A stretch of 55,228 nucleotides of DNA, counting the filler, from Sluysia triapertura (Eukaryota): NCBI GenBank assembly GCA_046118255.1. It is 3 parts of 3 records of this genome, joined end to end, with 100 filler letters (N's around TTAATTAATTAA, not from the genome) between each part and the next. Parts side by side here need not be neighbours in the genome. Positions count along the whole stretch, not along the records: positions 19,360 to 43,552 come from JBJNIA010195155.1; 2 more parts are not named here. The stretch is one strand, 5' to 3'. The number at the start of each line of letters is the position of its first letter. Within the stretch, counting starts at the first letter, position 1. This document shows positions 1 through 55,228 of the stretch, in pieces. The position numbers and the translations under genes were made by a program. Under the pieces are notes generated by a model. It saw nothing but the letters and a program-made list of their open reading frames with translations, made no database searches and had not been told where the DNA came from.

Positions 1-419
1 ATAAAGATTACCTTGAACGTAATTACGTAACATCAGAGCGCCGCCATATTTGTGCAAAAAATCACCATATATCTTAATGAAAAAAAATTCGGGGCTGAAA
101 GGGTTAATATCAGTGCGAATAACTTTTATCCAAGGTCCAAGTTATTAAATGTTGTATTAATAAAATTTTGTATTGTTAATTGTGAAACCATTTTATTTTT
201 TGCAAGTCAGAAATTACAATTTTATTTTTTTAATGAAATTAATTACGATAAGTCTTTTAATAGTTTTAAAATTCAATTAGTCGATTCAATATCTAAAGAC
301 GTGAAAAGTTATAAGCTCCTAAAAAAGTATAAAATTAAAGAGAATCGGTGTCTAAGTAACAAAAAAGGAACTTTGACAATTTCCGATGTAATTGTAAATG
401 TAATTAAATTGAAGTATTA

Positions 420-1170
420 GTACAAGGATCTTTGATATATTAAACATTTTTTGCGAACTAATTCAAAACGAACGTAAAAATATGTTTGCTATTTTCTTAT
501 TTGAACAACAGTTTATTGAATTACTTTTGAGACATAAAATTGTAAGCAACTATAAACGCCCTAAAGATCTACGCATACAAAAACATTACTCCATAATTGT
601 AACCCAAACTCATTTAACATTATATAACTATTTTGTTGCCAAGTTTTTTGTCACAGGAAAATCAATAAATTGTTTAATATATTTATGAGTAAAATCTGAT
701 TTAGAAAGATAATCTTACAAAAGAATATAAAAAGAGAAATTGAAAAAAATTCTTAAAATTAGTTGTTCTATTCAAAGAAAACGAGGAACACTAAAAAAAG
801 ATACATAAAATTCATTGAAAGGCGGACAGTGTATTTCAGCGTACACAATCGTATCAATGAATAAATTCCAGAAAAATTATAAGTTCAAATAATTTAACGT
901 TTAAATTTGGATAATGCAACGGTGCTTAAAGAGCGATCTACAATGTACAAAAACAACGCAGAGGTTTATTCTTCAATGCAAAACAAATTAAATCAAGTGA
1001 TTTTTGTAAGGTGCTTAGTTGAAAACCGTAATTTATATAATATAATATTTAGCATCTTCTTGGATGTCAGATAATTATGACATATTATTAAATTCATTGC
1101 TACAATGATAAATATTTGGAACTACATTTATAATATCAAAAGTAAAGATGTGCTTTGTTGAAAATTGATA
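420..1170 (+). mobile_element. Possible decayed DNA-transposon ORF (faintly Chapaev-like N-terminus)
   Basis: Broken Lys-rich coding-like sequence; motif similarity is weak. Confidence 0.2.
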
Positions 1171-2611
1171 GTAATACATCAAACCACACATATATTCCAT
1201 TTATATCCAATAACTAAAATGTCTCCTTCAAAAATTTCATTATCTTCAAATAAATTAAAATTAGGTTATATGACACTTATTTTACATAAATCAATGACTT
1301 ATTTCAACTTCATTTTAACACAAAATACTTTCATTGTTTCTAACCTAGAGACTGTAAAAAAGAGCGATTGTGCACAGCAAAACAATAACTAAAAATACAT
1401 TTTTCAAAACTTCGATAAAAACTAATTTTACAATTGAAGTTGAAATTAATAATTATCAGAAATTACATAGACACAGTATGTAATGTGATCATTAAATCTA
1501 ATGTGCCACTAAAAATAGGTTGATATAGTTTTCCAATGTTGGGTTAATACACTAAAAATTGTATTATTCATGTTTCAAATCATTTTATCATTACCAAGTA
1601 CAATGGTAAATTTAGAAAATGTCAGGAAAATTTAAACTTGACATTCTACTAGTTATAATATAGTTACATTGTTATTACATTCTTCATTATTACTATTCTG
1701 AAAGTTCTACAATAAAAATATTTAATTAACTCGTATTCGTTTCGCCTTTAATATTGATCCATGTACAGTAATCGATATATTTGAGTTTACTAAGCATTTA
1801 TTTCGACTCATCAAATCCAGACAAGTAACATATAAAACTACGCATTCATACAAAAACGATAAAGTAATCTAAGCCTTATTTTATTAATATATTAATTACT
1901 GAAAATTCAAATGAAACAAATATCAACACAATATTTACTTTCAATTATAAAAATATGTTATCACAAACACAATATAAATCAAAACGAGCGCAATATCATA
2001 TATTATAATTTGACAAAACACAGAACTGGAGTTCTAACAAAGTCAATAAAATGGATACATACATTTACCGAACCGAAAGTTATGTAATATATATAACTTG
2101 GTTACAAATTAAGGAAAAAGGGACAATCCAATAATATACAATTCTCACTAAAATGAAAGCTACAAAAATATAAAGGGAAACATGAATTCCAACACTAATG
2201 AATTATATTCACTCTTCATATATTTATTGGTCTTGCATTAGAAAAATAATCTTTATAACTAAAACATTGGAGACGATTACTTCTATAAAGAAAACATTTG
2301 ACTATTTACATAGAAACACAGCACTGTATAATTTATAAGATTATAACATATTTTAATTTTTTGTTTAATTTATCAGTTCAAAATATTGAGGAATGCTTAA
2401 AAATCATTTTTGTTTAAAATAGGATTATACAAAATACCTGCTAAAAAAACTTATTGAAATTATATTATACATATATATCTCTCAATTTAAAACTTAAAAA
2501 TTGAAATAACTAGGGTATTACTTTAGGGCAAAAAGAAATTTAATTTAAAAATACAATTTAACTTATCAACGCAAAAAAGATTATATAAAGCTCTAATAAA
2601 AAAGCACTCGA

Positions 2612-2612
<1 letters not shown>

Positions 2613-2663
<51 letters not shown>
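2613..2663. repeat. (AAT)n microsatellite; others near 5153, 6543, 8468, 34494, 41407, 43653, 47171, 49118, 50005, 55152
   Basis: Directly visible. Confidence 0.98.
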
Positions 2664-2664
<1 letters not shown>

Positions 2665-3850
2665 TAAAATGACAATATTCAAATTTCAATTAAAAAGATT
2701 AAAGTGCATATTATAAGGAACTGGAATAATGTGTTGTAATACATTGTTTCTTGATTTAGGTTAATCACAATATAAGCATAAAAATATGTTTAAAATGAAA
2801 TGGTGATAAAGCAATACAAATGAATTAGTTGATTCTTGAAAATATTATCATACAAGTACAGATTGGCAATTAAAATTCAATAGTGTCATAATAAACATGC
2901 AAAAAGGATAGGGAATTCACAAATATATAATCATAAATGTACAAGTGATAGCAATTTTACATTCTTATATAAATCAATAAAATACAAATAAAGTACATTA
3001 ACATCTTATTATGAGATTAGATAGATATTGTGATTATACGATAATAAAATAATAATGATGGCTATAATAAACAAATTATTTTTTCTAATTAAACTTAGAA
3101 ATTTATTCTATAATTTGGTATAAATACAATACTTCAATTTGCATTACGTTAAAGTAACATTTTCATTAGCTTATTTGCTCTTAAATGATAATGACCAGAT
3201 AATTCAGTAAACTAGAAAAGAATATACAAAATATTATCACTAAATCTTTGAACCAAGGAATGTTCATGTTTCCTGTCAGTATTTTCATTATGTAATTGAG
3301 TTATATATATTGCAGGTCACGAGTAGCATACGAGACATTTCTGGCCTAACCCTTACAGAGTTCACATTAGAATATTAGTAATCAAGTCAATGTTAACGGA
3401 TCATGTTTTCTTGTCACCGAACATGTCCAAATAAGTGCGGAGGCCATGGTTACCGTCACTAACTTTATTTCAATTGAAAAAGTGATTAAAAGTCTTTAAA
3501 AATGGGACGAGAAGAATAAGTTTAAAATTTCTGAATTCCATTAAATACTGAAATAGTATATTTTAAAAACGTTTTAATACACTTCTAAATTCTAGTACAT
3601 CTACACACTGAAAGACTAACATCAGTACTATCACATTTTGAGGATATTTCTATGTCCGTATCGTTTCAAAATTGGAGATAATTACTTTGATGGAATTCCG
3701 AAAAATAGTAATCAAAATAATAATGTTTTTAAATTAATGTGATAGGCTACAAAATTTGTTTCTTATATATCAAAACTCACAACTCTGAAAAATACGGAAA
3801 AATGAAATTACTAATTTAAACAATGTCATATAACAATTTAAACTATTGAA

Positions 3851-4291
3851 TTATTGATTTTCGAAGTTATTACTGTCATTAATATTCGTTAAATTAGGAT
3901 AAATATTATTACTATTATTATTCGACTTTCTGTTAATCATATGAGACAGTGCATCAGCCAATAAAACATGGGATTCATTCTGATTGATTGGTACTACATC
4001 TTCATTATTAATACTATTGGACAAATTAATATCTAAATTTGTTTTATCACTGTCGTCGCCATCATTATCATCACGATAAGTTTTTTGATGATAAACAGTT
4101 ATCTCATCGTCATCAGTGGCAACTAAAGGTTCGTACTGTGCAGTTGGTCTGGAACGTCCACAAATGAGCCATTTTACAAAACGGCCCACAGGATCGGGCG
4201 ATGAACCTGTACCACTTGTTAAATAACTAATAGCAATAAATGATAAAAATATTGGAATAGAGCCCATGTAAAATACCCAATCATACTCTTT
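3851..4291 (-). CDS. SLC35F5: SLC35F5-like terminal exon
   Basis: ttag|AAA GAG TAT; KEYDWVFYMGSIPIFLSFIAISYL then an acidic/Asn-rich tail and TAA; 441 nt, phase 0. Confidence 0.88.
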   Translation of the reverse strand, partial: KEYDWVFYMGSIPIFLSFIAISYLTSGTGSSPDPVGRFVKWLICGRSRPTAQYEPLVATDDDEITVYHQKTYRDDNDGDDSDKTNLDINLSNSINNEDVVPINQNESHVLLADALSHMINRKSNNNSNNIYPNLTNINDSNNFENQ

Positions 4292-5058
4292 CTAAATAAT
4301 GTAATAAAAAATAAAGTTATTTTTATTTAAAATCTTAGAATATTACCACTTAAGAATATGTATTCATAGATTTATGAAGTGATACTTTTGGTAAGAAAAC
4401 TAACACCTCATAAAATGATTAATAAATATAAAATAAAATAATTGAAATGAGTTATTAATTAAATATTCATTAAAACACTGACAATTGTTAGACCCTGAAA
4501 AACAAAAAATTTAGTAATAAGTGAATTTCCTCTGTAATTTAAAATTTATGAATAACGTGCTATCAATAATGTGTATTTAAAACACTAGTCTGGCCAGAAT
4601 TTTTTATTACCTAGAAAGCCCATGTGAGTCAATTGACGCAAATGCTTGCAATTGGCTGATACTTTCAGAATTGTGTTGGAATTAAGGTTATGATATCATC
4701 GTATATTTTTTTCATAATTTTCCCATGTAAACTCCGTTTGTCATTACTCAAATACACACTTGGTCCTTCAAGTGTTAACAATATAAAACACAAACAAAAA
4801 TTCAAATTCTTAGCAATCAATTAACGATTTATTAAAACAAAGTAATTAAGGATAATGTTTTTACAATGTTAATATTTCAAATAATTAACGATTTTTATAT
4901 TCTTATTCTTCTTTATTTGCTTGAATTCTTTGATTGTTCTTGTAGCTCCACTTTATAAACACTGATTTGTCAAAAATTTATTAAGTTAATTTATTCTTAA
5001 TGAATCATTGATAAAAAGCCTTTAGGAGAGTTAAAGAAAACAATAAAATAAAACGTAC

Positions 5059-5149
5059 TTTATGAATAAGGAAATCAGATAAAATACTCAATGGAATTGT
5101 TAAAACTAAAGACACTGTTGCTGTCAAAGATGACGTAAGAAAACAAGCC
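5059..5149 (-). CDS. SLC35F5: SLC35F5-like exon (missing from the ORF track)
   Basis: cag|G GCT TGT...CAT AAA|gtacg; (W)ACFLTSSLTATVSLVLTIPLSILSDFLIHK matches [26 protein letters not shown]. Confidence 0.92.
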
Positions 5150-5153
5150 CTGA

Positions 5154-5184
<31 letters not shown>

Positions 5185-5506
5185 GTGCGATTCAAAAAGG
5201 TAAGCAACTTTACCTTAACTCCCTACGGGCCCGAGTAACTTTATCCCCATTTTACCAAATAGTTTTAGTTATTTCACAAGATGATGTATACGTCTTAATT
5301 ATATAATAACAATAATGATGACGATTGACAGCACCATCAGCGTGAAATGCAGTTTTATTTTATTCTTTAATCTATAGAATTATTAGCGGTTTAACAACCA
5401 CAGAATCGTATTTTATCTCAACTTTTTATACTTCATTTGACAAATTCTTAACTGAAAATTCTTCCCAATTCAGTACTTACCCCTAATAAATTGAAGAGTG
5501 AGCTAG

Positions 5507-5680
5507 AGACCATATCGTTAAATGTTTATAAAGATCATGATGTTGTAGAAATCATAAAGTTTGCCAAGTTTATCGATACATTTAATATAATATTAACAGT
5601 TAATCGTAAATTAGAAATCAGATCGTTAAATGTTCATAAAGATCATGATGATATGAAAATCATAAAGCTTATTAAATTTC
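5507..5680. repeat. Diverged direct repeat with 108-bp spacing
   Basis: ATCGTTAAATGTT(T/C)ATAAAGATCATGATG at 5514 and 5622. Confidence 0.85.
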
Positions 5681-6552
5681 ATGTTATTCGTCGGACCCAG
5701 GAAAGTTCGAATCTTACGAAAACTGGTACGCACTCATCAAGTCTTACCACCTTCATCTAGAGGTAATAAATTATCACTTAAATTTTATTCTAGTTATTAT
5801 GATTGAAAGTATAAAGTTTTATCTTTTGATAATCTTATTTTTTTAGAATCAGAAGAAATCTGGCCTGTGAAACGAACAGAACATCTGTCATATAATCATA
5901 TAATCATCTGTTATAATCATATGAACACAAAATAAATAGTAACGACAATTTTATTTAATTTGAAAGTTCGACACAGGTTACTTTTGAACGAATCAAAATG
6001 AAGTATTTAAATAATTCAGCTATCAAATTTGACTTAGAACAATTACAATCCATTAATTTATCTGTGTTTTGTATTTTAAATTTTCATAATACACCTTGAA
6101 AGTCGTTATTTTTTTCGAATTAATTTATACATAGAATAAAGTAAAATAAAAAACTTTAGAGTGAAATTGTTTTAAAAAATCAGTAAAGTCACTTTGACCT
6201 TCACAATAATCTCTTATCTTAATTTCTACAGGTACGTCCGTCTCGAAGACTATAAATCGCACACTGTAAGCAGACCCATTATTGTTAATTAATTGTTTTG
6301 CTAAAAGAGTAAGAGAAATCTGACAGACTATAATTATAAAGGTTGTAATTTACTTATCAGAAAAGTTATTGGGATAAAGGTATGTAAATTTGAACTATGG
6401 AACAAGCATGTTCTAACATAAACTAATAATGCATAATAATTCCCTCGGATAGTTAATATATGTATGACTCAAATCTTAGTTGTCATATAGAACTGTGGTG
6501 CACAGAATTGCAGTTAAGATTAAGAAAATGAAACTTTTAACATAACAATAAC

Positions 6553-6620
<68 letters not shown>

Positions 6621-7479
6621 CAGTAAGATAAACACAAAGAACAATTAATTTAAAAAAATCATTACGCGGAATTTCTTACAAAGGGACCTTATAAATTTGT
6701 AGATACATGATAAATACTTAAGACATTTATTCTCTGAAAGCCACTTTTGCGGTTATTAATGAAGCTGCAAGTACCTTGAAAGAAGCTAGTTAAGTTCTGA
6801 TCTGAACTAGCACTTATGCCCATAGTAAACTTAATAAGTAACCGTGAATAATTATCGAGCAAACTCTAAATAACTAGTCGTCGACAATGTACCGCCGCTT
6901 AATAAAAGTCTGTCGTGAAAAATTCAAATTTTTAACTATAAAAGCAGTAGTCGTCGATTGCCTCTGCGAGTCAAAATATTGTGAAATACTCTCTCTCATC
7001 TTTAAAACTGTTACAATATGATGATAATAACATATCTTTTAGGCTGCAAATGCTTAAATAAAATCCTTTTGATAATTCCTTAATAGGTAGGATATTTTCA
7101 AACAAAAGACTTAGAACCATTTCTGCTTATAATAATTCTCGGTCGTTTAAAGAGTGGACTATTAGCTTAACCATGTTACATCCTTTAGAATCAGCTTTAC
7201 TGCAAGATCAAACAATTACTGTTCTAGTAAGAAATAAGAGTATACTTGTACCTACACTGTTGGGATACAGGCCTAAAGTGCCATTGAGTATAATTGACTA
7301 TAATAATCTAAAATTGTTAGACGGGGCTGATAGATCAGTTCGTAGAATCTATTAGTTCACAAGATTAAAAATTCGATAATGATGAAAATATGATGATAAA
7401 CAAGAATAAATATAAAATCTATGATTTTATATTTAAAATATTAAATATTATATATTTGATATTTATTTATTTAACAATT

Positions 7480-7730
7480 GATCTCCAGGGCAAACTGCAG
7501 GAACAACTGAAATGCAAGATGTCTCTGGATACATTCGTTGTTGGAGCCTTGAAGTCATGGGATCCCGAGAATGACAAGGCACTTGTCTTCCACAAGACCG
7601 AAATCAATACCCTGGTACGACTAGCTGTAGAGTCCTCGAATAACGCATACCGCGACCATGTCCTACAAGGTCCCAGAATGGAAGAAAGAAGATTACCTTC
7701 CTTCTCTAAAAAAATAGAAAGAGACTAAAA
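7480..7730 (+). mobile_element. 3' fragment of an NeSL/Utopia/R5-type RLE non-LTR retrotransposon
   Basis: LDTFVVGALKSWDPEND...SNNAYRDHV fits the clade C-terminal motif (F/L)IVG(A/S)LGSWDP.NE...SR..Y.EH; GC-rich island. Confidence 0.65.
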
Positions 7731-7749
7731 CCATTATATTAATACATGT

Positions 7750-7782
7750 CTTTTAATCGAGAGGCCCAGGTTCGATTCCCGA
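7750..7782 (+). other. 3' half of a tRNA-like sequence (SINE head or tRNA pseudogene)
   Basis: CTTTTAA (Lys-UUU-like loop) then B-box GGTTCGATTCCC; no A-box or acceptor stem seen. Confidence 0.5.
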
Positions 7783-8135
7783 TAAGTCGATTTTACGAAG
7801 CCTAACACTACTATTATTTCGATTCAAGACATGCTACAATTAAGTCCTCACTATCATATTTCTATCTGTAATATGCGTCCTCAAAAGCTAACCTTCAATA
7901 ACTCTACACCAAACCTTCAATTAAATTAAAGTAAACATATTATACACATATTATAAACATATTAAACGTATACCCTCGAAATATTTACCAACATATTAAA
8001 TAAATATTAATCAATGGCACCTTTAAATTTGTTTAATTATTTTTATTACGATACTTTACGAAAAGTACAAAATTGTTTGTTATTTTGTCTTGGAAATTAA
8101 AAAAATATATAATCTAAATCATCGTAACTACTAAC

Positions 8136-8465
8136 CACAACCACAACAATTCGGAACCCAATGTACCAATAAAACCATTGAGTAAAAGCATTAGAAACTG
8201 TTTTTTATCAGGCAATTCAAATATTTCAATTTTCGCTATATTGAGCAAAACACCAATCGGCCATGAGCAAACTAAACACCACATACCAACAAATCCCAAT
8301 AACATTATCAAATTCACGTGGCGTTCAGTGGGAACTTTACGACGTAATAAAACTAAATAAATAGCATAACCAGCTGCACTTCCCAGGCTCCACAATATTC
8401 CTGAATATTCTAAGTGAGATGTTTGTTTTGAATAACCGATTGCTATCAAAACTACACCGCTCAAA
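8136..8465 (-). CDS. SLC35F5: SLC35F5-like exon (EamA/DMT repeat)
   Basis: GILWSLGSAAGYAIYLVLLRRKV...GFVG...EIFELPDKKQFLMLLLNGFIGTLGSELLWLW; phases match both neighbours. Confidence 0.92.
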
Positions 8466-8468
8466 CTA

Positions 8469-8529
<61 letters not shown>

Positions 8530-8555
8530 TTAATAATAATAATAATAATAACCAC

Positions 8556-8698
8556 CTTATGAGTACTACTAATAATTTGGTTAAAGTAAACTTATCTTTC
8601 TCTGTACTCGGAAAGAAGCTTGATAGCACTAAAGTAAATAATGTTGAAGAAGTGCTTAAAATATTCACCAATACTGGCAGAGATTTTGATAGTGCCAT
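8556..8698 (-). CDS. SLC35F5: SLC35F5-like exon
   Basis: ALSKSLPVLVNILSTSSTLFTLVLSSFFPSTEKDKFTLTKLLVVLI; tttag acceptor, AG|gtgg donor. Confidence 0.9.
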
Positions 8699-9141
8699 CT
8701 AAATATAAAAAACATATTCTTAACATCATATTAATAAATTAAAAAAAACTATTGTTCTATATCTCAACATGTTACAAGTCAAACAATTTGAAATTGATAC
8801 TTAAATAATGGCTGAATTATAATTTCTATTTTGAATGGTCGTAATTCGAAATACAAAATTCAAATACAAAAAGTAGTGTTAAACAGTGGCAAAATAAACA
8901 TCATTAAATAAACATTTTGAATTTCACTAATTCATCATTTATATCAGAAGATAGATACATCTGCACTAAACCAGCAGTAAACCAATGTAAAAGGGAGGGG
9001 ATTCTTTTACTAGTGGTTTGTTGTGTTTTGGTATTATTTTGCTTAAAGTAATATATTACAAGCTTACACAAAAATCTATTAAAAATAATTCAAAAATATT
9101 AAAATTTAATGTATATCATAATTGAAATAAAGAAACTAACA

Positions 9142-9427
9142 TATTGGGTTGGTGCACAAATTCGTGCGGTTTTATTTGTTGAAAAGAAAACACTCAAATT
9201 TCTTGTTTTAACTGACTTGAGTTATATTCATTCAACTGAATTATCTATGTAAATCATTTTAGACTATCACTTTCATTACTCTCATTAAAATGGAGTGCCA
9301 GGAAGATAAAAATGAACATTTCCGGAATATATTTCTTTTATATTTCAATCGACATTTAAACGCTACAGAAGCCACCAGATTAACAATAACAACGTAGATT
9401 GAAGAATTTTTTGACCAAAAATCTTTA
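9142..9427 (+). mobile_element. Internally deleted mariner, 3' end missing
   Basis: TA + TIR TTGGGTTGGTGCACAAATTCGTGCGGTTTT; MECQEDKNEHFRNIFLLYF fused to ITT*IEEFFDQK. Confidence 0.85.
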
Positions 9428-10400
9428 AGAATAAGAAAAAAGACAGATTATCACAATGAACATTATTAAAAGAATAAGAAAAGCATTCAGCAAAAGTACA
9501 ACTGCTAAAAATACTCAGTGAATCAAGTGATTTTACCATTAGCTTATACTATAATTAATACGATATATGAAAGTAAAAATGATGACATTTTAGTAAAGTC
9601 ATAAAAAGCAAGAATTTTCTACTGATAAAACCGCAACATCTCGTAAGTATCTAGGCTCTTAAAAATACTAAAATGTTTAGTAGAAAGCATTTAGTTAAAG
9701 TTCCAGAAGTGCGTAATATTCCGAAAACTTGAATCTAAGACAGGCATAAGCTCGTTATGATTGCTTATTTTTCCTTGTATAAACCAAAGTAGTAAAATGA
9801 CAAAATATTAGGCAAATATTAGCTTCATTGTTGCAATAAAAAGATCTGGGATTGTTTCTTTTTAGGTAAAAGATTTAAGGATTTAATCACCAATAAATTA
9901 TTCTAGAATTTTTTAATAATCCTCATTTTGTTTTGGATTGGGCAATTGTGGTTCCACTATAGGAAAGATGATACTGAAATTGCTTACTTGTAAGAATGTT
10001 AATTATCATTTTATACCACCTTTTCCACCTTAATCAAACCAAACTGAAGAATATTTTAATTATTTTAATCAAGATTGGCTTCCTACATTTCTTTGCCAGA
10101 AAAATCAAGAGTTGAGAAGAAGGGCTTCTGACATTATAAACAATGATATTATAAGTTTCGCTTAAATTATAAATATTTGTAAACTTTATAGGCATGTATG
10201 AATTGTATGATTACATACTAAGGATATGAAGGTAATCTATTATTCTTAACACTAAACGCACCAAGGTTTGATGTATACCTATTCATACCATCACCAATCA
10301 TTTCCCGACGTCATTTTCCATTGTGAAAATGCTACAATGCATATAATAAATTTATTATATAAATGAATGACAAATAAATAAATATAAATAAATGACAAAC

Positions 10401-10723
10401 CTGATAAGCGTAATTAGCCAAAAACCAACATAAACAAAATTGTAATGCTAATTTCATAACAAAACTAGCTGGATATATACCTTTATCGTACAATTTCTGT
10501 AACATAATTTTACGATGATGTTTTTCAGCAGCTTTAAATGACATTCGAGCTTGAACTGATTCTTCAGCATATGTCTGTGACAGTTGTCGTACTTCAATTG
10601 TACGATTGAATTTAACTGTTCTTTTCGTACTAGATTGTATAGTTTCATTTTGCGTCGCATTTTCTGCGCTTTCATTTATTTCGGGAAAATCATTACGATC
10701 GAGGACTATATACTCATCATCAT
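10401..10723 (-). CDS. SLC35F5: SLC35F5-like exon
   Basis: AG/GT bounded; KRTVKFNRTIEVRQLSQTYAEESVQARMSF...FCLCWFLANYAYQ matches KSRVRFSNIMEIRQLP..HALEAKLSRMSY...FCFVWFLAN. Confidence 0.9.
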
Positions 10724-10919
10724 CTAAATAATAATGATAATAGTTATTCTCTCAAATATTATTCGATGGTAAATTTTCTTTATCAAGTTCACGTACACGA
10801 CTTCAGGTGCATTTGACAGTTAATGTCGTCATTTTTTTACATATTAATCAATATTGTTTAATAATAAACGGTGTGTATTTTCAACATCTGAACAAATTTG
10901 GAAATTATCTTAAGGAATA

Positions 10920-11607
10920 CCTAAAATAAGTTGCTGTAGTTTTTTCTAACGCTTAACCTATGGCAAAATAATTTTTGACAGGGCCCGCATAGTTGGCAAT
11001 TCTGCAACTTGATAAGTTAATAACTAACTTAATTCTTTGTAAATACTATTTTAATTTAATGAATAGAACTAAAAATTCAAAAAACTTTATTTAATTTACG
11101 GAAAATTGTGATAGAAAAAAGACAAAATAGAATCATAAATTTTAAAGTTAAAACTCTTTTTGGTATTTAACTTTTGTAATGTTTAATTTTTCTGTATTCA
11201 GCCCCTCAATATATTGGAGAAACCTAATTCTTTCTTTAAAGATGTGAATTTACGTGAATTTTAATATATTAATTTTAAAAGTAATATCACCTTATAAAAA
11301 ATAACTTCATAAAAACTTCTCCAAGCAATTGCGAATACTTTGAGCAAATTAAATTCCAAATAACGAATTTTACAAATGGCGATTATCATTAAATTGATGT
11401 CAGTTTATATACTTGTCATCAGCCAATGAGAATCGATGGAATGTTCTAGAACAATCTAGAAGCTTCTATTCTATTTTTAGAAGCTAATCTTCTTTTTTCG
11501 AAAAATAATTTCTTTTTGGATAATAAGATTTTTAAATGATTTTAAATAATTATAAAATATTATTGACATTTTAAATTATTTTATAGGGTTGTGATGACAA
11601 CTTAACA
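10920..11607 (-). mobile_element. LTR-like family B; other pieces at 12230-12560(+), 43477-43552(+), 50229-50722(+), 54290-54670(+)
   Basis: Terminus TGTTA(A/G)GTTG(T/C)CATCACAACC in three copies; internal GG.CCCTG..CAAAAA..ATTTT...TAAG.G.TAGAAAAAC.ACAGCA in three copies. Confidence 0.65.
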
Positions 11608-13799
11608 TTATTCTAAATCATTTTTTATTATTTATGAAAATATTAATCATGACCGAATTAAATATTTATTATAAATTTAGATATAAATTAATCAACAGAA
11701 AATCAATAAAACGTAAAAATGTTAATTTTATTGAAAATATATAATCAATAAAACCTGTTTTTTATTCTCAAGATTAACCACTACTAAAATAACGTATTAA
11801 AAAACCTTTTGCATTTCCATATATTACTGTATGAATAATAAAAAATGGAACAAAATATCAAGCTTTCATAAGCAAATTTTGAGTAAAATATATTCTCAAG
11901 AATTATTTAAAATTATATATAGATTTTTAAACTGGCTTCTAAGGTATAATAGTGTAAAGAGTGCATATCTATAAAATTTAGTTCTGTTTAGTAATTTTCA
12001 AATTTGTTCGGGTTCCAAATAATGTGCGCATTATGAAAAACGACGTTATTCATTATGATTGTTTTTTCCGAAAAAATTTAGGATAATAAAACCCATTTAA
12101 AAACAGTTACAAAAACAACCTTTGCAGCTATTCAAATGCAATCCATTCATGGGTAATTTATATTTTTCTAAGTTCATGTTCAACTTTATATTAATTTATA
12201 TTCTAAAATATACTTATTTGTAAACTTTTTAACTTCCCAATATATTGAGGGATAATATCTACTTAAAAAATTTTAGTTATTAGATTAAGCGCTCTCGGAG
12301 TTTTAATTCATAACAAAATTATTTTTATCTTATTTCTATTATTATTAGAATTTTGTGTTTCATAAATAAAGTTATTCTTACGTTTATTTAATTATTAAAA
12401 GTTAAATAAATTTTTTTGAGAAAATATACTTTTGAGCACCTGTTAAAACCCTGACTTTATAACAGGACATAAGACGTGTACTGTAACCGGACCCTGCTCA
12501 AAAAATATTTTAGCGTAGGTTAAGTGTTAGAAAAACCACAGCAACTTCAGCTTAAATTATTCTAATATTAATAAATTGTTTTTAGTTAAGATGATATTTC
12601 GTTCTATGTAAGATCTATCAGTGTCTGCGTTTTGATATTGATGTTGAAATAGAAAATAAAACAAATTTAAATTTTTATTATTTATAATGCATTTTATTAA
12701 ACGAAAAACTGTCATAATAATAATTATAATCTCAATAACCACATAATTAATCCTAATTGATTTTGTACCAACTTAGACTTGTACAATATGGATTTATGGA
12801 TTTATACCAATGCATTTTGTGTATGTATTTAGCTATAGAAAACTCCACTTTTCACATTTATTCAGTGATATTATTTGTTACAAAAATAACCGTGCAATTA
12901 CATGACATTATGCGGGTTAATTATAAATGATTTTAATATATACATTAATTACTTTTTCCTATTGTGGTGGCTCAACTTTTTATTTAAAAATTAAGCACAT
13001 GAATAATGTAATCTCTAACAGTACAACACAATCTAAACCCAAACCATATACACAAGCATTTAAACATCTAAACAATTCAACACATAAAATCATGATAATG
13101 AAATTCTCCAAAAGTTACACCTTCAAATTATAACTAAACAATTTATTACTCTGAATCGTAAACATAACTATTTTCCTTATTTTATTAAGCAAGTAAAACT
13201 GTTATGATTCGGAAAATTATAAGATAACAACAGACAGTGTAAAGATTATTAGTCATATTTGAAATTAAAATTCGCTAAAATCGTGAAGAAGAAATCGAAA
13301 GGTTGCAGCAAAATAAGCAAGAATTTCAAAAGGAATACAAAAACGTAAAGCAAATGAAGAAAATTTAAGAAATGGAAACCTAAAACCAAGTAACTAGTTT
13401 TGTCAAATTCTTTAGAATATGAAGGAAATGTCAAAGTTTGAAGTATTATCGTAAATACGAAAATAATCATAAAATCTTTAGTAGCCTTATTTATTTGCTG
13501 AATTCCACCATTGTTACTATTCTTTAATTTTTCTTTTCTTCTTGAGTTAAATACAGTTTCTTTAAATAGAGATTTAGATTAAGAATAATTTATTTTAAAT
13601 TATGAAAGTTTTATTTTTATTATTATTATTAAATTATTTTCTCGTAATATTAATAAAGTAGAAATCAAAAATTATATATCTAAAGTCCATATTCATTCCA
13701 GATCAACTCCACTTCACATGCGACACACACACTTATGAAATAATGTAACAAGTTTTAAAACTATAATGTAGAATAACAAAATAAGTAACAAAGGTTAAA

Positions 13800-13933
13800 N
13801 NNNNNNNNNNNNNNNNNNNNNNNNNNNNNNNNNNNNNNNNNNNNNNNNNNNNNNNNNNNNNNNNNNNNNNNNNNNNNNNNNNNNNNNNNNNNNNNNNNNN
13901 NNNNNNNNNNNNNNNNNNNNNNNNNNNNNNNNN
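13800..13933. other. Assembly gap (134 N)
   Basis: Run of N. Confidence 1.
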
Positions 13934-15127
13934 AACACGCAAATAAGAGTGATACTATATTAAGACAAAGTTACGAATCAGTCACTGTGTAATGAATCTG
14001 ATAAGGCACGGCTGACAAATTTTTATTCTTTGGTATCCTAGGGTTAATAAATAGCTGGCTGTATTACATTCTAACAGGTTGACAGTGCTAAGTACATTAA
14101 GGTAAAAGGCCGAAATTTATCAAATTAAAATTATTAAATGTTTGATAATTTGATATTTCTAATACAATATATAATATGGTTTTATTATTTTTCTTTTTAT
14201 TTGTCCAATTTATGTCTGGTAACCTTAGTTTTAAGGTTTTAGAATTAAGTCAATGTCGTTTTAAAAGAGGTTTGTATAAGAGTAATTCTTCATTGTGAGT
14301 TTTAGATTGATTGGACGATACAGAGGTGTAAAAACGAATACTTAAAAAAGTTACAACACAATCATATCATACAATGTTGAAAGGAAAATTCATGAATATG
14401 GTAAATTTTTTATTATTATTGAATACTTTTTGGGGGACATTTTTATTAAGCTAGCGTTAAATTTTACTTTACAGCTTTTCGGTTATTAAGTTAGAATAGA
14501 GTTATTCCACAAGATATAAATATTATTATTATTGTTGATTTCAATTTCTTTAGATATTGGTATTTTAATTTTTGTTGTTTGTTGAGTCACCTTTGGTTTC
14601 AGAGGATAGATTATTGTCAATTTTGAAATTTAATTATTTTCATTTAGTTTACTTGTATTATTGTTCAAGAAACTTATAATAATGACTTTATTTGATTTTG
14701 TAATTATTATATTATTGACTTATTAATTTGAATTAAGAACGTAATTTTTTGGTTGTATAAGTATCATTATTAAGAAAATTTGTGATAGGCTATACTTGAT
14801 CTAGTGAATATTGAAATTTTTTGACATTTTATTTAAATTAAATTGATGTTGGTTTATTCTTACTATTAATTTCAAAGATGGAACAATAAGAATATAAAGA
14901 TTTATCTCACCATTGAGACTTGAAAGATATCGTTAAAAGCTATCACTACGAACAATTAAAATTTCCCTCATTAACGGAAAATTTATCAGAACTATTTATT
15001 TTTAGTCAATTACTCACATCCTTATCTCCATTTTTTAAAAACGTCCATAAACTTATTCTATAATAAAGGTTAAAATTAAATTAAATTATTTATATTTTAA
15101 ATTGTTTAATTCCAATAAGACACTTAC

Positions 15128-15191
15128 TGATTTTTTCACGATTTTCTTCTTCTGGTTGTTCATTGTTCATTGTTAGAAAAATGGGATCACT
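15128..15191 (-). CDS. SLC35F5: SLC35F5-like transporter, most 5' recognisable exon (N-terminal exons not found)
   Basis: ttttag|AGT GAT CCC...ATC A|gtaagt; SDPIFLTMNNEQPEEENREKI resembles SEPLYVPV of SLC35F5; the phase-1 end fits the next exon. Confidence 0.65.
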
Positions 15192-18100
15192 CTAAAATAT
15201 TGAATAAATAAAAACTAATTCGTTAAAACCATATCAAAGAACAAGTTTTAAGGATATATAAGAATTTGGAATTTTATCTTTTTTCACAAATGAAGTATCT
15301 CAACTTTATTGGTCACTATTTTTAGAAACATAAACTGGTGAGTGCGTTTTGACCCAGTAAGAAACACTATTTAAAAAACTATTCAAAACTTCGCATGTGC
15401 ACTGAAAATAAAACAGATAAAACAAAAATCTTAATAAATCCTTTTTTCGACACATTTATTATGGAAAGCCGATTGTTTGAATTTTAAAATAATGTTTCTT
15501 TTGGAAAAGTTCCACTTATCATACACGATAACACGAGATAACACCTACAATGCACACCATGTGTAATAGTTGGACAAATAATTGGACATAAAATAACTAT
15601 GATCAAAATTCAGGTTTCATTGTATTTTATGAATTGTTTACTAGGGGTTTTTTAAACGCACGATCCAAGTGTGATCAGGTAAGTATTCTATTGAATTTTT
15701 AAAATGTTTCTAATTTGAACTCCAAAAAAGCTTGTTTTAAATGTACTAATTCATAATTTTCCTCAGTTAAGTAAATAAACAATCTAAATTAGAAAAGCTG
15801 CAACTTTTTCTTTTTTCAGAAATCATTCGGGTCCACGACAAGGTTATACAAAGGATGTGAACTCAATGTAAAATTAATTGAATTTATTATCAAAATATTT
15901 AAAAACTAATGTTTCTGTTTATTATTATAATAATTATTAATATAGCGCTAAGATCATTATTGAAATAACTATTCAAAGGCAGTTAAAATACATCATTCAT
16001 CACATTTATGAAACAGAAATAAATATTACAATACAGTGATTTGACATTCTTTAACAGCTGGTTGTATATTTTTGATAAATAAAAAAAAAGATAATCCACA
16101 TTGTTTTTATTATTTCCAAGAGATATTCAGTACTTCAATAAGATAAGCATTTATAAATACCATTTTGAATTCGAATCTTACATTTACAGATAATTTGTTT
16201 AAATCTTTAAGAATAGATGTTATGTGAAATCTCTTTTGCATGAAAAATTATTCAAAACTGACTTCATGAAATATTTCCTAATATTGCATTAATTAGACTG
16301 GTAATATTCTAGTTGGATCTAACAGTCCACCTTATTATTAATAATTATTTCTAAATTCAATAACAAAAACATTTCATTTAATTTACATATTTAAGAAAAA
16401 CAAAAGCTAAAAATCAAAAATATATTCTGCTAAAACAAAATTTATCTGCTTTTTTACACCACCTTAATCAACTTTGAACAAGTTTACGTATACCTTCGTG
16501 ATACTATAAAAGGGTTTCATACACAAAATGAGAAATGTACTAACATCGAAAATTGAGACTGCTGACCTAAATAGATAATTATCTAAAAATACAATATCTA
16601 AGCTTTTTTGAATAATTAAAAATGGGTATTTTAACATTTTTCACTTTCACTTCCAAATATATACTATTAAGATCTAATAACATCTCAACAAAAATATTGT
16701 AATTCTGAAAATTAGCACGTACTCTGCCAACCATCAGTTGTGTTTGTGTCACTCGGCAGTGTCGATCATTTTATCTTTACAAATAATATCTCGGAAAGTG
16801 CTTCAGAATCTACGAGAAATAACAAAAATAACTAATATTACAATCATTCATCAAATGTTTGAGAAATTTAATGATAACAAGTCTTCAAAATGATGATTTA
16901 AAGGAGTTAGTGGCATCGGATCCTTGCCAAAGGTCAAGTTGATATTTTACAGGTATTAAATATAACGGTATTTTTGAAGTATCAAGTTATAGGAAAACAA
17001 AAGAACTACATAAATAGATAACCCATCAACAGTGTGATTTACATAAACATAAGAATTTTGTTATTCTCCGCCAAATAATAAGAGTAGGATCCGTTTTTAA
17101 TTTGTATTGTAACCTGTAATGAAAAGCATGTTACGTACGAAAATAATTGTCGTTCATCTCAGTGTATTCCAAAGTTGAATAACATCTAGTAATTTACAGC
17201 TGTTATTAAAATTTGCAACTTTCCATATCCTGATGGATCTATAAATTCTTAAAGGTACAAAAATAAGAATTCCTTTTCGAAGCACTCATTATTTTACATA
17301 TAAAACATTAGATCATTCTCCAAGTTCTCCCCATTTGATAAACTTGGTGAGTATACGTGCATACATGCATGTATCTGAGTAGAATATTTAAGTATGAATA
17401 CAGATGAAAAAATGAATTATTATTGATAAAACGAAATTGTATTATTATTGATTACTAAAAAATTATTGAAATTAATTTTAATGTTGAAATGAATTCGAGT
17501 AGACTAAAAATAAAAAATTACTTTTTGAATAGACACCTGTAATTAAATTATTGACAAAGGAAAAACATTAAAAGTTAGATATAAATTTTTAAGACAATAA
17601 CTTCTAAGATCAATCATCGTACGTACATTGAATAAAGTTTTAATCGCGTTTACGTTAAAAAATAAATTAGTAAAGATATTGGTTCCAACTAAATGGATCT
17701 CAAACTGTTTATGTTTGCTGAACGTGACATTCAGTAGACTCCATTCTAAGCTAACCCAATCTTCTCAAATATAAAAAATACCCCTTGTAAATTTCAAACA
17801 TAATATTTTCACTTGTCTAAGAAAAGTATAACATTTTAGTTAAAATCACCTTGTAAAAATCAGATTTAATTTAATATTATTATTTATAAAAATATTAATT
17901 TAGATTGGAGTTTTTTTGTTCATATTGTTTAGAAAAAGGGAAAAATTCAATACAAATTAATTAAACAAAGTTAGTCCCTACTTAAAGTATGAAGACACAA
18001 ATTTAATTATTGACACTTGACACAAATTATTTATTATTATGGGAAGACACGAAATATTTATTGAATTTTGAACGTGGCACACAAATAATTGTTATTATTG

Positions 18101-19259
18101 AATATCAAATATGTAATTATGCATATAATTTATTGATTTTAAACCTTAATTTATTACAAATTATTTGTGTACTTTTAATTTAATTTTGGACATTTAACTT
18201 TTAATTTATTTTATTTTGGATATCTAATTATTTTGAATTCATATACAAATGTAAGTAATTATTTGTTAAATTTATTTTTAATTTATCAACTTTAATTAGT
18301 GTATTAATTTTATTTTGTTTTAATTATTTTATTTTTTTATTATTATTTTTTTAAAATTTTATCAATACCGATTTATTGTGGATCAAGACTTTGGAAAATC
18401 TTTTTTTCGTTTTTCTTTAAGTTTAGGTACAATTAAGTACTTTTGTAAAATCGATAATATAAAACATTTTAGAACCATTTAAGGGTTCAATGCAAAATCT
18501 TTAATTAATATTTTTTATTGAAGATTAACCTAATTACTCTTAATTGAGTAAAATTGTATAAAAAAGAAAAAGAGCTTAACCTTGATCATTATTTTCAAGA
18601 ATTTTGTATTATAAAATAAAATTGTACGTTTTATATATATATATATATATATATATGTTCAACTTTATTTTATTAATTATGAGTTTTAAAATTTATTAAA
18701 ATCATTGTAACTGTTTTCACAAAAGCCGGTTTTTATCATCGGTATGCGTAATTTTAATTTAAAACGCGTTGTCTCGACTTTCATATAAATACAATTAAAT
18801 TACGCATAAATAAACTACTAAATTAAATTTCTTTCAATAAAAATTAAAATTTAAGTAATATATTTTTACACAATAATTGTCAATGTGTTAAACTTAAAAA
18901 AATTACTGTTCGCAACACACTATTCTGTCGATATTCAAATTCATGTCAGTAATGATGAAGAATTGTGAAAGAAATACTAAGTAAAAGCAATATAAATCAT
19001 TTACACATACCACATCGCGTCATTAAGACGTAAGTGGCTATTCGTTTCTTTGTTTTGAAAGATACATAATTTAATTAATTATAATGAATTAATTTTATTT
19101 AGTCTAAATAATAATAACCCAATACTAATACTGCATTTTTCAAAATATTTTAAGCACTTTTAGATGATTCACAATGTTTACAAGCATTTTAATGTTCATA
19201 TTACATATATTTTTTTACAATATATGCTAAACTAAAAAACATCTAACCAAAGAATGTGT

Positions 19260-19360
19260 NNNNNNNNNNNNNNNNNNNNNNNNNNNNNNNNNNNNNNNNN
19301 NNNTTAATTAATTAANNNNNNNNNNNNNNNNNNNNNNNNNNNNNNNNNNNNNNNNNNNNT
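19260..19360. other. Artificial join: N44-TTAATTAATTAA-N45
   Basis: Six-frame-stop linker centred in Ns. Confidence 0.95.
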
Positions 19361-21846
19361 CAACTTTTATAATTAAATTCAAATTGTTTTTAATCTCCAC
19401 TGTCTCAAGCGCTACATTCTGCGGTATAGCATTAGGTCCAACTCTGCAATCACATCCTAAAAAATTTATAAGATAATAATAACACTTAGAGTAAGTAAAA
19501 AAATTTTACAGTATGTTTATTCTGGAAAAATTTCATCCTTGTAAAGTCGTGCACCATTTTGATGATTTGAAACTCGAAACTACATGAAACGGATCTCATT
19601 TTTGCGTACACTTTCTATAATTACAATCTAAATCAGGATCTTGATTGATAAATTTTGGACTTGTGATGATATTGACGACATAAGTGCATAAGCTCGAGTT
19701 GTATTTTGTGATCTGATTAAGCTCTTGATTCGTTCCTGTTTCAAACGAAGCTCGTAATATATGTTGATGACCACTTTTGTTACAATAATAACGAATCATA
19801 CACATATGAATCATTGCTACAAAATTGTTGAAATTATTAATGTCTGCAAATGCAAACATGACATTGGCCAAAGGAGTCGCAATTTTACTCATGATAAATA
19901 AACCATAGATAAAATTACTAAATGTTATGAAGTACTTCATACTATTTTCCAGAGAATTAAGCTTATCAAAATTAGCCGCGATTGATTTTATTCTTAAAGC
20001 ATATGATTAGTTTTAATGTCCACATTTTTAATTACACATAATGTAGGGTTCTAAAAATTTCCTCGTGCGTCTTTCAATAACGTAGCGTTCGGGTCTACAT
20101 TTTCACCTTTGTGGCTTATGACTTTGATATATTCAATAAATTGTTTAATTTGAACAAACGTTTTGTTAACTTGTATTATACGCATCTTAATAACTTGTGT
20201 TGGACTACGCAATCTATCTAGACATAGTACAGGAACATTTGTATCTCCTCGTTTTTATTCATTTGATATACGTTTTCTCAAATTAATATTTTGATTATTT
20301 GAAGGTTCCTTTTGAAGAATAAGATCCACATAATATAAAGCATTTTTGTAATCCTTTAACTTGAGTAAAACTTATAATCCCTGATTTCAATTTTATCCGA
20401 AGCTTTATTCGTTAAATCATCAAACAATTTTATAGCCAAATTTAAGCATTATTTATTTTTCGATCGACAGAGTATGAACACATAAAAATTACGTATCTTT
20501 ATCCACACAACCTGACTGTTTTTCTTTAGCATATTTATTTCTAACACTCATAATTTCTTGATTTTTTAAAATTTTGTTTTTTGTTGGTCATCCAATCAGG
20601 GCTTTAAAAAGAGACTAATGAGTAAAATCTGTCCTGATTGGATGATGGCCAGAAAATTATAACTGACATACAACGTGTGATTGCTAATGATTAACCATCA
20701 TCAATATTGAAGATTTTGACGAGCAGTGTCAATACTAATGATGGCAGCAACTCATTCAACTATTTTGGATTATAAAAATTTTATAATAATTAATTTAATA
20801 ATTGGTAATAATAACGATAATATTATTATTATTAACAAACATAAATAAAGAACTTTTACACGATCTTGTCTTCTTTATATCTTTATTTCTTCTGACATAT
20901 AAATTGAACGGAATAAGGACGATAACGGAGTACACTATGCTCGAATTATCGTCGTTATTTCGTTGTGTGACATTGAATTCTCTAAAACTGTAGTAATTTT
21001 CTTAAACTTCTTGAAGGATTTAAACATGTTGGAATGAATTTAAAATGTATTTTGGAATAAACTTCTGAGTAGTAATTGTTTCGAAAGAATTGATAGGCAT
21101 AATTCACCTGTGAAGATATAATAAATTATATGAGTCAAAAATGAAATAGAGAATGATAGAATAAGTTCTTAAATATTGATTGAAGTTTAAGATTGAAAAT
21201 AAGGTTTAAGTATTGAAATATCGTGGATAAAAAGGTTTATTGAAAAGATTGTAATTTAATGAATCTAAAAATGATTGCAATACAACTCATTGTATATTTA
21301 AGGTGTTATTATACTATGTTTTGCGTAATTAATTTGATGTTTTGGTGTTGTAGTTTTATGTTAATGAAGATTATGCATAGATGAATAGTGCGTTTGAAAC
21401 GTTGTAATTGATTCGAAGGTGTGAAATGGGTATTTTATGTGTTTCAAGTAGATTTATTGGTGTTGCGGAATGGTGTTAACTGTAATTGTGGTTTATATGT
21501 TGTAAGTTTAAACAAATGAACTATTGAATAAATATTATTAAATATTAAGTATTAATTGTTATAGTGTACTGTAAAATAAAGGGTTCGAAAGAATTGAATA
21601 GATTATTTCGAATTTGTTTGTTATTGGGTAACCGTGAAAGTCGCGTACATGTTTTTGGTGGGTTGGTTAATGTAAATTGGTAATGTTGGGTGTAACTGTG
21701 ATTTAGATGTTGTGGATTTGTGAATATAAATTGATTTTAAAGAGCATGTAATAGATGGATGTATAACTGTTGAGATGTAATGAAAAGAGAAGGAAAAGAT
21801 GCTGGTTTTTAATAAATTTTAGTGGTTGTCAAGGTTGGCCACTACA
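19361..21846 (-). mobile_element. Family A element with Fis1-derived cargo, cut off by an assembly gap
   Basis: Terminus TGTAGTGGCCAACC at 21846; same base skew, AAGATCGTGT motif and hairpin module as 23032-25804. Confidence 0.75.
20291..20551 (-). pseudogene. FIS1: Captured, decayed Fis1 (mitochondrial fission 1) TPR domain
   Basis: Over two frameshifts and two stops: RNKYAKEKQSGCVDKDT*FLCVHTL / RSKNK*CLNLAIKLFDDLTNKASDKIEIRDYKFY / KLKDYKNALYYVDLILQKEPSNNQ, colinear with Fis1 EKAAGSVSKSTQF...RSK...QRDYVFY...RLKEYEKALKYVRGLLQTEPQNNQ. Confidence 0.85.
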
Positions 21847-23031
21847 TAAGAACGTGTAAAATAAAATAAGATTAAAACAATAAAAAAGCGCTAATACGAG
21901 AAAATCATTTTTCACAAAACATCCTTTTTTAGTAATACCGAGCGAGCCTGTTTTTATCAATGCTGTCACTGCACAGAAATTCCAAATTACTCATATTATA
22001 ATAGTTATGTTAAACATCAAATATATTTTTGATTTATATACATTTATATTTTATTATTATTTAATAAAAGTTTCCTTTTCTTTTATATAAAACATTTCTT
22101 GTATCTGTATTGACTGATTACTTTGTATAAAAATTACAATTAACCAATCAAAACAATTTCAATTAATATTAAATGATATAATTTCATAATATCCTCTTTG
22201 GAAATAAGAGAAAGTTGAATTATAAAAATAATTATAAAAATGAATTTAAATAATTTTAAATCAAGATTTGGTTTAATCCAGAATTTGTATTTAAAGAAGC
22301 ACAAGTAAAATCATCAGTGAATCACTTAGTAAGACCAAATTTCTAATTAAGGAGTTTCTAATATTTTGGAGAAAATATTAGATTCTTCATAACAAATTTG
22401 ATTTTAATAAATTTGAAAGAATTAATACTAAAAATTATTAAATGTATAGATTTTATGTAAAATTTTATAAAATATTATATTATATAATATTATTATGTAA
22501 TATAACGATACCATCCAACTGAAACCATTAAACAAACAAATCAATAAAAGCGACTGAGAACAATTAGTAAACATAATCCACCAAATGAACGAAAATTTAC
22601 ACAAATACGTTCGGATTTCAAGCAACCTTCTCTGGAAAGTAATAAACTACCAGATAAAATCAACATTACACTAAAAACAAGTCAATCAACTCCCAACAAT
22701 ACAGGTACCGACCACAATAAATCAATTATAAACCCTGTAGTATCGATAGAAGGTACTTTATCGCATTTACAAGGTCATAAAGCAAGACCCTTAAGAACAC
22801 CGCATACTACTCTCCAAACAACCACCACGTCGAAACAACTCATCAGACATAATGAAACACACACACACCTCATTTAGACAAACCTTCACAAACGAAATGA
22901 AGACATCCAACTCAAATACATTCAACATATAACACTTTACCACCTATACCACCAATAAACTATCACACTCATATACAACTCGCAAATCCTTTTTAACAAA
23001 ATCAAACACATACAATAAAGTAGTAGGGTAC

Positions 23032-25804
23032 TGTGGTGGCCAACCCATTACTTTTAACAGATTTTATTACAAATTTTATTCTAAACATTTCAAGATCACA
23101 AACTTTCAAAATGTACAATATATATTTTAAAATTCATTAAGAAACATTTTTTACATAATCCCATGTCAACATAATCAAAACCATATGTTTCGATATCAAA
23201 CTCACTCTCAAAATCTACAGCTCACATTCCTAAATTCAAGCTTAATACTAACATAACTAAAGTCATATCCTTTTCAACATCACATAACCTTTTAGAAATC
23301 GTCAAAACCGTTTCTATATTTTATCTTTTTTCAGATCCATTAAAATCAATTTCCATTTATCAAAATAATTTAAATCCACTTTCTTATAAAATTCAAACCA
23401 CAATGATATTCAAAATCATTAATTTACATTAAAAAGTTCATCTTAAATATTTTATTAATCATTTCATAACAATCCAATTACAACCACATTCGAAATTAAC
23501 TACCAGACATCTTCAAATCAATTAAAACATTCTGACTTCATGATCTGTTATCATTTAATCCCTAACATTACAGAAAGACAATATTACTTAAAATTATCAA
23601 ATTATCAATAAGTCAAATTTTCAACATTATACAAGCATCTTTTCAACTTACCAAAACATAACCTACGATCTATCTTATTCACATCCACTAAACTATTCTT
23701 TTTCAACATATGCATAATTCACAGTCGTTTAATATCCAAACATTACCTTCGTTCAAAACACCAATGGACATTTATCATCCATTTTTAACATTTATATTAT
23801 TTCAAAATACTTAAGTGTAGACCCAAATACATCTTCAGTAAGAAATATTAAGTAGCATTTAAAAATTCACTTAAAATTAGTAAACAGCATTTAAAATTAT
23901 ATTAAAACGTTTTACGCTTTGTCTTATTAGAATCACACTACACAATAAAATTTCATTGTAAACACGTAACAATAGTTTGTAACACCATATGTTCATGAAA
24001 TCTTAACATTCAACCTCAGACAATTAACTTCTGTAAACTAAGAAATTGATTTTTAAATATGTTAAGAAATACTATCAAATTAAGAAAAGAAAGATCATGT
24101 TCTTTAAGTTTAAAAGATGTATGTAATTTATATTAAGATAATAATAACATTAAAATTATTATTATTATTTTTATAAAAATTATTTGGTAGCTGTCATCAT
24201 CAATAGTGATACTTTTAGTTCACATGTTTGGTTTAATGTCACTATTGATGATGGTTGTGACGACAGTTAATTATATTTAAATTCTGTCGAATAACAATTG
24301 ATTGGATACCCAATCACCTCGAGTGGCTAATCAAAAAATGCAATTTAAAAATGATTTTATGGATTTTATAAGATGTGTTAAATACGACAAAATGAGATTA
24401 TAAATGAATAACAAATATAAACATAATATTCATTCGCTTTTAGAAGCTAATATGGCGTTATGAACAAATGAGTTTAATATATTGTCTTTAGAAAGTAAAA
24501 AAATTGATCGAAGATATTGCAATAATCAAATATATTTTGGATGATTTACTTAATTCATTTAATTGTATCCGAGAAGATTTTCAATTCAAATGGCTAAAAT
24601 CAATAAAACTAGTAATGATAGTAGTCGTAAACGATGTAAATGCTTACGTATTAATATTTTGGAACAAAACCATCAAATTGTCATTTATAATGTTTGTTTG
24701 CAGTTTCTTTATCTTAGGCTCGATATTATTCACCAAAATTTAGAAGTGATTACTCGGCTGGACAGCAATGAATATATACTCATTATAAATAGACGTCAAG
24801 TTCGTGATTTCAAAACTATCATTACAAGTGTTAGTGACAAAACTAGACTATGCATTAACAACCATATAGAAATATTATCTCAATGTCATTTGATTTCAGA
24901 AATAAAAAGATCAAAAGAAAATACCTTTTACGAATTTATTATCCGAATTTCTACTGAATTAATCAAAATTAGTAAAGATAAATTTCCAATGAAAAAAGAT
25001 ATGACGATTTGTACTAACGAGAATGATCTAAATCAGAATTTTAAGCTCACGCCAATAGTTGTTAATATAATCTGATTAGTTAGAACCATATAAAAGAAAG
25101 TTAATGGTCATTGTGCAAGTTGAAGGAAATCATATATTACATATAAAATTAACTAGATGTTGGAATCACAACGTTAGAAATGACGAAAAATCTCAAGTCA
25201 TATGTTCCTTAATAAAAAAATTAACAAGTTCAAAACATTAATTCGAACGCAGCGACCATTCAATACAGAATCGCCAATGTCAATTGAAGAATATTCGATC
25301 AAATGTCATCTGCTGATCCATTCTATATTTCGATGACACTAGACAACAACTACTTATGAGTACAGACTCTGGCTTGATCAACTCTTGTTCAATCGAAATG
25401 ATTTATCTAATGTTGTTCTCTTTGGTGGTTCGAGACAGAATGGTTTTCAAGAACTTCTTTAAAGTAATTTTTAATTGTAATAACACTTATAACATATCTT
25501 TAACATTTACTTCTTTTTTTAGAGTGTTACAAAAACGAAATTCGAAACGTTTGGCGAAATCATTATTAAAAAAGAATTTTCAAAAATAAACATTAAATGT
25601 CTTGTTATTAGTAATAAAATGGTTGTTAATTTGGTCGTTTGCTTTGTTAATAATTATTTAAAGTTAAAGAATTTTCGATTTTCCAACAAACAGGTTGTAA
25701 TGAAGTAAATAAAAATGAAAGTTGTATAAGTTCTGATAGTGATAACTTAAAAATAAATCCTTTTTAATATTAATAAAACCTGTTAATATCCGATTACCAC
25801 AACA
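23032..25804 (+). mobile_element. Complete 2773-bp solo-LTR-like element (family A) with an internal decayed cargo gene
   Basis: Termini TGTGGTGG...CCACAACA (7/8 inverted match); GGTAC duplicated at 23027-23031 and 25805-25809. Confidence 0.8.
24470..25708 (+). pseudogene. Decayed cargo gene of the complete family A element, with a 59-nt intron at 25464-25522
   Basis: Same-strand ORF pieces at 24504, 24563 and 25356; a phase-0 splice joins ORF 25356 to a 61-codon frame ending TAA at 25708, followed by AATAAA. Confidence 0.55.
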
Positions 25805-26479
25805 GGTACGGTTTCGCCACCAGATCGACCCATTCTTTTAATCCGGAACGTCCAAGATTTTAAAATCGCAGGATACGCCCAGCTAGGAGCGTCGTCTCAG
25901 AATGGGTAACCACCGCAGTATAAATGGAAGCCCATGAAATATTAGTCCACCCCTAATAAAACTTATGCTCAAGTATGCAAAACGAGCATACTGAGTAGAT
26001 CTTTAAGTATCCTTGAATCGTAAGGTATCACTATACGACCCGAAAACGAAGAGGCAACAAAGTCAAATTAAAAAGCCAAGCATCCAAACCGACAGAAGGC
26101 AGCACCACAAGGTTGTACAGTATCAGCTCAGAAATAACCTAGTCGGTCAAAACAAATCAATATCTCGTAATAATGACGGATGCTTTAAGACTCTAATATG
26201 CCAGCTGATCATAGTCTAACAGGCCATCAGAAAGTTATTACTCGAACAAATCAGTACAAGTTCAATAAAAGCAAGAACGACCGAAAACCACGAAAAGAAA
26301 ATACAAGTCAGTAAATATCTCAACCTATAGATATGGCCAACAGCATCACTGTACCATAAATACCGGAACAGACAAATTTCAATCAACAAAACGGAACTAT
26401 AAATTACGCGGTTGACAAGTGTAATGATAGAATTACAGTACAAATCAAATGCACTACGAAGCAACGTTACCATTTGCCA

Positions 26480-27245
26480 ACGTTCCCCATAAAAATATTA
26501 GGCAATATCATAAAGCATGAACACGTATGGCTTTCCCATCAATCTAAAGCCCTGTGCGAACAACTCACAGCATATTCGACGGGGCTGTAATCCGACGTCG
26601 ACGGCGAGATCCCCATAACCCAACAGAAATCTCAGAAGGCAATTATCTTCGACATGCCCTTCTTCACAGATGAATCCGGACATGGTTCCTTGTCGTTGAA
26701 TCCCATTTTAAAATGACAAAGCACCATGTTTATCCAACTACTTCCTCTCCTACCGCAACTTCTCCTAAGTAAGCAATGTAGCCTGATACAAACTTGCCTA
26801 CAGTCGGAAAATGATTACGATGACCTGAAACAAACAATCTTGGCACATTACCGTCCCAAAACAGAAAAGGTATTCCAATATTATTTCAAAGCGCAATCTA
26901 TAGGGACTTTATCCCCTTCTGAATTCTTAGCCAAGATCAGGAACGATCTTGAGCCATTCGGTTGAGAAAAGGATGAGAACCATGGACGCCATGCCCACAG
27001 AAGTCCAGGCTGCCTTCACCGGGAGCTAAATAGATAATATCAAAGAACTGGCCAATGGCGTACAAGGCGTTCAGACACTATAAACGCTATTCAAGACACG
27101 TCACATTCAAAGTCAGGCATCACCTTGGAATCAGTATCAATGCGGATTTATGCCCTGACTGTACAAGTGGCAGAAATTACCAAATTGGTAGCCGCCGGTC
27201 TTACACAATATCCGAATAAACCCCCTGCAATACGCCAATCCTCAT
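26480..27245 (+). mobile_element. Decayed Ty3/Gypsy gag
   Basis: PFF..WFLVVESHF...LLP...YDDLKQTIL...IGTLSPSEFLAKIR follows the Gypsy gag pattern PFW..WF..VE..F...Y..LK..L...LG..PS..L; higher GC than flanks. Confidence 0.7.
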
Positions 27246-27433
27246 TGTGGTGACCAACCTTATAGCTTTAATAAAACATACCAAAATCTCACAAATGTAC
27301 AAAAATAAAATTTTACTTCTAAAAACACCTTAAGTCTATAAATTCATGACAAAGAATATTACCAACTCATAGCAAGAACTCCATCAATAATACTTACCCA
27401 AAACCTCACAACATCCAAATCACAATAATGCTG
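27246..27433 (+). mobile_element. Family A terminus fragment that truncates the Gypsy gag
   Basis: TGTGGTGACCAACC followed by C/A-rich sequence. Confidence 0.6.
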
Positions 27434-27660
27434 TGTTGAGGACGAAAAATTGTTTAATTTAAATAAATTTTATTTTTTTAAAAGTGTTTAACAATAAAAT
27501 TACAAATGTCAATCAAAAGCAAATTATTTAATTTTAATTTTGAAATTACAAAAGAAATAGGCTTAAGGCCTGTAACCATTAACAAATTTAAAATGATAAC
27601 AAAATATGTTTTAAAATCGAAATATAACAAATAAAGAAACAATATAAATAAAATTATTGA

Positions 27661-28309
27661 TTATCGTCGCGGTGCTGCAATTGACATTCCCCCTTTTATT
27701 TTTATACGAACAATTTTCTTAATAAGTTTTTCTGATAAAATGTCCTTATCTACGAAATTATTCATATAAACTAGTTTTGTACATTTTATCAAATATCCTC
27801 TTATTACACATTCGTATCGGTGAATAAAAGATTGAAAAAATATTAAATCCCCTTCCCTTACTGCTTGAAAAATATCGAAAGGGTTATCAACAATTAATTT
27901 TTCAACAAATACTAAAGGCATATTTAATTTTTTCGTAATATCGTCTATATTTACACACCACTTTTCTTTAAGCACATAGGTTATTTGTAATGATATCAAT
28001 CTGAGATAAGAGTCAATTAAAATATTATTTATTAATCGTAAATTATTGTCATGAAATAACATATTACTAACACATGATTCAATAGTCTTTAAATCAACTT
28101 CTACATTATTATATAACGCGATTAATGAAACTTTATGGTTTTGGAGTTCTAATTCTTCATAAATTTCTTCATAACTTTAACTTGTTACTAGATATCAAAA
28201 AACTCATTATATCAATGCAATTCCTTTCGCTTTATTTATCAATTGATGAAACTTCATGTGTTCTCTTAAAATCAGAGGCTAATACCTTAATTTCATTCCA
28301 AGTTGTCAT
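27661..28309 (-). pseudogene. UFL1: Captured, intronless, decayed N-terminal domain of E3 UFM1 ligase 1
   Basis: MTTWNEIKVLASDFKR...K*SERNCIDIMSFLI matches WEEIRRLAADFQR...RLSERNCIEIVNKLI; after a frameshifting deletion EEIYEEL...VDLKTIE...LIDSYL...IFFQSFIHRYECVIRG stays colinear with UFL1. Confidence 0.85.
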
Positions 28310-28450
28310 TTAACAAATAACCAAAAGCAACGTTTAGAAATTTTAATCAATATCATAATAATTATTCATCATTATCTGAGCAATAAATTTATACTAACAA
28401 CAGTTTTATACTAATTACAGTATTAAGTAAATAATTATCTTATATAATTA

Positions 28451-29400
28451 TTACTGCTTATCGACTAGTTTAGTTGTTACTATTTTCTCATGTGTCTCTA
28501 GTTCCAAACTACGACGTCCATTGGTTGTAAGTGGCTGCTGAGATGCATAAGAATTGTACATACCACAACTAACTGAATCAGTACGTGACAGATTATCTAC
28601 TGATATTATCGTTCTTTGGTTAGTACCAGGCATATTAAGACCTGATGATTTGAAAATGCAGCTTCAAACTCATAAACTTGACCCATCAAATCATCGACTT
28701 TACTAAATGCATTTTGTTTCAATCTTCGTTCTTCGTTCAGCTGCTTTTTAATGGGTTTACTTCCATAGTGGATTTGTCGGTAACGGTTTTGCGTGTTTTA
28801 TATTGTCTGAAAGAACTTTAGTCATATTGACAATTCTGCTGTTCTTTTCTGTAATTTCTGACACTAATTGTTCAATATGTATTTGTTTCACCAAAGCTAA
28901 TTGTTGTTCTGTTGCTGCTTTTCTTTCAGAAGCATGTTTCTTTTCATTTTCTCTTTCATTTCTTTGTCAAAAGTTTTCCGAAAATCATTCAATTCTTTAT
29001 CAGTTAAATAATGTTTCATAAGTTGTCATTCTTCGACCAATAATTGTACTTTTGATCTGATTTCATTTGTATAAACGTTACATTTTTTTATATAGATCAC
29101 GTTCAGAACAAATATCACCTAATGCTTTTTGAAAATTGCATTTCAAGTATGTGTGATGACAATTAAAGATTGATTTCATAGGACTCATCCTTTGACGAAT
29201 GTGAATATTTTCTTGTTGAAGTGATGTCAAACTTTTCGATAACTTCAAATTACTTTTTGTTTTGTGTGTATTTGGATTGGTTTTGGTATTTTCATGTTTA
29301 TTAGGTGATTTCAAAACACGATCTTTATCGTATTCTGCAAAAAATTTATTGTTACACAGTGATGGATCGAGATCAAATATATTGTATAGTATTATAAAAA
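28451..29400 (-). pseudogene. Frameshifted coiled-coil coding fragment of probable host origin
   Basis: Glu/Lys/Gln-rich helical pieces in alternating frames, e.g. KKQLNEERRLKQNAFSKVDDLMGQVYEFE. Confidence 0.45.
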
Positions 29401-30769
29401 ATTGAAGGAAACAGAAAAAAATAGAAAGGCAGATTGTTAATAAAAGAAATAATAATAATGATAACAATAACGTGATTATTATGTTTATTAATACTAAAAT
29501 GTTGATGTTGAAATTATAAAATTTATTATGAAAATTATTGTAAAAGTTATTATAAAAGTTATTACTTGATAATCATACTATATAACAATAATGACTATAA
29601 TTATTATATATATTTTAATACGATCTGAATTTTAATAATAATAGTGGTAGTTCATGATAATTAGGTACGATGATCATGTTTGTTTTTTGAATGAGTTTAT
29701 TAGTTTGTTTAATAGTCTGTGTATATGTGAAGTGTTTTATGTGATGAAATGTGATGAATTTTGTGTGATTTCCCTACACAAGTAAAGAACAAATAAGCTT
29801 AAAGAAAATTTGATAACCGTTAAACAGTTAACCGTTATAATTGTAAAGTAAAAATACTGACCCTAGTTAATTACATTGCTGAAAGATTTAGGATATACTT
29901 TCGTAGCATTTTATTTTCTTGTGAGTACGTCTTTCTCGTAATATAAATCGTATTGCACAGGCGGACCCGTGTAATTTAATAGTTTTATAATTGTTTCAGA
30001 CTTAGAAAAAGTTGAACATTAATAATTCAATTAACAATAATTAATAGTTGGATATAACTACATACGTATAGACATTCAAATTAAATAATAAGTAGTAATA
30101 TTAATTTTTTGTGAAGTATTCAAATATTAACATTACAAATATATAGAAGTTTTTCTGTTGGACTTGGTGAATATATAAGATGTAAATTAAACCATAAATA
30201 ATAAGAAAATAAAAAATGACTAATGATTATTTTGTATATATTGAATAATCTTTCCAATTTTCTTAAAAATTATATTCTCTCATTCAGATTACAAGATGCA
30301 ACTTCCAAGCGCAAAGATAATAAATTACATAAATCCTTCTTACAATGGCATTGACCGTTCCTGTGGTAATAATGCCACTCCCCTTGCACTTCTTAATTCA
30401 AAATCCATTCCAAATTACCTTAAATGCGAAATAAATAATCATTTCATCTCGCATTTATTTGACATAAATCAACTGCAACCGCCATTAGTATTCAACGTTT
30501 TAAAGGGTTATCTATTAGACAAAGGCGTTGTAGTAATAGCTGCTGCAAGAGGAACAGTTGCATACTAGATTGCAAGGATTCACATCACTATACATTAAGA
30601 ATCTAACCAGCAATTGCAAAATTCAAATAGTAGTGGAGAAATTATCCATTATATGTGCCATTGTTTTAGAAAAACACGACAAGTCACTCAATTTAGCTCT
30701 ATTTCCTTTATTATATGAGAATGACATGGGTAATATCTATAAGTGGCTAAAACCAAGCATTGCCTAACA

Positions 30770-31260
30770 TTAGAATCACACCTTAAACTTCCCAACACAC
30801 ACCTTCAAATCAATCCAAAACATTCCAATCTTTCAACATTCAGTCTCGAATATCACCGAAAAACACTAACTTAACACTTTAAACCATTTTAGACATTGCA
30901 ATTAAAATAACCTTATGTAAAGATATTAAGTTAAAAGATTTATGTAGAGAAAGAATGATAATTACATAAAAGAAAGATCGTGTTGTTATTATTCTTCTAA
31001 GATTTTATGCATTTATTTAATTATTATTATTATCATTCAACCATTTTATTAATATTATCTAGTCTTATTATTTGTATTATCATCAGAAACATTAGCAAAA
31101 TTAAACATACATCGTGGTGATTTATTTGTCACCATTTTAATTATCATTTAGTTCGTTACAAGCTTTATGGTGACAGGTATACATTAAAACAGCACCCAAT
31201 TAACAATTCATTAACACATTAATTCTGATTTGATTGGACATCCAAGCAGTCTCATTACTT
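30770..31260 (+). mobile_element. Family A spacer and hairpin module, cargo lost
   Basis: C/A-rich tract, AAAAGAAAGATCGTGT, stem TGTCACCAT/ATGGTGACA, GATTGGACATCCAA. Confidence 0.6.
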
Positions 31261-32444
31261 TTACAAATGTAAGCATAAATGTGTGGATGTCCAATAAAAA
31301 GTCAAGAAAAGAGATTCATTTATATATGCATGTGGTGTGCAAATAATCTCTATACTTAATAATAGTTTTATTATTGTCACACAATTTGGTCTGTCTAAAA
31401 TATATAGCGCCCTTTCACTCCAGTTTAAAAAAGAATTAAATGTTAGGGTTATTTCAACTAGTTCAACCATTTTCACCTCATGTTTAAGGAAGAAATAAAA
31501 TCATTTTATTTCATTCATTTTAAAAAACATTAATAAATTAATTATGCTTATCAGTGATTGAGCGTATAGTCAACTGTTCAAATTTTTGATCGTTATAAAT
31601 ATATTGCTAATAAGGTATAATAGTGACTTCCACATTCTTTAGCAAACTTAACATCATTCTTAAATCCTGTAAATAAAACATAAATCACAGGCGAACTCAC
31701 TTATTTTCTGATTTAATGGAAAATAATCCTATAGAATAACCGAATTTTAAATCGCAAAGCTCTATCTACAGCTGAACCAAAATCTGACAACTCTTTACAG
31801 TTAGATAGCCAATAATCTGTGGAAAAATGTTGAACTGTTTTGAATTTCTTTGCTAAGGCAAATTTACATAAATATAGGAAAGAAGCAACTATTATTAATA
31901 TGTAAGAGCATATGTAAATTTAATAGACAATCAAACTTTCATGGATACTGCTAAGAGGTATCCCCAAATGTGGAGCCGAAGAAATTAATTGTATGATGAT
32001 TAAGGTAATTTTAAAAATCGCAATTCCTATAAGAAAAATGACTCGTCGAGATTTGAAAAGAAAAAAATTCTGATTTTAAATATAGAAAATATTCTAATTA
32101 TAGAGGAAATAAATCAGCAAACTATATTAACCTTAGAGGATTCGGAAATAATTTTAGATAGGTAATATTTAAGCCCTTAAAGAAGGAATAATAATCATTT
32201 TCGAGATACTAATAATTTTGGTTACTGTTGAATTAGTTTAGTATGAATTACCTTTTCATGTTAGGAATTTCTTATCTCATTAACATTGAAAAATCTTTTT
32301 CAAATTTTGGTACAATTTTTAGAAAGTGAACAAAAAATTAACCTTACTCTTAAATTTCTTTAAAAATTAATTAATCGGAATTTGTGCTTTTAGAATTTAA
32401 AAACGAAAAATAATCGAAATATAAATTAACTCCTGATTTCTTAC

Positions 32445-32667
32445 CTGAAACACATTCATTAAAGCCAGTAGCACCAAACCTAATGCAATAGACAACATCT
32501 GAGTACCAGTACCAATAATTGCACAAAATAACAAACGACATTTAATTGGTGGCCGAAATACGTCATTGTGGACACTTTTCCAACCTTTTTCTTCTTGTTC
32601 TTCTTCTTCAGTCATTTCGGTAGAATTTGGCATTTGATTATAATGTGCAAAATCTCTCCGAAGAATT
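32445..32667 (-). CDS. TM9SF1: TM9SF1 coding exon 2; later exons not found in the window
   Basis: RILRRDFAHYN...GWKSVHNDVFRPP...LFCAIIGTGTQML; ends CAG|gtaag. Confidence 0.92.
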
Positions 32668-32706
32668 CTAATATTAACAATGTCAATAATTTATTAAAAA
32701 CCAAAC

Positions 32707-33446
32707 CTTCCCATTATAAACATTATAAATGTCAATAATATAAATACTAAAACTAAAGAATTTGTAATTGAAATCCAATGAATTTCCAAAATCCTGGGAA
32801 AGAAATTATTATTTAAAATCAATACATTTCGATGAGAAGCTTCTATATTAGTTGGAACCCAACTAATAGAATAAGTAAACGTAAAATTTAGAAAATTTTT
32901 ATTTCTTAATGGTATCAAATCAATCGGATTAGTTTGTGTTGTAAAAACACTTCCATATATGATATTATTATTATTATATTGAATCTGAATATTATGATGC
33001 GTGTAAAACAATGCTTTGTGAGAATGTGGCAATATCTTACTTTCCTCCAAATTTCCAATAAATCCACGAAGCGGTATATTTTCATCTAGAACAAACTCAA
33101 AATAATATAATTCTTCAATAGCATCAATTAATTTTTGAATGTCTTTTTCTTGCAAAACTAAATTACAAAGTAATTTGCGATTCACATTTTCTCGAAAACG
33201 TAATTCGTACAATGATTCTGCCAAACGATCACCATCAAGCACTTCACCAAGACTTAGTTGTTTAAATGCCACTTTTTCTGGTCGACAAACAGGCAGCGTG
33301 TAATAAAGATAAGTTTCATGCGGATTGTAATATGGGCCAACTTTATTTACATATAAAATAACTTTTTCATTTAGTTCATATTTTTTAGGATTAAATCTTT
33401 GACATGAATAGATTTGAAAGAAGATAATTAAAAAATAAAGATTCAT
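32707..33446 (-). CDS. TM9SF1: Transmembrane 9 superfamily member 1 (EMP70 family), coding exon 1
   Basis: Signal-peptide-like start, VILYVNKVGPYYNPHETY.YY.LPVC, SLGEVLDGDR, LEIHW.SI.NS; 39-nt GT-AG intron at 32668-32706. Confidence 0.93.
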
Positions 33447-34187
33447 AAATAAAATTCTATATATATTTTCAAAAATCACATTGATCCGTATATTTCAATA
33501 AATCTAAAAATGTAATCAGATTAATTTTAAAAAACTTCAAGTTTGTCAAATGAATTTTAATGAATTTTAAAATTCGCTTTAATAATTTAATTTAATAATT
33601 CTACAAAAATAATCTATCTCAATTATTTAACATTGAAATCTAAAATTTTGAAAAATATTACTGAAACAAAATAAATACAAGATTTAAACAAATTTAAATC
33701 AAAATTTTTAATTTGAGATGGACACTTTTTGAAGATGATACAAAAATAAAGTACAATTTTGAATCCATAATTAGTTACTACTTATTTATTTATAAAAATT
33801 TGGTAACTTGGTTGTGTTTGAATATCAACTTTATTTGTAGTTAACAGAAACTTATTCCAATTACGATAAAAATTAACATTAACTCATTTTACATCAAAAC
33901 CTATTTTACTTATTGTACAAGTTCAGCAAAATCAAGGTAATTATATCTTAAATAACCTTATTTAAAATTACTTTAATTAAAAGTAACCAATTAAAATGTA
34001 TTCAAACTTAAAGTTCTCTTATTTATAATGAACCTGTAACTTTCAATTTACTTTAATGAAGAGCATAATCAAGCATATTTATCGATTATTTAACAATTTC
34101 ATTCTTTTATTTCCTTATTTTATATTTCTTATTAAAAATAACAATAAAATTTTAATAAATATATTAATTTGTAAAACGCAAAGGGTA

Positions 34188-34490
34188 TTAGGCTCGTAAA
34201 TTTGCTACAGGATGCATGAGAATAGAAACTGGTTTAATAATAGGTAAGGGATGATCAGCAGATGCACATTCATCGGGTAGCGAAATACCAACAGAAATAT
34301 TAACTTTGGATGCATCAAACCATTCTCGACTACTGAAGCAGATTGTTGTATCCAGATAAGTTATGGATTTATCACGTTGATTTTGTGATTGTTGAAAATT
34401 ATCTTCACTTATACACGGTTTTGATCGACTCCAATGTGAAATAGGTGGATGCCATAAAATCACGCGGCCGTCTAAACACTTAGCTTTTAT
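34188..34490 (-). CDS. INTS4: INTS4-like terminal exon
   Basis: IKAKCLDGRVILWHP...LDTTICFSSREWFDASKVNI...LPIIKPVSILMHP resembles VQVLYPDGQAQMIHP...LITQVYLSHTAWTEACQVEV...IPFSKPVKVYIMP; 303 nt to TAA. Confidence 0.8.
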   Translation of the reverse strand: MKAKCLDGRVILWHPPISHWSRSKPCISEDNFQQSQNQRDKSITYLDTTICFSSREWFDASKVNISVGISLPDECASADHPLPIIKPVSILMHPVANLRA

Positions 34491-34769
34491 CTATAATATA
34501 ATAATAATAATAATAATAATAATAGAGATTTTAAAAATTACAATAAAATATAACTTCTAAATAAATCTAAAGATATATCAATCTCAAAATAAAATTAGAA
34601 CTAAAAGTAAATATAAAACTATCTTAGTAGCCTTAAAATAAGCATCATAGAATGTCTAAATTCAAAATAAGTGAAAGAAATTTAAAATACAATACAAAAG
34701 AAACATATATCTGATATTGCTAAAGCTAAATTGAAGTCGAAACGGCATTGTCGGAAAATGGAAAAAACC

Positions 34770-35220
34770 TACTGTTTTATTAAAATGGTTATAATAATCA
34801 TTATCACATTTTCTAGTACTTTACTTAAATTAGCTTGAAAACTTGTGGGTTTAACATTTTCAATTAACGTTTTCATTAACTGGTACTCCTCTTGGACATC
34901 CAAATAGCACAACAGCATGACTTAAAATATATTTATAACCATCATTCATTTTTGAATATGGAATCATTTCCATTAAATCAGTTACCATAATTCGTTTGGT
35001 GCACCAGTTTTATATATTACGTATTGGAAATCTTCATCTCATTGGTTTATTCAGTGAACATGCCAACAGAAATTAAATGTATTTTACAGGTCTTTGTCCG
35101 TTAAAGTTTTGCCGTTGAATTTTTAAATTTTCGTAAAAGTCTGTAGCTTTAAATAAATAAAATTATAAAAAATAAATAATAATTTTATTTTATTGGCAAA
35201 TATTTTAGTCATAATATATT
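34770..35220 (-). mobile_element. Decayed Polinton/Maverick-type integrase fragment
   Basis: SLNKPMR*RFPIR...TDLMEMIPYSKMNDGYKYIL matches LHKP.R..FP.R...DL.DM..YS..N.GYKYIL. Confidence 0.7.
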
Positions 35221-36647
35221 TCTGTGCAGCGCTTAAGAGGTCCAATTTGAGATATAACAGTATGTTAAAATTGCACTCAAAATGCTACAAATACGCTTAT
35301 AATAAATAGGCTTAGTATTGCCTTGACAATTTCTCCCTTAATCTTGGAAATTTGAAAATTTGGGACAGAGATTCATTAAATATATGACACAAGTTAAACA
35401 AATATGAAGGGATTAATATTTTGATAAATGGTGAATTAAATTTAAAATTACTTATATGTTCGTGACAAACATATTGATCCGAATAGCTTTGTTGGCGAAA
35501 ATACTGCAAAAAGCTCAAAGCAGAGGCGTAAAATACATTTAACACGTTCGCTGCCAACTACGAGTGTTCCCATAAGTCGAAGTTTATGTTTAGGCGCAGA
35601 AGAACTCGTATAATTAATAAAGTAATTAAAAATAATCTAAATTCAATATCTTTCCATAAATACATGTTTTGTATTTTTATTTTACAATTAATTAATTAAA
35701 ATTTGTTGGTGTGGTGGACTTGCTTTTGAAAATGTCGCTCAGCAGCGATTGTCTTATCTATCTCAGCTTTTCTCACCCTTTTTACCCGGAACCCAATAAA
35801 ATTTTTTCAGATTGTTCTCCGAACCAATTTTTATAACATAAAAAAATGCTAAGGGATAAAAGACATATACTATTGGCGCTAATTACCGACTGATTGTATA
35901 AATTGATTTTTTTGTTTGTAGTTTGTAGTTTCCCAACGGTTGAGAAACCGTGATCTATATCATGATAATGTGCTTTGAAATACTCGCCAATAGCTTATGT
36001 AAATAACTCGAGTTGGCTGTAATTTAAGTTAGATTCGATGAGTTTTACATTCAAATTTCCCTTATTTTCGAAATGATGATTGAAACATATTCTGAAAAAA
36101 ATTATAATAACATTTTGGGAAGTGCAATAACTTGTTCTTTATAATGTTCTTTGAAACAGATCATTCAAATTTAATAAGATCTGTAAGCAAAAGTATATTG
36201 GATAAGCAAAAACTACAAACTTCAATCCAAAATCCCAATTCATTATTCAGAAAAGCATTATCAATTACATGTGATGTTAATAAACCATATAAGAGATATT
36301 TCAACTGAACTTTAAATTCGGCATCTGCACGAAACACTTTATGAAAATTTGAATATTATTTTCGTCTAGCGTTGAACACAACATTACAAATTACATTGGC
36401 TTCGTTATGCAAAAATATCCTCGAATCATCGTTGGTTGGTTTAGACATATATTTCAAAAACATAAAGTTTCATCTTTTCAAAATATATTTCAAGAATGTA
36501 AGATCCGGTACGGATTTCAAAACGAACAAGGCGGATATAGCAAATAAAATGAGTATGAAAATTATTGTGTATTATATGCATAGATTATAATTTAAAGTAC
36601 TGTGCAAATTGTGCTACATGTGTTACAAAAACGACAGTAATAGTAAA

Positions 36648-37550
36648 TGTGGTGACCAACCCAATATTTTAAAGTTTTATTCCAATAATACACAACAAAA
36701 TTACCATTCAGAACATTTCGTAATTCTTAATTTTCCCAAACATTTTTATGAAAGTACTCTCGAAAACATACACAGATGATCGATTGAGTCGAATTCTTAT
36801 AGATGAAGTTGATGGTGTTTGTCAAATGTTTCGTGACCTTAGATCAGATTATAAAAGTTTACATGTTCTTGAACAACAAATTTACGGCATGCTAGTGACG
36901 TGTTTAACCGAAACTGTGTCTGATAAAATCATTCGAGATGTAATGAAAATTTTGTTTATCAACTGAAACAGCTGTTCTTGGAGTCCACTACAACAGGCCA
37001 AATGTATTTCATGAAAAATATAAAACTGAATCTGATCCATATCAAAAATTCAATAAAATTTGTATATTCGGATCTATCTCTGATTATATAAATATTATCA
37101 ACAATAATGTTTACAAAATTAAACAAGATAATTCAAGTAGAAATCCTTGTATCAAAAAAATAACGTATCAGTATCCATATCAGTTAAATTAAGCCGGCTT
37201 ATGTCTAAAATTCGGCGTATATTGTCCTTATTTCCACGACATCTTCGAAGCAATATATCTTGGATCAACAAATCAATTCTTTTACGAACATTTGAGTCAT
37301 TTGAGGCTCTACAAAATTACACATCTGACCACAGATTCTGTAATGATCAATATTAAGCCTGATTGTTGCTTTAAAAATTTAGACGATTTTACTGATTTTT
37401 TATATTTGTATTTATATATAAAGGGAGAATCTAACACAGACATTCACAATGTGCCAGAACATGAGCTACGAAACCAAAATTTTAAAAAATTTAATAAACT
37501 TTAGTTTACGTTATACTTAGTTTATGTTACAATAAATATAGTTTTTTTAC
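36648..37550 (+). mobile_element. Internally deleted family A terminus followed by decayed ORF pieces (36748-37504)
   Basis: TGTGGTGACCAACC at 36648; three same-strand ORF fragments; AATAAA near 37530. Confidence 0.5.
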
Positions 37551-39148
37551 TTTGCATTTTTTAAGAAAAAATTAATAAAACAACAAAAATTAAGAACAAT
37601 GGTTGCTAACTTGATTTATAAAGACAATAAGTCAAATTTAATCCATGTAATTTTTAATAAAATAAACCACGTTATAAAGATAATGAAAATCACTTTAAAC
37701 CATAAACTCCTAAAGTAACTATAATAATAATAATAACTAGTATAAATTATAATTTCAGATTGAGTTGGTGTTTTTTGAGATGATAGAAGATCACATAAGT
37801 GAGATTATTGAAATGTGATATTGAAATTACATGATATAATATAAAAATTTTGTTAAAAATCTTTATGAAGGAAATATCACTGTCGGTTTTATTAAACTTT
37901 ATAAAGAAAACGATTAACCGGATCTAAATTGAACAATTTGAAAAATCAATCAATTCTCTTTTGAACGTCAATTCTTCAAATTCGCTCTTTTCTTATTAGG
38001 AATTAATGACACATGAATAAATAAGCTCATTTCTATTAAGATAAGCATTGATAATTTTGCTTCAAAATCCAGGTAAAATCATCGTTATTTAAAAAATCCA
38101 AGCATTGTATACAATTTATATTTATATATTGTAAACAATTAATAGTTTTTATCAAACATTTGTGTATAAAGAATATATCACTTTGATTTTTAATCTTCTT
38201 TTGTTAACAGAATAAAAGCTAAAGGTCAAAGAACGACGAGATAAGTTCAAGTTAAATTATAAAGAGGTAAACACAAACTATCATTAAAGTAATTTTAAAT
38301 TTAATTTTATTAAGTGTTTTTTGAGTTTTTTAATTTAACGTGCAAGTTAAACTCGTTAATTGCAGCAAGAAGTTAAGGACACTTTACTTAGTTTTTGACA
38401 ATTGACATCTTGTGAGTACGTTTTCCTTGAGATATAAAACGTGCATCACAAGCGAGCCCGAATAAGTTTTATAATTGTTCCAGTAATAGGATAAAATCTG
38501 AACATCTCGATTTACAAGTTAACAAGTCAGTATTGATTGAACATTTATGTGTTTTAAGTTTAAATTTTAAAATTTAATAAAATTAAAATAAAATATCTTA
38601 CTAAAAGTTTTGTAAAAGAATTTATTTGCAATTGCATACTAATAACATAGTTCTTGTGTGTTATAAATAAAGTGTCCTTGGATTTTTCAAGTTATTAACG
38701 TGCGGATAAAGAGGCGAGTACTGAATTAAGCCTCTATAATATATCACCTTTAAGTACTAAAGAGTAACAAAGAAAAATTTAGTTTTAAGTTAATAAAAGT
38801 TTAAGGTTTTAACTAATTTAAGTTAAAAAGGAAAAGAAGCACAACACAAACCAAAATAAAATAAAGATTAAATTTATTATTTAATAATAAAACTTTAAAA
38901 TATTTATTTATAATACCAATGATTCAATATCAGCATAAAAGTAAGTCTCTCTATATATAATTCCAAAAAAGAAAAGACTTGGTGTGAAATATGATTTAAT
39001 AATTACTTTAACATTATTGTTCTCGTTAACTATAGAAAAGGACAAAGAAATCATTACTAATTATTTTTAAACTTGCAGGAAATGCATTTGACTTTCAAGA
39101 TTTTATGAAAGGCTAAATGGCCGAAAAATGTTACGAAACGGTTAAATA

Positions 39149-39650
39149 TAATGGGTTTGGTGCATAAATTGGTGCGGTTTTTACAATTATGAAAAATGCA
39201 AACTGATCAAGAATAAAAACCATGCAAAAAATTCCAAATAACAAAATGAATTTATTAAATCATTAGAAAAAACAAATATCTGTCTATATCGGTGAGATAT
39301 TCTCCGTCACAATCGATCACTTCCTTCTGGCAGATTGTCAATCCCACGTTTGAAGAAACTTGGTGATTTTTGGTGGAAAAATTTTTCAATCCACGTTGTT
39401 ATTGCTTCTTCGTTTTCAAACGCAGCGTTTAAATGTTGATTAAAATAGAAAAGGAGCAGATCCCTTAAATGTTCATTTTTATCTACCTGACAATCCATTT
39501 TAATGATGGTAATTAAAGTGAAAGTTAGTCTAAAATGATTTAAATAGATAATTCAGCTGAATAAATATAACTCAAATCACGTAAAACAAGAAGTTGGTGT
39601 GTTTTCTTTGCAACAAATAAAACCGCACGAATTTATGCACCAACCTAATA
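39149..39650 (-). mobile_element. Non-autonomous mariner (about 500 bp) with both TIRs and flanking TA
   Basis: TIRs near 39151-39182 and 39619-39648; ORF 39307-39498 fuses the transposase N- and C-termini. Confidence 0.9.
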
Positions 39651-39733
39651 TCATTTCAAACGATTAAAAACGTCTTCAATAATGCATGTGAATTAGCACA
39701 TTTAAGAACTCATTATTAAGTAAAATCACTAAC

Positions 39734-40011
39734 CACAATAGGTGTATTAACACTAATCACTTCATTTGATTTGTTCTCATTAACATCCAATCCCGTAAAT
39801 TCAGCCTTAATTGGTAGATCAACTGCCAATCCAGAGGAAAATTTAAATATTTCTTTACCGTAATCATCATTAGTGGGGAAAAGAAATTTTCCAAAAATTT
39901 TCTGTGGATTAAATTCGTGGGTATCTTTGTCAATTTCGTTACTGTAATAAGTAGCATTGTCGTGGAAACAGGATAAATTACCCAATATACGAGTACAAAT
40001 ATTTAATTCAA
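39734..40011 (-). CDS. INTS4: INTS4-like exon
   Basis: EIFKFSSGLAVDLPIKAEFTGL resembles NPLRFTSGLVVALDVDATLEHV; GTG|gttagt donor. Confidence 0.8.
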
Positions 40012-40284
40012 CTAAAAGTGTAAAATTAATTGTAAAGTAAATTAATAAAATTAAATAAAAGTACTAAAAATAAAATACTTTAGAATACAAAAAAAATTGA
40101 ACAAATTTTATAATGTACTATTAAAATATCTTTAAAAACAATATTGAAAAAGAATCTAAACTAAGTCATGTAAAAGAAATTAACTGAAATTATTGAAAAT
40201 CTAAAACATTCATTTCCCATAATAACATTTTGTGTTAAAAACTAATTTTTATTTATTAAATTTATTGCTCTTGTTAAAATTCAT

Positions 40285-40400
40285 TGAGTTCCACAGGGAT
40301 CAATACTTGGTCCATTATTGTTTATAATGTATATATCAATGATGTTTTAAGTGAAATCGAATCGTATGGTTTTAAATGCCATATATATGCTGACGGTTGA
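40285..40400 (+). mobile_element. LINE reverse transcriptase fragment
   Basis: VPQGSILGPLLFIMY/INDVL...CHIYAD with a stop and a frameshift. Confidence 0.85.
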
Positions 40401-41099
40401 AATGAACAACCTAGAAAATACTATTCAAACAACAGAAGAACTGTCATCTAAATTGATAAAATAACAAAATGTTTTTATTACAAGTTATTAAAACATGACT
40501 AATTATTGTAACATTATTATAATTTGGCATTCGTCATTCATTACGAATAAGTTCAGAATCGAGAATTCGAAACTATTATGAATGAATGTTTTGCCGTATT
40601 TTTATTAATAAATTTTCTGATATTTGATATTCCCTTTAACTGGTATTCATTCATTTTGGAAATGCAAATAATATTTTCCATCAAGTCCATTTTTGAATCA
40701 CATATCATTCATTAATTATGATAATTAATAATGAATTATAATAAGTAAATAAAATTATTAAAAAATAACATCTAAATGACGAATTTTGTCAAAGATTCGA
40801 CATAAATAAACCGTGATTAAATTTAAATAAGAAAATAGTTTGCAATTAATAATATTTGTTGTCACCCACTTTGGAAACTATTAATCTAGTTCAAAGTATT
40901 TCATGTGAACATCATTTTTATTGTAAAATTCAATCAATAGGAACTTGAGTTTCCTTAGCAAACTGGACATGGTAAGGTAAAATCTTAACTTACATAACCA
41001 AATAAATTAATAAAATAACTCATTGTCTTCAGGAGACCAGTTTTTTCCATCTTATTAATAGAAATTATGAAAATATTAAGCAAATAAAACAAAACTAAC

Positions 41100-41211
41100 T
41101 AAGTTCTTCATTACTTCCAGCATGTTTTATTATTATATTATTCAATAAATGGACAAATTTTGATAGGATTTCAAGATCAACCGAAGGAATGCAACTATAC
41201 GCATAAATCAT
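41100..41211 (-). CDS. INTS4: INTS4-like exon
   Basis: MIYAYSCIPSVDLEILSKFVHLLNNIIIKHAGSNEEL; phase 0 in, phase 1 out, matching both neighbours. Confidence 0.75.
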
Positions 41212-41246
41212 CTAAATAACAAAATGTGAATTGAACAATTTCTTAC

Positions 41247-41403
41247 TTAACACTAAACGTACCATGACCGGTCACATGACCGTTTTTAGTTTTTACTTTA
41301 AAAATACAATGAAATTGTATTGTTTTTTATCATTTTATAATGTGGCTTTTAATTTTATATGTACGTACCAGTCAAATGACCGGTGATGCTATGAATAGGT
41401 AAG
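41247..41403 (+). mobile_element. piggyBac-like end interrupted by the LINE; related end at 10247-10320
   Basis: TTAA|CACTAAACG(T/C)ACCA at both sites; subterminal GGTGATG.TATGAATAGGTA shared in inverted form. Confidence 0.5.
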
Positions 41404-41405
41404 TT

Positions 41406-41406
<1 letters not shown>

Positions 41407-41459
<53 letters not shown>

Positions 41460-42130
41460 TTATATTACACTCATATCTACTACGTAAGTATTCAAAAGCG
41501 CTTAAGGTAAATCATTCACCATAATATTTCTCAAACAGAAAGAACCTTGCCTTTTTCTTAATTATTTCATAATCTTCTAGTAATTTGATATTCTCTGGTA
41601 ACTGGTTGTATATTTTTGAGACATAAACGGATGCAACATATCACCTAGCTTGTTATCACTGTTGATTCTGTATAGATTATTGTCTCAATGAAATATTCAT
41701 CTTGGTTTCCAATTTTCGTACTACTTCTAAAAGACATCCAGGACTTTCGTAATGTAAGCATTTGTAAATTATTGTCATGATTTTGAATTATATTCTTGCT
41801 TTTATTGCAACCAATGTAATTCTTCTTCCAACTTGGAAAATTGGTCTTGCTGCTTGATTAATTATTAATTGTAATTTTTTCACTTTTTTATATGAAATTG
41901 AGTACAACAAACCATTGTTAAAATCTATGTTGCTAGTTATCAATGAATGAACAATACGTTTAGCCGTTTCCTTATTAATACGTTTTCGAATATGATATTT
42001 TATTTAATTGATATTTAGACTCTTTAATATTTTCTTTCATGTTCATTTTTGAATCCATATAAAAACCTATATTTCGTAATTTTTGCTTCGCATCTTGTGT
42101 CTTACCACTTATACTAGTGAATGTTTCATT
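41407..42130 (-). mobile_element. 3' end of an L2/CR1-group LINE with a trinucleotide-repeat tail
   Basis: IRKRINKETAKRIVHSLITSNIDFNNGLL...KLQLIINQAARPIF...IYNQLPENIK; ends at the 41407-41459 repeat. Confidence 0.8.
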
Positions 42131-42853
42131 TTTTTAAATACAGGAATCAATTGTTTATTATCACGGATGTTAACAATAACTTATTGTTAAAATAAATTAA
42201 GTTGTCGCTTACAAATAAATTGTCAGATACTGTTCTTATGGAATGGCAATATTGTCAAAAAGGTTTTACAAGGATTAACAGAAATCTTCATCTAACAGAA
42301 TCTACAGAACTTCTAAAGACATGAGAATGAATACTTCATTTAAATTAAACATTTGACAGATGTAGTTGTACTGATTTCTGATGAAGATAGTGATGCAATA
42401 TCTGAATTATTTGTTTTGAAGAAAAAATATGGAAAAATCGGATAAAACTGAATCAAATTTTGTTGAGAACAATGATGACAATACAATTATAAACGAATGC
42501 CAAGTTTGATATGTTCTCTATAATTATTTAATACAGTGATTTCAACTTTTTGTCAAGTCAATCTTATGAGACAATTTCAAGACCCACCAATTTGTGAAAC
42601 TATTGTAGTTAATGAAATTCTTAAAATTGCTTTGATTTTAGAGTCTGATAAATATGGTTTTGTTATTGACCACACATTTAAAATTGTCTTGTTTAGAAAG
42701 GCATTATTTTTGAAATTATTTTTGACACATGAAGATTCTAGAAAATATTTCAATTTGATCTTGCAATTTGATCTGTCAATAATGTATCATGATTTTGTAT
42801 TATTTAATCAAAAATTCAAGTTTTTTATTTTAATATATTAAAACTTGACTAAC

Positions 42854-43267
42854 CTTGTAAACAAGCCTTTGTGCTAATGCTAAATCCCTTAAATGCAATT
42901 TTGGTTGTACACAATATGCCAACAATCCAATGAGATCCTTCATCCAATAAGATCTGCCGACTTTCTCACTCCACAGTCGACACATTTGATCAAATTCAAC
43001 ACTGATTTGTTTTTGATATTTCAAACTTGCGCATTTCATTAAATCCATGAAATCATTACGAATATCAGGCGATAAAGGTACTTTACATGAATCACACAAT
43101 GACACAAATGACGACGAATCAAGTTTTTCGGATAAATGTTGTTGTTGCTGGATATTATAGCCATGACAATTGTAAACTTGAATAATATGATATACTTTTA
43201 GACAATTTGATTCAAAATTTTGTCTCATTGCAACTCGATTATCATCTATTTTATCAATCCGAGCTAC
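42854..43267 (-). CDS. INTS4: Integrator complex subunit 4-like exon (most 5' exon found)
   Basis: 414 nt, tttag/gttag bounded; ends LALAQRLVYK, splicing to MIYAYS (compare INTS4 ETYKMEFMYSGV). Confidence 0.75.
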
Positions 43268-43552
43268 CTAAATTTGAAAAAATTACTAAATACTCAGCAT
43301 TTATTACAAATGTTAATCAAGCAAGCTTACAGAACCTCAAGTATTAGTTATTGGTAACGAATGTCGTTTTTCATATTAATTGCTTGAGCTTGCTTTTCGA
43401 TTTATATCATAAAGATAGTAAACAATTAGTTCATAAATCACATTTTTCCGATTTTCCCAATTAGAAGTTTCATAATGTTAGGTTGCCATCACAACCCTAC
43501 AAAATAATTTTAAGATGACATAATAATGCCTTAAAATTATTTAAAACTATTT

Positions 43553-43652
43553 NNNNNNNNNNNNNNNNNNNNNNNNNNNNNNNNNNNNNNNNNNNNTTAA
43601 TTAATTAANNNNNNNNNNNNNNNNNNNNNNNNNNNNNNNNNNNNNNNNNNNN
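43553..43652. other. Artificial join: N44-TTAATTAATTAA-N44
   Basis: Same linker, 100 nt in total. Confidence 0.95.
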
Positions 43653-43723
<71 letters not shown>

Positions 43724-45444
43724 TATAGTTGTAGTAGTTAGAGTTCCTTGTTGAATGAACTCTAAAAAGTAGCATAACAAATTCAGAATTTTTGGGTCCC
43801 AGAAAAATGATATTCATTTGCCATGTGGTAAATTCATACACGATATTTAATGATCATATAGTTTCAAAAAGTCCACACAGCCCATAAAAATTTAATGATT
43901 TGTTTATAAGTATTAACTGGAAATGTTAAATATGTGGATTCTTTAACTGAATGTCGAAATTTATGAATTTTTATGCGATATTTGATTGTTTATAGAATTT
44001 GATGTGGCAGTGTTCCTCAATCTTGTTTAAAGGCGGTAGACGATAACATGATCAACACTAAAACACATGATTATGTGAAGAATTATTTCCGCAAAAATGG
44101 AATACTTTAACCATTTCGGTACGAAGCAGATTAATGTAGAAATGCTCTGTACTACCGAAGAATTTTACTTAAGGTGTAAAACTTGTGATATCAACCCCAA
44201 AACATAATTATCATAAACATATTCTTAAAAAACTTCAACTCAACAAAGAACATACAAACATTAGAAACAATAATGCAGCACAATTCAAAATTCAACAAAG
44301 TTTCACAAAAATCATAACAATGATAACAATACTTATATTAACATTTACACTTAATTATACAAAAATACAATCTAAAATTTAATATTGTAATGTAAAACGT
44401 TATTGTTGACTTAATATTGCAATCTTACTATTTCTCTATTTTGTGTTAGATCCCATTGTTATTACATCCATTGCTACGTATTTATTGTTATACCGGTTTT
44501 CATAGTCGTTTTATGTATTATTTTTATTAGTAGATTTACTATTTTTCTGTTTCCCAATGAAACACTTTATTTTATCAATTCATCATTTATACTGTTTGAT
44601 TTGTATTTTTATTTTATTGACATACATTCATTATAATTGTGTTTCTTTTCAAATTATACAAATTGTATTTATTATTTATTATTTTTATTCTTTATTATTA
44701 TATAAAAATTATATTGTAAATTAGAAAAATAATAAGTTTAGAAAAATTAATTTATTAATTTCAATAAATTTTATATCAAATATACTTCTATCTATTCCGG
44801 CTAAAATTTCTAATATACGTATCATAATACGATCTAAAATATCCGTTACTTTAGTTCGGATAACATCATATTATATATCAAAAATTATTGCTACTTTGAT
44901 GTCTTATGAAAACTTTTATAAATGATGAAATCGAGTTATTTATTTGATTGCTATGATAACATCATTACAATAACTTTGTTTAATCAAACCTTAAACGGTC
45001 AAACAGTTATTGTTACGTTATTAGTTTATTTTTAATCCCTTTCATTACTTATACTATTTTAATATTTTACACATGTAATCATCATTTTGCTAAAATCACA
45101 TTATAGATTTGAAACATTTTATCATTGAACAATTTTACAATGCATAAATAAATTTTTTCAATATGTGCTAATCAATTATTTTGGTCGAAATAATAAGATA
45201 CGAATGATGTTTTCTAATATTAGATTAACTAATCGAATGTTAAAAATTTTAAGATATAATAAATTACGAAACAATTATATATATCATAGTCAATATTTTA
45301 CCGCATTCTTTCATTCGTAGTACTTTATGTTAAATAATTATTAAATTATAAGTTGACCACCGAATAGTACACACGTGCTTTCTCACTTCCATGAGGGATA
45401 AAGTGCAATGAAATGTTTATCATTTCAAGAAGAATAAATTATTT

Positions 45445-45955
45445 ATGGAACCTGTCTCAACTTTTGCAGTACCAAAGTTAAAGATTCCTGACAGACATAC
45501 TCAATTGAAATTTGATACTGAAATTATTGTAATAGGATAGTTAAAGAGCTAATCAGAATTTAGAAAAATTGTGATAATTTAAACTAATGCATTAAAGTAT
45601 ACTCTTGAATACATAGAAAAAAATAATACTCTAAGCTCAATTGTTTAAATATTACATATTTATTGACAATACCTTAAATTACAGGAAGAACAATTATTAA
45701 AGATGAAAGAAAGTAGCGATAAGAAAGACAAAATACTACGGAAATGTTCCGAGAACCATAATTCTGAGACTATTGTAGTGCAAACTTCATCAGAACCAAA
45801 TAATGAAGGCAAAAATATTGATAATGTAAGTAATAATAAGAAAAATAGTTACAGAAAACCGAGTTCTTCGAGATCAAGAATGACAGTAAAATCTCCTAAT
45901 CAACTGGGCTTTATAAAACCTGTCGTTAAAAATTTTAGAAGTAATTATAAGAAAG
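45445..45955 (+). CDS. Probable first two coding exons (45445-45528, 45685-45955) of an unidentified Lys/Ser/Asn-rich protein
   Basis: ATG...ATT|gtaat and ttacag|GAA join in phase 0; exon 2 ends AAG|gtaat; no homology recognised. Confidence 0.45.
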
Positions 45956-47169
45956 GTAATTTTATTTTTATGTTTTAAAATTTATTCTCATTAAATGAAG
46001 TCAATATTTAATTAGTTTCCCGTGAAATATTGACATAGATTATTTAAAAACATTAATGATATTGCTTCACAAGATTGAATACAATCACATTAATCTATGA
46101 TAATTTTATTGTAGAAAACTTCTATTGGACAATTAACCTTATTTTGTATAAGAAGTATCATTCCCAATAGCGTGATATCCACAAATGTGTGTGAAATAGT
46201 TAATTTATCATCATATTCTTCTTTTCATAAACCTCATAAAAATCATTGATGTAATATCAAAAAATAAATTATTTATTTATCAGGAATTATACATAATAAT
46301 GATAATTATAATTACAATAATTATAATTTTATAAAATGTCAACCTCTTTTCTTCAAAATATTTAATACATAATCATTATTAATAAGTAAATGTTAATCCA
46401 TGTTCTTTGTACTACTAATTAAATGACTCAAGGATCTAATCGTTAACATCCTCAGATTGGAATTATTTTGAACAAGTGTATGATAAAAATTATATCTTAC
46501 TACTTTTATTTAAATGAATTTACTTTAGCAAATATTTCTATACCATTTTTTAATTTTAAAAACTTTGTGCTTATCCTCATTCCATTTTTGTAACGCAGAA
46601 GATTTAGTATATATCCTAATTGTGTGATTTAGCAATTTTAAAATAATTGTGTTTTATGGATTAATCGGTGATGTTGATCATTCCTTTAAGATATTTACAA
46701 AAGGATATCTGTTTCATCATTACTCTTTTATGTACAACTGAATCAAATATGTACTAACTTTATTTACAATTGCACTTAAGTTTAAAGAAAAATTGTTCTT
46801 AAACTTCACTTTGTTATTTAAGTTATCACTTACTATTTTAATTATCTTATACGTAACTTTTAAACTTGGCTCAAGTTTATTTCAACCTGGATACCTGATC
46901 CTAATCTTTTCTATCAAAAATTATATTAAACTTTTTAATGAAGTATGTTATAGTGAAATAAATTCTAATTTTTTATTGGCGTCTAATCATAAATTTTGAT
47001 ATTGTTTTGCTAAACACAAAATAATTTTGATTGTAATTCTTTATAATTATTAATTTTCTCCCTTTTTGGCATCTATTTTCCTATTGGCTCTTCATAAATT
47101 AGGCATCTAATAACCAACGTAATATTACGTGATCATTGATTGGTGCAGAATTTCAGTTTTCAATTTTGG

Positions 47170-47170
<1 letters not shown>

Positions 47171-47232
<62 letters not shown>

Positions 47233-47990
47233 AAATAAACTTTATTCTTCGTTTCTTTAATTTCTTTATGTGTTAATTACATCAAATGCGTATATAGTGA
47301 AATAGTTTTCGGTTGAGAATGGTTTGTAGCATCATTGCGATTAGAACGTTATTGTTGAGAGGCTGAAATTGGAGTGGTTTACGGGATAACGTGAATTATT
47401 AAGTATAAAGGTGTAAAGTAATTAATGGGTAAAGGTGCAAAGTACTAGATATTTGAAGAATTGTATGATTACAGATTACAGTTTTTGCTGAGCTTTTTAT
47501 GGGTTAAAAGATGTTAACGTTTCACTGTAGAATTTTTTCCTATATAGCATTGGGATTTTAAGTATAATCTTTCTATCTGTTATGAATTTGGTGCATGCAT
47601 TGAGTGCTGTAATGCATGGATTTTCTTTTGTGAAATGGTGTTATTTGGTGGTTTAAAAACGTGTAGATGTGGAGTAAATTTATTGAAAAATTTAATACCA
47701 CTTTAATGTTGTAAATTGTTTGAGTCTATCGATGATCTATAGGATGAATTTTTCTATTGTAACGCTTTTGTCGGATCGTTTAAAGTTAAAATGTTACATT
47801 GAATAACATTGTCAATTAATTGATTATAAAGGTTGTGAGGTATAGAATGTATAAAGAAATATTACATGATCTAGAAATATGTTATTTAGATTCGAAATTT
47901 TGTTAAATATGTTATGTGCTGTTTCTGTACTAAAATTTCATGTCATGAGTTGAACAACCACACCATTACTAAATATTTAATTTTAGAAAT
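47171..47990 (-). mobile_element. Probable heavily decayed LINE 3' end
   Basis: A/C-rich minus strand ending AATAAAGTTTATTTTT plus (AAT)n; no clean protein motif. Confidence 0.35.
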
Positions 47991-49117
47991 TCAATGTTTA
48001 ACTTCTATATTGTGCCAGAGTTAGTGGGGATAAGATATTAACTTAACTCTGATGGTAGAAATAGAAGTACACTTTTCATAATTCAACTATTTAAATCTCT
48101 AAACTAAGAAAGTAAACTAATTAATTAAATTCATAAACATTTATTAGGAAAGAGAAATTGATACCGATAAAAGCAGTTGACAAATAATATAACTGTGGAT
48201 TTAAATTTAATTTTGAAATTTGGTTAATATATTTACAAACAATAATGAGTCTAACTATAATCTTTAAATAACAAATTAATCAATAATAATCATTCTATTA
48301 TTACTATTATTACAATTTATTGTTGCGTTCTAAAATATAATACTTAAGCTCAGAGCTAACAAAACGAAATAACAATAAATCAACAAAACAATAAAGACTT
48401 AAGACCCAATAAAACAAATTAATCAGAAACATAACTTAGTCAATTGCTAAAGAAATAGAAGATTATATCACAATGTTTACCATTACTGTGTTGAAATAGC
48501 TTCCTTACAGTACAAGAACTTCATATATTATTGCAATATAATTTGTGTAATTTCCTGTATAATTATGGTTGTTTATGCAGTGTTTATATATTTGCTATGA
48601 AGGCGGGAATTCGACTTAATTAATATGCTTGTCGAAAACACATGCTTATTCCATAACCAAAATTTAATAATTTCATAATTTTCCAAAAATAGTTATCCCA
48701 ACTCTTTTCTAATTCAAAATAATGAAATGAAAATTTAGCATAATGATTTAACAATAATTGAATATAATCATGATTAATTATACAACTTATGCCCAAATAA
48801 CATTTGATATAATACGTAATGATGCAATATGTCAACAATAAGTCGCACGTCAATTTCATTAATGTTTCAAATTATCACTATTGACTATTAATTTGATATG
48901 TGACATCATTACAACACAAAAAAAGTTAACTTTATCAAGAAGAAAATTAACTTTTTACGTTATCTACATCGCATTATTTTGGTCTTCATAACACATATAA
49001 ATGTTATATTTCATTTTCTATGCACCTCTCATGCTCATAGTATGCATAAAGCTATTGAGTTAAATAATTATATATAAATTAATTAACAAATGTACTTTTA
49101 AACTTTGGGAAGTTAAA

Positions 49118-49159
<42 letters not shown>

Positions 49160-50004
49160 GTTGTTGTTGTTGTTGTTGTTGTAAAGTTTAGAATTTAATA
49201 TTTTAAATTTTTTGAAATTATTTTTAATTTTGAAATTATCAATAAATTTATATAAATTATTATTAAATATTATAAAATAATGTATTAAAAGTAATAAAAT
49301 AATAATAAAATAAAATGAATATAAAAATTATTTAAAATTCTTTATAAAATTAAAACAATTATTATAAAATATAAATTATTTAAAACAAAGATCTCCATGG
49401 TAATAATTGTTTGTAAACAAAATATATGTATATAAAGACAGTAGAATTTTATAGTTTTCACACAAAACACAAAAAAGAAAATAGAAAGAATATTGACAAT
49501 AGTCATTTTGAATTATTTGTGAAAATTATATTTTATCCGTGAACATTATAATTTGGAAAGACAAATATTTGATTTATTATAATATTTGATTCGTGAAGAT
49601 TGTAATTTATTTGGAAAAGTTAATCGTTAGTCTATTGTTTTGTAAGAATCAATTTAAACTAATATAAATTACACTTAATTATCAATTAAATTATTTAGTA
49701 ATTTTTCTTTACGATACAAATTCATTATTAAAAAATAAAAATATTAAATATTAATTGAGGAAATTAATATTACCAAATATTATAATTGACATTATATTAC
49801 TGTGAAATATTACAATCAGTAAATTTATATTATTATTAATATTATTATTATTATTTAAAAATGTCATTAACAATCGTTTATAAACGTAACTAATTAATAA
49901 TTATAATTATTTTACTCTTTAATTGTCGTCTATTTCATTCTCACCTTTCTTTATATTACAACTAATGACACTCTTGTTTATTTGTCATCTTTCAATAAAC
50001 CCAA

Positions 50005-50071
<67 letters not shown>

Positions 50072-51877
50072 ATTTAAAAATGGAATAGAATTAAAAAGAC
50101 TATTTAACAGTAAAGCGCACAAATATTACTAAAGTAAACATTAAAAGTAAATTTATTCGCTATTTAGAATAAATAATTCTATAATGACTTTTTAAATAAA
50201 TAATAATTCTATATAAAAACAATATACGTGTTAGGTTGTCATCACAACCTTCTAAAATCATTTAAAATGTCATAACACTTTGGAATCATTTAAAATATTT
50301 TAAATTCATTTAAAAATTTATTTTCGAAAAAAGAAAATTCGCTTCTAAAAATATAATAGAAGCTTCTAGAATGTTCTATGTGACTAGTATATTGAAAATC
50401 GCCATTTGTAAATTTCCATTTTGTAAATATAACTGCCATTTTTCATTTTGCTGCATTGCTATTTTGGAGTTTTTTGGAATTTCTGGTGAATTATCGTAAC
50501 ACATTCTGTGATTTGGCAACATTCATCGAACAACAATTATTCGTTTCTACCTTCAAATTCCATGCCTTAGTAAATTTTATATTATTAAGATGAATTTCAG
50601 TTTTCGAAGTTTAAATTGTGAAGTCCTTAAAGTATCTAAAATTTAAAATAAAATTCAAAATGGACTTAAGGTTCTTGTAAAACTTAAAATTAGACATTGT
50701 AATAAATTTTCAAAAGGTTACAGTTACGATTATTACGAAAATAATTAAAATCAACAATTTCGCATGTATAAAAAATAAAACATAAGACACAAAAGTCCTT
50801 GTATTTGTCTGATAATATCAAAACAGTAGACTATTATTTTAACACTAAGATCAATTTTGATTAATCCAACGCTGAGACTAACTGCAAGACGAAAATCGTC
50901 ACGATATGAAATTTCTAAATGCATAGTTTCCGAATCCGACGCACATTTTTCAAAAGGAAATCTTTCTGAAGTTTTAATAGTTTTATCTTCCAAGTGTTGC
51001 GTTTTTTAACCTTACAGAATAAAGCAAATTAATAAGTGAGTTCATCAACGTTAGGGCTAGCCGTTGGGTTTAATATAAGGCAAATTTTCTTAGTGAGTTT
51101 TCTTAATAAGTTTCTTAACTTTTATGAAGTTTCTTATTAATTCTTAAAAAATAATTTAATAAGATTTTGCTTTGGTTCGTGAAAAGAACAGATAATTTGG
51201 TGATTTTACTTTGGTTCTTAAACTGAACCAAAAAAACTGTACAAAATTTTTAAGAGTAATGATTTCACGCTGGTTCATAAATTGAACCGAAAAACTATAC
51301 AAACTTTAAGTGTAAATAAAAATACTAATACTTCAAAATAATTTATATTAAAATACAAGTAGATTATTAATAAGATATTAGTTGGATTATCTTTATTTTG
51401 ATAATCTCCTGAATTTAAGTTTAAAAATTTATTTTACTAAGTTAACTTTAAATGTTAACGTGAATGTTTTAAAGAAGATTTTACCTGGATTATTGATAAT
51501 GTAGTTTCTGGGATGTTAATTTTAATGATATTATAATTCGATTAGAAGTTAGAATTAATTCTCTTATTAGCTTTATTCGAAAATATCTTAGGTATTTATT
51601 GAAATCTTAGTTTATTTTAAATTTTATTGTAGCTAACAAAATTACTGACACTTTTGCATTATAATTAACAAGTAAATAAGTATAGACATTGAGAAATTTA
51701 TTAAAGTTTTCAAAATACAGATTGTTAATGTTTAAATATTTCGTCTGTGTATGCCTTGAGATTTGCTCCATTTTCCGTTACCTGAAGACAAATTATAATT
51801 ATAATTATTATTATTCGAATAAAAGATAGTTATTGCTTTATCAAGTTTTGTTAATATCTCTTTTTGAGTATTTCCAG

Positions 51878-52815
51878 CTAACCAAGAATTAACACTTTGG
51901 AATAGTTGATTAATTTCGAATTCTTGAGCTTATGAATATATGGACAACTTATTCCGTTCTTCATACAAATAGCATCATCATCTACATAGTAGGGACAAAA
52001 GGGGATAACTTTAGTTAATTTATTCTCTTGTATAGCAAGATTCATTTTATAAACATTCTTGTCAGCATATTGTTTCGAATTGCAATTATCTTCTATATAT
52101 TGTTCAAGATATCTTCTGTCATCTTTATTCTGCTTGATATTGTCATCACAATCGTTATCTTTATAAAACTCGGTACGATCGTTACCGTCTTCATAGTGAT
52201 TGGAATTGTCATGACTATCTTTAAAGCTACTAAAATACTCGTTATCATATTTATAATATTGAGAATTGTGATAGTGATATACAGTATTGACATTATCATC
52301 TTTAGTTTTATCATCGAGGATATAATACGTATTGACTCTAAGCTTAATGTCTTTGTAATCATTAATATTGTTGTAGCGGAATTTAACATTAAAACTATTA
52401 TCTTTAAGTTTATAATCGTGGATGTAATTAGTGAATACAGTCTTCATGATCGTTGATGTTGTCATTTTTAGTTATATCATCGCAGATATAATAAATCTTG
52501 ACTTTAAGATTGTGGTCTTTGTTTAGCAATATTTAGCATCAAATTTATCGTTTATAAAATGTTTAGCTTGGCCGCTGTCATTTTTACATTTATGGTGTTC
52601 AACAATCTTTACATCAATCACACGGTCATTGTAATCATTGATGTCGCTATAGTAATATTTAATGTTAAATTTATGATCAATAAAATGTTTAGGATAATCG
52701 CTGTCATTTTCACATTTGTAACATTCAATGTCATTACATTACCGCCGTTTTTAAGCTCTTCAATTTCAATATGATTAACTTTATAGTGCTTAGAATTAAG
52801 CAACATTAACTGCAT
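51878..52815 (-). pseudogene. Cargo ORF with Asp/Asn/Tyr/Lys-rich internal repeats and a C-terminal CCCH-like finger; 5' part frameshifted
   Basis: CPYYVDDDAICMKNGISCPYIH (C-x9-C-x6-C-x3-H); repeats KCENDSDYPKHFIDHKFNIKY / KCKNDSGQAKHFINDKFDAKY / DNSFNVKFRYNNINDY. Confidence 0.55.
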
Positions 52816-53897
52816 GATAATTTGTTAACTGCTTATCACTTAAGCGTAACAAGAAGTGAGAGACAAAAATTTTCTATTACTAGTTATTGAATTGTGGTTT
52901 CGATTAATATTTGTCTTCCTCACTAATAAATTCTCTGTATCTCGATTGGTTTTCCAACAAAAATCGTTTGAAGAAAATGAGTATAATAACTGTTTTGGTT
53001 GGACAGCCAGTAAGGTTAGTTAGTTAATTAATAAAAATCAATGATTGATATCAATTGTAATGGCAACCATCAACAACATCGACACAAAATGCCACTGTTG
53101 ATGATGAAAGTAACTCGGTTGATTTTGAGCTGCATAATTAAAATTTTTAAATTATCTAAATTATATTAAAAATGATAATAATAATAATAACAATGTGTTA
53201 TTATTACTATTACTTCAATAAAAATCCATAAATCTCTTGAAAAAGAATCTTTACATAATCTTTCTTTCTTTCTTTTTCTTTCTCAACATATTAAAGTTAA
53301 AATTAATAAAGAACAAATCTTTGAAACTTAATATTTTGAAATATAATGAATGTTTTGTGTAACTGTTAGGATATAACTTACTATTCTTGAATTAATAATG
53401 TTTCAACTAAAGGTGTATTAGGGTGTAGATGGTTGCAAAGACTTTTAGATGTTTAATATTTTTAAGTGGGAGTAAGAGATAAATATGGGAATATTGAAAT
53501 GTTTAAGATGATTTGAAACTGTATAATGATTGGTTCTGATATTTTGACTGAAATAATGTTCTTGGCTGGAATGTTATTAAGGTATAGATACTTCTAAACT
53601 AAATACTTGGAATAATGTAGACGTTAAAGTAAGTGGTGATTGTCTTTGGCTATTAAGATTAAATAGTACCAGATGTAGATTAATGGTGTTTACTTTATTT
53701 TGGAAGGATTTGTTGATTGATTATGAATGTGGATGTGATTGAATTGTTTGAGATGAAAGGATGTAAAGTAAAATATTTTGAATAAATCTTTAATGTACTT
53801 TAATGGTTTAAGACATTATTGTGATTTGGATGTTGTGAGGTGTTGAGTAAGTATTCTCAATGAATCGTTTACTGTGAATTGACGATGTTATTTGTTA

Positions 53898-54136
53898 TGA
53901 AATTGTGGGTTTAAACTATTTTGAAAAGTAAGTTTTTGTTTTGATGTTTAAGAAGAAAAATAAGGTATGACAACGGTTGTGGTGGATTTCATAAGAGTGT
54001 TGTATATTGTTGAAAATGTGGGTTTAAACTATTTTGAAAAGTAAGTTTTTGTTTTGATTTTTAAGAAGAAAAATAAGGTATGACAACGGTTGTAGTGGAT
54101 TTCATAAGAGTGTTGTATATTGTTGAAAATGCGGTT
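53898..54136. repeat. Tandem duplication with a 113-bp unit, about 2.1 copies
   Basis: Units start at 53898, 54011 and 54124; about 3 mismatches between the full units. Confidence 0.95.
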
Positions 54137-55151
54137 TTAGCTATATTTCGTTAGTTTAAAATGGATTTAAAGATGTATACTGCATGTTTGAGTGTTCATA
54201 AGATTTTAATATGTTAGCATTTTTATAAAATTTTTAAGAATAGTGAGTTGGCCGCCACAGCGGTTTTAAAATACCGCTGAACTAACTATTATTAGAGAAT
54301 TTAATGCAAATCGAATGAAATTTGAATTGTTCAAAGATTTGTAAACTGATAAATCACTAGTTACTTGTTAACTGAATCTTTAAAATACTGTTTTTTATTA
54401 TCTTTAGTCTTATTATTGTATATAAAGCTTTAAAGTTATTTTTGTCTTTATTTAATTATTGAATGTTGTAGAGTAAATTATTAAAACTTTGAAAAAATTA
54501 CACTATTTGAGCATTTGTTAAGACCCTAACTAAGGAACATTCTATTTGGATAAAATATTAGCTTATATAGTTACAGAAACACCCTTTGCACGACATAACC
54601 GGACCCTGCTCAAAAATATTTTACCGTTGGTAAGTGATAGAAAAACCACAGCATAAGTGTAGCTATTATCGTGTATTAAAATGGAAAAATTCTTAGAGTG
54701 ACTTAAATAGTCTAACGTACAACTTAACCAAAACTCACCATAATAGATATACCATCCTGTTGCTTAGCCAGAAGAAGATAATTTTATAAAAACCATGACT
54801 GTTTTATCTATTAGATTTATACCTACCTTGATATTGTTCATTTTTCTCGATATTTAATATTTAATGATATTTTGATTGAGTATTTTTAGAGTTTCTACGC
54901 ACATAGATTTGAATATCTATTTGTTTTGAATAGTGACTTTTTTGATGGATTGTTTAGAAAATATTTTTTCGATTTTAGGCATGAAAAAATTTTTATTTGT
55001 GTAGAAATTACATATCTTTTCAACTGAAAATCTAAAAAAAATAATTATGATTATTATTTTTTTGCTACAAAATGTTACTTTCTCCCAAATTTCTATTTAC
55101 TGTATCATTGATAAACAACGGAGAAATTTAAAATACATCTTATTCGTTCCT

Positions 55152-55228
<77 letters not shown>

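What the first reader, a model, noticed from the sequence alone, without database searches (positions are those of the whole stretch)
19361..20551. Mitochondrial fission protein Fis1 captured by a mobile element and fused to an unknown domain
Seen: about 35 nt after the hairpin module an ATG (20551) starts an intronless, broken frame matching the Fis1 TPR domain. Where the Fis1 membrane anchor should be, coding-like sequence continues for about 900 nt (including ORF 19596-19940). Known: Fis1 is tail-anchored and acts in mitochondrial/peroxisomal fission and apoptosis signalling. Inference: intact relatives could encode a soluble Fis1 decoy that alters host organelle or cell-death pathways.
Basis: partly seen in the sequence, partly recalled or inferred. 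Interest (0 to 1): 0.85.

Follow-up and report, generated by a model that had tools for sequence, protein, structure and literature searches.

The report
Dead Fis1 gene remnant, no transposon
This is a real but broken leftover of the mitochondrial fission gene Fis1 in ordinary DNA of an AT-rich invertebrate animal; nothing shows that a mobile element captured it or that it is fused to a new domain, so it is most likely an ordinary pseudogene.

Summary
The Fis1 likeness is real. One stop-free 38-residue piece on the minus strand inside 20258-20551 hits Pfam Fis1_TPR_C (39.6 bits, E 6e-10; cut-off 25.3). Its best matches among solved structures are Fis1 chains. The upstream half of the claimed match is not significant on its own. 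The span is broken: two frame changes and one internal stop by direct reading, plus a stop just past the match. It also lacks the tail anchor: no hydrophobic 18-residue window occurs in any frame of the 900 nt downstream.

The 'unknown domain' ORF (19599-20006) has no relative among 1.84 billion representative proteins and no Pfam family. It gives no confident fold (pLDDT 43), and its codon-position composition matches chance open frames. Only a 67-codon stretch (20054-20254), in the frame of the Fis1 piece, looks coding-like, and it has no relatives.

Nothing indicates a mobile element. None of 141 open stretches carries a transposon protein domain, no repeat touches the region, and there is no poly(A) tract or Helitron-type end. 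The 'hairpin' is a 13-nt palindrome carrying two opposed CCAAT boxes, so it looks like a promoter. The neighbours are host genes (UFL1, TM9SF1, INTS4). Genomic copies could not be counted. Verdict: ordinary decayed gene copy, low interest.

The parts
20258..20551 (-). Fis1-like gene remnant, broken. By direct reading it has two frame changes and one internal stop, and a stop closes the frame just past the TPR_C match. It lacks about 18 N-terminal residues and the whole tail anchor.
   Evidence: Pfam Fis1_TPR_C 39.6 bits, E 5.9e-10 on one stop-free piece; Fis1 chains lead the solved-structure search; translations; other pieces not significant alone.
20054..20254 (-). 67-codon open stretch directly downstream, in the same frame as the supported Fis1 piece. 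Its composition is coding-like; its identity is unknown.
   Evidence: GC1-GC3 0.254, reached by 0.3% of null stretches; no Pfam family; no homologue; modelled as one long helix, mean pLDDT 69.
19599..20006 (-). Not supported as coding.
   Evidence: 0 hits in 1.84 billion representatives; none in the word-indexed search; no Pfam family; pLDDT 43, pTM 0.28; GC1-GC3 0.000, like the null; frames this long arise in 9% of simulations.
19362..19505 (-). 48-codon open frame that runs off the edge of the piece; unidentified.
   Evidence: Translation; no Pfam family; GC1-GC3 0.104, not distinct from null.
20588..20645 (.). Each arm carries a CCAAT box with NF-Y-type flanks, so the two boxes face opposite ways, 45 bp apart.
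   Evidence: z = -3.35 for the 186-nt stretch; two exact copies; 0.33 matches with up to 2 mismatches expected by chance; paired CCAAT boxes are common in promoters (PMC4889920).
20694..20745 (.). Second imperfect inverted repeat, with arms of about 17 nt and an 18-nt spacer, just upstream of the first.
   Evidence: DNA fold.
27664..28176 (-). Neighbour: UFL1 (E3 UFM1 ligase) exon, profile positions 58-213 of 272.
   Evidence: Pfam E 5.6e-20.
32400..33494 (-). Neighbour: TM9SF1 (EMP70), two exons split by a 39-nt intron (32668-32706), profile positions 1-302 of 517.
   Evidence: Pfam; 52-54% identity to animal TM9SF1; tblastn; sequence.
34191..34490 (-). Neighbour: last exon of INTS4 (C-terminal Ig-like domain).
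   Evidence: Pfam INTS4_C, E 1.9e-6.

Best explanation
The span 20258-20551 (minus strand) is a dead, non-functional remnant of a Fis1 gene lying in ordinary host DNA of an AT-rich, non-vertebrate animal, downstream of UFL1, TM9SF1 and INTS4 on the same strand. It keeps a recognisable second TPR (Fis1_TPR_C) but has lost its reading frame, its first 18 or so residues and its membrane anchor. It makes no Fis1 protein and does nothing that can be read from the sequence. I favour an origin at the DNA level, either a duplicated copy or the gene decaying in place, over a retro-copy. The reasons are that a promoter-like pair of CCAAT boxes sits 36-95 nt upstream of its ATG, coding-like sequence continues in frame for 67 codons, and no poly(A) tract follows. 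Shown: the Fis1 homology, the breaks, the missing anchor, and the absence of transposon hallmarks in the piece. Inferred: the mode of origin and the promoter reading of the palindrome.
For: Fis1_TPR_C hit above the curated cut-off and Fis1 chains heading the PDB search. Stops and frame changes read directly. The breaks are unlikely to come from general assembly error, because nearby exons of 266 and 171 codons are intact. No hydrophobic anchor candidate. No transposon protein domain in 141 open stretches. No repeat touches the region. No poly(A) tract and no Helitron-type terminus. Host genes flank it. Twin CCAAT palindrome just upstream (PMC4889920). The 67-codon in-frame stretch has a coding-like GC gradient.
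Against: The piece ends at 19360, about 900 nt downstream, so an element boundary, a distant anchor exon or a poly(A) tail beyond the edge cannot be excluded. No full-length Fis1 could be fetched, so there is no frameshift-aware alignment, no parent gene, no intron comparison and no dN/dS. Copies in the host genome could not be counted: the metagenome scans found nothing, but an animal genome is unlikely to be held there. The 45-bp spacing of the CCAAT boxes is not one of the preferred spacings reported for human promoters (24-28 and 35-37 bp). TM9SF1 and UFL1 also appear only in part, which could mean that the whole block consists of gene fragments.
Confidence: 0.6

Rival explanations
1. Processed (retro-copied) pseudogene of Fis1: an mRNA copy, truncated at its 5' end, that was inserted and then decayed.
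For: The Fis1-like span has no room for introns. It is short at the N-terminal end by about 18 residues, as 5'-truncated retro-copies are. It is broken.
Against: A retro-copy should keep the 3' end of the message, yet the anchor is absent and the 900 nt downstream hold no A-run of 6 or more. No flanking direct repeats were found. Lack of introns means little in a host with 266-codon exons. A promoter-like element sits directly upstream.
Confidence: 0.15
2. One reading: a gene fragment captured by a mobile element (Helitron-like or other) and carried with a hairpin module, with intact relatives elsewhere encoding an anchor-less Fis1.
For: A significant palindrome lies 36 nt from the ATG. The anchor is missing and 67 in-frame codons of unknown identity follow. 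Several neighbouring genes also appear as partial matches on the same strand. A MITE-like element elsewhere in the piece shows that the genome holds transposons.
Against: The piece holds no transposon protein. The palindrome has a 32-nt loop, is AT-rich, occurs once, and no canonical Helitron end follows it: the only CTRR lies 17 nt past the arm and is followed by C, not T. No repeat covers the region. Neither downstream stretch has a relative among 1.84 to 5.8 billion proteins. Neither the module nor the Fis1 piece has a further copy in the metagenome set.
Confidence: 0.1
3. A working Fis1-like gene whose apparent frame changes are assembly or consensus errors in A/T runs.
For: The supported piece is well conserved, about 50% identical to human Fis1 over 32 residues. 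That is similar to TM9SF1's 52-54% identity to its relatives. Both frame changes lie next to short T runs. A promoter-like element and an ATG are in place.
Against: There are also in-frame stops, which indel errors do not make. No anchor is present. Neighbouring long exons are intact, so the assembly is not generally error-prone.
Confidence: 0.07
4. A chance TPR-like match in AT-rich sequence.
For: Only 34 residues are significantly matched, and the upstream pieces fail on their own.
Against: E is 5.9e-10 against Fis1_TPR_C and no other family matched, generic TPR families included, even at E up to 10. Fis1 chains take the top ranks in the PDB search. The match would still be significant after correcting for a few hundred open stretches in the piece (141 of 45 codons or more).
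Confidence: 0.01

Closest known systems
Fis1 (mitochondrial fission 1 protein; Pfam Fis1_TPR_N PF14852 and Fis1_TPR_C PF14853; solved chains such as 1NZN, 1PC2, 7YKA)
   Same: The second TPR is recognisably Fis1, including the conserved stretch aligned to human residues 82-113.
   Different: The reading frame is broken, the TPR_N half is not detectable on its own, the span is about 18 residues short at the N-terminus, and there is no C-terminal tail anchor.
Ordinary pseudogenes (duplicated, unitary or processed)
   Same: Recognisable homology to a housekeeping gene, with stops, frame changes and missing ends, in otherwise ordinary host DNA.
   Different: The type cannot be settled. There is no poly(A) tract or target-site duplication, the parent gene is not available, and a promoter-like element is retained.
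Gene-fragment capture by Helitrons and similar elements
   Same: A host gene fragment lies next to a palindrome, and other partial gene matches lie on the same strand.
   Different: No Rep/helicase or any other transposon protein, no canonical 3' end, a 32-nt loop rather than a tight GC-rich hairpin (the Helitron features are from general knowledge), and a single copy in the piece.
Promoter modules with two CCAAT boxes bound by NF-Y
   Same: Two CCAAT boxes with NF-Y-type flanks lie within 100 nt upstream of an ATG. Nearly half of NF-Y-bound regions in one human cell line (K562) hold two boxes (PMC4889920).
   Different: The boxes face opposite ways as a perfect 13-nt palindrome, 45 bp apart, outside the spacings preferred in human promoters (24-28 and 35-37 bp). 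Binding was not tested, and the consensus flanks are from memory.

Membership tests
Fis1 | Fis1_TPR_C domain | tested here: met
   39.6 bits against a cut-off of 25.3, E 5.9e-10, profile positions 13-46 of 53; Fis1 chains lead the PDB search.
Fis1 | Fis1_TPR_N domain | tested here: inconclusive
   No hit for any upstream piece in Pfam or PDB. The pieces are only 20-32 residues long, so the test has little power. The read-through test was left out.
Fis1 | C-terminal transmembrane tail anchor | tested here: not met
   No 18-residue hydrophobic window in any frame of 19361-20257 on the minus strand. An anchor exon beyond the edge of the piece cannot be excluded.
Fis1 | Uninterrupted reading frame | tested here: not met
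   Two frame changes and one internal stop by direct reading, plus a stop just past the TPR_C match.
Processed pseudogene | Poly(A) tract at the 3' end | tested here: not met
   No A-run of 6 or more, and no 25-nt window above 56% A, in the 900 nt downstream. The piece ends at 19360.
Processed pseudogene | Flanking target-site duplication | tested here: inconclusive
   No flanking direct repeat found, but the 3' boundary is unknown.
Processed pseudogene | Lacks the introns of the parent gene | not testable with these tools
Helitron or other gene-capturing transposon | Element-encoded protein (Rep/helicase, transposase, reverse transcriptase) | tested here: not met
   Pfam found only EMP70, E3_UFM1_ligase and INTS4_C among 141 open stretches of 45 codons or more.
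Helitron or other gene-capturing transposon | Tight terminal hairpin followed closely by a CTRR end, or terminal inverted repeats around the cargo | tested here: not met
   13-bp stem with a 32-nt loop. The only CTRR lies 17 nt past the arm and is followed by C. No inverted repeats bracket the region. The left end is cut by the edge of the piece.
Helitron or other gene-capturing transposon | Several copies in the genome | not testable with these tools
   One copy in the 24-kb piece and none in metagenome contigs. The host genome was not searchable.

The most novel reading that the evidence does not exclude
This copy is a decayed member of a lineage-specific family of anchor-less Fis1-TPR proteins that carry a helical C-terminal extension (the 67-codon in-frame stretch) in place of the membrane anchor. 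Intact, soluble Fis1 paralogues would then exist in this animal or its relatives, whether or not a mobile element carries them.
Probability: 0.06. Interest if true: 0.5.

Novelty: new member of a known kind. Interest (0 to 1): 0.12.

Why it matters
As it stands it matters little: one more decayed copy of a housekeeping gene. It would matter more in two cases. If the complete genome held no intact Fis1, this would be loss of a conserved fission adaptor in an animal. If intact anchor-less relatives existed, they would be a soluble Fis1 paralogue. Both questions can be settled by purely descriptive work on the source genome and its transcriptome.

Tried and rejected
- Ciliate-type genetic code: rejected, because the stops include TGA and the frame also shifts.
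- Short introns as the cause of the frame changes: rejected. The Fis1-like pieces abut with no spare bases, and the host's shortest intron seen is 39 nt.
- Codon-usage log-odds as a coding test: withdrawn. With leave-one-out, a confirmed exon scored below the null mean, so the test has no power. I kept only the calibrated GC1-GC3 gradient, and that test also misses one of four known exons.
- Rfam and tRNA scans of the piece: nothing found.
- Tandem repeats: only short AT-rich arrays, none in the region.
- Metagenome scans for the palindrome and for a wobble pattern of the Fis1 piece: 0 hits, which says little for an animal genome.
- Fold search was not run: one model has pLDDT 43 and the other is a single helix, so matches would be meaningless.
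- No full-length Fis1 comparator. The length window of the search for homologous proteins excludes it for a 38-residue query, and I spent the one exhaustive job on the 136-codon ORF. So there is no frameshift-aware alignment and no dN/dS.
- Reading the span through with X at the stops to test TPR_N: left out.
- Literature: no paper links Fis1 with transposon capture or reports processed Fis1 pseudogenes of this kind.
- The contig is not human: 26% GC, a 39-nt intron, and TM9SF1 only about 52% identical to its best animal matches.

Slips to own up to:
- While eyeballing the translations I recalled stretches of human Fis1 from memory several times in my reasoning. None went to a tool and none is used as evidence.
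- This report gives only counts and outer bounds.

Full report
**What the piece is.**
- Positions 19360-43552 are 24,193 bases with no N and about 26% GC.
- Pfam scans of all 141 open stretches of 45 codons or more find only three families, all on the minus strand:
  - INTS4_C at 34191-34490.
  - EMP70/TM9SF at 32400-33494.
  - E3_UFM1_ligase (UFL1) at 27664-28176.
- The TM9SF exon is 52-54% identical to partial TM9SF1 proteins of an annelid, a brachiopod, bivalves, a shrimp and fishes. The host is therefore an animal. It is neither a vertebrate nor human.
- TM9SF1 has a 266-codon first exon and a 39-nt GT-AG intron at 32668-32706. The host thus has long exons and very short introns, and the assembly reads cleanly through real genes.

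**The observation.**
- An ATG at 20551 (minus strand) lies 36 nt from the palindrome.
- Translating 19361-20551 in three frames shows Fis1-like stretches spread over two frames and interrupted by stops.
- I searched the stop-free pieces separately. One 38-residue piece hits Pfam Fis1_TPR_C at 39.6 bits (cut-off 25.3), E 5.9e-10, and no other family matched. In the PDB search, ten of its 12 best matches are named Fis1, one is an unnamed mouse protein that aligns over the same stretch, and one is a designed TPR protein. It aligns to human residues 82-113 at about 50% identity. This match is real and specific.
- The three upstream pieces, and the stretch above the ATG, hit nothing related to Fis1. 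The TPR_N half rests on likeness by eye.
- A read-through or frameshift-aware test could not be run, because no tool returned a full-length Fis1 and read-through queries are not accepted.
- By direct reading, the span 20258-20551 carries two frame changes and one internal stop, and a stop closes the frame just past the TPR_C match.
- The frame changes are not introns, because the like pieces abut. The stops are not a variant code, because TGA is among them.
- By nucleotide distance the ATG sits about 18 residues later than the start of the human chain.

**The missing anchor and what follows.**
- No frame of the 900 nt downstream holds an 18-residue hydrophobic window. Such windows are common elsewhere in the piece.
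- The downstream sequence splits into two parts.
- The 67 codons at 20054-20254 lie in the same frame as the Fis1 piece.
  - Their GC1-GC3 gradient is 0.25, like three of the four confirmed exons (0.18-0.26). Only 0.3% of stop-free stretches from composition-matched simulations reach it.
  - The stretch has no Pfam family and no homologue.
  - It models as a single long helix.
  - It has no hit in the word-indexed search.
  - It has none among 1.84 billion representatives scanned exhaustively with HMMER, and no Pfam family.
  - Its fold has mean pLDDT 43.
  - Its gradient is 0.00, typical of chance frames.
  - A frame that long arises somewhere in 9% of simulated pieces.
- One caution applies: the databases seem to lack close kin of this animal, so a protein specific to its lineage would be invisible.
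- A codon-usage score that I first leaned on proved to have no power, and I withdraw it.

**Is there a mobile element?**
- I found no sign of one around the finding:
  - No transposon protein domain anywhere in the piece.
  - No direct or inverted repeat that flanks or touches 19361-20760, with either ungapped or gapped self-comparison.
  - No poly(A) tract.
  - No further copy of the palindrome in the piece.
- The 'hairpin module' is a perfect 13-nt inverted repeat (20588-20600 and 20633-20645) with a 32-nt spacer, and a second imperfect inverted repeat lies at 20694-20745. The 186-nt stretch folds better than all but 1 of 200 shuffles.
- The stem is not the tight GC-rich hairpin of Helitron ends (general knowledge), and no canonical CTRR end follows it.
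- Each arm carries a CCAAT box with NF-Y-like flanks. Paired CCAAT boxes are a common promoter layout (PMC4889920). The 45-bp spacing and opposed orientation differ from the spacings preferred in human promoters, so the promoter reading is a lead, not a result.
- The one clear transposon-like structure, a 513-bp element with 38-nt terminal inverted repeats at 39144-39656, lies 19 kb away.

**Best reading.**
- This is a dead Fis1-derived gene copy in host DNA.
- I favour a DNA-level origin (a duplicate, or decay in place) over a retro-copy. A retro-copy should keep the 3' end and a poly(A) tract, and both are absent. In addition, a promoter-like element and an ATG are retained, and coding-like sequence continues in frame.
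- Lack of introns says little in this host.
- I give this reading 0.6. The rivals are a processed pseudogene at 0.15, transposon capture at 0.1, a live gene with assembly errors at 0.07, and chance at 0.01. The small remainder is left for explanations I did not consider.

**An unexplained point that could change the picture.**
- TM9SF1 is seen only for EMP70 profile positions 1-302 of 517, and UFL1 only for positions 58-213 of 272.
- The C-terminal parts of the TM9SF1 relatives match nothing else in the piece.
- Together with the Fis1 remnant, this makes three partial gene matches on one strand.
- Possible causes are long introns, insertions, a decaying duplicated block, or captured fragments. 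The data here cannot tell them apart.

**Limits.**
- The piece ends 900 nt downstream of the match.
- Copy number, parent gene, synteny and dN/dS therefore remain open.
- I did not scan the viral contig collection (see referred steps).
- I made no joined, repaired or consensus sequence.

Noticed in passing
window 39144-39656: An element of about 513 bp bounded by 38-nt imperfect terminal inverted repeats (82% complementary), MITE-like. Its inner open stretch has no transposase Pfam hit. From memory the repeats recall mariner-type ends; I did not test that.
   Followed up: partly
window 25790-27420: A block of 34-41% GC in a piece that is 26% GC, lying between UFL1 and the Fis1 remnant. It holds several open stretches on both strands but has no Pfam or Rfam match. 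It may be a transposon relic or the diverged 3' part of UFL1.
   Followed up: partly
window 32400-33494 and 27664-28176: TM9SF1 (EMP70 profile 1-302 of 517) and UFL1 (profile 58-213 of 272) are seen only in part. The missing halves were not found anywhere in the piece. Both lie on the same strand as the Fis1 remnant.
   Followed up: partly
window 29917-30019 and 38408-38505: A dispersed repeat of about 100 nt, 71% identical, in direct orientation 8.5 kb apart. It is probably a short interspersed element.
   Followed up: no
window 22326-22410: An 85-nt self-complementary (palindromic) stretch at 73% identity, in a region of strong GC skew (+0.33 at 21360-22359, then -0.45 at 22360-23359).
   Followed up: no
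window 24563-25072 (+), 42833-43267 (-), 39719-40063 (-), 22548-22874 (+): Long open stretches of 109-170 codons with no significant Pfam family. Three of the four have a coding-like GC1-GC3 gradient. The piece holds 12 stretches of 100 codons or more against 1.4 expected, so unannotated or lineage-specific genes are likely.
   Followed up: partly
window 32668-32706: A 39-nt GT-AG intron in TM9SF1, an unusually short intron for an animal and a clue to the host lineage.
   Followed up: partly

What the first reader, a model, noticed from the sequence alone, without database searches (positions are those of the whole stretch)
23027..25809. Family of about 2.8-kb LTR-like cassettes with a shared frame and exchangeable gene cargo
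Seen: five termini of the form TGT(G/A)G(T/C)G(G/A)CCAAC (21846-, 23032+, 27246+, 36648+, 54259-). One copy is complete (2773 bp, TG...CA, GGTAC TSD) and another is about 2760 bp. In three copies the order is terminus, about 1 kb C/A-skewed spacer, AAGAT(C/T)(A/G)TGT motif, hairpins, coding cargo, small intron. Cargo is a Fis1 fusion, an unknown ORF, or a repeat+CCCH ORF. Known: TG...CA ends with a 5-bp TSD are typical of integrase-made insertions, and giant planarian Gypsy elements (Burro) have multi-kb LTRs and extra ORFs. Inference: the LTR itself works as a gene-capture and expression cassette that leaves a self-contained gene behind as a solo LTR.
Basis: partly seen in the sequence, partly recalled or inferred. 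Interest (0 to 1): 0.9.

Follow-up and report, generated by a model that had tools for sequence, protein, structure and literature searches.

The report
Solo LTR-like unit with variable half
One 2.8-kb insertion with the end marks of a retrovirus-like integrase (most simply a solo LTR) is real, and two more diverged copies share its first 1.3 kb but not its second half; that the second half is a working 'captured gene' is not shown.

Summary
The unit 23032-25804 is 2,773 bp, starts TG, ends CA, has 7 of 8 inverted end bases and a unique 5-bp duplication, GGTAC.

Two further copies (21846 on the minus strand, and 30770-31260) share a 5' module of about 1.3 kb: a C/A-skewed stretch, a 22-nt block, the AAGATCRTGT motif and two inverted repeats, the second with paired ATTGG/CCAAT. 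These modules align above local-composition shuffles (z 6.2, 5.6, 2.8). The 3' halves do not (z 0.15-1.7).

The 3' half holds:
- in the complete copy, an orphan 170-codon ORF with coding-like statistics;
- in the minus-strand copy, a decayed Fis1-derived fragment.

The termini at 27246 and 36648 carry only 100-190 nt of the family. No second 3' end, no paired copy and no gag/pol domain was found in the piece. No outside copies could be fetched.

Best reading: a solo LTR plus LTR fragments of related large-LTR retroelements, with a conserved promoter-like 5' module and a family-specific 3' module. The 'gene-capture expression cassette' idea remains an untested inference. A link to Burro rests on LTR size alone.

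The parts
23027..23031 (.). Left copy of the 5-bp target-site duplication GGTAC
   Evidence: Read; unique CA+GGTAC partner downstream
23032..25804 (+). Complete unit c1, 2,773 bp, TG...CA; most simply a solo LTR
   Evidence: Only 7 of the first 8 nt are inverted-complementary; no long TIR and no terminal direct repeats
23032..23044 (+). 5' terminus of c1 (13-nt shared motif)
23045..24085 (+). C/A-skewed stretch of c1, holding the shared 22-nt block at 23507-23528
   Evidence: GC skew -0.45 to -0.60; block found in 3 copies against 0.04 expected (the pattern was derived from these copies)
24086..24100 (+). AAGATCRTGT motif region of c1
24190..24267 (+). Inverted repeat 1 of c1 (about 20-bp stem)
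   Evidence: -13.5 kcal/mol, z -4.3, 0 of 200 shuffles as good
24299..24316 (+). Inverted repeat 2 of c1: paired ATTGG/CCAAT boxes
   Evidence: z -2.5; the same motif pair is seen in the other two copies by reading
24563..25075 (+). Orphan ORF of 170 codons (first ATG at 24590, 161 aa) inside c1
   Evidence: This length is reached in 1% of Markov simulations and codon periodicity gives p 0.0025. No homologues, no Pfam family above cut-off, AF2 pLDDT 33
25464..25522 (+). Candidate 59-nt intron (GT..AG, phase 0) joining two short ORFs in c1
   Evidence: Reading with the ORF pieces; not tested against transcripts
25805..25809 (.). Right copy of the duplication GGTAC
19360..21846 (-). Copy cM, cut off by the piece's edge. 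Terminus 21834-21846; 22-nt block 21401-21422; motif 20858-20872; inverted repeats 20681-20750 and 20588-20645
   Evidence: its frame aligns to c1 with z 6.2
20258..20587 (-). Fis1-derived fragment in cM, same orientation as the copy, starting about 45 nt after inverted repeat 2. It is broken: two changes of frame (one could be a short intron) and premature stops. No membrane-anchor part was recognised
   Evidence: Fis1_TPR_C E 5.9e-10; pieces
19599..20006 (-). 136-codon open stretch in cM with no known relatives
   Evidence: periodicity p 0.06, and a length of 136 or more in 6% of simulations
27246..27433 (+). c2a: terminus plus about 190 nt of C/A-rich sequence only
   Evidence: beyond the terminus the alignment is not above shuffles
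30770..31260 (+). c2b: frame fragment without a terminus. 22-nt block 30799-30820; motif 30969-30983; inverted repeat 31127-31175; ATTGG/CCAA pair about 31232-31247
   Evidence: aligns to c1 with z 5.6
27434..30769 (.). 3.3-kb block between c2a and c2b; starts TG, ends CA; no duplication seen. May be a nested insertion
   Evidence: Reading; junction comparison; unresolved
27664..28309 (-). UFL1-like N-terminal fragment (about residues 4-215 of relatives of about 775 aa) inside that block, on the opposite strand to c2a. It is broken: one in-frame stop, one frameshift, and truncated
   Evidence: E3_UFM1_ligase E 5.6e-20, piece E 0.044, tblastn; best relative only 33% identical
36648..36745 (+). 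c4: terminus plus about 100 nt only; the frame is not shared
22548..23026 (+). Left part of the sequence into which c1 inserted (C/A-rich)
25810..27245 (+). Right part of the insertion target: 40% GC block with no protein match

Best explanation
The 2,773-bp unit at 23032-25804 is an insertion made by a retroviral-type integrase. It is most simply a solo long terminal repeat left after LTR-LTR recombination of a large-LTR retroelement. The copy at 21846 (minus strand) and the fragment at 30770-31260 are LTRs or LTR pieces of related but distinct families.

All three share a U3-like 5' module of about 1.3 kb:
- the integrase-recognised end;
- a C/A-rich stretch;
- a 22-nt block and the AAGATCRTGT motif;
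- two inverted repeats, the second made of paired CCAAT boxes, read here as enhancer/promoter.

After this module the sequences are unrelated. This 3' module (R-U5-like leader) is family-specific and can hold ORFs. One is an orphan ORF that looks coding. One is derived from host Fis1 and now decayed.

Shown: the ends, the duplication, the shared module, the unrelated halves, the Fis1 origin and the coding-like statistics. Inferred: the LTR identity, the promoter function, transcription of the 3' module, and that the Fis1 fragment lies inside the copy's bounds.
For: - Termini occur 4 times against 0.05 expected.
- The 5-bp duplication is unique and the ends are TG..CA with 7 of 8 inverted bases.
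- There is no long TIR and no terminal direct repeat, so the ends are LTR-like rather than TIR-like or TRIM-like.
- The frames align above local-composition shuffles (z 6.2, 5.6, 2.8), while the 3' halves do not (z 0.15-1.7).
- The blocks are colinear and the hairpins are real.
- The break between frame and 3' half falls right after inverted repeat 2 in all three copies, which random truncation would not give.
- The ORF of 170 codons is rare by chance (1% of simulations) and periodic (p 0.0025).
- Fis1_TPR_C matches at E 5.9e-10.
- LTRs of about 2.5-3 kb, accessory ORFs and host-derived domains are described for giant planarian Gypsy elements (PMC6431247).
- Gene-fragment capture by LTR retrotransposons is documented in maize (PMC2774510).
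Against: - No paired copy, PBS, PPT or gag/pol/RT/IN domain was found in 24 kb.
- There is only one 3' end against four 5' ends.
- With composition-bias correction the frame similarity is marginal (nhmmer E 0.05-0.75).
- The shared-block patterns were derived from the same copies that they find.
- The minus-strand copy is cut by the piece's edge, so its 3' bound is unknown.
- The organism is not identified (best TM9SF1 relatives are 52-53% identical, from spiralians), so the planarian/Burro context is unproven.
- No outside copies were available.
Confidence: 0.5

Rival explanations
1. Truncation, not cargo. Only c1 is a whole LTR. The other copies are 5' LTR stumps abutting unrelated DNA (pseudogene debris, other repeats inside a long TE-filled intron or intergenic stretch). 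On this reading the 'exchangeable cargo' is just flanking sequence.
For: - c2a and c4 are plainly stumps of 100-190 nt.
- No second 3' end was found.
- The region is littered with partial genes: TM9SF1 N-terminal part only, a UFL1 N-terminal fragment and an INTS4 C-terminal domain.
- The Fis1-like and UFL1-like sequences are decayed.
Against: - In cM and c2b the similarity to c1 ends at the same landmark (just after inverted repeat 2), which is unlikely for independent truncations.
- The Fis1-like start codon sits about 45 nt after that landmark, in the same orientation.
- c1 shows that a coding-like ORF does lie inside the bounded unit.
Confidence: 0.25
2. A non-autonomous cut-and-paste DNA transposon moved by an integrase-related transposase (Ginger-like), which has picked up gene fragments the way Pack-type elements do.
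For: - TG..CA ends and a short duplication also fit Ginger-type elements.
- GingerRoot often carries gene fragments (PMC6839031).
- No retroelement protein domain lies nearby.
Against: - The paper gives 4-bp (Ginger1) or 6-bp (Ginger2, GingerRoot) duplications and 100-150-bp TIRs for GingerRoot.
- Here the duplication is 5 bp and only 7 of 8 end bases are inverted.
- No transposase remnant was found.
Confidence: 0.1
3. Seen from the other strand, these are retroposon copies that share a 3' end and are cut short at the 5' end to different degrees (LINE-type target-primed insertion). The short stumps would be ordinary 5'-truncated copies.
For: - One kind of end is in excess, four to one.
- The extents are graded: about 100, 190, more than 1,270 and 2,773 nt.
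- The shared end read on the other strand looks like a tRNA-type ...CCA end (reading only).
Against: - Longer copies should then share everything the shorter ones have and more, yet c1 and cM are unrelated beyond 1.3 kb.
- No poly(A) or simple-repeat tail is present.
- c1 has a 5-bp duplication with TG..CA and inverted ends.
- No tRNA-like fold was found.
Confidence: 0.07
4. Chance resemblance in low-complexity AT-rich DNA: there is no family.
For: nhmmer with bias correction gives only marginal E-values for the frames.
Against: all exceed their shuffles; the motifs are colinear, in one orientation and at similar distances in c1 and cM.
Confidence: 0.03

Closest known systems
Burro / GYPSM1 giant Gypsy-like LTR retroelements of planarians
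   Same: Large LTRs: an internal part of up to 25 kb and a total of over 30 kb imply LTRs of about 2.5-3 kb. They have accessory ORFs upstream of gag, host-derived domains tied to apoptosis and ubiquitin-like pathways, and thousands of copies in an AT-rich genome (PMC6431247; PMC11410931). Fis1 and UFL1 fragments would fit that theme.
   Different: No sequence comparison was possible. No gag/pol is in the piece. The organism is not identified. ORFs inside the LTR itself are not described in the text I read.
LTR-borne ORF of mouse mammary tumour virus (sag in U3); from my own knowledge, not tested
   Same: A protein-coding ORF lying wholly inside an LTR and therefore present in a solo LTR.
   Different: There the ORF is one fixed viral gene in U3. 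Here the ORF-bearing half differs between copies, lies after the promoter-like module, and has no known relatives.
Gene-fragment capture by plant LTR retrotransposons (maize: 425 intact elements, at least 189 captures)
   Same: Host gene fragments inside TG/CA, duplication-flanked LTR elements (PMC2774510).
   Different: The paper as read does not place the captured fragments in the LTRs. Here the candidate cargo lies inside the LTR-like unit itself.
Ginger / GingerRoot integrase-related DNA transposons and Pack-type elements
   Same: TG..CA ends, a short duplication, frequent gene fragments, and a conserved frame with variable content (PMC6839031).
   Different: 5-bp duplication, not 4 or 6; no long TIR; no transposase.
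Ogre elements and LARD/TRIM non-autonomous LTR elements (Ogre from PMC6431247; the rest from my own knowledge)
   Same: Very long LTRs (Ogre 1.9-6.5 kb), extra ORFs of unknown function, and non-coding derivatives.
   Different: These are plant families. c1 has no internal terminal direct repeats, so it is not a TRIM/LARD-type whole element.

Membership tests
LTR of an LTR retrotransposon (solo LTR) | 5'-TG...CA-3' with short inverted end bases | tested here: met
   c1: TG..CA, 7 of the first 8 nt inverted-complementary
LTR of an LTR retrotransposon (solo LTR) | 4-6-bp target-site duplication directly flanking the unit | tested here: met
   GGTAC on both sides; the only CA+GGTAC downstream; 0 of 100 shuffles
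LTR of an LTR retrotransposon (solo LTR) | The same unit occurs as a direct pair flanking PBS, gag-pol and PPT somewhere in the genome | not testable with these tools
LTR of an LTR retrotransposon (solo LTR) | U3-R-U5 layout with promoter and poly(A) signal | tested here: inconclusive
   Paired CCAAT boxes, TATA-like and AATAAA words were seen by reading only; these words are common in 27% GC DNA
LTR of an LTR retrotransposon (solo LTR) | Repeated in the genome with equal numbers of both ends | tested here: inconclusive
   Four 5' ends but one 3' end in the piece
Burro / giant planarian Gypsy | Sequence identity of the LTR, or Gypsy-type RT/IN in the internal part | not testable with these tools
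   No reference sequence is reachable and no internal part is in the piece. Only the LTR size fits
Burro / giant planarian Gypsy | Host is a dugesiid planarian | tested here: inconclusive
   27% GC. TM9SF1 best hits are 52-53% identical and come from annelid, brachiopod and molluscs. No near-identical protein is in the collection
Ginger / GingerRoot DNA transposons | 4- or 6-bp duplication; TIRs (100-150 bp in GingerRoot) | tested here: not met
   5-bp duplication; ends inverted over 8 nt only; 5' against reverse-complemented 3' alignment not above shuffles (criteria)
TRIM / LARD whole element | Short or long direct terminal repeats within the duplication-bounded unit | tested here: not met
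   No direct repeat between the first and last 300 nt of c1; none
Penelope-like elements (intron- and ribozyme-bearing terminal repeats) | Hammerhead ribozyme in the repeat | tested here: not met
   No Rfam hit at E of 1 or less other than a weak hairpin match
LTR-borne gene (sag-like arrangement) | A complete ORF inside the bounds of the LTR | tested here: met
   ORF 24563-25075 inside 23032-25804
LTR-borne gene (sag-like arrangement) | The ORF is transcribed and translated | not testable with these tools
   No transcript data. The exact ORF and relatives are absent from the protein collections

The most novel reading that the evidence does not exclude
The LTRs of a group of giant retroelements are modular. 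A conserved 1.3-kb promoter module is followed by a swappable module that has repeatedly taken up different host-derived or new ORFs (Fis1-like, orphan ORF). Because the module sits inside the LTR, it is doubled in every provirus and survives as a promoter-plus-ORF mini-gene in each solo LTR.
Probability: 0.15. Interest if true: 0.75.

Novelty: new member of a known kind. Interest (0 to 1): 0.35.

Why it matters
If the 3' halves really are swappable ORF modules inside LTRs, every solo LTR would seed a promoter-linked open reading frame. That would be a ready route to new genes, and to decoys of host pathways (mitochondrial fission and apoptosis, UFMylation), in a genome already known for giant domain-collecting retroelements.

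As the evidence stands, the piece shows an ordinary-looking solo LTR with an unusual orphan ORF, plus diverged LTR debris among gene fragments. That is useful for repeat annotation and for judging gene models in this region, but it is not yet a new mechanism.

Tried and rejected
**Searches that gave nothing**
- Outside copies: exact look-ups of 11 window ORFs and homologue searches with the 170-codon ORF and the gag-looking piece.
- Structure route: AF2 on the 161-aa ORF gave pLDDT 33, so no fold search was run.
- PDB sequence searches of six pieces gave nothing usable.
- gag reading of 26717-26962: this was my impression only. There were no Pfam hits and no homologues, so it was dropped.
- Protein-level likeness between the 3' halves: none.
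- ncRNA or tRNA in the frame: none.

**Readings considered and dropped**
- Primer-binding-site reading of the terminus (bases 3-14 complement a ...CCA end). Rejected as the boundary, because the upstream flanks are unrelated in all four copies and the duplication puts the first base at TG.
- 27246 and 36648 as the two LTRs of one element. Rejected: nothing is shared beyond 16 nt.
- A 6-bp repeat, CCTCAT, that would bound 27246-31475. About 10% by chance (my own rough composition-based estimate, not a tool result), a different length from c1's duplication, and the ends are not inverted, so it is treated as chance.
- The UFL1-like fragment as part of a giant polyprotein. The best relatives are ordinary UFL1 proteins of 550-870 aa.

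**Papers and tool output**
- The Grohme 2018 paper could not be read.

- In my thinking I worked out where the breaks in the Fis1-like and UFL1-like fragments lie. Only counts are reported.
- I wrote two short degenerate search patterns (22 and 15 nt) from the three copies. They are motif patterns, not element sequences.
Full report
**Setting.** The piece (19360-43552) is 24 kb of about 27% GC animal DNA. It holds several partial genes:
- two exons of a TM9SF1-type gene on the minus strand (EMP70, E 5.9e-40 and 3.9e-22);
- the C-terminal domain of an Integrator subunit 4 homologue;
- a UFL1-like N-terminal fragment;
- a Fis1-like fragment.

The TM9SF1 part covers only about the first 330 residues of its relatives. 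Nothing further was found in the 13 kb downstream. Its best relatives are 52-53% identical and come from an annelid, a brachiopod and molluscs. No near-identical protein is in the collections, and none of eleven exact ORFs is on record. The source is therefore an AT-rich, probably spiralian animal. 'Planarian' fits the base composition reported for Schmidtea (over 70% A/T, PMC11410931) but is not proven.

**The observation.**
- GGTAC, then TG at 23032;
- CA at 25804, then GGTAC;
- length 2,773 bp.

CA followed by GGTAC occurs only once downstream of the 5' end. CAGGTAC is expected 0.58 times on both strands of the whole piece. The 3' end plus duplication was not matched in any of 100 shuffles. 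Seven of the first eight bases are inverted-complementary between the ends. Beyond that there is no terminal inverted repeat, and the unit has no terminal direct repeats. This is the signature of an integrase-made insertion with LTR-type ends.

**The family.** Self-comparison shows only weak similarity (62-67% over short stretches). The similarity is colinear between three copies: the complete copy (c1), the minus-strand copy that starts at 21846 (cM), and a fragment at 30770-31260 (c2b). The three share, in one order and orientation:
- a 22-nt block;
- the AAGATCRTGT motif;
- a long inverted repeat (c1 z -4.3; weaker in cM at z -1.8; not significant in c2b at z -0.8);
- a second inverted repeat made of paired ATTGG/CCAAT words.

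c1 and cM also share the terminus and a C/A-skewed stretch of about 1 kb. In global alignments against shuffles that keep local composition, the frames score z 6.2 (c1 vs cM), 5.6 (c1 vs c2b) and 2.8 (cM vs c2b). The sequences after the frame score z 1.7, 0.15 and 1.25. tblastn finds no protein-level likeness between them.

nhmmer, which corrects for composition bias, rates the frame matches as only marginal (E 0.05-0.75). The copies are therefore old, or belong to different families. The family is defined by landmarks rather than by alignable sequence.

The termini at 27246 and 36648 are followed by only about 190 and 100 nt of C/A-rich sequence. Beyond the first 14-16 nt they do not align above shuffles. 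c2a (27246-27433) and c2b may be one copy split by a 3.3-kb block (27434-30769) that starts TG and ends CA. I found no duplication round that block, so this stays open.

**The 3' halves.**
- *In c1*, the half after the frame holds a 170-codon open stretch (first ATG at 24590).
  - A stretch that long turned up in 1% of Markov simulations of the piece. Its codon-position composition is as periodic as that of the TM9SF1 exon (p 0.0025 against stop-free simulated ORFs).
  - It has no relatives in 5.8 billion proteins or in the PDB, and no Pfam family above cut-off. A single-sequence model is unusable (pLDDT 33).
  - A 59-nt GT..AG stretch further on would join two short ORFs in phase. The upstream one shows no coding periodicity and the downstream one only weak periodicity.
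- *In cM*, a Fis1-like sequence starts about 45 nt after the second inverted repeat, in the same orientation (Fis1_TPR_C, E 5.9e-10). It is broken by two changes of frame, one of which could be a short intron, and by premature stops. A 136-codon open stretch of unknown kind follows. The copy is cut by the edge of the piece before a unit of c1's length would end.
- *After c2b* there is no ORF of note.
- *The UFL1-like fragment* lies on the opposite strand, inside the block that separates c2a from c2b. It has one in-frame stop and one frameshift, and it covers only about residues 4-215 of relatives of about 775 aa. Its best relative in 1.84 billion representatives is 33% identical.
- *The CCCH call* after 36648 is weak (E 0.42).

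**What it most likely is.** No piece of 50 or more codons that I tested hits a gag, protease, RT, RNase H or integrase family. There is no pair of units. On ends and duplication alone, c1 is most simply a solo LTR. The shared 1.3-kb module would be U3 with its enhancer and promoter, and the variable half would be an R-U5-type leader that differs between families.

In all three copies the similarity stops at the same landmark. That argues for a real module boundary rather than random truncation.

A review of giant transposons describes planarian Burro elements with an internal part of up to 25 kb and a total of over 30 kb. That implies LTRs of a size like c1. It also describes accessory ORFs and host-derived domains tied to apoptosis and ubiquitin-like pathways (PMC6431247). 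A Fis1-derived fragment fits that theme, but this is a resemblance, not a test. Capture of gene fragments by LTR retrotransposons is well documented in maize (PMC2774510).

**Rivals.**
- *The 'cargo' is just flanking debris next to LTR stumps (0.25).* This is favoured by the two obvious stumps and the many partial genes. It is disfavoured by the common boundary and by the bounded ORF in c1.
- *A Ginger-type DNA transposon (0.1).* It fails on duplication length and TIRs as given in PMC6839031.
- *A retroposon read from the other strand (0.07).* It explains the excess of one end, but not why c1 and cM are unrelated beyond 1.3 kb.
- *Chance (0.03).* It is disfavoured.

**What was not done.** No outside copies could be obtained through the protein routes. 

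**Verdict.** The complete unit, and a diverged family with a shared 5' module, are real. Unrelated 3' halves are real, and one is host-derived. 'Gene-capture and expression cassette' is an attractive inference that this piece cannot test. Interest is moderate to low as it stands, and high only if a census shows discrete ORF classes behind one frame.

Noticed in passing
29791-30088 and 38287-38580: A second repeat family. The two blocks are about 63% identical (nhmmer E 2.5e-8), with a tight core of about 115 nt. In the second copy the core folds as a hairpin round a TATA-like loop (z -3.5). No Rfam match.
   Followed up: partly
39125-39676: A unit of about 550 bp bounded by 57-nt inverted repeats (78%), with an 81-codon open stretch on the minus strand. 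It looks like a deleted cut-and-paste transposon. Pfam gives nothing above cut-off.
   Followed up: partly
41648-42133 (minus): Three adjoining open pieces that, to my eye, resemble the tail of a non-LTR retrotransposon ORF. Pfam gives no match above its cut-off, only a weak DUF3091 hit at E 0.046.
   Followed up: partly
32400-33494 (minus): The TM9SF1-type gene is present only to about residue 330 of its relatives. Nothing further lies in the 13 kb downstream. Either a very long repeat-filled intron holds all the LTR-like copies, or the gene is truncated.
   Followed up: partly
34191-34490 (minus): An intact 100-codon ORF matching the C-terminal Ig-like domain of Integrator subunit 4 (E 1.9e-6), ending about 700 bp upstream of the TM9SF1 start. 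Upstream exons were not identified.
   Followed up: partly
23034-23045, 27248-27259, 36650-36661: Bases 3-14 of the shared terminus are the exact complement of a tRNA-type 3' end finishing in CCA, that is, primer-binding-site-like. The upstream flanks are unrelated, so the boundary stays at TG. The meaning is unknown.
   Followed up: no
25810-27245: The DNA into which c1 inserted continues as a 40% GC block, far above the 27% background. It contains a TATA-like word and several 70-90-codon open pieces, but has no Pfam or homologue match.
   Followed up: partly
22702-22708: A second CAGGTAC, 325 bp upstream of c1, preceded by bases loosely like c1's 3' end. Probably chance: 0.58 are expected.
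   Followed up: no
42833-43267 (minus): A 145-codon open stretch with a faint likeness to the N-terminus of the ribosome export factor NMD3 (E 0.44). No Pfam hit.
   Followed up: no
20571-20660: Rfam's only match (MIR827, 31 bits against a gathering score of 65) is simply the second inverted repeat of the minus-strand copy. It is not a microRNA call.
   Followed up: yes

Follow-up and report, generated by a model that had tools for sequence, protein, structure and literature searches.

A conserved two-hairpin module upstream of coding-like cargo in a TG..CA repeat family of Sluysia triapertura

The analysed locus holds a family of TGTGG..CA repeats, four copies of which carry two hairpins at a fixed place. 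The window, by which we mean the whole stretch of 55,228 nucleotides analysed here (Sluysia triapertura, assembly GCA_046118255.1; three parts of three records joined through 100-letter fillers), has a GC content of about 25% and belongs to the compact, AT-rich genome, with tiny introns, of a fast-evolving animal. A TM9SF1 gene at 32.4-33.4 kb, 47-55% identical to every animal match among those listed, contains an intron of about 39 nt. None of the nine window proteins matched in a protein cluster collection. The family start motif TGTRGYGRCCAAC begins at five places in the window, compared with 0.03 expected, and marks copies A, B, C and D as well as E1, the 5' piece of a family member that is cut by a separate element, F (Table 1). 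Copies A, B and C share a common layout in which a C/A-skewed stretch of about 1 kb leads into a purine-rich block and an AAT tract, after which come hairpin 1, hairpin 2 and a cargo region. The offset of hairpin 1 from the element start is 1,104-1,164 in these copies and both hairpins lie 1.1-1.3 kb from the 5' end. The motif block and both hairpins are present again at 30.9-31.3 kb (copy E), and E1 and these hairpins likely belong together. Outside the module, the first kilobase of copy A aligns to that of copy C with a score of 274 (167 for shuffled sequence) while the motif block has a mean pairwise identity of 0.65 over the four copies, compared with 0.50 shuffled. A common 3' end of C and D was considered and rejected, the tail alignment not rising above shuffles. 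D and F carry cargo without the hairpins and the module is therefore not necessary for the presence of cargo in a given copy.

Table 1. Positions of the repeat copies, hairpins and cargo regions along the window (z, folding z-score; sense, cargo-sense strand)
Feature	Position	Strand	Remarks
Copy A, complete TG..CA element	23032..25804	+	2,773 bp; TGTGGTG start, CACAACA end
Target-site duplication of copy A	23027..23031 (left), 25805-25809 (right)	+	5 bp
First kilobase of copy A, C/A-skewed, putatively U3-like	23032..24031	+	GC skew -0.55 up to 24031
Purine-rich conserved motif block of copy A	24058..24125	+	followed by AAT/TTA tract to ~24185
Hairpin 1, copy A	24193..24255	+	perfect 15-bp core 24195-24209/24239-24253; z -4.8 sense, -5.2 antisense
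Hairpin 2, copy A, shortened	24298..24334	+	left arm self-folds at 24299-24316
Cargo of copy A, broken, coding-like	24335..25804	+	stop-free 0.82 sense, 0.26 antisense, 0.27 shuffled
Copy B	19362..21846	-	start motif at 21846 and layout; 3' end lost in N gap
Hairpin 1, copy B	20694..20745	-	z -4.1 sense, -1.2 antisense
Hairpin 2, copy B	20585..20651	-	perfect 13-bp core; AUG in 3' arm at 20591
Cargo of copy B, broken, Fis1-like	20249..20578	-	Pfam Fis1_TPR_C E 9.8e-9; PDB Fis1 residues 6-120, E 1.2e-5
Copy C	51490..54259	-	~2.77 kb; 3' end approximate; no target duplication
Hairpin 1, copy C	53066..53108	-	z -2.8 sense, -1.7 antisense
Hairpin 2, copy C	52947..53009	-	z -1.9 sense, -3.1 antisense
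Cargo ORF of copy C, CCCH-like finger	51878..52471	-	Pfam zf-CCCH_UNK E 0.0012, below curated cut-off
Copy D	36648..37750	+	family start motif, cargo after ~80 bp; no U3 body, no hairpins
E1, 5' piece of family member	27246..27431	+	start motif; cut by element F
Hairpin 1, copy E	31124..31178	+	stem displaced outward, inner part unpaired; z -4.4 sense, -3.0 antisense
Hairpin 2, copy E	31233..31295	+	perfect 12-bp core; AUG in 3' arm

Judging from its ends and its insertion site, copy A reads as the solo LTR of a Ty3-type element, which we do not file in the CsRn1 clade. The CsRN1 att motif TGTGGYG is matched exactly by four of the five starts (B has one mismatch) and the 3' end of copy A fits the CsRn1 3' att motif MSYYAMA at 5 of 7 positions. 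Further evidence comes from a single contig run (X1), possibly the source sample, with 2,379 contigs placed. In 39 X1 contigs the 5' end of copy A is preceded by unrelated sequence before 23032, and one contig joins 23027 to 25853, representing the interrupted element without copy A. Summed X1 depths, which are not copy numbers, reach 2,100-21,700 across most of the first 0.9 kb, the most repeated part, 320-1,070 over the motif block and hairpins, 280-930 over the cargo, which is itself repeated in these contigs, and 27-78 over the last 200 bp, compared with 16 for the locus's own contig. A convincing target duplication was found in one of six elements tested (A, and none in B, C, D, E or F); for B none is detectable because its end falls in the N gap. 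Within the window, no element was found to carry such an LTR at both ends or to have a primer-binding site or linked gag-pol. A Gag-like remnant at 26.6-27.2 kb, without a Pfam match, gives DUF7041 and Gag clusters at 0.91-0.93 and provides a lead. Copy A is inserted into the element of this remnant and was consequently rejected as its 5' LTR.

Pack-type TIR transposons are single non-autonomous units with mosaic host cargo. A Pack-type DNA transposon with Ginger-like TGT..ACA ends, whose subterminal or promoter structures the stems would represent, is compatible with a single unit flanked by a target duplication, with mosaic host cargo and with the lack of a second LTR in the window. We nevertheless consider such an element a very remote prospect, since the terminal inverted repeat of copy A is just 3-5 bp long, the two ends are unalike, the 5' end is much more highly repeated in the X1 contigs than the 3' end and the 5' end fits the LTR att motif.

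The module contains the only perfect stems of at least 12 bp with at least 5 G/C in the window. These three stems (hairpin 1 of A and hairpin 2 of B and E) compare with none in 40 block shuffles. The perfect 15-bp stem that an earlier sequence-only reading had placed at 24195-24253 was confirmed; among the 41 perfect stems of at least 10 bp in the window (loops of at most 80), none is longer. Also as proposed there, TGATTGG-atac-CCAATCA is found at 24299-24316, and the pattern TGATTGG-N0-12-CCAA has four matches at three places, compared with 0.24 expected. The counterparts described for the other copies lie at their places and on their strands, but the second-hairpin coordinates proposed for A, C and E covered the left arm only. 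In B, C and E, homologous versions of hairpin 2 possess a stem of 12-15 bp and a loop of 30-40 nt. In copy A this loop is gone, the 3' arm is shorter by four bases and the left arm consequently folds on itself, producing the second hairpin of the sequence-only reading. A model built from hairpin 2 of B, C and E places the A site first among non-training matches, weakly (E 0.97), and finds no further copy elsewhere in the window. The hairpin-1 pattern has no matches in viral contigs; a single match in a prokaryote-like coding region (L001), without similarity to the window, was dismissed as chance. Two additional hairpins were observed, one upstream that is strong in B only (20896-20965) and prefers the antisense strand, and a middle hairpin that is strong in A and C only.

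Comparison of the four available copies supports both hairpins as real, selected structures, because the arms are conserved, the loops, spacer and downstream sequence are not, and changes on both sides of a pair exceed the null in both stems. Arm identity is 0.57-0.69 across the four copies, compared with 0.39-0.45 for shuffled arms. Identity exceeds that of shuffled sequence in the motif block, in each of the four arms and over the initial 40 bp, and is at the shuffled level in the spacer, in the loop of hairpin 2 and everywhere past hairpin 2, beginning with the first 100 nt. Homology thus extends no further than the base of hairpin 2 on its 3' side, making the module the last conserved piece before the cargo. 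Covariation, on which the sequence-only reading had made its proposal depend, is seen in both stems. In hand registers of the four copies, with one real copy as the reference, hairpin 1 shows 5 two-sided Watson-Crick changes where 1.8 are expected (p 0.02) and hairpin 2 shows 7 where 2.1 are expected (p 0.001); broken pairs number 10 against 15 expected and 10 against 16 expected, respectively. Two of the five double changes of hairpin 1 sit in the unalignable inner part of E, and with E left out 2 two-sided changes are counted against 0.45 expected (p 0.06). Automatic alignment of hairpin 2 (B, C and E) reproduces the hand register, with 5 of 15 pairs changed on both sides, a number reached in 2 of 500 shuffles, and slid-partner controls give 0-2 such pairs. 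For hairpin 1, automatic alignment misregisters C and yields only -2.4 kcal/mol. No stem variant occurs among the 40 of 480 X1 variant rows listed, which add nothing on covariation.

Pairing of this kind could also arise without selection. Template switching during replication or reverse transcription can correct one arm of a foldback duplication against the other, and old foldbacks maintained in this way would give two-sided changes without strand bias, as observed for hairpin 2. We regard this explanation as highly unlikely given that two hairpins occupy the same place in four copies despite spacers diverged to the shuffled level and that many imperfect pairs persist, those of hairpin 1 being G-U.

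Strand preference suggests that hairpin 1 acts as RNA and is neutral for hairpin 2. Among the non-Watson-Crick cells of hairpin 1 in A, B and C, 7 are G-U, none are A-C and 3 are other combinations (p 0.016), a count for which the hairpin-1 boundaries were chosen post hoc; over all 37 core columns the ratio of G-U to A-C is 9:7. Both internal stem mismatches of the 20.7-kb copy are G-U pairs on the cargo-sense strand, as had been noted before. Folding z-scores are better on the sense strand for hairpin 1 in three of four copies, and hairpin 2 folds equally well on either strand. Of the selected RNA structure originally suggested, selection on pairing is supported for both stems while the sense-strand preference holds for hairpin 1 and not for hairpin 2. 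Start-site and poly(A) motifs are uninformative at 75% AT. A flip in GC skew was rejected as a start-site marker, since it precedes the hairpins in A, follows them in B and is unusable in C. Kissing-loop palindromes, searched for by eye, differ or are missing in each copy and were likewise dropped.

The module could instead lie in U3 upstream of the start site and act as DNA, with inverted arrays of factor sites or a cruciform serving as the cargo promoter, as in the paired inverted CCAAT boxes of the sequence-only reading. Candidate sites are a TGG-N4-CCA palindrome in both arms of hairpin 2 and a motif resembling CATC(C)AAT that recurs in each of the four arms. An initiator-like word, TCATT, is also present in the loop of hairpin 2 in B, C and E. 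Hairpin 2 is strand-neutral, nearly all slots retain their TGG and CCA blocks, and each copy retains 1-2 CCAAT boxes in hairpin 2 (background 2.1 per kb), CCAAT being a known LTR promoter element (PMC2664473). However, CCAAT fills 7 of 16 possible slots (A 1100, B 0110, C 0001, E 1001) with no slot kept in all copies, and copy C has lost both inner boxes through a change that preserves the pair. Bases in and between the blocks co-change on both arms, which binding sites alone would not need, and the G-U bias of hairpin 1 also argues for RNA. The CCAAT promoter is weakened by these observations and we judge a DNA role of the module unlikely.

Precursors of microRNAs or other small RNAs, also put forward initially, appear extremely improbable. 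Hairpin 1 of copy A has suitable dimensions (about 65 nt with a 19-bp stem) and Rfam miRNA models give weak scores of 19.9-31.2 bits, far under their gathering thresholds of 65-100. No Rfam family reaches its gathering score and ARAGORN detects no tRNA-like sequence at threshold. The stems of B, C and E are short (9-17 bp) with large loops and their arm sequences vary between copies.

The sequence following hairpin 2 is coding-like on the sense strand in most copies. Sense-strand stop-free coverage is 0.69-0.91 in A, B, C, D and F, compared with 0.26-0.32 for shuffled and 0.26-0.64 for antisense sequence; the corresponding sequence of copy E is not coding-like. Copy A cargo has no Pfam family, PDB match or database relative, and a resemblance to HSP70 seen by eye was discarded after finding no Pfam or PDB support. 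In copy B, the Fis1 alignment starts at 20578, seven bases from the base of hairpin 2, with the first ten aligned residues weak, and a second ORF has no database relative. The cargo of copy C returned only a spurious match among 1.84 billion representatives and has its CCCH-like motif in common with D. Element F carries a UFL1 piece (Pfam E 5.6e-20) without a database match at 1e-5. No gap of obvious intron size interrupts the alignments of the Fis1 and UFL1 pieces, but introns of this host are very short, as in TM9SF1.

The reading frames around hairpin 2 are suggestive of a start codon held in its stem. In B and E, two of the four copies, an AUG in the 3' arm pairs with the left arm and the peptide that would follow reads M-T/S-N-K-K. 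Copy A lacks the bases of this AUG and C has a different sequence at the site. The frame that the 3' arm fixes stays open for 24, 14, 35 and 17 further codons in the four copies (Fisher p 0.02). In A it is in phase with an ATG at 24404, in B it is shifted by one base from the Fis1 frame, and it is the longest of the three frames only in A and C. AUGs in hairpin 1 open uORFs of 5-10 codons in all four copies, in A from the 3' arm with 10 codons; these AUGs may simply result from CAT repeats in the stem. In a ribosome shunt, the uORF stop lies at a fixed short distance before the structure. The hairpin-1 uORFs end 18-45 nt before hairpin 2, at no fixed short distance, and a shunt was rejected.

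The same covariation and G-U evidence would be expected if the module were an RNA structure of the 3' end, located in U3 and folded only in the genomic RNA's 3' LTR copy, where it would guide 3'-end formation, export or localisation. Polyadenylation stem-loops are known from HML and HTLV LTRs (PMC2664473) and A-rich runs follow hairpin 2 in A, B and E. A conserved AATAAA beside the stems is lacking (E only), and both the AUG with its open frame from hairpin 2 and the sense orientation of the cargo would be left unexplained. A 3'-end role is thus distinctly unlikely in our view.

Our preferred reading, to which we give about an even chance, is that the module represents the R-region or 5'-leader stem-loops of a giant Ty3/gypsy-type LTR with host-gene mosaics inside the LTR. 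It is based on the element ends, the target duplication of A, the position of the hairpins, their covariation, the point where homology ends and the sense-strand cargo. The C/A-rich kilobase would correspond to U3, and transcription would start ahead of hairpin 1, within or close to the motif block and AT tract. The hairpins would then be the first structure of the element RNA, acting like the stem-loops of the R region, which occur in retroviral LTRs (PMC2664473), and like the Ty1 5' domain, which serves translation, packaging and reverse transcription (PMC5454406). Such a leader may stabilise the RNA, assist strand transfer or packaging and govern use of the first start codon; in B and E that codon would be the one in the 3' arm of hairpin 2. 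Pieces of host mRNA may have been captured between the leader and the 3' att end of the LTR by template switching during reverse transcription, the process of capture in LTR-mediated retroposition (Tan et al., PMC5131818). Having become part of the LTR, captured pieces would be retained even in a solo LTR like A. The capture junction may be set by the stable stem itself: strand invasion has been reported at the base of strong hairpins (PMC3187697) and would explain why homology ends there, although loss of leader-defective elements explains this equally well. Counting against the leader reading are the strand-neutral hairpin 2, the antisense-preferring additional hairpin of B, the overall balance of G-U and A-C, the single target duplication among six elements, with 5 bp instead of the 4 bp of PwRn1 (PMC2582038), and the lack of the module in D and F.

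A more far-reaching version holds that the LTR, even when solo, is an exchangeable expression cassette composed of a promoter, a two-hairpin leader and an AUG in the 3' arm of hairpin 2. The same stem would be the landing point at which reverse transcriptase swaps pieces of host mRNA, subfamilies would differ by the protein expressed and hairpin 2 would switch the RNA between cargo translation and packaging. Taken jointly, these proposals are unlikely all to hold.

Stem-loops in LTRs are of an ordinary, known kind; the setting here is unusual. Retroviral R stem-loops, namely the lentiviral TAR and poly(A) hairpins and those of MLV R and HML R, are similar in being tandem stems inside an LTR with structure better kept than sequence (PMC2664473). 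In contrast, the module described here would be of Ty3 type, has no AATAAA in or beside its loops, occupies a putative R position and is followed, still inside the repeat, by 1.4 kb of apparently captured coding sequence. The Ty1 5' TIPIRT domain is likewise a structured 5' leader holding the first start codon (PMC5454406), whereas we found no pseudoknot or kissing-loop complementarity in the module and the next frame is host cargo instead of Gag. The CsRn1 clade shares the TGTGGYG found at four of five starts, while its mean LTR length is 330 bp (PMC3601003) compared with 2,773 bp for copy A, in addition to the difference in target duplication and the partly matching 3' motif. No tRNA-Trp site or CHCC Gag is linked in the window, and the DUF7041/Gag-like remnant adjoins A but belongs to the element that A interrupts.

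With respect to the cargo, LTR-mediated retroposition similarly yields partial sense-strand fragments of several host genes, which are amplified together with the element, but the retrocopy there is internal and flanked by the element (PMC5131818) while here it is apparently part of the LTR and kept in a solo copy. According to reviews, captured genes lie between the LTRs or behind pol (PMC6431247). No report of host-gene mosaics inside animal Ty3 LTRs was found in a search of mainly open-access literature. In the BARE-2 LTR chimera foreign sequence did enter an LTR, but it came from another retrotransposon (PMC13317346). The present setting differs from these systems in combining what appears to be a Ty3-type terminal repeat, about eight times the usual length of the clade, with replaceable, host-derived coding sequence throughout the part beyond hairpin 2. 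If the leader reading is true, each solo LTR would be a ready-made chimeric gene, and the hairpin would provide a concrete, testable reason for capture junctions recurring at one place.

Only copy B of the hairpin-bearing repeat family carries a strong additional hairpin (20896-20965), located directly upstream of the motif block, the conserved purine-rich stretch preceding hairpin 1. Its antisense strand is more stable than the sense (cargo) strand, with folding z-scores of -7.1 vs -4.2. The hairpin-2 loops of copies B (20620-20626), C (52977-52983) and E (31250-31256) have the word CTCATT in common; its complement lies directly upstream of hairpin 1 in B and weakly so in C and E.

A C-P-Y-x-C-x5-C-P-Y-x-H finger is common to copy C (51878-52471, -) and copy D (36648-37750, +), the latter a family start motif followed by cargo, the host-gene-like coding sequence. 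The two cargos are otherwise unrelated, with tandem D/N/K/Y-rich repeats (52287-52739) present in that of C. The C/A-rich part of copy C contains a 113-bp tandem duplication, 97% alike, at 53898-54139.

Further features of the window
Feature	Position	Strand	Remark
Element split by copy A	about 22497-23031 and 25810-27245	+	
Element F	27432-29780	-	TGTGTAGGG..ACACA ends; separate element, nested within E1
Candidate distant relative	about 47040-47962	-	TGTGGTTGTTCAAC start
Short dispersed repeat	11447-11607, 43472-43552, 50229-50378		
Short dispersed repeat	29917-30019 and 38408-38505		
TM9SF1 host gene	31700-33446	-	39-nt intron
INTS4 C-terminal piece, host gene	34188-34490	-	Pfam E 1.9e-6
Host-gene exons	3851-10751	-	probable resemblance to an SLC35F-type transporter

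Element F starts with C/A-rich sequence; part of its sense-strand cargo derives from UFL1 (Pfam E 5.6e-20), and another part is coiled-coil-like. Neither the hairpin module nor a target duplication was found for this element.

The element near 47 kb is possibly a distant relative. A C-skewed 700 bp is followed by a purine block, a long AAT tract and a hairpin, the last accompanied by a 14-bp palindrome and CCAAT. Neither a target duplication nor a frame resembling cargo was seen at this element.

A repeat pair (9141-9423 and 39365-39651) is 83% alike and contains a frame that we take to resemble the C-terminus of mariner-type transposases. The element interrupted by copy A, the probable solo LTR, has a C/A-rich start, TATAAAT near 25920, AATAAA near 25957 and a hairpin near 25965-26000, after which a broken DUF7041/Gag-like frame runs until truncated at 27246 by E1, the 5' piece of another family member. 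Overall, this interrupted element resembles a Ty3-type LTR of the usual kind, together with gag.

Follow-up and report, generated by a model that had tools for sequence, protein, structure and literature searches.

A broken, probably dead copy of the UFL1 5' coding part, one of many diverged copies, in a repeat-rich patch of Sluysia triapertura

Background

UFL1 belongs to the ligase that attaches UFM1 to ER-bound ribosomes. The first part of a UFL1-like coding sequence lies among repeats in a 55,228-nt stretch of Sluysia triapertura DNA (GenBank assembly GCA_046118255.1; the whole stretch is referred to as the window), and it raises the question of whether a mobile element carries a working fragment of this ligase here, or a copy that has decayed. 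The initial annotation suggested an element-borne mini-ligase or dominant negative, and described the UFL1 N-terminus as the region that works with UFC1 and DDRGK1. The latter description agrees with the available part of PMC9627666, in which N-terminal pieces of human UFL1 form a minimal ligase with DDRGK1/UFBP1, and in which human pWH-WH1 with UFBP1 activates UFC1 while WH2-WH4 are needed for ribosome tagging. According to the accessible text of PMC10702826, UFC1 contacts W5, I8, L11 and F15 of human UFL1, and the human helix on its own binds UFC1 at 1.4 uM. The half winged helix of human UFL1 (27-58) must pair with DDRGK1 (boundaries as given in the available parts of PMC10702826 and PMC9627666).

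Identity and origin of the UFL1 piece

The piece lies on the minus strand with its Met at 28309, and it matches Pfam PF09743 in a profile search of translated segments, the search that had been proposed as a check on its identity. Two segments (72.6 and 28.1 bits) clear the curated cut-off of 23.2 bits for this family (Table 1). When the breaks are read through as X, the translation is colinear with human UFL1 4-227 (E 9e-16) with one gap of 16 residues that corresponds to human 48-63. A separate UFL1 profile, for which 47 of the 54 relatives recovered among 1.84 billion representatives were used, shows both blocks, and the rest of the window holds no other significant UFL1 piece. No intron was found within the aligned part (about 610 nt). 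The description of about 200 codons colinear with UFL1 from its Met, without introns and with one stop and a frameshifting deletion, is thus confirmed throughout the aligned part.

The frame is lost after codon 46, and the second frame, 27664-28176, continues with PF09743 58-213 of 272. Residues W4, I7, L10 and F14 of the piece correspond to the four UFC1-contact residues of human UFL1, and all four are kept, as is L45 in the alignment to human UFL1. The premature stop directly follows the UFC1-binding helix, and a transcript of 28232-28309 (-) would give a 25-residue peptide with the four contact residues; this placing is likely due to chance.

The closest of the 54 relatives is a 773-residue protein with 33% identity. 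The tree that the initial annotation had called for was made as a quick tree of 41 rows. It includes 40 of the 54 relatives, namely those no shorter than 330 residues with the exception of P0155. The window copy is sister to the 773-residue protein (SH-aLRT 94), and lies inside a clade with UFL1 of Macrostomum, Cichlidogyrus and Schistosoma (SH-aLRT 96). This grouping with flatworm UFL1 argues for an origin in the host lineage; judged from sequence, the DNA likely comes from a flatworm, and the piece derives from the host's own gene rather than a foreign one. Word searches for UFL1 relatives gave none among 802 and 1256 candidates, and relatives were absent from 23 stretches in viral contigs and 207 in metagenome contigs.

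Table 1 Features of the UFL1 piece and its surroundings
Feature	Position	Strand	Evidence
Broken Fis1 TPR piece	20249..20487	-	PF14853 13-50, E 2.3e-9; weak Fis1 matches in second frame, E 0.4; bin depths 397 and 2061
Piece of another repeat	27302..27430		75% alike to 53814-53942, inverted
60 open codons past second TAA, same frame	27481..27660	-	Chance of staying open 0.8-1.6% (shuffles); common to other copies to at least 27618
Second TAA, the 'own stop' of the initial annotation	27661..27663	-	Other letter at depth 250.5/250.5, 2 contigs; stop absent from other copies covered
UFL1 winged-helix part, human 65-227	27697..28170	-	PF09743 58-213 of 272, E 5.6e-20; own profile 63-221, E 1e-32; human UFL1, E 2e-8
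81-nt (27-codon) unit, repeated head-to-tail in other copies	27730..27810	-	Joint at depth 126 and depth bulge; in frame if no letters between
120-nt (40-codon) unit, repeated head-to-tail in frame in other copies; 117-nt form too	28018..28137	-	Joint rows at depth 137 and 17, loose ends, depth bulge, frame arithmetic
Junction of 47-nt frameshifting deletion	28168..28174	-	16 model positions gone (human 48-63), 1 base left
UFL1 codons 1-46: UFC1-binding helix and first part of half winged helix	28172..28309	-	PF09743 1-41, E 2.1e-6, 28.1 bits; human UFL1 alignment; own profile 1-46
Premature TAA, codon 26 (human L27)	28232..28234	-	Sense codon in most other copies: other letter at depth 927/1007, 14 contigs
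TM9SF1 host gene	32.4-33.4 kb		Pfam; unbroken coding stretch >700 nt
INTS4 C-terminus, host gene	34.2-34.5 kb		Pfam

Other copies of the piece

All evidence on copies comes from the contigs (60-235 nt) of one public run, X1. Seven of the eight listed long pieces show only 0-2 differences between X1 and the window, and this near-identity indicates that X1 is from the same organism and may be from the same sample. Across 27560-28460, 328 contigs align, of which 32, 58, 113 and 125 are 99% or more, 95-99%, 90-95% and under 90% alike (238 are under 95%), and up to 25 contigs deviate from the window at single sites. With two bulges set aside, the UFL1 coding part has a summed depth of 390-1700, whereas the listed long unique pieces have 12.5-25; summed contig depth is not a copy number but a rough guide, and is read only as tens of copies. 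Single contigs over the piece reach about ten times the unique depth (126-151). The piece is therefore multi-copy, with roughly tens of copies. A single copy, which had been named as an outcome that would speak against the earlier reading, is contradicted by the contigs and depth of run X1, and the multi-copy state argues against a single retrocopy.

Over about 50 nt upstream of the Met the depth drops from 1668 to 157, and on the 3' side it carries on past the second stop to at least 27618. The upstream fall would mark a shared 5' edge, but it also fits a conserved coding family with diverged flanks.

At the deletion junction the per-site depth drops to 126 at 28172, against about 1050 and 1300 on either side, and one X1 contig carries extra letters there; the 47-nt deletion is likely missing from most other copies. 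Other copies also have 3 extra bases at 28007, where the profile gives the window copy a one-residue gap. No stop is made by the majority letters shown for the other copies. Some copies contain head-to-tail repeats of two units (Table 1). A 30-nt loose end fits 28108-28137 at 22 of 30 positions, but another AT-rich place ties with it, so that it supports the 120-nt repeat only in combination with the joint row.

Decay of this copy

There is no open frame from the Met through WH1, owing to the TAA at codon 26 and the frameshift, and the half winged helix that pairs with DDRGK1 (human 27-58) is not intact, since human 48-63 is deleted. The product of this copy would be a peptide of 25 residues at most. 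Forty of the 95 differences from other copies were shown, and 32 of the 40 lie in the coding part. They fall evenly on the codon positions (11/11/10) and 7 of the 32 are synonymous, where 24% is expected (p=0.68); when the two repeated zones are set aside, 5 of 19 are synonymous (p=0.51). Neither set thus gives a sign of purifying selection on this copy. An omega of 0.2 is rejected on both sets (p=0.002 or lower), and an omega of 0.5 on the larger set only (p=0.18 for the 19 sites). This test applies to the present copy as distinct from the whole family of UFL1 fragments. A dN/dS near 1, the other adverse outcome that had been named, fits this copy, whose differences look neutral. Given its early stop, its incomplete half winged helix for DDRGK1 binding and its neutral-looking differences, this copy does not bear out the proposed mini-ligase or dominant negative, and is likely dead.

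Firm UFL1 homology stops at 27697, about 60 Pfam positions short of the end of the family (213 of 272), and both contigs that cover the supposed own stop just after the domain read a sense codon. With this TAA absent from both contigs, the clean truncation on which the mini-ligase was based falls away, and the codon is most simply a second nonsense change. The 60 open codons beyond it are possibly degraded further UFL1 sequence. Their in-frame colinear fit to UFL1 profiles is borderline, with scores reached by 12, 5 and 22 of 150 shuffles in global tests; of four homologues compared singly, one outscored all 20 of its 20 shuffles, 26 homologues averaged 23.2 against 23.9, and local tests for UFL1 likeness of this tail were negative. 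A second frameshift near 27690, with UFL1 going on in the third frame, was considered and rejected: it gave no PDB match, the anchored extension scored 1.8 bits against up to 2.4 for shuffles, and its local profile score was matched by 25 of 60 shuffles. The UFL1-bearing stretch of this copy likely ends beside another repeat at about 27430. Just before this junction, at 27433-27494 (-), a GT...CAG stretch of about 62 nt has, by eye, the look of a short intron.

The surrounding repeats

The window has 26% GC and contains host genes with short introns. Gaps at 19260-19359 and 43553-43652 are filled with a spacer that has stops in all frames, and the sequences that flank them may not be contiguous in the genome. 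Bin depths near the UFL1 piece reach 14,000-23,000 at 20.8-21.8 kb and 8,000 at 23.2-23.6 kb, and with such very high values the patch is read as a repeat nest. The Fis1 capture that had been reported within 8 kb was recovered as a broken piece about 7.2 kb away. It runs over two frames with no evident intron, has no recognised membrane anchor, and is multi-copy by depth. The initial annotation grouped the two pieces as organelle-stress genes, a theme that would have just these two genes behind it.

The initial annotation spoke of a mobile-element nest. High-depth repeats do surround the piece, but no transposase, reverse-transcriptase, integrase, gag or RepHel family reached the Pfam threshold in the segments scanned, which were 91 and 122 segments (the greater part of the 288 stop-to-stop segments that reach 45 residues) and 26 and 9 further pieces. 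The term nest therefore stands on repeat depth, and its mobile-element part does not stand on proteins. A MOV-10 helical match at 25184-25333 was under the Pfam cut-off. Searches elsewhere for a carrier gave weak matches only in PHROGs, no PDB match for three open reading frames of the nest, none of 7 viral contigs and no Rfam match.

Several other features were observed in and around the nest. The stretch 26640-27250 (+) is GC-richer, has a bin depth of 1300-1800 and no Pfam match, and looks like the beginning of a Ty3/gypsy gag with a frameshift. Unassigned open stretches of 107-170 codons at 19599-20006 (-), 24563-25072 (+) and 30245-30565 (+), with depths of 93-650 and no match at cut-off in Pfam, PHROGs or PDB, may be further cargo. 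Strand-skewed repeats, G/T-rich on one strand and partly alike, occur at 20985-21820, 22500-23800, 27302-27430 and 53700-54140; some are very deep, and one has a 113-nt tandem unit at 53898-54139. A 100-nt motif is found twice, at 29917-30019 and 38408-38505, the two being 71% alike. It contains a TATA-like box and a short, GC-rich core that resembles a hairpin, has no Rfam match, and could be an element end or a small-RNA promoter. Two more dispersed repeat families lie at 9141-9423 and 39365-39651, and at 11447-11611, 43472-43552 and 50229-50378.

How the piece may have spread

Helitron ends have a 5' TC and a 3' hairpin with CTRR, and insertion occurs between A and T. A hairpin-plus-end scan revealed no convincing end of this type near the piece. 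No RepHel coding sequence was found in the window, and a non-autonomous copy need not have one. A Pack-type element would carry its cargo between terminal inverted repeats and a TSD; no flanking pair of such repeats appeared among the 25 longest of 1662 inverted pairs or in self-comparisons. The poly(A)/TSD signature that would also have counted against the earlier reading was not seen around the piece: there is no poly(A), the longest A-run is 7, and the target-site candidates are only AT-rich 8-10-mers, none of them convincing.

Probably, the piece derives from the 5' coding part of the host UFL1 as a broken copy that is likely dead, and it belongs to a set of many diverged copies, for whose spread a non-autonomous mobile element is the likely vehicle. 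The 5' end of the host gene would have been copied at the DNA level into such an element, and amplification in trans would have given tens of copies, at a time distant enough to allow 5-20% divergence. In this copy both stops and the deletion would have arisen later, and its 3' side would have been lost beside the other repeat. Within this reading, Helitron-type capture is the first choice with roughly even chances. It fits the 5' bias, the lack of poly(A) or a clear TSD, and the presence of Fis1 as a second multi-copy gene piece, although the class is a guess since no termini were found. Bat Helitrons favour gene 5' ends, according to section 13 of PMC4224331.

It is also conceivable, though unlikely, that the family codes for protein even if this copy does not, and consists of short UFL1 derivatives with in-frame 27- and 40-codon winged-helix repeats, which bind UFC1 and DDRGK1 without the ribosome-binding part and serve as element-encoded decoys or retargeted UFM1 ligases. 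All three tandem joints in the other copies are multiples of three (81, 120 and 117 nt); since two of them are probably one event and the 81-nt joint may conceal letters, such frame-keeping would arise by chance with a probability of about 1/27 to 1/9. Apart from the edge of the deletion, the rows shown for the coding part (one indel row lies beyond them) contain no frameshifting indel at a share of 10% or more, and the upstream flank has -1, -2 and -2 in one contig, but 5 extra letters occur in the tail of one contig at about 30% of depth. At 15 of 24 sites the UFL1 profile favours the majority letters over those of the window (mean +0.56 bit, Wilcoxon p=0.09), yet they are worse than those of the window at the conserved columns 28209, 28043 and 28118. 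The frame stays open for 60 codons beyond the TAA, but an open ancestral frame is expected from simple capture too. An intact member would be a plausible decoy, since in human UFL1 the N-terminal half-helix plus WH1, together with UFBP1, are enough for UFC1 activation and ribosome tagging needs WH2-WH4 (available part of PMC9627666). However, neither the 1.84 billion representatives (best 33%) nor the word searches held a close relative, and no contig (60-235 nt) represents an intact copy. That this very copy works, either as a mini-ligase whose breaks are assembly errors or as a 25-residue UFC1-binding peptide, is hardly credible. The four contact residues are kept, the isolated human helix binds UFC1 as noted above (PMC10702826, in the accessible text), and the window's own letters are absent from the X1 contigs at several sites. 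Against this, there are two stops, two deletions and a neutral substitution pattern, 2 of the 6 listed differences in codons 1-25 are synonymous, and neighbouring unique pieces agree with X1 without differences.

Ectopic recombination or segmental duplication at repeat-rich sites, which would make the patch a gene-fragment hub rather than the cargo of one element, seems improbable. Two unrelated gene pieces, UFL1 and Fis1, do lie amid several repeat types of very different depth, the hairpin-plus-end scan recovered no element ends, and the route is known from Drosophila 'tinkering loci' (10.64898/2026.08.09.743762, in the portion available). Bursts of transposition would better account for tens of copies that share a 5' boundary close to the Met, and for contigs with some ten times the unique depth. 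A processed, retroposed UFL1 copy, possibly amplified later inside another element, is very unlikely. The piece is intronless over about 610 nt and the shared part starts near the start codon, but the adjacent TM9SF1 gene has an unbroken coding stretch of more than 700 nt, so that intron absence says little. The usual LINE retrocopy has the opposite shape to this 5'-complete, 3'-truncated piece, in which the 3' part of the gene is absent, the longest A-run is 7 and a convincing TSD is lacking. Retrogenes amplified inside Helitrons are described in bats (section 16 of PMC4224331). The piece may also be cargo of a planarian Burro-like element, although linked gag, RT or integrase was not found by Pfam in the segments scanned.

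Captured and amplified gene fragments are a known kind. The literature search, with most subscription papers and supplements outside its scope, returned, among the matches listed, no earlier report of UFL1 capture, of amplified UFL1 copies or pseudogenes, or of gene capture by flatworm Helitrons. The locus adds another case of a host-gene 5' end that was copied many times and then decayed, and annotation or RNAi of UFL1 in this organism would face tens of look-alike pieces. If selection does lie behind the frame-keeping repeats, a mobile element would be interfering with UFMylation, and its copies would be natural UFL1 truncations with which to test which parts bind UFC1 and DDRGK1.

Comparison with known systems

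The piece resembles eukaryotic UFL1 (PF09743; human chains in PDB 8ohd, 8qfc and 8c0d) in its colinearity from the Met to human 227, in the kept UFC1 contacts and L45, and in its grouping with flatworm UFL1. It differs in the stop at codon 26, the deletion of human 48-63 with its frameshift, and the second stop; it also has no recognisable later winged helices or C-terminal region, is multi-copy, and shows a neutral pattern.

Among mobile elements, the non-autonomous, gene-fragment-carrying Helibat Helitrons of bats (PMC4224331, available sections) are similar in that a housekeeping gene has contributed its 5' end, this has been amplified to many copies, poly(A) and a clear TSD are lacking, and a second captured gene piece lies nearby. 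They differ in that the termini, hairpin and RepHel were not found at the UFL1 piece, where the class is inferred only. Burro elements are giant gypsy-like elements of planarians that carry ubiquitination and apoptosis domains, according to the available part of PMC6431247. The likeness consists of what is likely the same phylum and a cargo from a ubiquitin-like pathway, and a possible gag remnant lies near the UFL1 piece; unlike Burro, the locus has no gag, RT or integrase match and no polyprotein, and the gag-like remnant is on the other strand with a different GC content. The Drosophila tinkering loci (accessible part of 10.64898/2026.08.09.743762) likewise hold unrelated gene fragments in a repeat-rich patch between ordinary host genes, whereas here one fragment, UFL1, is present in tens of copies.
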